Assembly: GCA_035084275.1 (NCBI GenBank) | Contig: CM068771.1 | Span: 5,394,001 to 5,458,000 of the forward strand | DNA length: 64,000 nucleotides | Source of the DNA: Hydrolagus colliei | Lineage: Eukaryota | Reading direction: 5' to 3' | Part shown: positions 1-64,000 of the stretch, piece by piece | Numbering within the stretch: position 1 is the stretch's first letter | Layout: each line of letters begins with the position of its first letter | The notes under the pieces: generated by a model | What the model saw: the letters and a program-made list of their open reading frames with translations, nothing else | Databases searched by the model: none | Told to the model about the DNA's origin: nothing | Made by a program: the position numbers and the translations under genes

Positions 1-771
1 TCAATCCCCCGCCTGCCCCCCCCCCCCCACCCCACCTTCCCTCCCCCCCACCCCACCTTCCCTCCCCTGTTTCAGGTCCCGCCTCAAGACCTAACTCTTC
101 CAAAGAGTAGCCGGACCTCGGACACCATTGCTCAGCCTCCGCTCCCGCCCTCGAGTCGGGGCTCCGGGCGCCTCACAGTCTGAGCCGCCTAACGGTCGGC
201 GCTCCCTCGCGCCTCTCGCTCTCCCCCCCCCCCCCCCCCCGCTCATCACGTGGGGCTCCTGCCGCGAGCGCCGACCGTTGGGAGCCGAGGAGCACGTGGG
301 GGAGGGAAGGAGCGGCGCCGATACCCTTATAGGGTCAGACCACGTGCTGATGATCATCGCGGGCGGCCAATGGGCGTCTGTCTTTCAAATCGGGTGGGAG
401 GGGGCGCGGGAGAAGAGAGAGCCTCGAGCGAGCGACGACCGTTAGGCGGCTCAGACCTAGAGGCGCCGAGGAGCGCGCGTAGCCCCGGCTCGGGTCAGAC
501 CACGTGCTGAGATGACTGGCGGGCAGCCAATGGGGGACGCGGCAGGAGCCCCACGTGATGAGCGGGGGGGGGGGGAGAGCGAGAGGCGCGAGGGAGCGGC
601 GACCGTTAGGCGGCTCAGACTGTGAGGCGCCCGGAGCCCCGACTCGAGGGCGGGAGCGGAGGCTGAGCAATGGTGTCCGAGGTCCGGCTACTCTTTGGAA
701 GAGTTAGGTCTTGAGGCGGGACCTGAAACAGGGGAGGGAAGGTGGGGGGGGGGGGGCAGGCGGGGGATTGA
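1..771. repeat. Near-perfect inverted repeat: arms 1-266 and 538-771, 271-bp spacer, CpG-island-like
   Basis: Reverse complement of 538-771 reproduces 1-266 except for homopolymer lengths, one substitution and one extra CCCCACCTTCCCTCCCC unit in the left arm. The left arm runs off the window edge. Confidence 0.95.
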
Positions 772-837
772 GGGAGAGGGGCCCAGAGCGTTTCAGGAAT
801 TGATCAACAACATTCAATCTGATGATCAAACAACCAT

Positions 838-843
838 TTTATT
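838..843 (-). terminator. Putative polyA signal of the B30.2 terminal exon
   Basis: AATAAA on the minus strand ~275 nt downstream of the restored stop codon. Confidence 0.45.
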
Positions 844-1118
844 CCCCGAGATCGTCAACCCTCAGGTTAGTGAACAAACAGAAGCCTTTCCCACTGAATC
901 ACAGTCTAAACCACAACGTCCTGGGCTGACCTGGGATCAGACGCTGTATTGTGGGCAAAGTTTACACATTGGGTACAGTCCAGACACCAACCCCATGGAC
1001 CCGCAGAGCTCTGGCTTTTCTGCCTGTGATCCCCGACTCCCCCCAACACTGTGTTTCCGTGAACAACAGACAGTGAATCACACGGAAACTGAGGTGAATC
1101 CACGTCTCTGTTAATGTG

Positions 1119-1380
1119 TTAAAAACTGCAGATTCTCAGCGGCTCAAGAGTTTTCCCCGCCATCGTTATCACCGGGATTGAAGAGCGGATAGAGTTTCCC
1201 AGTGAAAGTTTGGGTGAAGGTGTGGAGATGAGACATGTGATCAGCGTCGTAAACTGACACCTGTCCCCCCTCATAGTCCAGGTGAACTCCGACCTTCCCG
1301 GGTCTCACTGTCAGGGGCAGGGGGGTGGGGGGTGATGTCAGAGCCTCATAGGCCCCGGCCACCAGCCACACCCCCCACCA
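1119..1380 (-). pseudogene. 3' remnant of a B30.2/SPRY terminal exon (TRIM- or butyrophilin-type)
   Basis: Translates [74 protein letters not shown]. Removing one T at 1146/1147 extends it to the typical EPLRICSF* end. The 5' half is replaced by an L2 fragment. Confidence 0.85.
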
Positions 1381-1682
1381 TTCACGGCCTTGCCCCCGCC
1401 TATCTCTCTGACCTACTGTCTCCCCAGCAGCCTGCCCGTCCCCTCCGTTCAGCAGACTCAGGCCTGCTCGGCCCCTCCGCCCTCGCTTCCTCCCTTTCCT
1501 CCTTCAAGGCCGGTCTAAAGACCTTCCTCTTCGACCGTGCCTTCGGCTCCCCTGCTAACTCTTCCCCCTACCCCGACCCTCCCCCCCCCCCCCCCGGCTC
1601 GGGTCCCGACCTGACTGTTCAGCACTTTGGGATGTCCTCCCAACGTGAAAGGCACTAACTATATAAGTGCAATTTTGTTGTA
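1381..1682 (+). mobile_element. L2-clade LINE 3' fragment
   Basis: [32 protein letters not shown]2 C-terminal motif plus the shared tail GGGATGTCCTCCCAACGTGAAAGG...TTGTTG. Confidence 0.8.
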
Positions 1683-1759
1683 AATATATATATATATATT
1701 TTCCAAATTATAATTGCCTGCAGTAGCTTATTCTACCATCAGGAAACAGTGCTGCACTG

Positions 1760-1990
1760 TGAATCAGAGAATCTTATGGCACAAAGGAGACCATTGGGCC
1801 CCTCTTTAAAAAGAGCAATTGAATTCCACTCCCCAGCTCTCTCCCCATAACTCACAAACCCATCCTCCCCAAATAAATGTCTACCTCTCTTTTTAAAAGT
1901 TGTTATCGAATTGACCTCCACCACCTTTTCTGGCAATGCATTCCAGATTCCAACTGAGTGAAAAAGTTTCTCCTCACCTCCCCTCTGCTT
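1760..1990 (-). mobile_element. CR1 LINE 3' tail fragment
   Basis: WNALPEKVVEVNSITTFK motif. Similar tails at ~11600-11750 and ~50160-50350. Confidence 0.7.
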
Positions 1991-3166
1991 CTTTTGGAAA
2001 CTATTTTCATTTATTTTCATTTATTTTAAATCTGTGACCAAAGTTCAGGGATCTTGGTTGAAACGGGCATCAAAGGAAAATACTGTCATTTCATCTAATC
2101 TCTAAAACAATTGTTAATGAATCATATTTACATTTGATTTAGCGCCTTATTTTGCCCTTAAAATATCTGAAAACGCTTCACGGGACCTTGAGTGACTTGA
2201 GTGTTTTGTAGCCAAACGCAGTACCACATTCCTGCCTCCAATGGCGCTGTTGCACCGTGAAACTCCATCTTGTTTATGTTCCAACAATAATATCTGGTCT
2301 GTGAGTTGAGGGGATGGGAAGTGGAGATGCTGATGATGGGGAAGTCAGGAGACTGTTTACTGGGGATCAGTTTAACTGGGAATTAATGGATGAGTTCAGA
2401 CTTGCAAAGACTCCCAACCGAACGTGTGAAGGCATTCGGGAGTCCCTAACCCGGCCTCCTATTGCCGTGTTTGTGTTTCAGTTTGTCAGCTCCACCCTCC
2501 CGAGGCAGCAAAGCCACAGAGACTAGAGAAAAAGCACACAAACTAGAGCCCCCTCCCCCGCCTTCCCATACACACACAGATACACACATCTCAAAGTGAA
2601 TCCAGGTCCTCTCGCTTGTGAGGCGAGCGCGCTAACCACTATGCTACGGATAAATTAACAAACTATTCATCGAAACTCTGGAATACTCTTCCTCTTTTCT
2701 TTCCCACCTTCCTCAACCATGTTTACGGTCACCCCCCCCCCCCACAGCTCGCCAGTGGCAAGTACTCTGAGACACTACCCTGCGTTATATTTATCAATAC
2801 AAGATGTTGTTGCGATAAGGCAACACGCTCACACAAACACACACACACACACACATACAGTCCAGCAGAGCTTCTTACTAAATGTGCCATTTATTAAGTT
2901 ATCAGTTCAACACAAAATTAGGTCAAATAAACACACCTACTAAACACAGAGTCATTACACTTGACATGTAACTGCACTATGCAGCGCCTCGGGTCCTCCC
3001 AACGCGAAAGGCGCTATATCAATTTTGTTGTTGTACATTATATCCCGTGATACACTTTGTAACGTGTCAATCACGTACCAAGACTGTCCACAAATGGATT
3101 ATTATTATTATACCAAATGCAAGGAGTTTTATTATTATTATTATTATTGTGGATCGCCCCTGGGTG

Positions 3167-3172
3167 TTTATT
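3167..3172 (-). terminator. Putative CYP2 polyA signal
   Basis: AATAAA on the minus strand 45 nt after the TAG stop. Confidence 0.55.
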
Positions 3173-3216
3173 AAGCTCCCCGTGACGGGCGAGTTGTTGT
3201 TGTTTGTCTTCAACTC

Positions 3217-3395
3217 CTAACGGAGCACGGCGCAGAGTTGGTAAGGTGTCGGAGATGACGTAATTCCATTGACAGCCGTGAGGAAAAGGTCGGTCACTCC
3301 AGGCGCAGGCTGGAAATGGAATCTCTGCATCAGAGTCGTGAAGAAGAGAAAGAGTTCGGCTTTAGCCAGACTCTCACCTGCACAGGCCCTTCGCC
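3217..3395 (-). CDS. CYP2 exon 9 (heme-binding Cys, stop)
   Basis: [26 protein letters not shown]...YQLCAVLR*. Confidence 0.95.
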
Positions 3396-6300
3396 CTGAG
3401 AACAATGACACGGAGAGAAGGATTGTCATTTGTAATATTACAGTAGTGGAGTCCTGTAGTTCAGTGGATAGAGTGTTCGCCTAGCAAGCGAGCAGACATG
3501 GGTTTGAATCCCGGGGGCGGTGCAAAATCTTAACACTATACATAACAACAACAACAAATTTGATTTATATAGTGCCCTCCACGCCGGACTGCATCTCAGA
3601 GCGCTTACATACTCTAACAACAAAATTACATTCTGCTCCTACAACACTGGAACTTCATCTCGGAATCCCTTCACCTCATTTCCTCTCTTTCCTCCTTCAA
3701 GGCAGGTCTCAAGACCTTCCTCTTCGACGGTGCCTTCTGCTCCCCTCCTACTCTCCTTCCCCTTCCCCTTCCCCCTATCGAGACCCTTCCCCCTCCTTGC
3801 TTGGGTCCCAACCTGATTCTTCATCATCTTGGGATGTCCTCCCGATGTGAAAGGCACTGTATAAATAATGTTGTTGTTGTTGTCGTCAAGACATATCGAC
3901 GATGTGATCAGGAGCTATATAGCAAATGTAAGGATTATTTAATATGATTAACAAGGATTAAAAATGATATAGTTACCTGCAGAGAAGGGAATGAAAGCGT
4001 CTCTCTTCCTGAACTTGCCCTCGAGGTCCAGGAAGTGGGAAGGGTAGAATTCATTTGGTTTCTCCCACTCTGTTTCGTCAAACAGCACCGAGGTCAGCAA
4101 TGGGATAACACGGGTCCCCTGGCAACACAACACACCAGAGCTTTGTAAATATTCTATTAATCCAGCAAGGACCACCCTACCAACAGTCACTCTGGCTTTG
4201 ACCTGAGGCAGTCCAAGGAATATGTTCAAGGACTGAGCATCCACAGCACTCTGGGGTAGAGAATTCCATCAATTCTCTGAGTGAAGAACTTTTTTCTCAA
4301 CTCAGTGCGAAAGGGCTGACCCCTAGTTTGAAGACCTTGACCCCTATAACAAATGCGAGGCTTATACTGATTTTTGTTACCTTAGGTATGAAATATCCTC
4401 GGAAGTTTGTATCTGCAGTGATGGCGTGGGGAAGGTTCAATGGGACAATGTTGCCAAATCTTTGGGTTTCATGTATGACAGCGTCTGTGAAAGGCATTGC
4501 TTTTCGGTCTTCCAGCCTCGGGTGGCGATCCATCCCAATCACTTGATCGATTTCCTCATGAACTTTCTCTAAAGAGACGAAGATCATTAGGGTATTTTGT
4601 CGGCCTGGCTGAGTCCCTGACCCTGAGCCATGAGGTTATGGGTTCACGCTCCACGAACCCAGAACGTATTTCAGGATAATAATCTAACACTAATGTCATG
4701 TAGCTCAGTGGTTAGAGCACTCACTTTACTAAACTTGCAGTGACCTGTGTTCGAATCCAGGCAGGTCAGGGCGAAACTTAGGCAAGTTTCCTTACTCCAC
4801 ATGCACACCTAATAATAATCCCTCAATTAAAAAAACATTGGTTATTTCAATCCACAACTATTTGTTGGACGCAGCTGTGCACAATTGGCTGCCGCCAATA
4901 TGGACCTGTCAATTCACTTTACAATATATTTTAGGGGATATGGGGATGGGGCAGGTAATTAGAGTTAGATCAGAAGATCAGCCATGATCTTATCAAATGG
5001 CGGAGCAGGCTTGAGACTCCTGCTCCTAATTCTTATGTTCTTATATTCTGTGAAGTGCTTTGAGACATCTAGAAGATGTGAAAAAGCACTATATCAAATA
5101 CTAGGATTATTATTATTAATGCTTGTGTTTGATTATAGAGCTTTAATCTCTTTCAAGACTTTTTAAGCACTTCACACTGTAATGTACAGTGACTGTATTT
5201 TGTGCGCTGTAAGAGGCTACTCTGTGTAGGGTGTACTTTATAAGTGTAAGTTGTTGCTGTTGTTGTTTATGGCAAAACACAGCAGCCAATGTCACACAGT
5301 AATGATTGAGTGACCAGATACTTTTATTTATTTATTTGGGAGGGATTATTACACCCAGAAAGCAATCAGCCAGTCGAGTCACATCTTACTTACCGCTAGG
5401 TAAACAGGCATGTGGAGAAAGGAAACTTGCCTAAGGTGGAGTCCTGTAGCTGTGTGGTTAGAGCACTTGCCTTCCAAGAGAGATATGGGTTCGATTCCCA
5501 GCCAGGGCAAAACCATGGGCAAGTTTCTTTACTCCACGTGAATGATAAAAATCTTCAAGGAGAAGAAAAAAATTAATAATTTGGTCCCTCAATCCACACG
5601 CGTTTGTGGGATACTGCTGTGTGCAATTGGGACTTCCTCCCGATGTGAAAGGTACTCTATAAATGTAATTTTGTTGTTGTTATTGGCTGACAAGTTTCAC
5701 TCACAAATATACATTTAGTTCGCTTCACCATATATTCTGTGAATTGTTTTGAGACACCTAGAAAACTTGAAAAGCACTGTATCAAATGCAAGGATGATGA
5801 GGTCTCGCCTGCCTGGGGATCGAACGCAGGTCCTCTCAATCCGAGGCGAGCTCTCTAACCACTGAGCTAAAATAACTCCACCATTCAGGGTGAGATTCAG
5901 TCATCGACAGTATTACACAACTAACTCTCCTGAACAGCAGGACTTTTCTGACAATTGGGGGCTTGTTGAAGAAGTAACTAACAAACACAGATATCTCACG
6001 TTGGATGTGTGGGTATTTCATCATCAGCAGAATGGCCCATCGAAGTGTGGTGGAGGTAGTTTCCATCCCAGCAACAAACAGATCCTGTGTTGTGATCACC
6101 AGGTTCTCCTCATGAAAATGTGTCTCGGGGTTTCCCGCTTCCTGGCAACCAAAATACAGTCAAGTTCTCATATGTCTTCAAAAACAGCAACAACAACAAC
6201 AACTTGGATTTATACTGCATACCAGACAGATCAGAGTGCTTCACAATAACGGATTCTGGGGCCGAGCCGGGGAGGGGGGGGCAGGGGGAAGAAGGTGCCA

Positions 6301-9300
6301 GAAGGCGCGGTCGAAAAGAGACATCTTCAGCTGAGACCTGAAAATCGGAAAGGAGGGGGTGAGGCGAAGGGAGTGAGGAAGGGAGTTCCAAGCCTCGGGG
6401 CCTAGTAGCTGAAGGCACGGCAGCGCCGATGGTGGAGCGGAGGATTCGGGGGACAAGGAGGAGGCCAGACCTGGTGGAGCCAAGGCAATGGGTGCTGTTG
6501 TGAGGAGAGAGGATTGCAGAGGATCGGAGGTGATTTAAATACAGTGCAAGCATTAGAATCTTGAAATGGATCCTCTCCGGGACAGGGAGCCATCGCGGTC
6601 TGGCAAGGACTGGGGTAATTGGGGAGCGGAGTTTTGTACGAGTGAGGTGCTGCTGAGGGACCGGATGTTAGAGAGGAAGGATAATTGGGGGTTGAACTTG
6701 ACCCCGGTGTTCCGTACGGGTTCGGAGAGTTTTAGGGGCAGACCATGTAGGCGGAGGAGGTGAGAAGCATGTGCTTGAAGACAAAGAGTATGGCTTCCGT
6801 CTTGTCAACATTTAAGGAAATTTGCGCACATCCAGCCCCTGATGTCTGACAGGCAGGCTGATAGAACATCAGGGGACTGGCGGTCGCAAAGTGAGGTGTG
6901 AAAATAGAGTTGGATGTCATCTTTCACCCACAAATATACAGCCGGTTTTCCTGCTCTCCTTCCCACTATCCTTCCCTTGCCATCTTTCTCCCCTGGCCCC
7001 ATTTCCGCGACTGTTTGTGGGACACTGCTGTGCTCAATTTGGCTGTCGCATTTCGCCCACAAATATACAATTGGTTTTCCTGTTCTCCTCCCCCACTACC
7101 CCGACCCCTCCCCCACTGCTCTGGTCCCTACATTTTTCCCATCTTTCTTCCCTCTTTTTCTTCTCCCTACCCCGACCCCTCCCCCACTGCTCTGGTCCCT
7201 ACCTTGGGACATTGTTGTATTCTGTGAAGCGTTTTGAGACGTTGATAAGATGTAGAAAGCGCTATATAAATGAAAGGATTATTATTCATTATTATTATAT
7301 TATCCGTATACATCCTCCCAGCGTGAAAGGCATTTTGAGACGTCCCAATGACGTGATATGGTGCTGCATCAAAAGCAATGATTACTATTATTATGGCTTA
7401 CTTCCTGTTGCTTGACCATGAAGGCTTGAGTGAAACTGCGAACTGTGTCCACATTCAGATCCTGTCTGTTCTCCTTCAGCATTTGCCTCAAGAACGTGCG
7501 AACCTTGTCTGTGTTGGTCTGAAACGTCTTATGGTGGCCGGGCAGAAAGCTCAGGAATGGAAATAAGAAGTTGATCAGCTGAGGAAATAGAGAGAGAGAG
7601 AGCAAACAGGAGTTCATTTCTGTGCAGTGATATCTTCTTCTCTTTATTTTATCCTTCCCCCACCCCGACCCTTGCTCTTGCCATTTTTCCCCCCTTTTCC
7701 CCAAGTCTCACTTCCATGACTCCTTGTGGGACACTGCTGTGCGCAATTTGGTTGCCGTGTTTCGCCCACAAATATACAGTCGGCTTTCCTGCTCTCCTTC
7801 CCCCTACCCCTCTATCCCTTCCCTTGCCATCTTCCCCCCCACCCTTTTCCCTTAATCCCACTTCTATGACTGTTTATGGGACATTACTGTGCGCAATTTG
7901 GCTGCTGCGTTTCGCCCACAAATATACAGTCAATTTTCCTACTCTTCTTCATCCTGCCCCGACCCCTTCCCCCTGCTCTTGTCCCTACGTAACCGTACAG
8001 CGCCTTGGGATGTCCTCTCAACATGAAAGACGCTATATAAATATAAGTTTTGATTAATTGATTTGATTCATATCATCCACCCACTGCCTCCGCTCAGTAG
8101 AAACCGGTGTGCTCCATGTTCCCCTGCCCACCTCACAAATCCGTCCTAGAGGCCCTCCACCTCACACCTGTCCCACCCCCTCCCTCGCCTCCTTCAAGGC
8201 CCTTTCCAAGATGTTCCGCTTCAACCACCCCTTCGGACACCCTCCCATCACCAATCCCTCTTCACTCCAACCCCCAGGTCGGGTGCAAAATCTTCAGCAT
8301 TTTGGGATGTCTTCCTGATGTGAAAGGCGCGATATGAATGCAAATAAAAAATTCAGTTGGGTCCCGTAGTGAGAGCGCTTGCCTCGCAAACAAATGACCA
8401 AGGTTCGATACCAGGTAGGCCAAAACATCAGGTAAATTTCCTTAATCCATACACGTCTCTTTATCAAGCAATAAGTAGGAACCTGGTTGTTGGAAAATTG
8501 GCAGATAATAATAATAATCCTTGCATTTGATATAGTGATTTGCATATCTTCTAGATGTCTTGAAGCGCTTCACAGAATACAGTTTCAAGTGGATTTATTA
8601 TGTATTTTATGGGCGAAACGCAGCAGGCAATTGCGCAGGACTTCAGGATTGTTTCATGAAGGTAATAATCCCTCCAAGGAAAATATTAGTAATAATTTAG
8701 TCATTCATCCTTGTATTTGATATAGTATTATATCACTGTGTTGAGACTTCTCAAAGCCCTTCACGGAATATACTGTAAAGTGGGTTGACTATATATTTTG
8801 TGGGTGAAACATGGCAGCCAATTGCGCATAGCAGTGACCCACAAACAGTGGTGGATTGAGTGGCTGAGTTATTTGTTTTTGCCTTTGTAGGGATTATTAA
8901 CTCCGGAAAGTGATCCACTGATCTTACTTACTGCAAGTTGTGGAGTAAGGAAACAACCTTAAGGTTTTGTCCTTCCTGGGAATCAAGCGTGGATCCTCTC
9001 GCTTACGAAGCGGGTGAGTTAACCAGGACTCCACAAATGATTTATCTGGCTAACCTTCAGTAACTATGCCCATCAACCCCAGCAGTATACACTGTGCCAC
9101 AGAGAGCATTACCTGTACTGTCTGACATATTCCCAGCCTAATGTTTTCATTGACAAGCTTGATCAGTGTGACAAACGTCTGATCATCGTAGCTAAATCTG
9201 TTTCCCAGTAGGATAGAGCAGATGATATTGGCCACAGCACCATTCATCAGAATCGTGGTTTCAAAAGGTTGACCTAAACACAACAGAGCCATCATCAAAT

Positions 9301-12300
9301 GGGGAATAAAAGGTTAGTCAATGGTACAGTGGGTCCGGTTAGGGACTAAGGAGGAAATCTCCTTGTGGAGGCAGAGGGCATGGCTGCTGTACCAAATCAC
9401 TCAGCAGGTCAAGCAGCATCTATGGAGAAAGGAGAAATAATAATCCGTCCCCAAAACCCCCCCGATAATAATAAAAATTGGTCATTTCAATCAACGACCG
9501 TTTATGGGACACTGCTGTGCACAATTGGCTGCCGCGTTTCACCCACAAAATATACAGTCAATTCACTTTACAGTATACTGTATTCTGTGAAGTGCTTTGA
9601 GACATCTAGAAGATGTGAAAAAGCGCTATATCAAACACAAGCATTATTATTATTTTTATTAAGCCATCCAGTCTGGACTGGATGCATTCTGGATTACTGA
9701 GGAAAGTAAGGGAGGAAATGATGGAGGCTCTGGCCACAATCTCTCAATCCTCCTGCTTTAGTGCCGGAGGACTGGAGGGTTTCACATGTTACTCCCCTGT
9801 ACACAAACAACAACAACTTTGATTTATATAGCGTTCTCTACAACGGACGGCATCTCAGAGCGCTTCACAATGATGGATCCCAGACCCGAGTCAAGGGGAG
9901 AGGGGGGAAGGTGACCGAAGGTGCGGTCGAACAGAAAGGTCTTTAGCCAAGACCTGAAGCTAGGAAGAGAGGGAGCGAGGTGAAGGGAGTGAGGAAGGGA
10001 GTCCCAGAGGTTCGGGGTATAGTGGCTGAGTGCACGGCCACCAATGGTGGAATGGAGGATTCGGGGGGGGATGGAGGATACCAGACCTGGTATCCTCCAT
10101 CCAGTGGCCTTTGCCACTGGTACCAGTGGCAAAGGCCACTGGTACTGTTTTGGGGAGAGAGGAGGTCAGAGAGGTAGGAGGGTGCAGAGGAGTGGAGAGA
10201 TTTGAAGACAAGATTGAGGAGGGGGCAGAAGGTTAAACCCGGGAACTGCAGGCCAGTCAGCCTACCGTCAGTAGTGAGGAAACTTCTAGATACTATAATC
10301 TGGGACAAAATAATTTTCATTTTCACTTAGGAAAATATAGGTTAATAAAGGACAGATAACACAGATTTGTTAAAGGCAAATCATGTCTAACAAACTTGAC
10401 ATGAGTTTGTTTTGGATGAAGTAATGGAGACAGTGAGCGAAGGATGTGCAGATGATATAGTTTGTATGGATTTTGAAAATGATAAAAGTGCCATATAAGA
10501 GACTTGCAAGCAAAATAAAAGCCCACAATATTAAAGGGACGGGGGTAGCATGGATACAGAGGTGGCTGGGGTTAGAAAGCCGAGCAGTGGTGAATGTTTG
10601 TTTTTCTGGAGGGAAGTGTGAAGTGGTGTCCACCAGGGGATGGCATTGGGACTGCTGCTGTGGTTATTCTGTATAAATGACCTGGAATTGTACATAGGGA
10701 GTACAATGTCCAGGTTTGCAGATTATATGAATCTAGAAAACATAGTAAACGGTGGTGAGGATAGTAGCTGACTGCCAGAGGACATAGACAGACTGGTAAA
10801 ATGGGCAGACACTTGGCGGATGAAGTTCAATGTGAATTGATGCATTTTTGGAGGAAGAATGAGGAGAGGCAATATATGCTTGGTGGTATAATCTTAAAGG
10901 GAGTGAAGGAACAGAGAGATCTGGGGGATAATATAAGTAAATATTTGAAGGTTGCAGGATAGGTAGATAAAGGCACATGGGATACTAAGCTTTATATGTA
11001 GGAGTATGGAGTCGGGAAACCAGATGTTGGGATGTATCAACAATAACAACAACAACTTTGATTTACATAGCGCCCTCTACGCTGGAGGTATCTCAGAGAA
11101 CTTCATAAATTCAGAACAAATCTACACAAACACTATTTCAGTGAGTGAATAGTGAACCTGTGGAATAAGTGGTTTGGGCCATATGTGCAACGACTGCCAG
11201 CAAGCTGGAAAGGCAACTAATGATAATAATAATAATAATCCTTGCATTTGATATAGCGCTTTTCACATCTTATCCATGTCTCAAAGCGCTTCACAGAATA
11301 TACTGTAAAGTGAATTGACTGTATATTTGTGGACGAAATCGGCAGCCAATTGTGCACAGCAGCGTCCCCACAAACGGTCGTGGATTGAAATGACCAATTT
11401 TTATTATGTGTTTTTTTTTGCATGGATTATTAATTAGATGGACTTTGGGATTTTTTCATCTAGCATTTCTTATGTTCTTATAATATAACCAGGCATCCAG
11501 TTTGCCTTGTTTATTACTACGTTATAGAAGGAGGCCATTTCAGCCCATTAAATGGGCTATCCTCTCCCGCCCCTCTCTCTCTCTCTCTCTCTGCACCCAC
11601 AGCTTTGCAAATTTGTCCTCCCCAAATGTCTACCCACTTCCCTCTTGAAGGGTGTTATCGAATCGGCTTCCACCGCCCTTTCAGGCAATGGGTTACACTC
11701 AAAAAACTGGCTGAGTGGGAACGTTTCTCCTCATCTCTGCCCCCTGTTATTTTAACATGGAGCCAACAACCGACCGACCGGCCGGTTACTAAGAGAACAT
11801 CCTCACCTTTATAAGTCTGGAACATGTCACATAAGTGAGTCGCCTCATCCATGATTTTGTCTTCGACAGATTTTTTCCCCATCCCGAAATCCCGCAGGGT
11901 TGATATTGTAAATCTCCGCATTTGCTTCCAGGAATCACCATCAGCCAGAATAACACCTTAAAGAGAACCCAGAGTTGGGCAAGTTTCCTTATTCCACAAA
12001 CACACACACACACACTTAAGCACACACCGCTGTTCGCTTAGCAGTAATTAGGAACACAGTTGTTAAGACAACTGGTGGATCACTTTTCCAGGGGAACAAT
12101 AATTTCTTCCAAAGAAAAGTAATAATAAATTGGCCACTCAATCCATGACTGTTTGTGGGATCCGACTGTGTGCAATTGGCTGCCATGTTTCTCCCACAAA
12201 ATAGTCACTTCTCTTTAAAGTACAGTCTGTGAAGTGCTTTGAGACCTCTTGAAGAAGTGATAAGGCACTTCAAATCAAATAAATATATCATTTTATACAG

Positions 12301-15300
12301 ACCCTTATCACACGATTGAGACATTTCAAAGTGCATCATATAATGTAAAGTAATAATAATAATCCTTGCATTAGATATGGCGCTTTTCACATCTTCTGGA
12401 TGTCTCAAAGCGCTTCACAGAATATACTGTGAAGTAAATTGACTGAATTGTGTTGTCTACAGGACAATATTAACAATGGCAATAATACAGAGTCCCATAT
12501 CACATGCAGGAATAAAAAAAATTACTCTAAATATAATAATGTAATAAATATAACTATGAATGTACAATATAAATATATAAGAAATAATAATAAAATAATA
12601 ATCCTTGCATTTGATAAAGCTCTGCGTCACATCATCAAGGTGCTTCAAAACGCTTCACAGAATATACTGTAAAGTGAAATGACTGTTTATAAATAATAGA
12701 AGTAACAACATAAACTTATAAGATAATAAATAGAAATGTTGGAATATGATAAAAATGCAACAATATAATACAAATCTAATAATATAATATAACAATATAA
12801 TATAACAATATAAATGCTATATAAATAATATAATATAACAATATAACAATATAAATGCTATGCAAATATAATTATTTAATATAAGTAAATGTAAAATAAA
12901 TATAACAATTCAAAAATTAATACAAAATATGTAAAGGTCATATGAATAATATGAATAGTATATAAATATAAGTCAACATAAATACATGTAATAAAAATAT
13001 AATATCATATAAATAGAATAAATTAACCCAATTAAAAATCATATAATAGAGAAGATGAATTACCGTGATTTTGCCTGTTAAGGAATGTCAAGTGGTCGTG
13101 CGGACGTCCCATAAATTCCTCAGCATGGTTGATCAGTGCGTCCTTAACCATGTCATAACCTAACAGCACCACCACATCTTGTTGACCAAACCGTAGGGAA
13201 TATATACACCCATGTTTCTTTGATAGCTGGAAGGGACAAACGAGTATAATACTATAATAATAATACTTGCATTTGATATAGCGCTTTTCATGTCTTCTAG
13301 ACGTCTCAAAGCGCTTCACAGATTATGCTGTAGTTGACTGTATATTTGTGGGCGAAACGTGGCAGCCAATTGCACACAGCAATGTCCCACAAACAGTCGT
13401 GGATTGAATGACCAATTTATTATTGGGGGGGTTTTTGCGAGGGATTATTACCAGGCGTATGGAGTAAGGAAACTTGCCCAGGTTTCACCCCCTGCCTGGA
13501 ATCGAACCCAGGTCTCTTGCTTGCAAGGCAACTGCCCTGATTACCTAGCTACAAGACGCCACAACTGATATGTGAATCATTAAATGTGAGTTTTACTGGG
13601 AAATCCCTCTCGACCCAAACAAGGCTCGGACACACCATTGTAGATTTGATACAGAGCCTTTCACGTCGGCGGGGCATCTCAAAGCACTTCACAAGATAAC
13701 ATGTAAAGTGTAGTGACTGTGTGTTTTTACTGTCGAGGTGGGGCAGAACCATAGGCAAGTCTCTCCTTACTCCGCATGCCTCTGTTTGCCCAGCAGTATG
13801 TAGGAACCCGGTTGTTAGTCGATTGGTGGATCGCTTTCAGGGTGCAATGATCCCTCAGAAAAAAATACGGTCATTCAATATTTGTCAGATGATGCACAAC
13901 TGGCTGCCGTGATAGCTAGACCAGCGGTTCTCCACCAGGCGTACATGTACTCCAGGGGGTTACAAAATGACTTCCAGGGGCACCATCTGGAAATCAATTT
14001 ACAGGTGGCGGTAAATTGATTTATTTAGCTCTCTTATTTCGCATGTTACAGCCTTCCAAATTGTATATTTAATTGTTATTCCCCTTGTTTTGTATGTACT
14101 GCAGTTATTTTGTTATATAAGAAAAGCTTGATCATAAAATGCAAATGGAATGAGGTGTATGTGTGTGGTTGGGTGGGAGTACACGATAATGTTGAAAATT
14201 AATAAGCTGTACATTACTGAAAAAGGTTGAAAACCACTGGCTTAGACTATACTAAGTCCTGTAGCTTAGTGGTGACAGCACTTGCTTTACAAGCAAGAGA
14301 ACTGGGATCGATTCCAGCTAGGGTGAAAACTCAGGCAAGTTTCCTTACTCCACACGCATGACAATTATCTCTCCAACAGCAAAAATAAATTGGTCATTTC
14401 GATCCTCGACTGTTTGTGAGATGCCGCTGTAGACAATTGTCAGGGTGAACGAGGATTTGCCCTGCCTGGAATTGAACCCAGGTCTCTTGCTTGCGAGGCG
14501 AGTGCTCTAGCTGTGGAAGATTCACGTTTTTATGTCAACACAGTCAGAACAACAGAGCTACTTGTGGAGTACCAGAGACACAATACTTGTTCACTGATAA
14601 TTGGCGGAGCAGGGGAGGAAGGAGGAAGCAGACTGGTGTAAAGGGACACAATCAACTAACAACCATGTTCCTACTTACCGCTAGCCAAGGTTTACGGTAG
14701 GGTCCGTCGATATGGAAAATTTTCCGATTAGATATATCGATGGGCTCATATCGAGATATACCAAAATATCGATATTTTCAGGTTTTTCGTACTGCGCGTG
14801 CATCCCGGGTGCGCGCGCATTCGGGGACTATCTTCTCAGGGGGTAAATATCTTCTCTCTCTGTGTCTCTCACTCTCTCCATCTCTGTGTTTTCTGTCTGT
14901 GTGTCTCTTGTGTCAATCTCCCTCTCTCCTCTCTCACATCCCCCCCATCTCTATCTGTCTGTATATTATCACATCCATCCCGTTTCTCCCCCCCCCCCCC
15001 CCCCCGCCGTCCCTCTCTCGCACCCCCCACGCCCGTCGTCTCTCTCCTCCACCACCCCCCCAGCCGTCTCTTTCTCCCTCCCCCCCAGCCGTCTCTTTCT
15101 CCCTCCCCCCCGCCGTCTCTCTCCCCCTCCCCCCCCCCAGCCGTCTCTCTCACACCCCCAGCCGTCTTTCTCCCCCCAGCCGTCTCTCTCCCCCTCCCCC
15201 CAGCCGTCTCTCTCCCCCTCCCCCCAGCCGTCTCTCTCCCCCTCTCCTCCCCCCCCAGCCATCTCTCCCCCTCCCCCCAGCCGTCTCTCTACCCCCCGAG

Positions 15301-18206
15301 CCGTCTCTCTCCCCCTCTCCCCCCCCCCCCCCCAGCCGTCTCTCTCCTCTCTCCCCCTCTCCTCCCCCCCCAGCCGTCTCTTTCTCCCTCCCCTCCCCCC
15401 CGCCGTCTCTCTCCCCTCTCCCCCCCCCCCCCAGCCGTCTCTTTCCCCCTCCCCCCCAGCCGTCTCTCTCCCCCTCTCCCCAGCCGTCTCTCTCCCCCTC
15501 TCCCCCCCCCAGCCGTCTCTCTCCCCCTCTCCCCCCCCCCCAGCCGTCTATCTCCCCCTCCCCAGCCGACTCTCTCCCCCTCCCCCCAGCCGTCTCTCTC
15601 CCCCTCATCCCCCCCAGCAGTCTCTCACCCCCCCACCCCCAGCCGTCTCTCTCACCCCCCCAGCCCTTGTATACCTGTATATTGTATTCGAGGACTGTGA
15701 ATACAATATGGCGGCTTTGCACCTCGGTCTGTGCATTGTGTATAGAGATGAGCATTCTGGGTCTTGTAGTTCAGTGTGCTCGCATCCCGATTTTTACTTC
15801 GATATATTGTTTTTTCGATATATCGATATTTTCAAAATGTCTATATCGGCATATCGATGTGGGAATTATATCGGGTTTATCGATATATCGCCGGACCCTA
15901 GTTTACGGTACACTATAATCCTCCTTGCATTTGATTTAGCGCTTTTCACATCTTCCAGACGTCTCAAAGCACTTTACGGAATATGCTGTAAAGTGAATGG
16001 ACTGTATATTTGTGGATGAAATGCAGCAGCCAATTGCGTACAGCAGGGTCTCACAGACAGTGGTGGATTGAAATTTTATTATAGATTTTTTTTTGAGGGA
16101 TTATTATTAGGTGTGTATGTGAGTAAGGTAACTTGCCAAGGTTTCGCCCTGACGTGCCTAGATTCGAAACATGGATCTCATGCTCGTAAGGCGACAGATC
16201 TAATCAGTGAGCCAGAGGACAGTTCGAACTATTAAAATATCAAAATCATAGAGTAACAAACTGCGAATTCTGCGGGGAAAGTCACAGTTCTCGGTGATTC
16301 ATCAAAATAACAATCGAGATTTCTCAAAGCACTTCATGGAATACACACTGGAAAGTGTAGTGACTGTATTTTGTGGGGGAAACGTAGCAGCCAATTGCGC
16401 ATCATAGTATCCCACAAACAGTCGGGGATCAAGTGAACAAATTATCCTTTTTTTTCCTAAAAGGGATTACCCGTAAATACCCGCGTATAAGGCGCACCCC
16501 CCACTTTTGACCTTTTCTTGGTGAAAAAAAATGGAAGCATTTTCGATGATATTGCTGGCAGAAGGGAGGGAGGCAGGAGAGACAGGTAGGTAGGGAGGGA
16601 GAGAGGGAGGCAGGCAGGGAAGGAGAGAGAAAGGGAGGGAAAGAGGCAGGCAGGTAGCCAGGGAGGGAGTGAGAGAGAGAGGGAAAGAGGCAGGCAGGTA
16701 GCCAGTGAGGGAGGGAGAGAGGCAGGCAGGCAGCCAGGGAGGGAGAGAGAGAGAGAGGGAAAGAGGCAGGCAGGTAGCCAGGGAGGGAGTGAGAGAGGAG
16801 AGGGAGGGAAGCAGGCAGGGAGGGAGGGAAGCCGGCAGGGAGGGAGAGAGAGAGGGGGAGGCAGNNNNNNNNNNNNNNNNNNNNNNNNNNNNNNNNNNNN
16901 NNNNNNNNNNNNNNNNNNNNNNNNNNNNNNNNNNNNNNNNNNNNNNNNNNNNNNNNNNNNNNNNNNNNNNNNNNNNNNNNNNNNNNNNNNNNNNNNNNNN
17001 NNNNNNNNNNNNNNNNNNNNNNNNNNNNNNNNNNNNNNNNNNNNNNNNNNNNNNNNNNNNNNNNNNNNNNNNNNNNNNNNNNNNNNNNNNNNNNNNNNNN
17101 NNNNNNNNNNNNNNNNNNNNNNNNNNNNNNNNNNNNNNNNNNNNNNNNNNNAGAGAGGCAGGGAGGGAGAGAGAGAGGGGGAGGCAGGCAGGGAGAGAGA
17201 GGGGGGAGGCAGGCAGGGAGGCAGGGAGGGAGAGAAGGAGAGAGGCAAGGAGGGAGGGAGAGAGAGAGGGCGAGGCAGGCAGGGAGAGAGGCAGGGAGGG
17301 AGAGAGAGAGGGGGAGGCAGGCAGGAGGCAGGCAGGGAGGGAGAGAAGGAGAGAGGCAAGCAGGGAGGGAGAGAGAGAGGGGGGGAGGCAGGCAGGGAGA
17401 GAGGCAGGGAGGGAGAGAGAGAGGGGGAGGCAGGCAGGGAGAGAGAGGGGGAGGCAGGGAGGCAGGCAGGGAGAGAGAGAGAGAGGGGGAGGCAGGGAGG
17501 CAGGCAGGGAGAGAGAGGGGGAGGCAGGCAGGGAGAGAGAGGGGGAGGCAGGCAGGGAGGGAGGCAGGAGAGGGAGTGAGGCAGGCAGACTGGGTTTGGC
17601 AGAAGGCAGGCAGCAGGCTCAGCACTGAAGTCCGCTGCTGCTGCCCGGGCGGCCGAGGCCGAAGCCCCGTCACCCGCTCCCCCCCCCCCCCCCAACCCCC
17701 GCCGGACATTGACCAAACCCCGGCTGACAGCGCGCCGGCCGCCCCTCCTGTTTACTGTATTTCCGAGGCTCAACATTTCCGACATGCAAAAAAGTGCGCT
17801 TTATACGGTGCGGGTATTTACGGTGTTACCCCGGAAAGCAATCTGCAAATCCACTAACAGGTCGCTACTTGTAGCTAAAGAGAGGTGTGTGTGTGTGTGT
17901 GTGTGTGGAGTAAGGAAAGTTGGCTGTGGTTTCACCCTGACCTGCCCGGGAATAGAACCCCGAATCCTCTCGCTTGCAAGGTGAGCGCTCTAACCACCAG
18001 CCCTCCACTCACCTGCATCAAGGATTTGTGTAGGCTGTTGAGTTTGACCTGGTGGAGATTACCGATGAAGGGCAGTCCAGCGGGGCCAGCGGGGAAACGG
18101 GATCAGTTTTGCGTCCGGACACCAGGTAGATGAGAAGAACGACAACCAGCGAGCAGAGGAACAGGGCAGTGATGAAGTCAACAGCCGGCAAAGCAAACAG
18201 AGCCAT
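3217..18206 (-). CDS. Cytochrome P450 family 2 gene (CYP2K/2W-like), 9 exons, ~498 aa if the exon-1 frameshift is corrected
   Basis: Exons 18013-18206, 13064-13226, 11807-11956, 9113-9273, 7402-7578, 6000-6141, 4381-4568, 3977-4118, 3217-3395. Exons 2-8 have the canonical CYP2 sizes 163/150/161/177/142/188/142 and consistent GT-AG phases. Motifs AGMETT (I helix), ETQR (ExxR), PSHF and FSAGRRACAG (heme Cys). Confidence 0.95.
3977..4118 (-). CDS. CYP2 exon 8
   Basis: [47 protein letters not shown]; 142 nt. Confidence 0.95.
4381..4568 (-). CDS. CYP2 exon 7
   Basis: [11 protein letters not shown]...[19 protein letters not shown]...GYFIPK; 188 nt. Confidence 0.95.
6000..6141 (-). CDS. CYP2 exon 6 (I helix)
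   Basis: [47 protein letters not shown]; 142 nt. Confidence 0.95.
6180..6900 (-). mobile_element. L2 LINE fragment, degraded
   Basis: [11 protein letters not shown] and ...[10 protein letters not shown]...LFDRAF motifs; (TTG)n tail at ~6185. Confidence 0.7.
7402..7578 (-). CDS. CYP2 exon 5
   Basis: [22 protein letters not shown]...[11 protein letters not shown]; 177 nt. Confidence 0.93.
9113..9273 (-). CDS. CYP2 exon 4
   Basis: [31 protein letters not shown]...CQTVQ; 161 nt. Confidence 0.95.
10330..11030 (+). mobile_element. CR1 LINE reverse-transcriptase fragment, degraded
   Basis: [11 protein letters not shown]...MDF...[25 protein letters not shown], with frameshifts. Confidence 0.8.
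11807..11956 (-). CDS. CYP2 exon 3
   Basis: [39 protein letters not shown]...; 150 nt. Confidence 0.95.
12470..13030. repeat. AT-rich low-complexity tract (AATATA/ACAATATA-like)
   Basis: Almost pure A/T with short reiterated motifs. Confidence 0.8.
13064..13226 (-). CDS. CYP2 exon 2
   Basis: [42 protein letters not shown]...; 163 nt. Confidence 0.95.
13922..14239. mobile_element. hAT (Charlie-type) MITE
   Basis: Imperfect TIRs CAGCGGTTCTCCACC / CAGTGGTTTTCAACC; degenerate 8-bp flanks AGCTAGAC / GCTTAGAC. Confidence 0.65.
14698..15900. mobile_element. Non-autonomous hAT element with internal minisatellite
   Basis: 16-bp TIR TAGGGTCCG(T/G)CGATAT with one mismatch; perfect 8-bp TSD GTTTACGG at 14690-14697 and 15901-15908; subterminal ATCGAT/GATATATCG reiterations. 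Confidence 0.9.
14980..15660. repeat. Pyrimidine-rich minisatellite (CCCCAGCCGTCTCTCTCCCC)n
   Basis: Tandem units of ~20-30 bp with variable C runs. Confidence 0.9.
16471..17823. mobile_element. Non-autonomous Tc1/mariner (Tc2/pogo-like) element with internal GA-rich repeat
   Basis: TIR CCGTAAATACCCGC is perfect for 14 bp and continues as GTATAA(G/A)GCGCAC. It interrupts a SINE whose halves rejoin across it. The TA target site is degenerate. Confidence 0.75.
16560..17600. repeat. (GAGAGGCAGGCAGGGA)-type purine-rich repeat containing an assembly gap
   Basis: Tandem AGGC/AGGG/AG mosaic; N run at 16865-17151. Confidence 0.9.
18013..18206 (-). CDS. CYP2 exon 1 (membrane anchor and proline-rich hinge), -1 frameshift
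   Basis: [35 protein letters not shown], then in a shifted frame [29 protein letters not shown]|gtgagt. Length is 194 nt where 195 is needed. Confidence 0.9.
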
Positions 18207-18299
18207 TGTGGGCGAGCAGGGTTGGGAGCTTAACTCAGTCTTACACTTACACCATCAGGGCTGCTCTCTGTCTCTGAGCGTGAATTCCCACTTGCTCAG

Positions 18300-18322
18300 T
18301 TTATAATGACGTGCTCACGTGA
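18300..18322 (-). promoter_or_regulatory. Candidate CYP2 core promoter: TATA box with adjacent TGACGT and TCACGTGA
   Basis: TATAAA (minus) at 18300-18305, ~94 nt upstream of the ATG; TGACGT at 18307-18312; TCACGTGA at 18315-18322. Confidence 0.5.
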
Positions 18323-19469
18323 CAAAACTCCCTCTATCTGCCCCTTGTACACACTGACAGTCAAATCAGTTGGCACGGCACTTATACAAATATGTGCAAT
18401 TGACAAAGGTAATTTGTGCTTTCACAAGTGCCCTTGAAACAGAGTAGTTATTATAGGAATTTAATACAGCACCTAATACTCCCTCAAAAATACACCACAA
18501 TAATAAAATTGGTCATTTCAATCCACGACTGTTTGTGGAACACTGCTGTGCGCAATTGGCTGCCGCGTCTCGCCCGCAAAATGCGCTTGACGCTGTATCC
18601 TGTAAAGTATTTTGAGACGTCTATATCAAATGCAAGAATGATTATTATTATTATTGTGTTCTTACCAAACAATGAGTATTCCTTTGGTCGAATTGAATGC
18701 ACAGCATTCGTTTGTACTGTATTATTGTCTCGGGTTTCACCTCTGGCATGCAACAAAGTGCAAAAGTGCAAAGGCACACATATTGAACAGACTATGAGTT
18801 AATTAACTGCAACAATGCAATAAAAATGTAGGTGAAAGTGGTTAACTGAGCAAATTGTACAATCAAGCTCTCAAATGTCGGACAAAGTTTCAACAAATCA
18901 ACAAGATAGAAGGTTGCACTCTCCTACAGAAAACCATCAACCCATTTTACGGTAGAGTCCTATAGCTCAGTGGTTAGAGCACTTGTCTCCTAAAACTAAA
19001 TACCTGGTTTCAATTCACAGGAAAGTTGAAACTTTACGCAAGTGTCCTTACTCGTCGACCCTCTTTACTCTAGCAGTAAGTAGGAAATTGGCTGAGAGTC
19101 AATTTGCAGAATGTTTTCCCGCTGTAATATTCCACTCAATCAATGTGTTTGTGGGACACTGGCAGCCATGTTTTGCTCACAAAATATACAGTCAAAGTTC
19201 TGTTGAAGACTTTTAGTCTGGGTTTAATTCACAGGCCAGTGTCCTTACTCATCGCCCCTCTGTTTACCTAGCAGTGAGTAGGCAACTAGTTGATAGTCAA
19301 TTGGCAGATTGCTTTCCAGGAGTAATATTCCACTCAATTCACAAATGTTTGTGGGACACTGCTCTGTGCAATTGGCTACCATGTTTTTCCACAAAATATA
19401 GTCAATAATGTTACAGTTGTGATCAAGCACTCTGAGATGCCATACAGCATGGAGGCCACTATATAAATC

Positions 19470-20145
19470 CAATTTGTTGTTGTTGCTGCTGAAGGTTTTA
19501 GGAGGCCTGCAGTGTGAGACAGTAGGGGAGCTGGACATTGTTGCAGAGGTGGGGAAGGCAGAATGGGTCATGGCACGGATGTGGGGTAGAAGGCTGGTTG
19601 AGGGTCAAACAAAACACCAAGGTTCCAACTGGCTTAGTAAGATCGAGTATACATCCATGGATGATGTTGCTGGTAGTGTCTGAGATGTGGAGGCACTGAA
19701 GGGAGCCTATCAGGTGGGCCTCAGTCTTGTTGACATTCAACTGAAAAAAGTTAGTTCTCATCCAGGACTTGAAGTTGGACAGACATTCTGTTAGGACAAC
19801 AACAACAGCAGCATTACACTTGTAATAGAGCTTTTCACGTCAGGCAGACATCCCCAACAGCAACGGTCATAGAGTCAAGGGCAGGGGCAGAGAGACACAG
19901 TTATGTGTCATTCGCGGACCTGTGGACATTGACCTGATGATATTGAAGAAGAGCAGGGGCCTAAGGACAGAACCCTGAGGAAGGGCGCACAAAACCAGGT
20001 AAGGGCTAAAGGAGAAACTGTTTGTGGCGCTGAAGTGGAGGCAGGATGAGAGATGGGATCTGAATCATTCAAGGACAGCAATGCGAAGGTTGAGGTGAGA
20101 GGATAGGCAGTGGATGAGGATAGATTGAACAATGGCGTCAAAAGC
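19470..20145 (-). mobile_element. L2 LINE RT-region fragment, degraded
   Basis: FFQLNVNKTEAHLIGS and VLSLGP (PQGSVLGP-like) remnants. Confidence 0.65.
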
Positions 20146-21065
20146 AGCGGAGAGGTGAGTCTGTAGCTCAGTGGTTAGAGCACCTGCCTTGCAAGTGAGA
20201 TACCTGGGCTTTATTGCCAGTAGGAAAAAACTTTGGGCAAGTTTCCTTACTCTATGTGCCTAATCTCTCAAAAAAAAATTTGGCATTTCAATCCAGGACT
20301 GCTATGCACAATTAATTGGTTGCCACATCTCACCCACAAATATACAGTCAATTCACTTTACAGTATATTCTATGAAGCTCTTTGATATATCTAGAAGATG
20401 TTATATCAAAATGCAAGGTTTGCTGTTAATATTAAGTGCAAGGATTTACAAATTAGTCATGTAGTGAATAGACAATTATTCGTGATAATGCAATAAAATT
20501 GTGGGTAATAATAATCCTTGCATTTGATATAACGCTTTTCACATCTTATCAATGTCTCCAAGCACTTCACAGAATATACTGCACAGTGAATTGACTATAT
20601 TTGCGGCCAAAACGTGGCAGCCAATTGCGCACGGCAGTGTCCCACAAACAGTCATGAATTGAAATTACTAACTTTTATTATATTTTTTGGGAGGGATTAT
20701 CAGACATGTGGAGTTAAGAAACTTGTCAAGGTATCCCGTGATCTGCCTGGATTTGAACGCAGGTCTCACGCTAATCAGGTAAGCGCTCTAACCACTGAGC
20801 CACAGGACAGACACATCAAGGCTGGGCACAGCAAATAATTGTACAATCAAGCTCTCAAATGTCGGTCAAAGTTCCGGTAAAACAAATAATATAGAAGGTC
20901 TCTCACCTACAGAACACCAGCATCTCACTGTACAGTGAAGTTCCCAAGTTGACCACTCGCCTCGCAAGTGAGAGAATCCAGAAACTGGTTGATAGTCGAT
21001 TGGCAGATTGTTTTCCAGGAATAATATTGCCACCCCCCAAAAAATAAATTGGGGCACTTTGTGTA

Positions 21066-21265
21066 NNNNNNNNNNNNNNNNNNNNNNNNNNNNNNNNNNN
21101 NNNNNNNNNNNNNNNNNNNNNNNNNNNNNNNNNNNNNNNNNNNNNNNNNNNNNNNNNNNNNNNNNNNNNNNNNNNNNNNNNNNNNNNNNNNNNNNNNNNN
21201 NNNNNNNNNNNNNNNNNNNNNNNNNNNNNNNNNNNNNNNNNNNNNNNNNNNNNNNNNNNNNNNNN
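21066..21265. other. Assembly gap (200 N)
   Basis: N run flanked by SINE fragments in opposite orientations. Confidence 0.99.
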
Positions 21266-21542
21266 TTGTTGTTTGTTTGAAACGCGGGTAGCAAATTGCG
21301 CACAGCAAGTATCCAACAAACCAAGTGGACTGAGTCACACAATTTGGTTTTAAAAATGCCCAAAGATAGCGATCGTCAATCGATTAACAAGCAGGTTCCC
21401 TACTTCCTGCTTAGTAAACACTACCCTAGGGCAGTCTGGAGAACTCCAGTTCGTCTTTCACCTCCTCGACAGTGAAAATCACATGTCACGTCCCAAACTA
21501 TATACTATATCCCACGATATTTCCTATTGGAAATCTTTCTAC

Positions 21543-21870
21543 GTGGAGTCCTGAAGCTCAGTGCCTTGAGCACTCACCTTACAAGTGAGTGCTTGAGACC
21601 TGTGTTTGAATCTGGGCAGGTCAGGGCAAAACCTTGAGCACGTTTCCTTACTCTATACGCCTAATAATAATCCCTAAAAAAAACCCAATAATAAACTTGG
21701 TCATTTCAACCCACGACTGTTTATGGGACACCACTGTGCGCAATTGGCTGCCAAGTTTCACTTACAAATTTACAATCAATTCACTTTACAGTATATTCTG
21801 TGAACCACTTTGACACGTCTAGAAGCCATGAAAAGAACTATATCAAATGCAAGGATTATTATTATTATCT
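21543..21870 (+). mobile_element. tRNA-derived SINE (representative copy)
   Basis: Head GGAGTCCTG.AGCTCAGT..., body CACGACTGTTT.TGGGACAC..CTGTGCGCAATTGGCTGCC, tail AAATGCAAGG(ATT)n. Confidence 0.85.
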
Positions 21871-21958
21871 AATTTGCCCATTTTATTTCTGACTAATCTC
21901 GGTTCCTTTTCTTTGACATTGACAACAGTTTGTGTTTGGTAAAGTTTTTAAACCAAGG

Positions 21959-21964
21959 TTTATT
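21959..21964 (-). terminator. Putative GPANK1 polyA signal
   Basis: AATAAA on the minus strand ~200 nt after the stop; a second one at 21882-21887. Confidence 0.5.
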
Positions 21965-22167
21965 ACATAAACATATTGCGCATGGAATCCAAACAGAGGA
22001 CCCTCTTCTCATGCCCAGCACCAGATTCCAAGCCCATAACCTCACACAGCACCACAAGGAAGCTTTACATTTGTATACACTACAAGTTAGAAACAGAGCC
22101 AGAAATACCAGCCAGAGAGTGAGAAGCATGTAAAGAAATTTGCCTATGGTTTAGTTGAGGCTAGAAA

Positions 22168-22620
22168 TCAAAGGTTCATGTACGTCCTCAAGTCTCTCTC
22201 CCATGCCCTCTCTTTTGTCTCCTTCCTCCTCTCTTCCCTCCTGCTCACTGTAGCCACTCTCTTCACTCGAACAGGCAGGCCCTCCGTCCCCTTCACTGCT
22301 CCTTCATCACCAGCATCAAAGTGTGTCACCTTTGCCTTCAAGTCACTCTGAAATCCCAGCCCCCTCTGATCTCTTTCAGGACAGTCTTGACGGGGAATTT
22401 TTGCCCCGTCCCCTCTGGCCCAAGCCCCTTCTCCCTATCCCAGCCCCCCCGCAGCATCATTTTGAAGCCGCGGTTAGTCTCCGGGATGAAGTAGTAAGTG
22501 GGGGCGGGAGGGTTCCTCGTGTTGAACAGGTGAAGTGTGGATCTCTCGTGCTCTCTGACGCTGGCCTCCTCGTATTCCACCTCACAAACCAGACAGAATT
22601 TCTTCTCCTTCGGTCTCTCC
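22168..22620 (-). CDS. GPANK1: GPANK1 last coding exon (G-patch), -1 frameshift at 22374-22376
   Basis: Phase-2 acceptor caacag|G. TVLK then, after adding one A, RDQRGLGFQSDLKAKVTHF...RAWERDLRTYMNL*. Confidence 0.92.
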
Positions 22621-24104
22621 CTGTTGACAAATGATGTGTGTTTTTACACTGTGATTTTATGCAGGAATCCTGTACAATAGTGATGAGCCTCGCAAGTGAG
22701 AGAGGACACGGGTTTGATTCGCAGACGGGGTGAATCGTTAGGTAAACTTCCTTACTTCATCTGCTTATGTTTACCTAGCGGGAACTATATATGGCATCTC
22801 TGGGACACTACTGATGACGGCACAGTCCAGTCTGGTACATCGGCAGCTCAGTCACTGGGGGCAGGGAATCCTCCCACTCTCAGCGCCTTGGGATGTCCTC
22901 CTGATGTGAAAGGCACTATACAAGTGTAATTTGTTGTTGTTAACCCTGCAGCCAAAGCCCTACCGGAGAGGGTGATCCTAGTTGGACAGGTTGCAGGAAA
23001 GCTTGCCAGGCAATGATATCAATGGTAAGCTACAGGGTGTTTAGCTGGAAAGACTCCAGCGTTCACCCCAAACCACACTTTGTGTCCTCAAACCTTGGTG
23101 AATATCTCTATCCCTGAGATATTCTTTGAATTCGCAGCTTGGCTTGGAGACTCTTAAGCAATGGTGATTTGTTTAAATCCCTCCCCTACTACATCTGTAA
23201 CCTCCCATCTCCTCACTGCCTATGCTCCACTCGGCCTGGACTCCTTCTTGTCCCCCAAATCCTCCGCTCCACCTTCGGCGGCCTTGCTTTAAGCCACTTT
23301 GCCCTGCAACTTTGGAACCCCCTCCCTTAACCCCCTCGCCTCATCCCCTTCCTTTCCCATCTCTAGGTCGCGCCCGAAGAACTTTCTTCGACCTTCCCAC
23401 TGGATCAGCTCCGCTGTTGTGAAGCGCTCTGAGGCGCCGACCGGCGTGGATAAATAACCTGTTGACGGTTTACGAGATACGACAGAACACATAGCTGAGC
23501 AAAAGATATTTAAATACCTGTGTTCCCGCTCCTCCAGCCGTGTATTGAACTCTTCCAGGACTGAGATTATCTCCGAGTGCCCGGCCTGTCGGGCCAAGTC
23601 CAAAGCATCCTGTCCTGTTGCATTGCACACGCCGACCCAGGCAGCCCCACACTCCAGCAAGTAGCTCACCACCTCCAATTGCCCAGCGTAGGCCGCGCAC
23701 ATCATTGCAGTCCAGTAGAAACTGTCGTGGAAATTCAGGTTGCATTTGTCTCCCCGCACCAAGCCTCGGAGAGTCTTAAGGTCCCCATTCTGGGCACTCA
23801 TCAGCATCAAGTGGCCGTTCCTCTGGGCAGCCCGGGCGGTCGAGACGGGCACAGAGTGGCCGAGTGGGGAGGCAGGGAGAGAGTGTGGCCTGCTCCGTGC
23901 CCGCCGCCGCACGTTACAGCTGTGGGTCAAGCCTGCCTCGCCGCCTGTCAAGGGGAGGCTCTCGTAGAAAGCCCTTGCCTCCTCCCCACCCAGAGCTCCC
24001 CCTCCTTCCGTGCGACCCGCGCGCAGCTTCTCGTGCTCGCCGTTTTCCCACGTCTCTCCTCGCCGCGACGCGCTGGTAAACCTGATGAGGCTGCAGGGGT
24101 TCAT
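22168..24104 (-). CDS. GPANK1: G patch domain and ankyrin repeats 1 (BAT4), two coding exons, ~346 aa if the frameshift is corrected
   Basis: N-terminus MNPCSLIRFTSA..WENG and ARAFYE; ankyrin region WTAMMCAAYAGQLEVVSYLLECGAAWVGVC; FCLVCE..H..STLHLFN; G-patch GFKMMLRGGWDREKGLGPEG; C-terminus RAWERDLRTYMNL*. Confidence 0.95.
23518..24104 (-). CDS. GPANK1: GPANK1 first coding exon (ankyrin repeats)
   Basis: 587 nt open frame ending CAC AG|gtattt. Probable exon acceptor at 24183. Confidence 0.93.
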
Positions 24105-24467
24105 TGCGTACAGACGCTCCCAGCATTCAAACCATTGGATATTATCTCAATTCACTCCTCCGCACGCCTTGCAAACGATGCCCCTTTAGGGGTGGGGGGG
24201 AGAAAGCAGAGTGTGAGCTTTTATATCTAGATGTCTCAAAGCGCTTCACAGAATATACTGTTAAGTCAATTGATTGTATATTTGTGGGGTGAAATGTGGC
24301 AGCCAATTGCGCACAGCAGTGTCCCCCCCACCACACACAAAATGGGTTAAAATTAACAAATTATCATTGTTATTTTAAGGGATTATCATCAGGTGTGTGG
24401 AGTAATAAGGGGAGTGGCAGAGAGAGGGGGGGGGGGAGGGAGAGAGAGGCAGGGAGAGGGGGGGGGG

Positions 24468-27400
24468 AGTGGCAAGATGGGGGGGGTGGGGGAGTGGCAA
24501 GGTGGGGGAGTGGCACGGTGGGGGGGTGGGGGAGTGGCAAGGGTGGGGGGGTGGGGGAGTGGCAAGGTGGGGGGGTGGGGGGAGTGGCAAGGTGGGGGGG
24601 TGGGGGAGTGGCAAGGTGGGGGGGGTGGGGGGAGTGGCAAGGTGGGGGGGTGGGGGAGTGGCAAGGGTGGGGGGAGTGGCAAGGTGGGGGGGGGTGGGGG
24701 GGTGGCAAGGTGGGGGGGGTGGGGGGGTGGCAAGGTGGGGGAGTGGCAAGGTGGGGGGGGTGGGGGAGTGGCAAGGTGGAGGGGTGGGGAAGTGGCAAGG
24801 TGGGGGGGAGTGGCAAGGTGGAGGGATGGGGGAGTGGCAAGGTGGGGGGGTGGGGCAGTGGCAAGGTGGGGGGGTGGGGGAGTGGCAAGGTGGGGGGGTG
24901 GGGGAGTGGCAAGGTGGGGGGGGTGGGGGAGTGGCAAGGTGGGGGGGTGGGGGGAGTGGCAAGGTGGGGGGGGGGTGGGGGGAGTGGCAAGGTGGGGGGG
25001 GGGTGGGAGTGGCAAGGTGGGGGGGGGGGGGGTGGGAGTGGCAAGGTGGGGGGGTGGGGGAGTGGCAAGGTGGGGGGGTGGGGGAGTGGCAAGGTGGGGG
25101 GGGTGGGGGGAGTGGCAAGGTGGGGGGGTGGGGGAGTGGCAAGGGTGGGGGAGTGGCAAGGTGGGGGGGGGTGGGGGGGGGGCAAGGTGGGGGGGGTGGG
25201 GGGGGGGCAAGGTGGGGGGGGGGTGGGGGGTGGCAAGGTGGGGGGGGTGGGGGGGTGGCAAGGTGGGGGGGTGGGGGAGTGGCAAGGTGGAGGGGTGGGG
25301 AAGTGGCAAGGTGGAGGGGTGGGGGAGTGGCAAGGTGGGGGAGTGGCAAGGTGGAGGGATGGGGGAGTGGCAAGGTGGGGGGGTGGGGCAGTGGGCAAGG
25401 TGGGGGGGGTGGGGGGAGTGGCAAGGTGGGGGGGTGGGGGAGTGGCAAGGTGGGGGGGGTGGGGGAGTGGCAAGGTGGGGGGGGTGGGGGAGTGGCAAGG
25501 TGGGGGGGTGGGGGAGTGGCAAGGTGGGGGGGGTGGGGGAGTGGCAAGGTGGGGGGGGGTGGGGGGAGTGGCAAGGTGGGGGGGTGGGGGAGTGGCAAGG
25601 TGGGGGGGGGTGGGGGAGTGGCAAGGTGGGGGGGGGTGGGGGAGTGGCAAGGTGGGGGGGGTGGGGGAGTGGCAATGTGGGGGGGTGGGGGAGTGGCAAG
25701 GTGGGGGGGGTGGGGGGAGTGGCAAGGTGGGGGGGGGGTGGGGGAGTGGCAAAGTGGGGGGGTGGGGGAGTGGCAAGGTGGGGGAGTGGCAAGGTGGAGG
25801 GATGGGGGAGTGGCAAGGTGGGGGGGTGGGGCAGTGGCAAGGTGGGGGGGTGGCAAGGTGGGGGGGGTGGGGGGTGGCAAGGTGGGGGAGTGGCAAGGTG
25901 GGGGGGTGGCAAGGTGGGGGGGGTGGGGGGTGGCAAGGTGGGGGAGTGGCAAGGTGGGGGGTGGGGGGAGTGGCAAGGTGGAGGGGTGGGGAAGTGGCAA
26001 AGTGGAGGGGTGGGGGAGTGGCAAGTGGGGGAGTGGCAAGGTGGAGGGATGGGGGGAGTGGCAAGGTGGAGGGATGGGGGAGTGGCAAGGTGGGGGGGTG
26101 GGGCAGTGGCAAGGTGGGGGGGTGCGGGAGTGGCAAGGTGGGGGGGTGGGGGAGTGGCAAGGTGGGGGGGGTGGGGGAGTGGCAAGGTGGCAGGTGGGGG
26201 GGGTAGGGGAGTGGCAAGGTGGGGGGGGTGGGGGAGTGGCAAGGTGGGGGGGGTGGGGGAGTGGCAAGGTGGGGGGGGTGGGGGAGTGGCAAGGTGGGGG
26301 GGGTGGGGGAGTGGCAAGGTGGGGGGGGTGGGGGAGTGGCAAGGTGGGGGGGGGTGGGGGAGTGGCAAGGTGGGGGGGGTGGGGGGAGTGGCAAGGTGGG
26401 GGGGGTGGGGGGAGTGGCAAGGTGGGGGGGGGGTGGGGAGTGGCAAGGTGGGGGGGGTGGGGGAGTGGCAAGGTGGGGTGGGTGGGGGAGTGGCAAGGTG
26501 GGGGGGGTGGGGGGGGTGGGGGAGTGGCAAGGTGGGGGGGGTGGGGGAGTGGCAAGGTGGGGGGGGTGGGGGAGTGGCAAGGTGGGGGGGGGGTGGGAGT
26601 GGCAAGGTGGGGGGGGTGGGGGAGTGGCAAGGTGGGGGGGTGGGGGAGTGGCAAGGTGGGGGGGTGGGGGAGTGGCAAGGTGGGGGGGTGGGGGAGTGGC
26701 AAGGGTGGGGGAGTGGCAAGGTGGGGGGGGTGGGGGGGGTGGGGGGGTGGCAAGGTGGGGGGGGTGGGGGGTGGCAAGGTGGGGGAGTGGCAAGGTGGGG
26801 GGGTGGGGGAGTGGCAAGGTGGAGGGGTGGGGAAGTGGCAAGGTGGAGGGGTGGGGGAGTGGCAAGGTGGAGGGATGGGGGAGTGGCAAGGTGGGGGGGT
26901 GGGGGAGTGGCAAGGTGGGGGAGTGGCAAGGTGGGGGGGGTGGGGGAGTGGCAAGGTGGGGGGGGGTGGGGGAGTGGCAATGTGGGGGGGTGGGGGAGTG
27001 GCAAGGTGGGGGGGGTGGGGGAGTGGCAAGGTGGGGGGGTGGGGGAGTGGCAAGGTGGGGGAGTGGCAAGGTGGAGGGATGGGGGAGTGGCAAGGTGGGG
27101 GGGTGGGGCAGTGGCAAGGTGGGGGGGTGGCAAGGTGGGGGGGGTGGGGGGTGGCAAGGTGGGGGAGTGGCAAGGTGGGGGGGGTGGCAAGGTGGGGGGG
27201 GTGGGGGGTGGCAAGGTGGGGGAGTGGCAAGGTGGGGGGGTGGGGGAGTGGCAAGGTGGAGGGGTGGGGAAGTGGCAAAGTGGAGGGGTGGGGGAGTGGC
27301 AAGGTGGGGGAGTGGCAAGGTGGAGGATGGGGGAGTGGCAAGGTGGAGGGATGGGGGAGTGGCAAGGTGGGGGGGTGGGGCAGTGGCAAGGTGGGGGGGG

Positions 27401-30060
27401 TGCGGGAGTGGCAAGGTGGGGGGGTGGGGGAGTGGCAAGGTGGGGGGGGTGGGGGAGTGGCAAGGTGGGGGGGGTAGGGGAGTGGCAAGGTGGGGGGGGG
27501 TGGGGGAGTGGCAAGGTGGGGGGGTGGGGGGAGTGGCAAGGTGGGGGGGGTGGGGGAGTGGCAAGGTGGGGGGGGTGGGGGAGTGGCAAGGTGGGGGGGG
27601 TGGGGGAGTGGCAAGGTGGGGGGGGTGGGGGAGTGGCAAGGTGGGGGGGGTGGGGGAGTGGCAAGGTGGGGGGGGTGGGGGGAGTGCAAGGTGGGGGGGG
27701 GGTGGGGGAGTGGCAAGGTGGGGGGGGTGGGGGAGTGGCAAGGTGGGGTGGGTGGGGGAGTGGCAAGGTGGGGGGGGTGGGGGGGGTGGGGGAGTGGCAA
27801 GGTGGGGGGGGTGGGGGAGTGGCAAGGTGGGGGGGGTGGGGGGAGTGGCAAGGTGGGGGGGTGTGGGAGTGGCAAGGTGGGGGGGTGGGGGAGTGGCAAG
27901 GTGGGGGGGTGGGGGAGTGGCAAGGTGGGGGGGGTGGGGGAGTGGCAAGGGTGGGGGGAGTGGCAAGGTGGGGGGGGGGTGGGGGGGGGTGGCAAGGTGG
28001 GGGGGGTGGGGGGTGGCAAGGTGGGGGAGTGGCAAGGTGGGGGGGTGGGGGAGTGGCAAGGTGGAGGGGTGGGGAAGTGGCAAGGTGGAGGGGTGGGGGA
28101 GTGGCAAGGTGGAGGGATGGGGGAGTGGCAAGGTGGGGGGGTGGGGGAGTGGCAAGGTGGGGGAGTGGCAAGGTGGGGGGGTGGGGGAGTGGCAAGGTGG
28201 GGGGGGTGGGGGAGTGGCAAGGTGGGGGGGTGGGGGAGTGGCAAGGTGGGGGGGGTGGGGGAGTGGCAAGGTGGGGGGGTGGGGGAGTGGCAAGGTGGGG
28301 GGGGGTGGGGAGTGGCAAGGTGGGGGGGGTGGGGGAGTGGCAAGGTGGGGGGGGTGGGGGAGTGGCAAGGTGGGGGGGTGGGGGAGTGGCAAGGTGGGGG
28401 GGGGGGGGGGAGTGGCAAGGTGGGGGGGTGGGGGGAGTGGCAAGGTGGGGAGTGGCAAGGTGGAGGGATGGGGGAGTGGCAAGGTGGGGGGGTGGGGGCA
28501 GTGGCAAGGTGGGGGGGTGGGGGAGTGGCAAGGTGGGGGGGGTGGGGGAGTGGCAAGGTGGGGGGGTGGGGGAGTGGCAAGGTGGGGGGGTGGGGAGTGG
28601 CAAGGTGGGGGGGTGGGGGAGTGGCAAGGTGGGGGGGGTGGGGAGTGGCAAGGTGGGGGGGGTGGGGGAGTGGCAAGGTGGGGGGGGTGGGGGGAGTGGC
28701 AAGGTGGGGGGGGTGGGGGAGTGGCAAGGTGGGGGGGGTGGGGGAGTGGCAAGGTGGGGGGGGTGGGGGGAGTGGCAAGGTGGGGGGGTGGGGGAGTGGC
28801 AAGGTGGGGGGGTGGGGGAGTGGCAAGGTGGGGGGGTGGGGGGAGTGGCAAGGTGGGGGGGGTGGGGGAGTGGCAAGGTGGGGGGGGTGGGGGAGTGGCA
28901 AGGTGGGGGGGGTGGGGGAGTGGCAAGGTGGGGGGGTGGGGGAGTGGCAAGGTGGGGGGAGTGGGGGAGTGGCAAGGTGGGGGGCTGGGGGAGTGGCAAG
29001 GTGGGGGGCTGGGGGAGTGGCAAGGTGGGGGGCTGGGGGAGTGGCAAGGTGGGGGGCTGGGGGAGTGGCAAGGTGGGGGGGCTGGGGGAGTGGCAAGGTG
29101 GGGGGGTGGGGGAGTGGCAGGTGGGGGGGGTGGGGGAGTGGCAAGGTGGGGGGGGTGGGGGAGTGGCAAGGTGGGGGGGGTGGGGGAGTGGCAAGGTGGG
29201 GGGGGTGGGGGAGTGGCAAGGTGGGGGGGGGTGGGGGAGTGGCAAGGTGGGGGGGTGTGGGAGTGGCAAGGTGGGGGGGTGGGGGAGTGGCAAGGTGGGG
29301 GGGTGGGGGAGTGGCAAGGTGGGGGGGGTGGGGGAGTGGCAAGGTGGAGGGGTGGGGAGTGGCAAGGTGGAGGGGTGGGGTAGTGGCAAGGTGGGGGGGG
29401 TGGGGGAGTGGCAAGGTGGGGGGGGGGGGTGGAGTGGCAAGGTGGGGGGGGTGGGGGAGTGGCAAGGTGGGGGAGTGGCAAGGTGGGGGCTGGGGGAGTG
29501 GCAAGGTGGGGGGGTGGGGGAGTGGCAAGGTGGGGGGGGTGGGGGGAGTGGCAAGGTGGGGGGGGTGGGGGAGTGGCAAGGTGGGGGGGGTGGGGGAGTG
29601 GCAAGGTGGGGGGGGGTGGGGGAGTGGCAAGGTGGGGGGGTGGGGGAGTGGCAAGGTGGGGGGGTGGGGGAGTGGCAAGGTGGGGGGGTGGGGGAGTGGC
29701 AAGGTGGGGGGGTGGGGGAGTGGCAAGGTGGGGGGGGTGGGGGAGTGGCAAGGTGGGGGGGGTGGGGGAGTGGCAAGGTGGGGGGGTGGGGGAGTGGCAA
29801 GGTGGGGGGGGGTGGGGGAGTGGCAAGGTGGGGGGGGTGGGGGAGTGGCAAGGTGGGGGGGGGTGGGGGAGTGGCAAGGTGGGGGGGGTGGGGGAGTGGC
29901 AAGGTGGGGGGGGGGTGGGGAGTGGCAAGGTGGGGGGGGTGGGGGAGTGGCAAGGTGGGGGGGGTGGGGGAGTGGCAAGGTGGGGGGGGTGGGGGAGTGG
30001 CAAGGTGGGGGGGTGGGGGAGTGGCAAGGTGGGGGGGTGGGGGGAGTGGCAAGGTGGGGG
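24468..30060. repeat. ~5.6 kb G-rich minisatellite, ~24-bp unit GGGGGAGTGGCAAGGTGGGGGGGT
   Basis: More than 200 tandem units with an invariant AGTGGCAAGGT core and variable G runs; very few C on the plus strand. Confidence 0.98.
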
Positions 30061-30329
30061 CGGGGGAGAGAGGCAGGGGGGTGGTAGGGAGAGAGGCAGG
30101 GAGAGTGTGGGGGGGGGGGGGGGGGAGAGAGAGGAGGGTGAGGGGGGGAGAGAGAGGAGGGTGAGGGGGGGAGAGTGGCAGGGAGAGGGTGGGGGGGAAG
30201 GGAGAGCGAGGGAAAGAGGGAGTCAGTCAGTGGGAGGGAGGGTGGGAGGGAGGGAGGGAGGGAGAGGAAGACAGGTCGATAAAAAAGCGAAAGAAAAGGA
30301 TAAGAGAATGTTTTACTGCAAATATTTAC

Positions 30330-30380
30330 CTCGAATCATAGATCAGCCGCCGCCATGACAACCCTCCGCGGGGCAGCCTG
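30330..30380 (-). other. GPANK1: Probable non-coding exon 1 of GPANK1 (3' boundary 30330; 5' end approximate)
   Basis: Donor CGAG|gtaaat at the edge of the CpG island, pairing with the acceptor at 24183. Contains a short uORF MAAADL* at 30336-30356. Confidence 0.5.
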
Positions 30381-30507
30381 GGAGCTGGGGGGGGGGGGGG
30401 GGGCGAAACGCCCTCGCGCGGGACGCCGGGATATGTTAGTATGGTGACGTTGGCTCGTTCGACGTCACGCACATCGTCATCGTCCCCCCCCCCCCCCCCC
30501 CGTCACC
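30331..30507. promoter_or_regulatory. Bidirectional CpG promoter for GPANK1 and VPS52
   Basis: Divergent genes. YY1-like ATGGCGGC on both strands; CRE/ATF-like TGACGT at 30445 and GACGTCA at 30461; G18 and C18 tracts. Confidence 0.7.
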
Positions 30508-30549
30508 ATGGCGGCGGCGGCTGGTGGTGAGAGGCCCGCGGCCCAGAGG
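30508..30549 (+). CDS. VPS52: VPS52 exon 1
   Basis: ccATGG Kozak context; MAAAAGGERPAAQR|gtgaga; phase 0 matches exon 2. Confidence 0.7.
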
Positions 30550-33500
30550 GTGAGAGACACAGACAGAGACAGACAGGGAGACACAGAGAGAGACACAGAC
30601 AGACAGGGAGACACAGAGAGGGTCACAGACACAGACAGACAGGGAGACACAGAGAGGGTGAGAGACACAGGCAGGGAGCGACAGAGAGGGTGAGAGACAC
30701 AGGCAGGGAGCGACAGAGAGGGTGAGAGACACAGGCAGGGAGCGACAGAGAGGGTGAGAGACACAGGCAGGGAGCGACAGAGAGGGTGAGAGACACAGGC
30801 AGAGACAGACAGGGAGACACAGAGAGGGTGAGAGACACAGGCAGGGAGCGACAGAGAGGGTGAGAGACACAGGCAGGGAGCGACAGAGAGGGTGAGAGAC
30901 ACAGGCAGGGAGCGACAGAGAGGGTGAGAGACACAGGCAGGGAGCGACAGAGAGGGTGAGAGACACAGGCAGAGACAGACAGGGAGACACAGAGAGGGAG
31001 ACACAGAGAGGGTCACAGACAGGGAGACACAGAGAGGGTCACAGACACAGACAGGGAGCGACAGAGAGGGTGAGAGACACAGGCAGAGACAGACAGGAAG
31101 ACACAGAGAGGGAGACACAGAGAGGGTCACAGACAGGGAGACACAGAGAGGGTGAGAGACACAGACAGGGAGACACAGAGAGGGTGAGAGACACAGACAG
31201 GGAGACACAGAGAGGGTGAGAGACACAGACAGGGAGACACAGAGAGGGTGAGAGACAGAGACAGACGGGGAGACACAGAGAGGGTGAGAGACAGAGACAG
31301 ACGGGGAGACACAGAGAGGGTGAGAGACAGACAGACGGAGACAGAGACAGACAGGGAGACACAGAGAGGGTGAGAGACAGAGACAGACGGGGAGACACAG
31401 AGAGGGTGAGAGACAGACAGACGGAGACAGAGACAGACAGGGAGACACAGAGAGGGTGAGAGACAGACAGGGAGACACAGTGAGGGTGAGAGACAGACAG
31501 GGAGACACAGAGAGGGTGAGAGACAGAGACAGACGGGGAGACACAGAGAGGGTGAGAGACAGACAGACGGAGACAGAGACAGACAGGGAGACACAGAGAG
31601 GGTGAGAGACAGACAGGGAGACACAGTGAGGGTGAGAGAGACAGACAGAGACAGACAGGGAGACACAGAGAGGGTCAGAGACAGACAGGGAGACACAGAG
31701 AGGGTGAGAGAGACAGACGGGGAGACACAGAGAGGTTGAGAGACAGACAGGGAGACACAGAGAGGGTGAGAGACAGAGACACAAAGAGGGTGAGAGACAG
31801 AGACAGACAGAGAGACACAGAGAGGGTTAGAGAGAGAGAGGGGGTGAGAGATACAGACAGAGAGAGATACAGAGAGGGTTAGAGAGAGAGAGAGGGTTAG
31901 AGAGACACAAACACAGACAGACAGAGAGATACAGAGAGAGAGGATGAGAGACACAGACAGAGAGACACAGAGAGGGTTAGAGAGAGAGAGAGGGTGAGAG
32001 AGACAGACAGAGAGACACAGAGAGGGTTAGAGAGAGAGGGTGAGAGAGACAGACAGAGAGATACAGAGACGGTTAGAGAGAGAGAGAAGGTGAGAGACAC
32101 AGACAGAGAGATACAGAGAGGGTGAGAGACACAGACACAGAGAGACAAACAGACAGAGATATAGAGGATATAGAGAGAGGGCTAGAGAGATACAGACACA
32201 GGTTAGCGAGACACAGACACAGGGAAAGCTACAGAGATATAGAGAGAGGGTGAGAGAGACACTAGACATAGATTTTGGAAGGGGGTGGAAGAGAAAAACA
32301 GAAAATCTCATGCGGAGATATAGGGAGAGGGTGTGAGAGAAACAGACACAGAGTGGGGAAAAGAGAGAGATACAGATATGAGAGTGTGTAGAGAATAGAA
32401 TTAAAATCAATCCGCTCCGAGACAGGGATCCAGTGAACTCTGGCAAGGACTGGAGTATCGGGGAGATACAGATGTGTGTATGTGTCTATATATATGTGTG
32501 TGTAAATATATAGATATATATGTATGTATATATATAATATATAGAGAGAGAGAGAATGGGGAGAGATATCAAGGGATAAGATCTCAATTTGGTTGTAAGT
32601 GAATGAAATGCCCCTTTTATCTCTCACACAGGCCGTCACTGATCAGAGTGATGTTGCTGAGCTGAACCTGGGAGAACTGGACTTAACATCTGACGAGTTT
32701 ATCCTGGATGAAGTAGACAGTGAGTGTTTGAGCCACACTAATCAGAATATAACTTATTATTAAATAGCACCTTACATTGATTTAGCGACCTTTACACAGT
32801 CTTGGGGCACCTAACAGTGGTGAACGCTGATGACGATGAGGTGACCTCCCTCCCTCGTTCATGTACGGTCAAAGAGTAAGGCCTTCAATCATGATCCAAG
32901 CGAGGAAAAGTAGGAGCAAGGGGATTAGTATCATAAACGGAAGAATCCTTGAAATTAGACAGTGTCACGCGTTGGGAAGACCATCTAGAAAAGAACCTAA
33001 CTCCAGTTTATACGTTAATTGCTTTAGAAAAAATGTGTTCGCTTAACGTCGCACTTTTCAAGAACCAAACTACGACGTTACCTGTACTGTAACGATTGCT
33101 TCTGTTTTGCAGTTCACATTCAAGCTAACCTCGAAGATGAACTGGTGAAGGAAGCACTAAAAACTGTAAGTTTTGAATCCCTGGGTGGACGCCATGTTCT
33201 GCTGTGCTTCGTTACGGAGCCTTTGACATTTCTGTTTTACCCTTGTGGAGTCTTAACTGCTAAACTTGCCATTGATATCGCTGTCTGGCAAGCTTACCTG
33301 ACGCTTGTCCAACTAGGACCACCAGGTCCACCAGGCCCATTAGGGCTTTGGCTTGTCCCCAGTGACGGGTCTGCCCTTCCAGGTCCTGCCGATGAGCTGT
33401 GGAATACCATGGAACTTCCTGGCACAAGAACCGGAAGAGAGACCGTCACGGAGGGCATCCTCGATTCTGAAATTCCATTGCCAAGCACAGAGGGGCAAAG

Positions 33501-36500
33501 CCAACATTGAACAAAATTAAGCTGGAGTGTCGGGATATTGCTGTGTCTGTCACAAATTCTAACCCTTTGTCTTTCAGGGAGTGGATCTGAGGCATTACTC
33601 CAAGCAAGTGGAGACTGAATTACAGCGCATCGAATATGATTCCATCAAGGACTGTATCCTTTTTTGTGGAGCCGTGGAATGTAGTAGTTAGAGCGCTTAC
33701 CTTGCAAGCGAGATGATCCAGGGTGAATCCTTACACGCCTCCATAGAAGAGCACCCTTACTATGTGGCAATCACCCAGAAGCTTCATTTGGATAAAGGTT
33801 TGGGGAAGTTAGAGTGGATTGAAGCCTGAGAGGGAGATGGTTAGAGACAGAGTCAGAATGGATTGAGGTGTGGGAGCGAGATGATTATCTATGATTATCT
33901 CTCTTGTGGAAGTCGGGGTGGATTGAGGTATGAGGGAGATGGATAGAGACTTGGGGGAGTCAGGGGATGGGTTGAGGTGTGACAGGAAGATGGGTAGAGA
34001 CTTGGGGGAGTCAGGTGATGGATTGAGGTGTGACAGGAAGATGGGTTGAGACTTGGGGGAATCGGGATGGGTTGAGGTATACTTCCTGACGTGAGTCTTG
34101 AACCCACAACCTCGGAGGCAAATGGCTGCCAGACCGATTGCCATCTTTCCTTTCAATTGTGAGTCTCTCGCGCTCGCTTCACTCCTTAACCGTGGTCGTT
34201 TTCAGACATTAAGGAGAGTCAGAATATCGCCAGTCTTCACAACCAGATCACAGCCTGTGACACCATCCTGGAGGTAAAGCAACACTGAAAATCAGTACAA
34301 CTCTTTTCTCTCTTGAGAAAAGGATAATGATCCTTGTATTTGATACAGCTTCACGGCTTCAAGACGTCTCCGAGAGCTTCACACTATACTGCAAAGTGTA
34401 TTGACTGTATATGTTTGGGTGAAACATGGCAGCCAATTGCGCACTGCAAACAGTTGTGGATTGAATGAGCAAATTGCTCATTTTATTTTAAAAATTGTGA
34501 GGAATTTCCCCCAGGAAAGCGAACCACCAATCGACTATCAGGTTCCTACTTCCTGCTAGCTGAACAGAGGCGTGCGGAGTAACAAAACTTGCCTGAGGTA
34601 CATTTTGCTTAACGCTTGGATATTTGAGATGCCTCAAAGCACTTAAGAGAATATAACTGTAAAGCGAATCTGCTATATTTTGTGGGCGAATGTATTGCAC
34701 TATCTCTGTCTGAAGTCCCCGTACCTTGGGAATGTGCTTTTGATGTGAAAGGCGCCATATAAAGGTTTTGTGGTTGGAACAAATTTGTAGATGTTTTGTC
34801 CGTCTTTGCTCCTGCTAACGCTGCCCCTTACTTTATATCTTCTGCGTGTGCACAGCGCATGGAGCAGATGCTCAGTACATTCCAGTCCGACCTGAGTAGC
34901 ATTAGCTGTGAGATCCAGACACTACAGGAACAGTCCATCGCCATGAATATCAAGCTCAAGAACCGTCAGTCCGTTCGCAGCGAGCTGAGCCAGCTGGTTG
35001 ACGAGTTGGTGGTGCCCAGCTCCATGATCAAGTGAGTCTCAATCAAGTCTCTGTGTTTGCTCTCTATCCTTCCGACTGTTCTTGTTAATAACAAGTTACA
35101 TTTAATAACAATAGCAATCCTTGCATTTGAAGTAGCGCTTTTCACGTCTTCTAGACGTCTCAAAGCGCTTCACAGGATACACTGTAAAAGTAACTTGACT
35201 GTATGTTTTGTGGGTGAAGCGCAGCAGCATAATGCTGTGTCTCCAAAACAGTCGTGGATTGAAATGACCAATGTTGTTTTTTGAGGGATTATTATCAGGC
35301 TTGTGCAGGAGTAAGGAAACTTGTCCAAGGTTTCGCCATGCCTGGAAATGAACCAAGGCCTCTCGTCTGCAAGGCGAGTGTGCTAACCACTGAGCTACAG
35401 GATTCCACAGTTTTAAGTTTAATTCTTCGCAAACAGTAATTAGGAACCCAGTTATTAGTCTATTCACAAAACGCTTTCTGGGGTTAATAATTCATTCACA
35501 ATAATAATAATAGTTTGGCCACTTAATCCACAACTATTTGGGGGACGTTACTATGCACATTTGGCTGCCGTGTTTTGCCCACAAGGATCTTGAGATGTGG
35601 CTTGAAGGAGGCAAGGGAATGTGAAACGGAGTTCCAATGGGTGGTGGCAGAGAGGCTGAAGGCCCGTCCACTGATGGAGGGGTTCCTGTAGCAGGTTGGG
35701 GGTTGAACGCAGGTCTATGTAGGATTGGCAGATCACGGGTAGGGAGGAGCGAGGCCGCGGAGGACTTGATATGATGATGCTGGAATGTCACGCTCTTTGT
35801 TGCATTTCAGTATCATCCTGGAATCATCAGTGACCGAGCAGGAATTTCTGGAACAACTTCATGAGCTCAACAACAAGATCAACTATGTGAAGGAGCAGTC
35901 CTTCAAGGAGACTCTGGCTTGCTCTGACGTGCAGGATATCCTTGACCGGCTCAAGATCAAGGTGAGCCTATAAACCCAAGCTGTGCTGTGTGTCCAAAAA
36001 CCTCTCCCTGTATCCCTCCGCCTTGCCCCCTCCCTCCACATTGCCTCCTCCCTCCACATTGCTCCCTCCCTCCGCCTTGCCCCCTGTGGAAATATAGTTT
36101 AGAAACATGATCAAATATAACCACACCTGATCATGTAATAATAATAAAAGTAGTAAAGATTATAAACTTTGGATATTAAAGTACATATAATTAACAAATT
36201 AGAATAAGTAAAGTGTTGACCACACACGGTTCACATTAAGGTTGGAGTGTGCCAGGGAAAGAATGCAGGAATGCCATTAGCCTTGTTTAATAAGCAGGAC
36301 AAAGCTTCTCACAGACGGCATAAAAAGTCTTATGATACATATATCAACCACTATCTTATTCTATCAGATAACAAAACTGTTGCAGACCGACTCCAGTGTC
36401 ATCAGTAATCGAAAAAGATCTAGTCAGCATACTCTTTCCCATAGGAACAGACAAATGTCCTCCTAGGATTGGATGGTACCACTGATGCCATAAACAGCTT

Positions 36501-39500
36501 ATCTTAGCATTGTAATAAGGCTAATGTGATAATTGATTAGAAGTTTCAAACAAACATTCATGTATATTCTTCTGTAACTAACTAAATCAACTACATTGTA
36601 TTTTAACTGTACAACAAGGGTCGTGGGATTCTCCCAGATCCAGAGGCAAAATATCGACTCCCATTGTGAGACGTGCTTTCTCTCTCCCTTACTAGTATTG
36701 TAATAAAGCGCATTTCTGATATATCTTGTTCGAGTGTCATTTCTTTTCAGATTAGTTAGACAGAAAAGATCGAATTCAACACCCCTCCCTCCGCCTTGCC
36801 CTGCCCTCTGCGTCTTCAGGTCTTGTCTGAAGATCTACCTCTTGAATCCTCTCCCATTACACCAATTCTAATCAGGCTCCACTGGCTCCCTGTCACACAG
36901 AATAAACTCTTCCCTCCATTACACCAGTCCTCATCTGGCTCCGTATTAGAGAACGGATTGATTTTTCACTCGCCTACAAATCCCTTCAGGCCCTCCCTTC
37001 CTCTCCGAGCTGCTTTCTGTTCACTCCACCACCAGTTGCCTCTCCGCTCTACTGGCTCCAATCTCCCAACTTGTCCCTTGCCCCTCCACTCCAGCATCGG
37101 CAGCCTTGCTTTCAGCAATTACCTCACAGCGATAAAACTCTCTCTTCCGATGTCTTCACCTTACTCTTACCCTCTTTTACATCAACTTCGACCATGTTTA
37201 CATTCACCTGCCGAGCTCAGTGTCAGGCTCCACAAGAGTTAAACGCTTTAAGACTCTGCCCACGGGAATGGCGCAAGTTATTGTTGTCTGGCTGGCCTTG
37301 TCTGAGTCAGAGAGTGTGGAGTGAAAATCGACGTCAGGTCTTTGAGGTCAGTGTAAACAGACACTTCAGTGTAGTGTTGGGGGAGCCCTGGTTTGTCAGT
37401 GTTGCCAGTCTTTTGGGCGCGATGTTAAACCGAGCTCCCGTCTGTGCCGGTTCACATCACTACTGGTATAGAGAAGGGAGTTTCTCTCTCCCGGTGTCCT
37501 GTCCAACATTCTCCCAGATAAAATTGGTCACTCACTTCATGGCGGTTCAGCCACTGTAGACTCATTGCTTGTGAGACGTCTCAATGGCGTGATATGGGGC
37601 CATATCAAATATATCAATATCAAAGGACTATTATTATATTTCAACGTTTAATCTTGTTTCAGGCCGTCACCAAGATCCGGGATTTCATCCTTCACAAAAT
37701 CTATTCGTTTCGCAAACCCATGACAAACTACCAGGTTCCTCAGAACGCACTCCTGAAATACAGGTCAGCAGTGCTTCACACAAAAATTGGAATTTCCTTG
37801 TGTATTGCTTGTATATTCCTAATTTACAAAGCATCTAATTGTAAGAATGAAACCAATTCATTTCAGATTGGTCCTTCTGGCCTATCGCATCCTCTTCCTC
37901 CACACCCCACTCTGAAAATAATTGTACATGTACACAATTTAGCGCTCCGAGACGCCGTCCAGCGTGGAGGGCTCTATATATATCAAAGTTAACGTGGTTG
38001 TATATGTTATGCTTCTGGAAGAGAAGCAGAAAAAATATTGCTCATGGGGCCCGCAGACGTTTCTCAAGTAGGGCATCTGGCACTCAGCAACAACAACAAC
38101 AAAATTACATTTGTATAGCGACTTTCATGACAGGAGGACATCCCAAGGCACTGAAGCCAAAAGGCTGGACTCCCTGATTTAAGTGATAAAGCTACAAAAT
38201 CTACTGTTCAATTGTAAAAGCGTGAGGTATATAGTTAAATCACTTTACAGTATATTCTGTGAAGAGCTTTGTCAAGGAGACGTGAAAAGGGCTATATCAA
38301 ATCCAAGGATTATTATTATTACACAATCATTAAATTGTATACCGTTTACCCGATGGGCTGAAACCTCAACCAAGTTACCTTGCTCTGCATGCGTCTGTTT
38401 TCTCGAGATCTAGAAACCCGGATGTTAATCGATTGGCAGATCACTTTCCTTCAAAAAAAACAAATCAATAATAATTAGGTCAGTCAATCCACGACTGTTT
38501 GTGGGACACTGCTGTGCGCAATTGAGACGTGTATACAAATGCAGGGCTTATTATCATGTTCGAAGAATGAGCTACGAGTATTGATTAGCCAAGTGTTAAA
38601 CAGAGCGAGCGGCATCTTGATCTGACTGTCCTTCTTGCTTTTCAGATTTTTCTACCAGTTTCTCATGGCAAATGAACGTCACGTAGCAAAGGAGATCCGG
38701 GATGAATACATAGACACAATGAGCAAAATCTACTTCTCCTACTTCAAATCCTACACCAGCAGGCTGATGAAAGTGCAGGTCAGGTGTTTGGTGATGTTTA
38801 TATTACTATCAATCAGACGTATATTTGTAATCCTGCTTGCCCCTTGTCTCCTCCCTCCACTATCGATGGCCACACTTTCAGCCACTATGCCCCAAAGCTT
38901 TGGAACTCTCTCTCCCCATCTCTCCTACTTGTGCCCTCTTCAACCGTGCTTACATTCATCTCCTCCATCTCATACTGGCTCAGCATTGGGCTCCGCCACT
39001 ATGAAGCGCTCTGACTCGCTGTCTCGTGTGAAGGGCATCGTGTAAATGCAAGTTGTAATTGTAGCTCCTCTCGCCGTAACCTCATAGGGTCCAGAAGAGT
39101 GAGGAGGGAACTGAGCAATGTGGAACACGGGGAAAATTCTGTTAGGGATTTTGGTTAGAGTGGGAATTCCTCAGCAAGAGAGATACCAGAGAACAAGAGA
39201 GAACTCTCCTTCAAGTCAGCAGAGGAATAGAAATCTTTCTTGAGGTATAGGCAATATCCAGAAGCCATGGGCAACAAAGAGCTGAGATCGTACAGGGAGA
39301 TGCCCGGGTAAAGGCTAAGGAGAAGGACCTAAAGGTGGTGATGTCTGGATCACTCCAACTGCCAACTGCCTTGTGCAAGAGAAGATCAAAACAGCAGATT
39401 CAAACGTGAATGCACGGCTGGAGAAATGATTCAGAAAGGAGGGCTTCAGGGTTCCTGGATCATTGGGACCTGTACTTAGGCAGGTGGGACCTGTACACGG

Positions 39501-42500
39501 TGGATGGGTTACACCTGAACAAGGCTGGGACCTGAATATTCCTGGCTACAATGTATTCGGGTGGGATAGGGAAGGAAAAAAGGGGGCGGCAATATTGATT
39601 AAAGACCGGTTACGGCCCTACAAAGGGACGATGTGCTAGAGTGTCCAAAGACAGAATCTGTTTGGTTAGAGTTAAGGAGCTGTTGCTCTGTTAGTCTCTA
39701 TAGATCACCAAATACTGTGAAGAAGATAGATGAGCAAATCTGCAAGTAGATTTCAGAGAGCTGTAAAACCAATAGAGTAGTCACAATAGGGGCCATTCAG
39801 TATTCTAACATAGGCTGACAAATAACAGTAGGGGAAAAGGGGCAAGGAGGGGAAACTAAAGGGCATACAAGGATGTTTCCAGCCCAGCAGGTAAGGAACC
39901 TGTGATGGCATCTAGGTCAGGTTAATGAAGTGGGGCAAGTGGAGCAGGTTTCAGTTGGAGAGCATCTGGACAACAGTGATCATAACATCCTTATGTTTAG
40001 AGTGCTTATGGAAAGGGACAAGGAACAATCAAAGGTGAAGAAACTCAACTGGAAGAGGGTGAATTTCAGTGAGTTAAAAAGGGACCTAGCCATCCATGGT
40101 GTATAATTTTATGATTCTATGTTCCGCAGTATGAAGAAGTGGCTGATAAAGACGACCTGATGGGTGTTGAAGACACAGCAAAGAAAGATATCCTTACTCA
40201 GATGCTACAGTTAACCACCAACAACTTGGAAACATTTAATATGGCTTGTGCAAAGTATGTGTTATATCAGACTTGCACAGAATATGCAACAACGACAAAA
40301 TTAGACATGCCTTTCAGTCCCAAGGCACTGAACAGTCAGCTTGGGCCCCGAGCAAGAGAGAGGGGCAGGATAGTGGGGAGGGGCGGGAGAGAGATAGGAG
40401 GGGAGGGAGAGTTGGGAGGCCAGCAGAAGGCACGATCAAAAAGGAGGTTCTTGATACTGGCCTTCAAGGAGGCGAGGGAGGGAACGAGGCAAAGGGACTG
40501 TGAGATGGAGTTATAATGGGACTTGGGTAGATGAATGACTTAGGTGGTTATATTATTTTTTAACTGTATTACGGTCTGTTGACTCGCTCCAGCTCAAAGT
40601 CCGAGGAATCTTATTGCAAGGCAGTAAGAGTCAATCCCCTGGCCCTTATACATACGCACACACTCCCATCAGCATACAACTCCACCCGTGCACACAAGCC
40701 CCCTCCCGCACACAAGCCCTCGCGTTCACACACACAACCCCCCCTCTCACACACAACCCCGCAAACACACACCACACACACGTATGGAAAAGTCGGTCAG
40801 TTATTTGGTGTGCTCCCAACATCTTCCTGACGACAACAACAAATCTCGTTTACCCGGTGACTTTCATATCGGGAGGATGTCCCGAGGTGCTGGACAGTCA
40901 GGGTTTTGGACAGATTTGGGATCAGGAGGAGTGGTGAGGGCAGGGTGGGTAGGAGGGTGACAGGTGGTGACATTCGAGAGGAAGGTATAGAGACGTGCTT
41001 ATAGGATGGAGTTCCAAAGATTGGTGGCAGAGAGTCTTTAAGTACGTGTGAGGCAAAAGTAACTTACCATAGTGATTTCCGCATGAGTGGAACTCAGAAA
41101 TGTGCGTTGTATTTTCTTTTTCTCCTTAACCCTCCAACGCTTTTTCTCCAAGCCGTCGCTGAAAAACCGCAACACAATCTTCACGCTGGGGAACCGAGGG
41201 AATGTGATTGCATCCGCTGAGCTAGAGGGTCCCATCATTGTCCCCCACGCAGCGCAGAAGAATGACGCACGGGTAACGCAGACAATTTCTCCGGTGATTG
41301 TATGTAGTCAAGTAGACAAGTGGGGAGAGGGGTAATAATACCAACAATAACTTGGATTCATATAGGGGTTTGAACACGAGTGAGGATCTTGAAATGGATC
41401 CGCTGTGAAGGCAGTGAAGTCTGGCTAGGAAAGGGGTAATCGGGAAGCAAAGTTTGGTTCGGGTGAGATTCTGGGAGGCGGAATTTTGATTAATAATGTA
41501 TAATAATCCTTGCATTTGAGATAGCACCTCATCACATCTTCCAGACGTCTCAAAGCACTTCGCAGAATTGTAGCAGACACTCCAGTGCAGTGTTGGAAGT
41601 GTGTTACACCATCGGAGGTACCACCCTCTGTCTGTTCAGGTGGACTACAAAGATCTCCCGCGGCTCTATTTGACAAGTCTCTCTCTCTCCCAGTATTCAC
41701 TGGGAGTATCTCTCTCCCAATATTCGCCCACAAATATACAGTCAGTTTTCCTGCTCTCCTCCCCCCTATCCCAACCCCTGGCCTTACCTTCTTTACCCCC
41801 CTTTAAAAACAACAGCAACAACTTAAACTCATAAAGCGCCTTTCACGTCGGGAGGACGTCCCAAGGCGCTGCACAGGAGGCATGTGACCCGAGCTGGGAG
41901 GGGGGTGTTCGGGAAGGAGTGAAACACGTAGGGGAGGTCGAACAATTTGGGGGGAAAAAAAGGCACGGTCGAAGAGGAAAGTCTTCAAACCGGCCTTGAA
42001 AGAGGAAAGGGAGGAAACAAGGCGGAGGGATTGGGGGATGGAATTCCACAGGGTGGGAGCGGAGAAACTGAAGGCCCGGCCTTCGATGGTGGGGCGGTTC
42101 GGGCGGGGGGCTTGGAGCAGGACAAGACCTGCTGAACGGAGGGTCCGGGTGGGCGTGTAGGGGGAGAGTAAATTGGTTAAATAGGGCGGGGCAAGGCCAT
42201 GTAAGGCCTTGAAGGTGAGGACGAGGATCTTGTACTCGATCCTCTGGAGGATGGGGAGCCAATGGAGACGGGCGAGGGTGGGGGTTTCTCCCCAAACCCC
42301 ATTTCCACGACTGTTTGTGGGACACTGTTGTGCGCAATTTGGCTGCCGCGTTTTGCCCACAAATATACAGTCAATTTTCCTACTCTCCTTCATCCTGCCT
42401 CAACCCCTCCCCACCTGCTCTGGTCCCTACCCGACTGTTCGGTGCCTTAGGACGTGAAAGATGCTATATAAATGTAATTTTGATTGACTGATCCTGTTCG

Positions 42501-42914
42501 ACAATCAAATCAAATAAAACTTAATTGTTTCATGGCTGTTTGTGCGTCACTGCTGTGCGCAATTAGCTGCCCAGTTTCTCCCACAAAATACACAGTATAT
42601 TCTGTGAAGCGCTTTGAGAAGTCTCAATGACGTGATAAGGCACTGGGTCAAATCCAAGGATTATTATTATTATTATTGTGCTGACTTTTCTCACTGCTGT
42701 TCTCCTCTACCCTCCAGTATCCGTTTGAGAGTTTATTCCGCAGCCAGCACTATGCCCTGCTCGACAACAGCTGCCGGGAATACCTCTTCCTCTGTGACTT
42801 CTTCATGGTGACGGGCAACTCGGCGCAGGACCTTTTCAACGCCATCATGGGCAAAACCCTCACAATGTTCTTGGTGACTATGCGATCCATTCGAGGGATC
42901 CCGTGTGTGTGTGT

Positions 42915-42945
<31 letters not shown>

Positions 42946-45900
42946 GGGGGGGAAGAGGGGAGCCTTTCTCAACAGTGAAGGTGGCTGACTGAGACAGATT
43001 ATTATTATATCGGTGAAATTACAGGCTAACGCGCCTCTCGTTTCTTCGCTTTAGAAACACATGGACAATTACGTTGCGGATTGCTTTGACAGTATCGCTA
43101 TATTCCTTTGCATTCATGTCATCCTCCGCTTCAAAACCATCATGGCCAAGAGAAACATTCCAGCCGTCGATAGGTAAGTCGAGGAAAAGTTTACAGCATT
43201 CGGCCACAAGATCCTTATCTCTGGGAGAGAATTACACACTGCAGGTGCAATCTGAAAGGGGCGATCCTTCCCTTCTCTATTACTGTGTGGGGTTTGTATC
43301 CGGTCAGTATCCGGACTCATGAATTACACTCGGGCATTTAGTAAAATACTCTTCATTCAATCAATCCTAAAGGCTTCAGTATATATATTCCTGTATTTGG
43401 AGCATTCCATGCATTCCATCACATCTCCTCAAAGTTCCTGAGATTCAGAGCTTTCTGATTAGTAATGTTAGTTTTCGTTGAAACTCCAAACCTCAACAAA
43501 CCCTGATTACCTCTACTCCCTCCTATTTATATCCCTAATGTCCCATGTGATTTGTACTTTGACCGTTTGTCAAATTACCCATCTTCACTATTGCTCAGAT
43601 CAGAAGACCCTGCCATAAAACTCATTAACTCCCAGAAACTAACGTAAACAAAAGCACTCAATTGACATTTTACCCCTTATGGAGGATAAACAGATTGATA
43701 TCTCAATCTTAAGGAACCTAACAGTCTGTCTGGCTCCGGAACCCCTGTGACCCTCGCCCTGAACCCAAATATTCACCGTATTAACCCTTTACTGCCTCAC
43801 AATCTGTTTTGATAACCTAGCCGGCCGACTATTGGGTTGTCGGGTTGCCGTCGATGTCACTTCCTATCAGAGGAGTGTATGTACAGGAAGTGCTGCTGGC
43901 ATTGCTTCCTGTGAGCGAAGCGTATGTGAATGAAGGGCCGCTGAGCAAACTTCCTCCTCGCTGAGCCTCAATGATGAGCGCAAGGACTACAGCGTGGAGT
44001 TTAACAGCACTTCTTGCCGCACAGGAAGTGATGTCCGAGGTGACCCAGTGGGAAGGATAACAAAAGAGACCTCCCCTTGGCTTGGTTTATAGCGGTTTCA
44101 TCCTCTATCCTCCAAAATGGAGGGACGACCACTGAATCCTGGAGAGAATAATCTGGCATTTATTTAGGGATGAGTTGGGGGTATTGGGGAATGGAGTTCT
44201 CAATGTCTGTTGAGGGTAATTGTAGTTTGACTAGCTAAGGCCATTTCCCCAATACTAACGCCAGCAGGAAGGTTGACTTCATGACTGTGATCTTTTTAGG
44301 TACTGGGGCACACTGCTGGATATCCTGTGGCCGAGGTTTGAACTTGTCCTGGAGTTAAACATTCAGAGCATCCGCAACACTGATCCTCAGAAGCTCGGGG
44401 CATTGGACACTCGGCCTCACTACGTAAGGACTCTCTTTAATGGGACCACTTACAGCCTGGTGTCTGTTTCTAAGGGTTGCGTTTTCAATTGAGGAAAGGG
44501 TCTTGAACATCGGCGGTAGGGCCTTCAGTCTTTCTGCTCCCACACTCTGGAACTCCATGCCTCAGTCCCTTCACCTTTCTCCCTCCTTCGCGTCCTCTCA
44601 AGACCCTCCTCTTTGAAAGTGCCTTCGGTCATTCTGCTGCCCCCACCCTCCCTGCCAGCCACCCTTCCTGATCCCAACCTCCAGCTCGGGTCCAAATCTT
44701 TGAGACGTTGGATTCAGACTTGGGACGTTGTGAAGGTCTTGATGCGTGACCAGAAGATGTCATAGGATGGGGCAAGGTGGAGAAATTGAGGGAGAATATT
44801 ACACAATTTAAGGGCTGAAAGCACAGGCACCGAAGATAGATCAGAGACCACAAGGTACAAGCAGGAGACCAGAGCCAGATAGGTAGAGGTAAGGGCTAGG
44901 GCGAGGTAGGTAGGGAGGTACCGGGGTGTGAAAGGATTTGAAGATCAGTGTGAGGATAAGGCGCTATATCAAATGTAAGGAGGATGATTATTATTCAGTT
45001 GTTTGTTCTCCAGGTCACCCGAAGATACGCCGAATTTTCATCAGCAATTGTCAGCATCAATGAAACCTATCCCAACGAGAAGACTCACTCACTACTTGGA
45101 CAACTGCAGGTCTGTTACAAGTTATGTTAAATTGAGGTCCAGGCTGTCTATGTTCTAACCATTGCACTACTCCACAGTCATTAATAGTGAGAGCACCAGG
45201 CATGGAATCTGAAAGTTTCGATTGCATTAACATTGTGGCTTGCGTACGCTTGTGTGTCTGCATGCCCTATGTCCCCCTGTGGCCGGCTGATGTGTAGGTG
45301 GTGAGGAGAGGGAGGTTTCCTAGTGACAGCTACGTCTCTCACTCAGGTAGAGGTGGAAAATTTTGTCCTGCGAATGGCTGCCGAGTTTGCCTCCCGGAGG
45401 GAACAACTCATCTTCCTGATCAACAACTACGACATGATGTTGGGCGTCTTGATGGTAAGTGCGGCCTTTCGCTTTCACCGGGTGGGGAGGATATAAAAAA
45501 GGATAATTTTGGGGGGGTCGGCCGGTTGTCTGACACACATGGAAACCCGTCACCATTCCTCAGGATCGTCAAAACCAAACTAGGATTTCCATGCATCCCA
45601 TCCTACAACGAAGAGTCCCAGAGATAGATGGTTGAAATGGAACGACGCATCGTACTTATCTGATTTTGGAGAGTATTAAGCTCCGGTTAAGAAGAGCCAA
45701 GGCTTGAATGGGTTGAGTCCCTGCCCCCAGTGACTGGTCTGCCCTTCCAGGTCCGGCCGATGGGCGAGGCTGGGCCGTCATCAACAGTGACCTGGAATAC
45801 TGTAGACCTGCCTGGCTCAGCAACCAGACTAGAGACCATTACCGAGGAGCTGGATCTACCACATGCCGAGCATGTCATCTTTAAACCAGTTTAAACCTGC

Positions 45901-48623
45901 CCCTCACCAACCAAACCCTAAACTGAGTACTGTATTATATAAACTGTTTCTCTCCAGGACTGTTCAATTTATGAGCTGCGTTTTCCCCCAAATCAAGATA
46001 ATAAGCATGTTCTCTCTGCACAGGAGAGGGCCACGGATGACAGTAAAGAGGTGGAAAGCTTCCAACAGCTTTTAGGGGCCAGGAACCAGGTCAGTGATTT
46101 CAGTGACCCTCTTCCCCACGCCTTTACTCATCCAACAACTTGTATTCATACCCAGGTGAAAGCCACTTTGGCCGGGACGGCAGTTAAATTGGACAAAATA
46201 CCCCAACCCTGATTAATTTGTATGTATTCATGGAGTCCTGTAGTTCACGGGTTAGAACAATCACCCTGCAAGCGAGAGACCTGGGTTCAATTCCCAACCA
46301 GGGCGAAACCTTGGGGAAATTTCCTCGTTCCACACACCTCATAATAATCACTCGAAAACAATAATAAATTGGTCATTTCAATCCACGACTGTTTGTGGGA
46401 CGCTGCTGTGCGCAATTGGTTGCCATGCTTTGCCCACAACTATACAGTCAATTCACTTTACAGTATATTCTGTGAAGCGCTTTTGAGACGTCTGGAAGAA
46501 GTGAAAAGCGCTGTATCAAATGCAAGGATTATTATTATTATTATCCGTACCTTAAATATGCCTATTAATTCGGACAGAAATCCGGTTGGTTACTCCAGAG
46601 TAAATGCCTCACTGGCCGCTACTGAATGTACTCACTCACGACTTCTGTGCATCAAGTGGCTCCTGGTAGGAGATAGATGGAGACTTAAGATTGATTGACA
46701 GCGGACTCCAGCCATTCACAAGCAGCTCTAGGCTGCCAATCAATCAGGGGACGGAGGAACGGGATAGAACAATGTAGGGAACAGGAGCAGTTAATTCTTG
46801 ATTGATTTGATTGGATGGTTGGTTGGTTGATTGATTGATTGATTGACTATCCAATTGGGTGCCCAAACATTCACAAGCTCAAGGCTGTGATTCACCTTGG
46901 AGTGGTCCCGCCTCACTCTTCTGCTGGCTGGAAGAGGGAGGGAACTTCGGTTAACCTAGGACACTGCTCAAGATGGACAAAATGGCCACCACCCGATGTG
47001 TCCGTCTTAAGTGGCTTTCACTGTATTTGAATAATATTTTGGAAACTTGGCATCAGAGGAGGGCAGTATAAAAGTTGACATCTTTTGTTCACTCCAGGAG
47101 TTTATCGAAGAGATTCTGTCTCCGCCTTTTGGAGGGATGATAGCCTTTGTGAAAGAAGCGGAGGTTCTGATAGAAAAGGGCAACTTCGAGAAGTTGAAAG
47201 CAGAGGAGGGTAAGATTGTGGGGCTGTGTCTCGCCTCTTATGCCTACAATGTTTACCGCGCAGAACCAGACCATTCAGCCCATCAGGTCTGTGCTGGTGC
47301 CATCTTCCCCACTCAAGCTGCTCGCAACAATAATAATAATTACTATATTTTGTGGGTGAAATGCCACTTTGTCCATCAAATGGGTACGGTGATTTGCAGT
47401 GGCACGGCGATTTCTAGCCAACAGTCATGGATTGAAGTCACCAAACATATTACTTTTAATAATTGAGTCAGGAATTTGGAGCTGAGTGTTTGAATCAGAA
47501 GGAGATGGAGGGCTGGGAGGGTAGGGGTATGAGGGTGAGCGAAAGCGCAGGCAAAGTGGAGGGTCTTGACACTGGCAATGAAGGAGGTGAGGGAAGGTGG
47601 GAGGCTTTGGGATGGAGTTTCAGAACTTAATGGTGAGGCGGGCCAGGCCTGAACAGCAGAGCTAGATGGAGTCTGCTGAGCAAAGGAAGCAGACAAGGTC
47701 AATATAGAGTTAGCAGATGATGAGAGTTAGGAAAGAGCAAGCCAGGGCTTTGAAGTCGAGTGCAAAATGTATCTGTATATTTAAATACTGTACATTTGAG
47801 ACTTCCTCATCTGTCTGTTTGTTTCTCGCTTGTCTCAGGCCGAGTTGTGCAGTTAGTTCGAGGCTTTGCGGCCACCTGGAAGCAGGCAGTAGAGAATCTC
47901 AGTCAAGATGTCATGAGATCTTTCACCAACTTCAAGAACGGGACAGGAATCATACAGGTAATGGCTCCAATCCTATCTTGGTATATTGTACATAGAATCA
48001 GATGGCTCTGTAGCTGTTACATGTAGCGCGGTTGATGATAGGACAGCCCAGTCAAGGCGAGAGATACAGGAAGAATATTCCCGAGTTTTGGGGTGTAGTG
48101 TGGTTAAAGGAGTGGCCACTGATGGTGGGCGGAGGGGTACGAAGGACATGCAGAAAGCCAGAGTCATTATCAAAGCTTCCAGACGCCGTGATTACATTAG
48201 GAATAATTCTGAAATTAAAATTAATAATATAATCTAGTGGAGCCTAGCGAGGATGGGTGTGAAGTGGGTATGGAGTTTTGTGTGTGTGATAGGGGCCAGT
48301 GAAGTCTGGCGAGGACTTGTGTGAAGTAGGTTACGGAGTTTAGTTTGGGTGAAGATGTGATCGGTACAGTTTTGGTTCAACTGTACTTTGTGGATGGTGG
48401 AGCTGGGGAGACCGGCGAGGAGGACATTGAATAATTACACAGGTGAGGCTTAACGTAAGTTGTACTGTATTTGCAGGGCGCTCTGACCCAGCTCATCCAA
48501 TACTATCACCGTTTCCACAAGGTCCTCTCTCAGCCACCCTTCAAGAGCCTGGTGGTGAGGTCTGAGCTCATTAACATCCACCACCTTATGGTGGAGGTCA
48601 AAAAGCACAAGCCCAACTTCTAG
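30508..48623 (+). CDS. VPS52: Vacuolar protein sorting 52 (GARP/EARP subunit), 20 exons, 708 aa, intact
   Basis: Twenty exons with consistent phases sum to 2127 nt. Translation follows VPS52 from LGELDLTSDEFILDEVD to INIHHLMVEVKKHKPNF*. Confidence 0.97.
30550..32260. repeat. GA/CA-rich tandem repeat (GAGACACAGAGAGGGTGAGAGACACAGACAGG-type)
   Basis: ~30-36-bp units in several variant blocks, starting exactly at the exon-1 donor. Confidence 0.95.
32632..32719 (+). CDS. VPS52: VPS52 exon 2
   Basis: AVTDQSDVAELNLGELDLTSDEFILDEVD. Confidence 0.93.
33113..33165 (+). CDS. VPS52: VPS52 exon 3
   Basis: IHIQANLEDELVKEALKT. Confidence 0.95.
33578..33653 (+). CDS. VPS52: VPS52 exon 4
   Basis: GVDLRHYSKQVETELQRIEYDSIKD; followed by the U12-type donor GTATCCTT. 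Confidence 0.95.
34206..34273 (+). CDS. VPS52: VPS52 exon 5
   Basis: YIKESQNIASLHNQITACDTILE. Confidence 0.95.
34856..35031 (+). CDS. VPS52: VPS52 exon 6
   Basis: RMEQMLSTFQSDLSSISCEIQTLQEQS...LVVPSSMI. Confidence 0.95.
35811..35961 (+). CDS. VPS52: VPS52 exon 7
   Basis: IILESSVTEQEFLEQLHEL...DVQDILDRLKIK. Confidence 0.95.
36085..36781 (+). mobile_element. Solo LTR (ERV- or Gypsy-type)
   Basis: 697-bp AT-rich insert bounded TG...CA, terminal IR TGT(G/T)GAA, 4-bp TSD CCCC (36081-36084, 36782-36785), AATAAA at 36702-36707. The flanking C-rich repeat resumes after it. Confidence 0.75.
37300..37590 (+). mobile_element. Old Deu-domain SINE (SacSINE1/AmnSINE1-like)
   Basis: GATGTTAAACCGAG..CCCGTCTG...GAAGGGAGTT.CTC.CCGGTGTCCTG.CCAA core, recognised from memory of the DeuSINE consensus. 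Confidence 0.6.
37663..37763 (+). CDS. VPS52: VPS52 exon 8
   Basis: AVTKIRDFILHKIYSFRKPMTNYQVPQNALLKY. Confidence 0.96.
38646..38778 (+). CDS. VPS52: VPS52 exon 9
   Basis: FFYQFLMANERHVAKEIRDEYIDTMSKIY...RLMKVQ. Confidence 0.96.
39060..40090 (+). mobile_element. CR1 LINE fragment (ORF1 esterase-like and endonuclease region), degraded
   Basis: Remnants resembling DREGKKGG..ILIK, EHL.NSDHNI and LNWKR.NF with many disruptions. Confidence 0.65.
40130..40187 (+). CDS. VPS52: VPS52 exon 10
   Basis: YEEVADKDDLMGVEDTAKK G; followed by ATATCCTT (AT-AC intron). Confidence 0.95.
41139..41272 (+). CDS. VPS52: VPS52 exon 11
   Basis: GFFSKPSLKNRNTIFTLGNRG...IIVPHAAQKNDAR; preceded by TCCTTAAC...AC. Confidence 0.95.
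41810..42290 (-). mobile_element. Young L2 LINE 3' fragment
   Basis: [36 protein letters not shown]...; closely similar to the copy at 53600-54395. Confidence 0.9.
42718..42873 (+). CDS. VPS52: VPS52 exon 12
   Basis: YPFESLFRSQHYALLDNSCREYLFLCDFF...TLTMFL. Confidence 0.96.
43055..43173 (+). CDS. VPS52: VPS52 exon 13
   Basis: KHMDNYVADCFDSIAIFLCIHVILRF...IPAVD. Confidence 0.96.
44300..44423 (+). CDS. VPS52: VPS52 exon 14
   Basis: YWGTLLDILWPRFELVLELNIQSIRNTDPQKLGALDTRPHY. Confidence 0.96.
45014..45109 (+). CDS. VPS52: VPS52 exon 15
   Basis: VTRRYAEFSSAIVSINETYPNEKTHSLLGQLQ. Confidence 0.96.
45347..45454 (+). CDS. VPS52: VPS52 exon 16
   Basis: VEVENFVLRMAAEFASRREQLIFLINNYDMMLGVLM. Confidence 0.96.
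46024..46089 (+). CDS. VPS52: VPS52 exon 17
   Basis: ERATDDSKEVESFQQLLGARNQ. Confidence 0.95.
46232..46543 (+). mobile_element. tRNA(Ala)-like-headed SINE, representative near-complete copy (roughly 30 or more fragments in the window by eye)
   Basis: A/B-box head, Deu-like 3' body GCTGTGCGCAATTGGCTGCC, L2-like tail GTGAAGCGCTTT.GAGACGTC...GTGAAAAGCGCT..ATCAAATGCAAGG(ATT)n. Confidence 0.9.
47098..47209 (+). CDS. VPS52: VPS52 exon 18
   Basis: EFIEEILSPPFGGMIAFVKEAEVLIEKG...KAEE. Confidence 0.96.
47839..47957 (+). CDS. VPS52: VPS52 exon 19
   Basis: RVVQLVRGFAATWKQAVENLSQDVMRSFTNFKNGTGIIQ. Confidence 0.96.
48477..48623 (+). CDS. VPS52: VPS52 exon 20 (stop)
   Basis: GALTQLIQYYHRFHKVLSQ...HHLMVEVKKHKPNF*. 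Confidence 0.96.
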   Translation, partial: GALTQLIQYYHRFHKVLSQPPFKSLVVRSELINIHHLMVEVKKHKPNF

Positions 48624-48859
48624 CAGCCACAAGGCTTCTGATCACCAATATCCGGACTTTGCATGAAAGGTCCCGGTGATAAAACAGAGCAAACTTGCCG
48701 CGAGGGTTTACTCTGTGGGTCAGTGCGTATTCTTGTCCGCGGTTTCCACCACTCGATAAGGACCGTGGACGTTCAGCCTGGGAGCGAGTGCAGTCCCTGA
48801 CTGCACAAGTTCTCCACTCGCCAAGGCCTCCGTCGGAATATATTCAAACCTTGTTTTAA

Positions 48860-48865
48860 ATTAAA
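48860..48865 (+). terminator. Putative VPS52 polyA signal (ATTAAA)
   Basis: ~240 nt after the stop and followed by a GT-rich tract (TTTGTTGTGTTGTT). Confidence 0.45.
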
Positions 48866-51578
48866 CAGTTTCTGGTGAACAAAATGCCTCTCGTTTGTTG
48901 TGTTGTTAGCGTGCTCGCTGAGCAAGCGAGAGGATCTGGGTTCGAGTGACGGGCGAAACAAAACCATAGGCAAGTTTCCTTACTCCACATCACACTCTTC
49001 TGTTTTTCTAGCAAGTCATAGTAACCAATTTGTTAGTGGATTGGAGGATTTATCACCTCTTCTAGACTCACATTATATATTGTTGTGAATTGACTATATT
49101 TTTGGGGTGAAATACGCCAATTGTGCACATCAGTGTCCCACGAACAGTTGTGAATTGAGTTAAGTAAATTATTATTCTCATTTCTGTTAGGGATCATTGT
49201 CAATGAGTGACCATGTTGTTATTTTTAGAAGAGATTATTACCCCTGGAAAAAGGATCCCCCCCCCAAAGAACTAACAACCAGATTCCTGCTAGGTATACA
49301 GAAGCTTGTGAAGTAAGGAAACTTGCCAAAATGTCAGTAATTTTACACCAGCTCCTTTTCTGTTCGAGAAATTGCTCTGAATTCCAAATGATAAATATAT
49401 CAGTTAATAACCATTAAGCAAAATGATAGAAATGGTACAATTCAGATTTGTATTCTCTTTGCATTACAACAACAAAACTATATTTGTAATAGCACATTTC
49501 AGTCGGGAGGACGTCCCAAGGCACTGGACGGTTATTGTTTCACATCCGAGCTGTGGTCAAGATTGGGAAGGGTGGAGAGAAAAGGGGTGAATGATTTAGG
49601 GTTCCCGTCAAAGAGAAGGGTCTTGGGGCGGAACTTGAAGGAGGCTTGAGAGGGGACAAGGCAGAGGGACTGCAGAATAGAATTCCAGAGGTAAGGGGCA
49701 GAGTGACTGAGTGTGAGTTGGGGTACAAGAGTGTGGGTAGGGGTAAGAGTGTGAGTAAGGATATGTGGGTGGGTAGGGGTGTGTGTGTGGGTAGGGCTGT
49801 GAGTGTGGGTAGGGCTGTGAGTGGGTAGGGGTGTTGACTGAAGGCTCGCCCGCCGATGGTAGGGTGGTTTAGGAGACATGGAGCAGAAACAATTAGGACC
49901 TTTACACTCAAAAGTATGTTACATCATTATTTAATAACATTACTGTATTATGTGACACAGAATATGCTTGTATTTTATTGGTGAACACGCCAGACAGTTT
50001 TACTGACAGCAACGTCCTGCGAATAGACGTTGAATACAATTCGGTCAATCTTATATTGCAGATACTTTAAAATTAATTGCGCATGATTTCAATGAAGCAA
50101 AACAATAATTTTCAGATTTCAATAACACGATAAGCGAGCTCACAGAGACTGGTGTCCCTTTACAAAGCAGAATTAGTCTGTGCCGGCTCTTTGAAAAGAG
50201 CAACTCAATCCCACTCCCCAGCTCTCTCTCCAGAACCACGCAAACCCGTCCTCCCCAAATAAATGTCTTCCTCTCTTTTAAAAGTTGTTATCGAATCGGC
50301 CTCCACCACCTTTTCAGGCAATGCATTCCAGATTCAAACAACTCGCTGAGTGATGGCTGTAAGACAAAATTACCAATCTGCTATGAAGGTTTGCCTATGT
50401 ATAAAATGTTATTGTTTCACTTGCAAAAAGATAATCCCCCCACCCGAAGTACAAAGAAAAAATTATATTGTTGCATAATTAGAATTTCAAAAGCTTTTAA
50501 CTCATTATAATCGTACGCAGAAACAGAAAATATATGCTTGATTTTGGAAACGTTGATACGCAACCAAAAGCTGACTATGCTAATTATATATAGGGTTTTC
50601 TTTTAGAAAGCTTCTACAGAGAAAATGCATACTATATCAGACTACTAATTTGGAATATAAAAAACTTTTTACATCTCCTGCAAGTCTATTGATAACCTAA
50701 CAAGAGTTGATATATGCATTCCACGTGCATTATTTCGCCCACATATATACATCAACAACAACTTGGATTTATGCTATTCATTCTTGGGGGGGAAATTTTG
50801 ACGAAAAATGACCAAAGGAACCTAACTCCAGTTTTCACATTCATTCTTAAGGGAAAAATGTATTCACTTAATGTCATTTCGCTTAAATTCGCCCTTTACA
50901 AGAACCAAACTACGGGGTCTTCGGATCTTTGGTACAGGCAGGAATGTCTCATCTAAAGCTACATAAGCAGCACATTGCTCAGCTCTTCACTGGAGCATCA
51001 ACGTAGACCAACATTGGCTGCTGAGAGACAGATTCCCCCATTTGAGAAAACGTCTGCTGGCTAAACAAGCAATATCTTTGTGTTTCCCTTCCAGAAACTT
51101 AACAACAGGTCTATTGGGCTATGGGGAGCGGGCAGGGCAGTGGGATTGAATCGCTCTTTTCAAAGAGCCGGCACAGACTAGATGGGCCGAATGGCCTCCT
51201 TTTGTGCCGTAAAATTCTATGAATCTATGAATCTAAACATTTATGGGTTACAGAGGGAGCGGGTAAGCCAGATTAAATGGAAGGCTAGTGTGGGAGATGT
51301 GTAAGAGTCGAGTTGGCATCTCACAGCCGTATTGGTGTAAGAAAGCTAATTGTTTCAATCACGGTAGGTTCAACCATCACATTGGTGTGTTGTCTGTAAG
51401 AAAAATGAATTACATTTATACACGGTCACTACATCCTCAAACTAAATCAATCTTTGCCTGAATCCGTCCGGCTTGCAAACCTTCTCGCCTCACCATCAGA
51501 TACACCTGAAGTAACTGTGACTATTCTTTTTTGGTCTGACATGTGGCTATACATCATGATGCTTAAGAGCCTCTAAAC

Positions 51579-51911
51579 CAATGGTTCCCAACGTTTTTTG
51601 GGTTCGACCCAAATTAGCCTCCAACCAGTCCTGACACCACTAAGGGGCGATACCACGACTGAAGCTCAGTTCAGCCAAAACGTTATCTCCGTCTGTTTTG
51701 TGGACTCAGCGCAACTCGTAAGTACGCTCTTTATACAAATTGGTCGGCGGTGTCGCATTTTTTTTTAGTGTTAAAAGTTTTTTTTAACATTAAAAGCATT
51801 TTCAACACTATAAAAAGGGGAGAAAAAAATTTCTGATGAACCCTTTGCAACCCTACTGAGGACCACCCCGCGACCCTGATTTGGGTTGGGACCTGAGGTT
51901 GAGAATCACTG
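51579..51911. mobile_element. hAT (Charlie-type) MITE
   Basis: TIR CA(A/G)TG(G/A)TTC(C/T)CAAC; perfect 8-bp TSD CTCTAAAC at 51571-51578 and 51912-51919. Confidence 0.85.
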
Positions 51912-52502
51912 CTCTAAACCAAACCGAGAATTCCATGCATCCGATCTACACATGGGAATCCCAGAGGCTGATTGCTGGAATGAAACACGCACTCTCCATG
52001 GAGAGGCATATGCTGCTTATCTGATTCTGGAATGCATTAGGTGCAGGTTGGCAAGAGCCAAGGCCTGGGTATCCCAATGTGTGCATTGGATTTACTGCAG
52101 GAGTCTAAACAGCTAAAATCACATAGCTTGCCATCGATATCATTGCCTGGCAAGATCTTCAACTGCTTGTCTGATTTGGACCACCCTACCCATTAGGGCT
52201 TTGGCTTACAGAATTAACGGGAGCTGAGTTGGAGAGATTCCCTACTCCAATTGTAGGTCCACTCTTCCAGGTCCTGCCAATGAGCCAAGCTGGGCTGTGC
52301 TGTCCTCAGCAGTGCCTTGAAATACTGGCTCAGGAAACAAACTAGTGACCGTCGGAGGACTGGCTCGATTCTGTCATTCCTTTGATAGGTATGTTTGCTT
52401 TCAGCCAATTCAGCCCAAAGGAGACCTCTCAGTTACCAGGAAGATCATTAACAGTGAGGGGAGGGGGTTTAGGGTGATAGCTCATGCGTTTCTGATACCT
52501 AC

Positions 52503-52562
52503 CTTGGTGCTGCTTATCTTTGCTGATGAGTGAGCTGTTACAATCGTCTGGTTCCCTGTCCT
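52503..52562 (-). CDS. BTN-like probable cytoplasmic exon (60 nt)
   Basis: ttgtttttcag|...|gtaggt, open in phase 1: [20 protein letters not shown]. Confidence 0.5.
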
Positions 52563-55500
52563 CTGAAAAACAAGGCATGTATCTGTCAGTCAACAGCAAC
52601 CTGCGCCATCACGTCTCGGAGAACACTAAAGAGACAGGATCCTATAATGAGCAGGGAAGAGGAAGGGGCAAAGGCGTGATGGAAGAGTAGGGTTTCACAT
52701 GTGATATGAAAACCGATAAGAGGGATGTGGGGGGGCACGGGAACTGGTCAGGTCGCAGCAAGCACAGACAAATGGATTTGTCGGACGCATCAAATCACTG
52801 AACTGAGCTCTTACGACGAGTTACTCTCCTACCTAGTTTAGTGTCATCCGCGAATTTAGACACGTTACATTCAATGTCCTCGTCTAGATCATTGATGTAG
52901 ATTGTAAGTAGCTGAGGCCCAAGCACTGATCCTTGTGGCGCTCCACTAGTTACATCCTGCCAATTCGAGAATGACCCGTTTATCCCTACTCTCTGTTTTC
53001 TACCCATTAGCCAAAATCTAAATATATCACATCTCCTGGTTCCTCCCTATATAATAACTACTTCCTTCTCTAACTTAATGCTAAATTCTATCATATTATG
53101 ATCACTTTGCCCTAGAGGAGCCTTAAGTTCCAGTTTGCTGATCAGCCCTGTTTCATTACACAAAACAAGGTCTAATATGGCCTGTTCCCTGGTTGGCTCC
53201 TCGGCATACTGATCTGGAAAATTATCCCTGATACATTCTATAAACTTTTCCTCGATCTTACTTTTCCGAACTTGGTTGTCCCAGTCTATATGCAGATTAA
53301 AATCACCCACAATTAGTGTCTTTCCTTTGCTACATGCTCCACTAATCTCCTCATTTATACCTTGAGCGATACTGACTGCTGTTTGGGGATCTATAAACTA
53401 CTCCCACTAGAGTTTTCTGCCCCTTATTATCATGTACCTCTACTCATACTGACTCTACATCCTGCTTCTCTGATTTAAAATCTTTCCTCTCCACTGTTTT
53501 TATCCCATCCTTTATTAGCAGGGCCACCCCCCCACCCCCCCTCATTTACCACATTGCCTTGTACCCATATCTCGGTGATGGCTACTAGATCATACCCGTT
53601 TAGTCTCTATCCAGCCTCAACATCCAAGGCTGCACTCTCCACCTCACAAAGCCAGTCAGGAACCTCGGCATCACGTTCGACCAAAAACTCTCCTTCCTCC
53701 CCCACATCCGCGCCTTGACCGGCACCGCTTACTTCCACCTGCGCAACATTGCCAGGCTCCGCAACTATCTTACCCCCCGCGCTGCCGAAACACTCGTGCA
53801 CGCATACATCACCTCAAGGCTGGACTACGGAAACTCTCTCCTTGTCGGCCTCCCCAGCTCCTCCATTCACAGGCTGCAGGTCATCCAAAACTCTGCAGCC
53901 CGTGTACTATCCCGCACCCGCCTCCGCAACCATATAACCCCCACCCTCGCCCGTCTCCACTGGCTCCCCATCCTCCAGAGGATCGAGTTCAAGATCCTCG
54001 TCCTCACCTTCAAGGCCTTACATGGTTTTGCCCCGCCCTATTTATCCAATTTACTCTCCCCCTACAAGCCCACCCGGACCCTCCGTTCAGCAGGACTTGT
54101 CCTGCTCCAAGACCCCCGCCCGAACCGCCCCACCATCGGAGGCCGGGCCTTCAGTTTTTCTGCTCCGACCCTATGGAATCCCATCCCCCAATCCCTCCGT
54201 CTCGTTTCTTTCTTTTCCTCTTTCAAGGCCGGTTTGAAGACTTTCCTCTTCGACCGTGCCTTTTGTTCCACCCAGAATTCTTCGACCTCCCAAACACTCC
54301 CCTCCCAGCTCGGGTCACACGCCTCTTGTGCAGCGCCTTGGGACGTCCTCCCGATGTGAAAGGGGCTTTATAAGTGTAATTTGTTGTTTTTGTTAATTGT
54401 GCATTTAATTCATCTATCTTGTTTTGAGTGCTATGTGCATTCAGATATAGCGCCCTTAATTCTGACTTCCCCTATGAATTGATTGCATATTTGTGGGTGA
54501 TGTAAACCTGGGGCAAATGCAGGAAATGTTGTAAGTATTTGTGATGTATCTGATGAGAGCTCTGGGCTCTCACATCTCCCTTGCATACCTTGTTTTGCCT
54601 CTTTAAGCTCTTTCTCTGTCAAGGGAAAGAGATAAGAATTAGTTTCCATCTTAACGACACAACAATTACAAAATTTCTGACATTATTAGGCACACGTTGT
54701 TGAGAGGCAAGGCTGTGGGGGGACTCCAGGGTGTGCTTTTATTGGATAAAACTCACTTCACGCCCTGGCACTTCCCTATCTCTTTGACCTTCTTACACCT
54801 CACTCCACTATCCATCACTTCCGATAGTTTGTCTCTGAGATCCTCTCGATCCCTCGCCCCACCCGCTCACCGTTGGAGCCCTTCCTTTCAGCCATTGCAA
54901 CCTAATTATTATTATTTTTAATTTGAAGGGATTATTAACCCTGAAAGAGAGATCCACCAATGGAGTAACAGCCAGATTCCAACTTACTCCAGTATGGGAT
55001 GCCTTCCTCCCAGCCAATTTGCCCCCAAACTATTGAACGCTCTTCCTCAATCCCTCCACATTACTTCTTCCTTAGCTGTCTTCAGATCATAGTGGAAGAC
55101 TTTTCTTATTGACCGTGACTATCTTGTTCTCTCTCTGTTGTTCTCCGCCAAGACTAAAGGGGGTTAGCTAAGGGATAGAGTGCTACTTGAACAGGTGTGA
55201 CACCCAACTCTTATCTCTTGGCCTCTATCCCTGACTCCAGGACTACCACAGTCCTGACAGACTATCTGGATGAGAGCTAACTTTCTACAGCTGAATGTCA
55301 ATAGGACCGAGGCCCTAGTGATTGGCTCGCGCCAATCTAGACGGCATTCCCTCCGCCTCGCACCCTCGCTGGCCTCCTTCAAGTCTTGCCTCAAGACTCT
55401 CCTCTTCGATGACATCATTGGCAACTCCTAAACCCCCCCTTCCGCAGCTCGGGTCTGAAGCAGTAACTGTCCATCGCCTTGGGATATCTCCCTGATGTGA

Positions 55501-58500
55501 AAGGCGCTATACAAATGTCATTTGTGCTGGTTGTTGTTGTTGTATGGACAGGTACAGCCACATGAACAGGTATGGGTGCAACTTCAGTTTAGTGTTTTAT
55601 CTGAACTAAGCCGCTTCTGGCAAAACGGCAGAGCTTCAGCCTCGACTGTGAGCTCAAAGTCCCCATATGGGACTGAAACCCTGAGCTTTCTAACTCGGAA
55701 GCCAAGGTGTTAGTGGATAAATACAAATACAGGATTATTTTTAAATGAACAATTTTCAGAACATTTTTCAACCCTGTTTTACATTAATACAGTTCTTCAG
55801 ACTGATTTACTTAGAGGTTAAAAGTACAGCAGAAGTGTTAACTAGTCAGTGTTCAGCGTCTGCAGTTTCGTTAAGGTACCAGCTTGAACAAAGCCTGAAA
55901 TGTGCTCAATCAAGTGTAACAGGTCAACCTGCTCAACTTCATAGATTGATTTGTTCTATTTACACTTAAGATGTATCATCCAGGTCTGACTAACCCAGAG
56001 CGAAGGGTTAATGCTTTTTGCTGAGGTGGTATAATAGGTGTGACTTCATGTAAAGTGTGTAAGATGAAAGCTCCGGGCTTCCTCGAGTCCCTCTCACTTA
56101 CCCAATGTTTCAATCCGCTGCTGCATCTTTCCTGAGGGAAAGAGATACGAGTTAAATTCCTTCGTATTGGCACAACAAATCAACGAATTCCAGACAGTAT
56201 TGGGTGCAAGGCTGGGGCCCGGTGGGAATGCGGGGCCGAGAGTATTGCTAGTTTGTAACCCACTTCACACTTTGGCACCTCGATTGAGTGTCTCACCTGA
56301 AGGACGACGGTTCTACAACGCGACTCCCTCCCCCAGCACATTTACTATTACAGTAAAAGCCCATTTACCCGGAAGCTGATCAACCGTAACTTGAGACGTC
56401 CTGCTGACGTGAAAGGCGCTATACAAATGTCATTTTGTGCTGGTTGTTGTTGTATGGACAGGTAAAGCTACGTGAACAGGTACGGGTGCAACTTCAGTTT
56501 AGTGTCTTATCTGAACTAAGGCGCTTCTGGCAAAATGGTACTTCTCTCCCCCCCACCCCCCCCCCCCCCAGGGCAGTTATAGAGCCTCAGCCTAGACTGT
56601 GAGCTCAAAGTCCCCATATAAGGATTAAAAACCCCTAACGTTCCAACTCCTAAACCAACTTTATCACCAAGCTGTTAGTGATAAATACAAGGATTTATAC
56701 AGGATTTTTTAAAAACAAATAAACAATTTTCAGAACAATTTTTAACTCTCGTTTTACATCAATTCTTCAGACTGATTTACTTAGAGGTTAGATGCTATTA
56801 AAGTACAGCAGAAATATTAACTAGTCAATGTTCAGCATCTGCAGTTAAGGTACCAGTTTGAACAAAGCCAAGCCATATTGAAATGTGCTCATTAAAGTGT
56901 AACAGGTCAACCTGCTCAACTTCATAGATTGATTTGTTCTATTTAAATTTAGATGCATCATCCAGATCTGACTAACTCAGAGCGAAGGGTTAATGCTTTG
57001 AGCTGAGTTGATGAAAAAGCTGTAACTTCATGCAATGTGCGTGAGATGAAAGCTCCGTAAGTGTCCCTCACTTACCTTTTGTTGCCTTTAGCTGCTCATT
57101 CTCTCCTGAAGTAAAGAGATAAAGAGTTAAATTCCTTCATATTGACACAACAATCAACAAATTCCAGACAGTATTGGGTGGAAGGCTGGGGCCCGGTGGG
57201 AATGTGGGGTCGGGGATGGCTGAAAGTATCGCTAGTTTGCAACTCACTTCATACTCTGGCACCTCGATGTCTCATCCGAAGGACGACAGTTCTACAATTC
57301 AACGCCCTCCCTCGGCAAATTTGCTATTACATAAATAGAGGCTTGTGGAGTCAGGAAACTCTCATAAGGTTTTTACCCTGCCTGGAGATGGAACCCAGAT
57401 CCTCTGGCATGTGATGCAAGTGCTCCAACCACTGAACTATAGGACTCTACATCGTGCAGTGAAAACATGGCCAGGAACCACCAACAACTACAACAAATTG
57501 CATTTTACACAGCGTCTTTCACGTTGGGAGGATATCCCAAGGCACTGGATAGGCTTGTCAGGGATTTGGTCACAAGCTGGAGGTTGGGTCCCGAGGGGTG
57601 GAGTTCGGGAGGGTGACCGAAGGTGCAGATGTGGAGGAGACGCGCGTTGGAGGAGACAAGGTGGAGGAATGGTGGCATAGAATTCCAAAGGGTGGTCAGT
57701 GAAGATTGCAACTCACCAAATAACCTCTTTTGTTCTGTAGTAATAAAGAATAAATCATGGTTACATTTAATGTAGATTTTCTCACATTTCAAAACACTTC
57801 ATAGTCAACAGGACATAGACGGGACTTTGATTTAATGTATCATCCAATGGACGGCGCTTCTGACAATGTGGATCTCCCCCCAGATCATCAGCCTAGATTG
57901 TGAGCTGAATGTCCCAACATAGGGCTGAAACGCCCAAAGAACTAACTGGGAGGCCAGGGTTTTGGTGACTGAGGCTGACTAACCCCATACTCAAAACAAG
58001 AATTTTTTTCTGGTCATCCGGGTGTCTGACACATGTGGAAATCCAAAACTGCTTAAGAGTATCCAAACCATGGCTGAGAATTCCATGCATCCCACTGACA
58101 ACTGGAAATCCCAGAGTTTGTTGGAATGGAAAGATAATGCTCACTGTCTCCCTGGAGGGACACATCTAGTTACCTAATGCCAGAAAGTATTAGGCGCAGT
58201 TTGGCAAGAGCCATGATTTGGGGACCCTAGAGTGTGAATTGGAGTAATTGCTGGAGTAACCAGGAAATCCCCACAGCTTGCCATTGATAAGTCAGTCTGG
58301 CAAGATCTTCCCGCTGCTTGTCCAGCTCGGAGCACCCTATAGCACCCTCCTGTTCCTCACAACCGGCCAGCTCCTCCGCCGTCCCCGCCTCTCTTCACAG
58401 AACCTCTTCTCCAACTCCCACTGCGAGGACATGCTAGATTTCCTCAAGTCCAAAATCAAGGGAATTTGCTCACGTGTCATTGCCCTTCCAACTTCCACCC

Positions 58501-61500
58501 CTCCCCTCCACATTCCGACTCCTACCCACCCCTCATTCCATACCTTCGAACCTCTCCCCATCCTCCGTCAACACCACTATAACCTCCATGAAGCCCACCA
58601 CCCACTCTCTGGACCCCATTCTCACCCCTCTCCTTACCTCACAACTACACCTCTTTGCCCCACTACTTGCTGACCTACTCAACCTGTCCTTCTCATCGTT
58701 CCCACCCCACTCAAAACAGCTACCATCACCCCCATCCTCAAGAAACCATCCCTTGAAGTGTTGCAGCTGTCAAGCTACCGACCCACCTCCAACCTCCTCT
58801 TCCAGTCAAAGGTGCTTGAAAGAGTTGTTACCTCCCAGCTTCGCTCCTTTCTCTCATCGCACTCCCTCCACGAGCCCCTCCAATCAGGCTTCCACACTGC
58901 CCACAGCACGGAAACTGCCCTGGTCAAGGTCACTAATAATATCTTGACCATCTGTGACCAGGGCTCCTTCTGCCTCTTCGACACCTTGGACCACACAATC
59001 CTCCTCCGCTGCCTCTCCTCCCACCTTAACCTTCAAGGTTCTGTCCTCGACTGGTTCCAGTCCTACCTTTCACACTTCCTCCACTTTGTGTCCTTTTCCT
59101 CCAGCCCCCACATTGTTTTGTGCGGCGTTCCTCAGGGCTCTGTCCTTGTTCCCCTCTTCACACTCTACATGCTCCCCCTCGATGACATCATCCACAGACC
59201 TTCCACATGTTTACAGATGACACCCAACTCTACCTTTCCACTTCCTCTCAACTCCACGACTACAGGCATCCTGATTGCCTGACTGTCTTGACATTGAGTC
59301 CTGGACAACTTTCTCTAGCTGAATGAGGCCCTCCTGATTGGCTCGCGTCAACCTCTCTGCCCCCACATACTGGAACTCCATCCCACAGTCCCTTCGCCTC
59401 GCTCCCTCCATCGCAAGGTGACAGGGAGTCATCAAGTCGGAGATATCAGAGGGGTCAAGGCCGTGAATGGCCGTGAAAGTGAGGATTTTTTATTTGATCC
59501 TCTGGGGAGCGCATTGAGACAGGTGAAAGTAGGAGTGATGTGGTCGCATAGCTTAGTGCGGGGGAGGACAAACATGTTGTCTTGGGACAAGTTTGAATAA
59601 TAATTGCATTTGAGAAAGCACTTTGCATGTCTTCTATACTTCTCAAAGCGCTTCACAGAATATACTGTAAAGTGAATTGTCTGTATATTTGTTGGCGTTG
59701 TCACCAAACATGTCAACGTGGAGCCAGTTCAGGTCCAAGGAGGAACCTCTTAGTTGGCAGGTAAAAGTTGTAAGTGAATGTGATGTGTGCGTGGTGAAAC
59801 ATCTGAGCTCTCCCATCTCCCTCACATACCTCTGTCTGCCATCACAAATGCTTTATCTGACAAAGGAAAGAGATAACAATTAAGTTTCCATCATAATGAT
59901 ATACCAATTACCGAATTCCGGACAGTATGAGTCACAGGTTGTCGAGAGGCAATAATAGGGCAACACTAGGACATGTGTTATTGGGGAAAGCTCACTTCAT
60001 GCCCTGAGACTTCCCTATCTCTGACCTGCTTACATATCACTCTACTATCCACCATCTCCACTCAGCTGACACTGATCTCCTCTTGGTCCCTTGTCCCACC
60101 CATTCCACCATCAGACGCGTTTCAGCCACCACGCCCTAAAGCTATTGAACGCTATTCCTCAATGCCTCCACCTTACTTCTTTCTCCCTTGCCCATCTTCT
60201 GATCATAGCTGAAGATTTTTCTCTTTGAAAGTGACTATCTCACCTTTTGACAACCTGTGCCTCATCTACTCTCGGTGTCCGCCAGTACTGAGGGGGCATA
60301 GCTCAGTGATATGGTGCTACCTGCTCAGGTTTGGATGGGACTTCAGGGGAGATATCCCCCTATTTACGACAGGGTTGCGTTCCTGAAAAATGTCACGCAA
60401 GTCTAAGCGCCATAAATCGAAACGCGGGTTCCCGTGCGGTCCCAGTATATAACCCGAGATGCGTTCTTTTCACAAAAGTTGTGGACCTTAAACCCACTAA
60501 AATTAACACAAAACACACAAGAAGGGGGTAAATGTACAGTACTGTACTTTAAAACTGGTTAAATTACTGTAATACTGGCGTGGTGTCGCTTCAAAACCAA
60601 CTGTTTTTTAAATAATGAGCTAGCTATTGGCCAGACCGCTTGGATACAACTGCGATTTTACTGCAAAATACCGCTAAGCGTGCGCAAAAAAAGATGCACC
60701 AGATTTTTTGGTCGTTAAAACGAAAACAAAGGTCTTATATCGATAAAAAGCCGTTGAAAAATTAGGTTCGTTAAATTGAAACAATGTAATAGAAGCATCG
60801 TAAATCGGGGGTTGCCTGTCTCATTGGATTCAAGGTGCTTCTGACAATGCGATGCTCCCCCTATCACAGTTAGGGGGCCACAGCCTGGACTGAATCCCTC
60901 CACCTTACTTCTCCAATGACCCCTACTTTCTAACTTGGGAGTCCACAGTGTTGGTGACTGAGCCAGGCTAATCCAGAGTGACGTGGTATTGTTAACGCTT
61001 TGAGTTGAGTGGTGCAATAGCTCTAAGTGAATATGATGTGTGCGTGATGAAAACTGGGCTGCCCCGTGTCCCTTTCACTTACCTGTCTTTTTCTTGTCAC
61101 GCATGATTTCTATTAAGGGAAAGAAATTAGTTAAATTCCCCTCATAATTACATACAAATTACCGTATTCGGGACAGTATTGGGTATAGGTTACCAAGAAC
61201 AAAGGCTGGGTGGAGAAGGATGTATGCTACTCCATTCCCTCTTCCCCTCCATTCCACCAGAGAGGTGAGCAAAGGAGTGTTCAAATAGTAACAACAACTT
61301 GCATTTATATAGCGCCACTCATGCAGGGTTGTTACTGCAGCACGACAAGGCCAAGATGCGGAGAGGGATTTGCCAGTAAGTATGATCAAAGAGGAAGTTA
61401 TTGAGCCTTGTTTGACCCCTCGCTTCACCTTTCTACCCCTCATCCGTGCCATGAACTCTTCTGCCTTTCCCCACCTCCGCAACATGGTTACAACACAAAA

Positions 61501-63891
61501 GTACATGTGTAGTGTTGGAGCCTTTCGCATGGGGAAGACATCCCAAGGAGATTTGGACTCGAGCTGGATGTTGTACTGTAGGGATGGTGTGCAGGGAGGG
61601 TAGGGTGGCCAATGGCATGGTCGAAATGGAGGGTCTTGAGCAGAGTAAGAGATGGAGTGAGTCAGAGGGACTACAGGGATTGATTTCCAAAGGTTGGGGG
61701 GCAGAGATGCTGAAAGCCAATGGTGTGGTAGACAAGGCGTGGAGCCTGCTGAGCAAACAGGGAAAGCCCAATAAACCCATACCCTCTGAATCCAGGCAAG
61801 AGAAGACTTACTTATGATCCAGATGAGTAGAGAAACGATTATTAACGCAAAAATACCAATTACTATGTTCCGGCCAATAGGACTTGTTGTCATTGCTATG
61901 TACCTATTTCTGTTGAAGGAATAGAATTGGTCTGTAGAGAGAGTGGAGAGGCTGACGGTCAGTTTCTGGATTAGAATTTATTTAATACAGTAATAAATGC
62001 TTATAATTGATATAGCGCTTCATCCTCTCATTGAGACGACTCAAAGCACCTCAGAGATTATACCTTTGAAGTGTAGTGACTGTACATTTTGTGGGTGAAA
62101 CACAGCAGTAAATTGCGCACAGCAATGTTCAACAAACCATCGGGGATATCGGGGAGTGTCCAAATAATTTTATTGATTTATCTATGAAGGGATTACTACC
62201 CCCGGAAAAGCAGCTAACAGCTTAGTTCCTACTCACTGCTGGGCAAACAGAGATGGTGGAATAATTAAATGTACTGTAAATTGAATCCAGGTCTCCTAGT
62301 TTACAAAGTAATTGCTCTAACCATCAAGCTAAAGCACTCCACTTATTATTAATAATGCTTGCATTTAGAGTCTTGTCACGTCATTGAGACGTCTCAAAGT
62401 GCTTCAGAGGATCTACTATAAAGAGAATTGACTATACTTTATATAGGTGAAACGCAGCAGCCAATTGCACACAGCAGTGTCTCACAAACAGTCGTGAATT
62501 GAGTGACCAAATTTCTTCTGAGGGATTATTAATCAAAAAAAATCAACTGCCAATCAACTAACAACAGGGTTCCTACTTACTGCTAGGTAAACAAGGGCGT
62601 GTGGAGAAAGGAAATTGTTGAAGGTTTTGCCCCACCAGGGAATCGAACCTTGGTCCCATTACTTGCCGGACAAGCGCACTAACCACTGTACAAACCTCTA
62701 CAGGACTCCACAATAAAGAGATTTTAGAACAGACCTGATAAGCGGAGGGCGCTGAATTTTTCCGAATGCAGTAGATCGTTGGTTATGACACACGTAACTT
62801 TGTTCACAGAGGCTGTCTTCAGATCAATAGCACTGCTCACATTGAAGAACCCCCCTGCAGAACGCCGAACATCTGGGGGATTATTCGCTGATAAATGATT
62901 GTTGTGCTCGTCCAACCACGTCACGGTTGGCGCTGGGTACCACCTCTCAGACGTGCACTCCAGCTTCACATTCTCAGAGCTGATCTCACTCAGTTCGATC
63001 GTGGGCTGATAGCCCTCGGCTGTGGAAATGAAAAGAAAACTTCAGAAAACCCGATCGGCGAGATCTAGCGCATCGTCTTAACAACTTACTGCTGGGTAAA
63101 CAGCGGTGTGTGGAATTAGGAAACTTATGTAATGTTTTGCCCTGTCCGGGAACCGAACCCAGGGCTCTCGCTTACGAGGCGAGTCCTCTAACCAATCAGC
63201 TACAGGACTCCCAACAACAACCAAATTCCTTCGATATAGATAGTGCCTTTCACACCTTTCAGGCTGGTCCAAGCTGGACAAGCAGTGGGAAACCTTATCG
63301 ATAGTGTGGTTTAGCTGGTTAGACTCCAGCAGTTATCTCAAGGCACACTCAAGGGAGAGTGGATTCCATTCCAACAATCTGTCTCTGCGATTTCCATGCG
63401 TAGGTGGGATGTTGGAAATCGCAGCTTAGTTTGGAGACTCTTAAGCAACAGCGATGGGTTCCCGCGCGTGTCAGCTACCCATTTGAACCCCCGACAAACC
63501 ACCCCAAAAAAATTAATCCAGAACAAGACAACAATCTTTGCCTCACCTGCAATTTTCAGGTTAACAGTCGCAGTCAAGGTTTTGCTGAATTGTTTCACTG
63601 AACAATGATACTCTCCCTCATCTGCAACAGTCAGTTTCGTTATCAACAGGGACATGTTTCCGTGCCCGAATTGATCTTTGAACAGGTTCGTTCTCTGGGC
63701 GTACTTGGAATCCTGGGGCTGATCCTGCCCCATTTGGTACAAGTGGACTATCTGTGGGCCAGGGTTTCTGAACCACCGCACCTCAATGTCGTCCGCCACT
63801 CTCGGGGGCACCAGCTCGCATTCCAGGATCACCTGTCCATCCACAACGCGCACAACATTGTACCCAGGAGTAGCCAATTCACTGTCATTGT
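52503..63891 (-). CDS. Butyrophilin-like (BTN/BG/MOG family) gene, partial: IgV-IgC-TM-cytoplasmic mini-exons; leader exon lies beyond the window, terminal exon unresolved
   Basis: IgV 63547-63891, IgC 62735-63019, TM ~61812-61909, mini-exons 61083-61109, 59830-59856, 57076-57105, 56102-56131, 54589-54615, and a probable 60-nt exon 52503-52562. Ig and cytoplasmic exons are all phase 1. Confidence 0.8.
52810..53530 (-). mobile_element. CR1 LINE, internally deleted (endonuclease joined to RT)
   Basis: [10 protein letters not shown]...LDLVLCNE...[11 protein letters not shown] abuts [28 protein letters not shown]...KFADDTKLG. Confidence 0.9.
53600..54395 (+). mobile_element. Young L2 LINE 3' fragment
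   Basis: Open ORF2 C-terminus [11 protein letters not shown]...[10 protein letters not shown]...QNSAARVL...LHWLP, with a (TTG)-type tail. Confidence 0.92.
54589..54615 (-). CDS. BTN-like mini-exon 5 (27 nt)
   Basis: cccttgacag|...|gtatgc; EKELKEAKQ. Confidence 0.75.
56102..56131 (-). CDS. BTN-like mini-exon 4 (30 nt)
   Basis: tttccctcag|...|gtaagt; [10 protein letters not shown]. Confidence 0.75.
57076..57105 (-). CDS. BTN-like mini-exon 3 (30 nt; CAG-GAG tandem acceptor would give 27 nt)
   Basis: tttacttcag|...|gtaagt; [10 protein letters not shown]. Confidence 0.75.
58330..59420 (+). mobile_element. L2 LINE RT fragment
   Basis: [18 protein letters not shown]...QSGF...[10 protein letters not shown]...FDTLDH...GVPQGSVL. 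Confidence 0.88.
59830..59856 (-). CDS. BTN-like mini-exon 2 (27 nt)
   Basis: cctttgtcag|...|gtatgt; DKAFVMADR. Confidence 0.7.
60343..60818. mobile_element. Tigger/pogo-like MITE
   Basis: Right end reads CAGGCAACCCCCGATTTACG on the minus strand; degenerate left match CCCCCTATTTACG; CpG-retaining AT-rich interior. Confidence 0.5.
61083..61109 (-). CDS. BTN-like mini-exon 1 (27 nt)
   Basis: cccttaatag|...|gtaagt; KIMRDKKKT, basic stop-transfer residues after the TM. Confidence 0.75.
61812..61909 (-). CDS. BTN-like transmembrane exon (5' boundary 61909 or 61895)
   Basis: [19 protein letters not shown], then A|gtaagt. Confidence 0.75.
62735..63019 (-). CDS. BTN-like IgC exon
   Basis: EGYQPTIEL...[18 protein letters not shown]...FNVSS...[10 protein letters not shown]; 285 nt, phase 1-1. 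Confidence 0.92.
63547..63891 (-). CDS. BTN-like IgV exon
   Basis: VILECELVP...EVRWFR...VHLYQMGQD...YAQRTNLF...[22 protein letters not shown]; 345 nt, phase 1-1. Confidence 0.93.
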
Positions 63892-64000
63892 CTGAAACAT
63901 CAACACGCATGAGTGAGGCCATTCAACCCACTACTGGTATTAATCCCATTCCTCTGCTCGCTCCCTCTCATGGTTCTCACTTTCCACATCCCGCTGAAGT

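Follow-up and report, generated by a model that had tools for sequence, protein, structure and literature searches.

A probable butyrophilin with a mini-exon tail and no B30.2 coding potential beside VPS52 in Hydrolagus colliei

Gene structure and neighbourhood

We analysed a 64,000-nt stretch of the Hydrolagus colliei genome (the window; contig CM068771.1, positions 5,394,001 to 5,458,000), the minus strand of which carries the exons of a butyrophilin-like gene. These begin with an IgV exon (63547-63891; 345 nt, phase 1-1; Pfam V-set, 3e-13) that is 50-56% identical to the V domains of Callorhinchus milii (elephant shark) butyrophilins (BTN), followed by an exon for an IgC domain of the butyrophilin-type C2-set_3 (62735-63019; 285 nt; PF22705, 5e-19) and by a connecting peptide and transmembrane (TM) exon (61812-61931; 120 nt, with a hydrophobic stretch of 18 residues) that aligns with its C. 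milii counterpart. Five mini-exons come next: m1 (KIMRDKKKT; 61083-61109, 27 nt), whose upstream flank runs collinear with the intron before the last exon in C. milii; m2 (DKAFVMADR; 59830-59856, 27 nt), whose cassette aligns to C. milii L001 14203-14600; m3 (57076-57105) and m4 (56102-56131), each of 30 nt and 10 residues; and m5 (EKELKEAKQ; 54589-54615, 27 nt), with a flank 73% identical to C. milii L001 14258-14485. Beyond them lies a predicted single-copy exon with strong splice sites, e6 (52503-52562; 60 nt, 20 residues), for which no counterpart was found in C. milii. All nine of these minus-strand exons are bordered by AG...GT and are in phase 1. The original prediction had described IgV-IgC-TM and five phase-1 exons of 27, 27, 30, 30 and 27 nt, every one of which was recovered with such borders, and its spliced tail matches the translation of m1-m5 (47 residues) exactly. 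Because the e6 donor is open, the gene continues past e6, and we placed the stop in a short predicted terminal exon starting at 51377-51393 (minus strand; acceptor score 11.1; DNTPM, then stop), collinear with the final exon of the C. milii gene and with the start of its 3' UTR; the 3' UTR probably extends to an AATAAA at 49974-49979. The whole tail is predicted to be highly charged and 52-72 amino acids long. The leader exon lies outside the window, past its end.

A simple weight matrix for splice sites scored the acceptors of the mini-exons at 8.9-13.3 and their donors at 8.1-12.7, among the highest ~1% of the region (99th percentile of all AG/GT sites, 9.0 for acceptors and 8.9 for donors). 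Counting both strands, the whole 64-kb window has only 16 strong acceptor-donor pairs 15-99 nt apart; half of them (8) fall in the 9.4 kb that follow the TM exon, six of the eight being open in phase 1. Two further candidate mini-exons were rejected, an 18-nt pair (57717-57734) with good sites but inside a transposon-derived stretch, and a 70-nt pair (54871-54940) with stops in phase 1. The introns are crowded with transposon insertions.

The gene is bounded by a convergent neighbour, VPS52, whose 3' end lies on the plus strand (48585-49136; 76% identity with that of C. milii VPS52), and the other genes in the window are a P450 gene and a GPANK1-like gene (ankyrin and G-patch). VPS52 and GPANK1 are MHC-region genes in human; neither class I nor class II genes were found in the window. 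Linkage of BTN genes to the MHC has been reported in sharks but not in C. milii (PMC12841164).

The positional ortholog in C. milii is XP_007909661-64 (UniProt V9KQI3, named 'butyrophilin subfamily 3 member A1-like' and 'SKINT1 homolog' in databases), with 49% identity over 247 amino acids. No closer ortholog was found in protein collections, where the exhaustive search used the IgV exon as its sole query; a single-sequence word-index search returned two distant matches only and missed this 49%-identical ortholog. The two genes share IgV-IgC-TM without B30.2, a position convergent with VPS52, collinear introns and 3' regions, and one homologous cassette (the acceptor flank and first ~24 nt). 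They differ in that the single C. milii cassette serves, by read-through, as the last exon, so that the protein ends 31 amino acids past the TM, whereas the window gene has five spliceable cassettes and e6, ~9.7 kb of extra sequence and the longer predicted tail. The pair shows that a B30.2-less butyrophilin was fixed beside VPS52 before the two species split.

Relative to C. milii, dN/dS is 0.78 for the IgV and 0.91 for the IgC exon (dS ~0.45), values compatible with relaxed constraint, and exon nucleotide identity is about the same as intron identity; with introns so full of transposon insertions, the gene could be taken as decaying, or as a pseudogene in this lineage, its tail exons then being meaningless. 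High dN/dS is, however, usual in butyrophilin-like and Skint-type genes, and against decay stand ~320 codons without a stop or frameshift in both species at that dS, the retention of the canonical Ig cysteines and tryptophans, and splice sites that are all intact. We regard decay as very unlikely.

Family placement and lack of B30.2

Beside its IgV domain the gene carries an IgC domain of butyrophilin type (Pfam C2-set_3, BTN3A2-like Ig-C, 5e-19), and its single TM is followed by very short phase-1 exons (five, of 27 or 30 nt); several very short 'heptad' exons after the TM are a feature of the butyrophilin family (PMC6790196). A profile search matched almost exclusively proteins named butyrophilin. 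Among solved structures, the best single unit was BTN1A1 (102 bits), and the matches ran in the order BTN1A1, BTN2A1, BTN3A, BTNL8, CD276 (68-71 bits per unit, and ranked per unit), MOG, ICOSL and PD-L1. In a tree of limited sampling (without BG, MOG, CD276, VTCN1 and HHLA2), the window gene paired with C. milii XP_007909661 (support 100/99), this pair was sister to the B30.2-bearing XP_007909660 (97/95), and both fell within a clade of BTNs from cartilaginous fish (89/91) that excluded a PD-L1-like protein. These comparisons support membership of the butyrophilin (BTN/BTNL) branch of the B7 family, in line with the butyrophilin-type receptor first proposed for the locus. That the gene is instead another B7 member (B7-H3/CD276-like, B7-H4 or HHLA2) might be argued from the structure matches, which CD276 leads by summed score, but that sum combines two V-C units of 68-69 bits each, against 102 for the single BTN1A1 unit. 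With an IgC that fits a BTN-specific Pfam model, nearest relatives that bear PRY/SPRY, and B7-H4 and HHLA2 chains both absent from the 60 best PDB matches listed, we find this alternative highly improbable.

Neither ORF reading, tblastn nor a custom B30.2 HMM found a PRY/SPRY domain between 48.7 and 52.5 kb. There is accordingly no PRY/SPRY coding potential from the tail to VPS52, as the original prediction had it, and the C. milii ortholog is likewise without B30.2. Since BTN3A2 also lacks B30.2, its absence does not exclude a gene from the butyrophilins. A three-way alignment set 14 e6 residues opposite LDPDSANGQLLLSRDLK of a C. milii BTN; the idea that e6 is what remains of the first part of a PRY/B30.2 exon was dropped, since Pfam detected no PRY either in e6 itself or in the sequence read through from it. 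The sole SPRY relic in the window lies at 1147-1374 on the same strand (Pfam 6e-9, custom HMM 2e-15), and the custom HMM run unfiltered had a single match, to this relic (1147-1503). Lying downstream on the same strand, it could in principle supply a B30.2 domain by long-range splicing, as could an exon beyond the window. Yet the piece is 50 kb away, past VPS52 (on the opposite strand) and the GPANK1-like and P450 genes; it comprises no more than the C-terminal ~70 residues of the domain, is interrupted by a transposon and is 24% identical to C. milii BTN B30.2; and the ortholog without B30.2 has a 3' UTR collinear with 51.3-49.3 kb here. A B30.2 domain acquired by either route is exceedingly improbable.

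Origin and use of the mini-exon cassettes

The five cassettes are paralogous. A flank motif, AATACTGTCNGGAATT, is present at all five on the minus strand (10 matches in the window versus 1.5 expected, a count reached by 0 of 100 shuffles), a second, TTATCTCTTTCCCT, has 7 matches versus 0.7 expected, and each of the five flanks contains a branch-point-like TTTAAC and a TATCTCTTTCCC tract. The equivalent upstream flanks, all on the minus strand, lie at 61110-61219 (m1), 59857-60110 (m2), 57106-57200 (m3), 56132-56226 (m4) and 54616-54818 (m5). The shared intron context claimed earlier is thus real, and so is the 0.9-kb tandem duplication proposed for cassettes 3 and 4: the pair occupies 55492-57335 (minus strand), in units of ~0.95 kb at 56404-57335 (with m3) and 55492-56357 (with m4) that are ~90% identical outside the exon. 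By comparison, m1, m2 and m5 are 59-72% identical to one another and equally diverged from the C. milii copy; m3 and m4 form the only grouping resolved in a cassette tree. Two degenerate flank-like copies without a usable mini-exon were also seen, at 52024-52069 (minus strand; belonging to a local repeat) and at ~58176-58222. The idea that the cassette flank is a deeply conserved splicing enhancer was dropped, its conservation being unexceptional because whole introns and the 3' region align to C. milii at 66-76%.

The amplification of cassettes that the original prediction inferred holds relative to the one-cassette C. milii gene, but five is no expansion relative to the seven mini-exons of a Hypanus sabinus butyrophilin, and the difference in cassette number between the window gene and C. 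milii could reflect either gain here or loss there.

If the donor of any of m1-m4 is missed, the frame hits a stop after two codons, C. milii database sequences read through the homologous position to a stop 16 codons later, and in chicken BG tails introns are commonly read through (PMC5938342). One could accordingly suppose that the cassettes go mostly unused, with the mRNA ending by read-through at the first or a later cassette, the rest being duplicated relics and the protein left with a mere stub of a tail. The C. milii donor equivalent, however, is a weak GTATAT, as against GTAAGT/GTATGT here; all five cassettes combine top ~1% splice sites with an open phase-1 frame, even though m1, m2 and m5 have diverged as far as they have; and the m3 and m4 exons (69% identical) have outpaced their surrounding introns (90%) in divergence, which is not expected of neutral relics. 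We judge a largely unused array unlikely. Since read-through makes the C. milii cassette a terminal exon, some early termination could also occur in the window gene.

The same contrast between exon and flank is candidate support for selection, and a more elaborate history can be built on it, in which the last exon was tandem-duplicated in a chimaera lineage, upstream copies turned into internal mini-exons, and selection drove their coding parts apart, so that the array would now be an actively evolving, alternatively spliced module for length and dimerisation. We put this forward tentatively and think it rather doubtful; if true, the array would parallel the chicken BG tail, independently and at an early stage.

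Predicted function and relation to other butyrophilin tails

The reading that we consider likely is that of a type I membrane butyrophilin on the minus strand, with IgV-IgC-TM, a tail encoded by five mini-exons and no B30.2, positionally orthologous to XP_007909661/V9KQI3. Such a protein would sit on the cell surface as a dimer, kept together in part by ~3-4 heptads of juxtamembrane coiled coil across m3-m5. A heptad register runs from ENEQ to EAKQ over ~28 residues (a/d positions N, L, K, M, I, L, L, A) and was matched by 13 of 2,000 shuffles; of the coiled-coil tail first proposed, the heptad pattern is therefore present, but it spans only ~28 residues and has one glycine inside. The dimer might be recognised by a lymphocyte receptor through a fast-evolving face of its Ig domains and, without a sensor domain of its own, may signal only through partners, possibly a neighbouring B30.2-bearing paralog, by analogy with human BTN3A2 and BTN3A1. 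Because every mini-exon is symmetric in phase 1, skipping preserves the frame, which agrees with the in-frame skippable modules originally envisaged; tail length could hence vary by skipping of any mini-exon, and an unused m1-m4 donor would end the protein two codons on. The exon units are of 9-10 residues, and the heptad register is lost on skipping.

Among known genes, the layout is closest to that of human BTN3A2, as a cartilaginous-fish butyrophilin design minus B30.2. BTN3A2 of human and other primates, like B30.2-less BTNL genes, has IgV-IgC-TM and short 'heptad' exons without B30.2 (PMC6790196); BTN3A2 is linked to the MHC, its loss of B30.2 was independent, in another lineage, and there is no orthology. 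A BTN2A1-like gene of Hypanus sabinus (P0158), which like C. milii XP_007909660 belongs to the same ectodomain family (34-44% identity), also has 27-nt phase-1 mini-exons that start at a split G|AR codon and end at G|gtaag. Unlike the window gene, with five mini-exons in recognisably paralogous flanks and no B30.2, it has seven, with unrelated flanks, followed by a PRY/SPRY exon; no similarity was found between the window cassette flanks and the seven Hypanus mini-exon flanks or the rest of the 67-kb Hypanus locus. That seven 27-nt mini-exons occur in a B30.2-bearing Hypanus BTN indicates that such arrays are normal butyrophilin design in cartilaginous fish.

The BG-like architecture reached by amplification in the original prediction proved overstated. 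Chicken MHC BG genes are also butyrophilin relatives without B30.2 and with a tail of phase-1 mini-exons, one that is under selection for variation and in which frequent intron read-through gives early stops (PMC4046983, PMC5938342); read-through to early stops is likewise predicted from the sequence of the window gene. BG genes, however, lack an IgC and have 27-38 exons of 21 nt encoding a long, regular coiled coil (PMC5938342), whereas the ectodomain here is not IgV-only but retains an IgC exon, and the tail has five exons of 27 or 30 nt, with heptad character over ~28 residues in place of a long coiled coil from 21-nt exons.

The gene is a fairly ordinary added family member, with an ortholog already annotated in elephant shark, and opens no new class of system. 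It indicates that 27-nt phase-1 mini-exon arrays are an ancient and regular component of butyrophilin genes, not peculiar to birds or mammals. The one read-through cassette of C. milii and the five spliceable cassettes here offer a small, clean case for the interconversion of terminal exon and mini-exon, and the ortholog pair is also useful for understanding how butyrophilin tails change length.

Exon structure and family placement

From reading and translation, the butyrophilin-like gene beside VPS52 comprises nine minus-strand exons, all with AG/GT borders and in phase 1: an IgV exon (63547-63891, 345 nt), an IgC exon (62735-63019, 285 nt), an exon for the connecting peptide and transmembrane segment (TM; 61812-61931, 120 nt), five tail mini-exons (m1, 61083-61109, 27 nt; m2, 59830-59856, 27 nt; m3, 57076-57105, 30 nt; m4, 56102-56131, 30 nt; m5, 54589-54615, 27 nt) and a predicted exon, e6 (52503-52562, 60 nt). 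The predicted spliced tail has 47 residues from m1-m5, then 20 from e6. Scored with a simple weight matrix for splice sites, the mini-exons had acceptors of 8.9-13.3 and donors of 8.1-12.7 (99th percentile of all AG/GT sites of the region on the same matrix: 9.0 and 8.9, respectively). Strong acceptor-donor pairs 15-99 nt apart numbered 16 in the entire window, counting both strands; half of these fell in the 9.4 kb that follow the TM exon, six being open in phase 1. Reading, translation and splice scores thus bear out the exons, phases and tail reading originally predicted; the gene is real and well-formed, and its ortholog is already annotated.

The ectodomain matched Pfam V-set (3e-13) and C2-set_3, the butyrophilin-specific IgC model (5e-19). 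Among proteins of solved structure, BTN1A1 gave the top-scoring single V-C unit (102 bits), with BTN2A1 at 97, BTN3A at 84-94, BTNL8 at 86, CD276 at 68-71 per unit, MOG at 65, ICOS ligand at 49 and PD-L1 at 43 bits, and nearly all profile search matches carried the source name butyrophilin. The closest single-domain relative in an exhaustive IgV-exon search was Callorhinchus milii (elephant shark) V9KQI3/XP_007909661 (49% identity over 247 residues), and neither protein collections nor a profile search yielded a closer ortholog. A maximum-likelihood tree built on V-C units paired the window gene with this protein (100/99), with the B30.2-bearing C. milii XP_007909660 as sister (97/95), inside a cartilaginous-fish butyrophilin clade (89/91) that excluded a PD-L1-like protein; because BG, MOG, CD276, B7-H4 and HHLA2 were outside the sampling, this bears out the predicted butyrophilin type of the IgV only in part.

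Tail cassettes and the family design

The five cassettes (each a mini-exon with its paralogous flanks) have in common ~95 nt upstream and ~40 nt downstream of the exon, with flank motifs far above chance and restricted to the tail stretch and its strand; all retain splice sites and frame although diverged. These motifs, together with the tandem units bearing cassettes 3 and 4 (56404-57335 and 55492-56357), confirm the shared flanks and the tandem duplication that had been proposed. Cassettes m3 and m4 were 83% identical and formed the sole resolved grouping in the cassette tree (m1, m2 and m5 were mutually 59-72% identical). Within this young duplicate, the exon was 69% identical versus 90% over 667 flanking columns (Fisher p = 0.003), and the 30-nt exon (56102-56131 against 57076-57105) was the most divergent 30-column window of the ~790-column alignment. 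The exon differences include two compensating 1-nt indels that preserve the frame, and divergence of this kind is reminiscent of chicken MHC BG tails, for which selection for variation has been reported (PMC5938342). The introns between cassettes are filled with LINE reverse-transcriptase fragments and LINE/SINE tails (52795-53310, minus; 53715-54359 and 58278-59282, plus), and one insertion sits between m5 and e6.

The original prediction read this tail as a BG-like expansion. When its protein was mapped onto the gene, however, a B30.2-bearing butyrophilin of the stingray Hypanus sabinus (BTN2A1-like) proved to have seven 27-nt phase-1 mini-exons between its TM and B30.2 exons, sharing a G|AR...G|gtaag design with those of the window. 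Butyrophilins are reported to carry several very short 'heptad' exons (PMC6790196) in variable number (PMC12841164); in BG genes the count is 27-38, each exon being 21 nt long (PMC5938342; PMC4046983). Together, the Hypanus and published heptad exons indicate that an array of five mini-exons is ordinary for the family and no BG-like expansion. The Hypanus mini-exon flanks showed no relation to the window cassette flanks, so the recognizable cassette paralogy belongs specifically to this gene lineage. A coiled-coil tail had also been proposed; a heptad register is present, but it is modest, spanning a single stretch of 28 residues (ENEQ...EAKQ; a/d positions N, L, K, M, I, L, L, A), and its score was equalled by 13 of 2,000 shuffles. 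Overall, the observation behind the original prediction stands, and its interpretation stands in part.

The Callorhinchus ortholog and the neighbourhood

XP_007909661 has an IgV-IgC-TM layout followed by 31 residues, and also lacks B30.2. Its gene lies tail-to-tail with VPS52, an arrangement identical in the window (VPS52 on the plus strand, about 34.8 to 49.1 kb), and the two loci are collinear across introns and the 3' region (66-81% identity; orthologous introns, 66-76%). The C. milii gene has no mini-exon: a single last exon follows the TM exon, and each of the five window cassettes aligns with the ~95 nt ahead of it and its opening ~24 nt (65-69% identity for m1, m2 and m5). The window cassettes have a GTAAGT or GTATGT donor; at the equivalent site of C. 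milii stands GTATAT, and the frame continues to a stop. This last exon (14475-14549 of the C. milii locus, L001) resembles a cassette with a decayed donor, which, if used, would leave an in-frame 24-nt mini-exon. Since the C. milii cassette is equivalent in position to m1 on its 5' side and to the window's terminal region on its 3' side, the window has ~9.7 kb extra, containing m2-m5, e6 and transposons; e6 is single-copy, and no counterpart was found in the C. milii locus. These sequences are compatible with cassette gain in the window gene as well as with cassette loss in C. milii.

Repeat matches (blastn) numbered 291 with 24.5 kb of C. milii (median 77% identity) versus 2 with 67.5 kb of H. 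sabinus, which marks the source as probably a chimaera (holocephalan) and not a shark or ray. Four tRNA-like sequences (ARAGORN; Ala, Cys, Val and Thr; 13486-13559, 46235-46305, 57374-57445 and 63138-63208) fall on a repeat family of which the C. milii locus also has many copies (for example, L001 16243-16558) and so most probably represent SINE heads, not true tRNA genes. Elsewhere lie a multi-exon P450 gene (3217-13319, minus; Pfam p450 1e-24 on one exon), which is possibly CYP2-like, judging by its haem-region motif, with a SPRY fragment just downstream on the same strand, and a GPANK1 (BAT4)-like gene with ankyrin-repeat and G-patch exons (~22300-24100, minus). The GPANK1-like gene and VPS52 lend the window an MHC-region flavour; it contains no class I or II gene. 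Arrays include a 5.6-kb G-rich minisatellite (24425-30075; about 234 copies of the 24-nt unit AGGTGGGGGGGGGGGGGAGTGGCA; GC skew about +0.88), a GA-rich array following it (30552-32159) and a C-rich array (14995-15665); runs of N occupy 16865-17151 (287 bases) and 21066-21265 (200 bases).

The 3' end and signs of function

In the interval separating the tail from VPS52 (48.7-52.5 kb), ORF reading and tblastn with a C. milii butyrophilin found no PRY/SPRY-like sequence in any frame, and a custom B30.2 HMM with filters off found none either, in agreement with the predicted absence of this domain. The sole B30.2 match was a C-terminal SPRY fragment (1147-1503, minus; Pfam SPRY 6e-9; custom HMM 2e-15, positions 90-161) whose upstream part has been cut off by a transposon insertion; VPS52, the ankyrin and G-patch gene and the P450 gene lie between it and the butyrophilin-like gene. 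The top acceptor after e6 (51393, score 11.1) reads DNTPM and then a stop, and in the collinear map it corresponds to the start of the last exon and 3' UTR of C. milii; an AATAAA lies at 49974-49979. Each remaining candidate acceptor would add at most 40 residues in the interval free of VPS52 overlap.

Read-through at the m1-m4 donors meets a stop two codons on, so short-tail isoforms are possible. Against C. milii, dN/dS was 0.78 for IgV and 0.91 for IgC (dS ~0.45), and the ORFs are intact in both genes despite these high values, a pattern more in keeping with a rapidly evolving immune ligand than with a pseudogene; by analogy with mammalian butyrophilins, the protein might dimerise, use a partner and have a ligand. 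The distinctive trait of the gene is its absent B30.2, which is likewise missing from primate BTN3A2.
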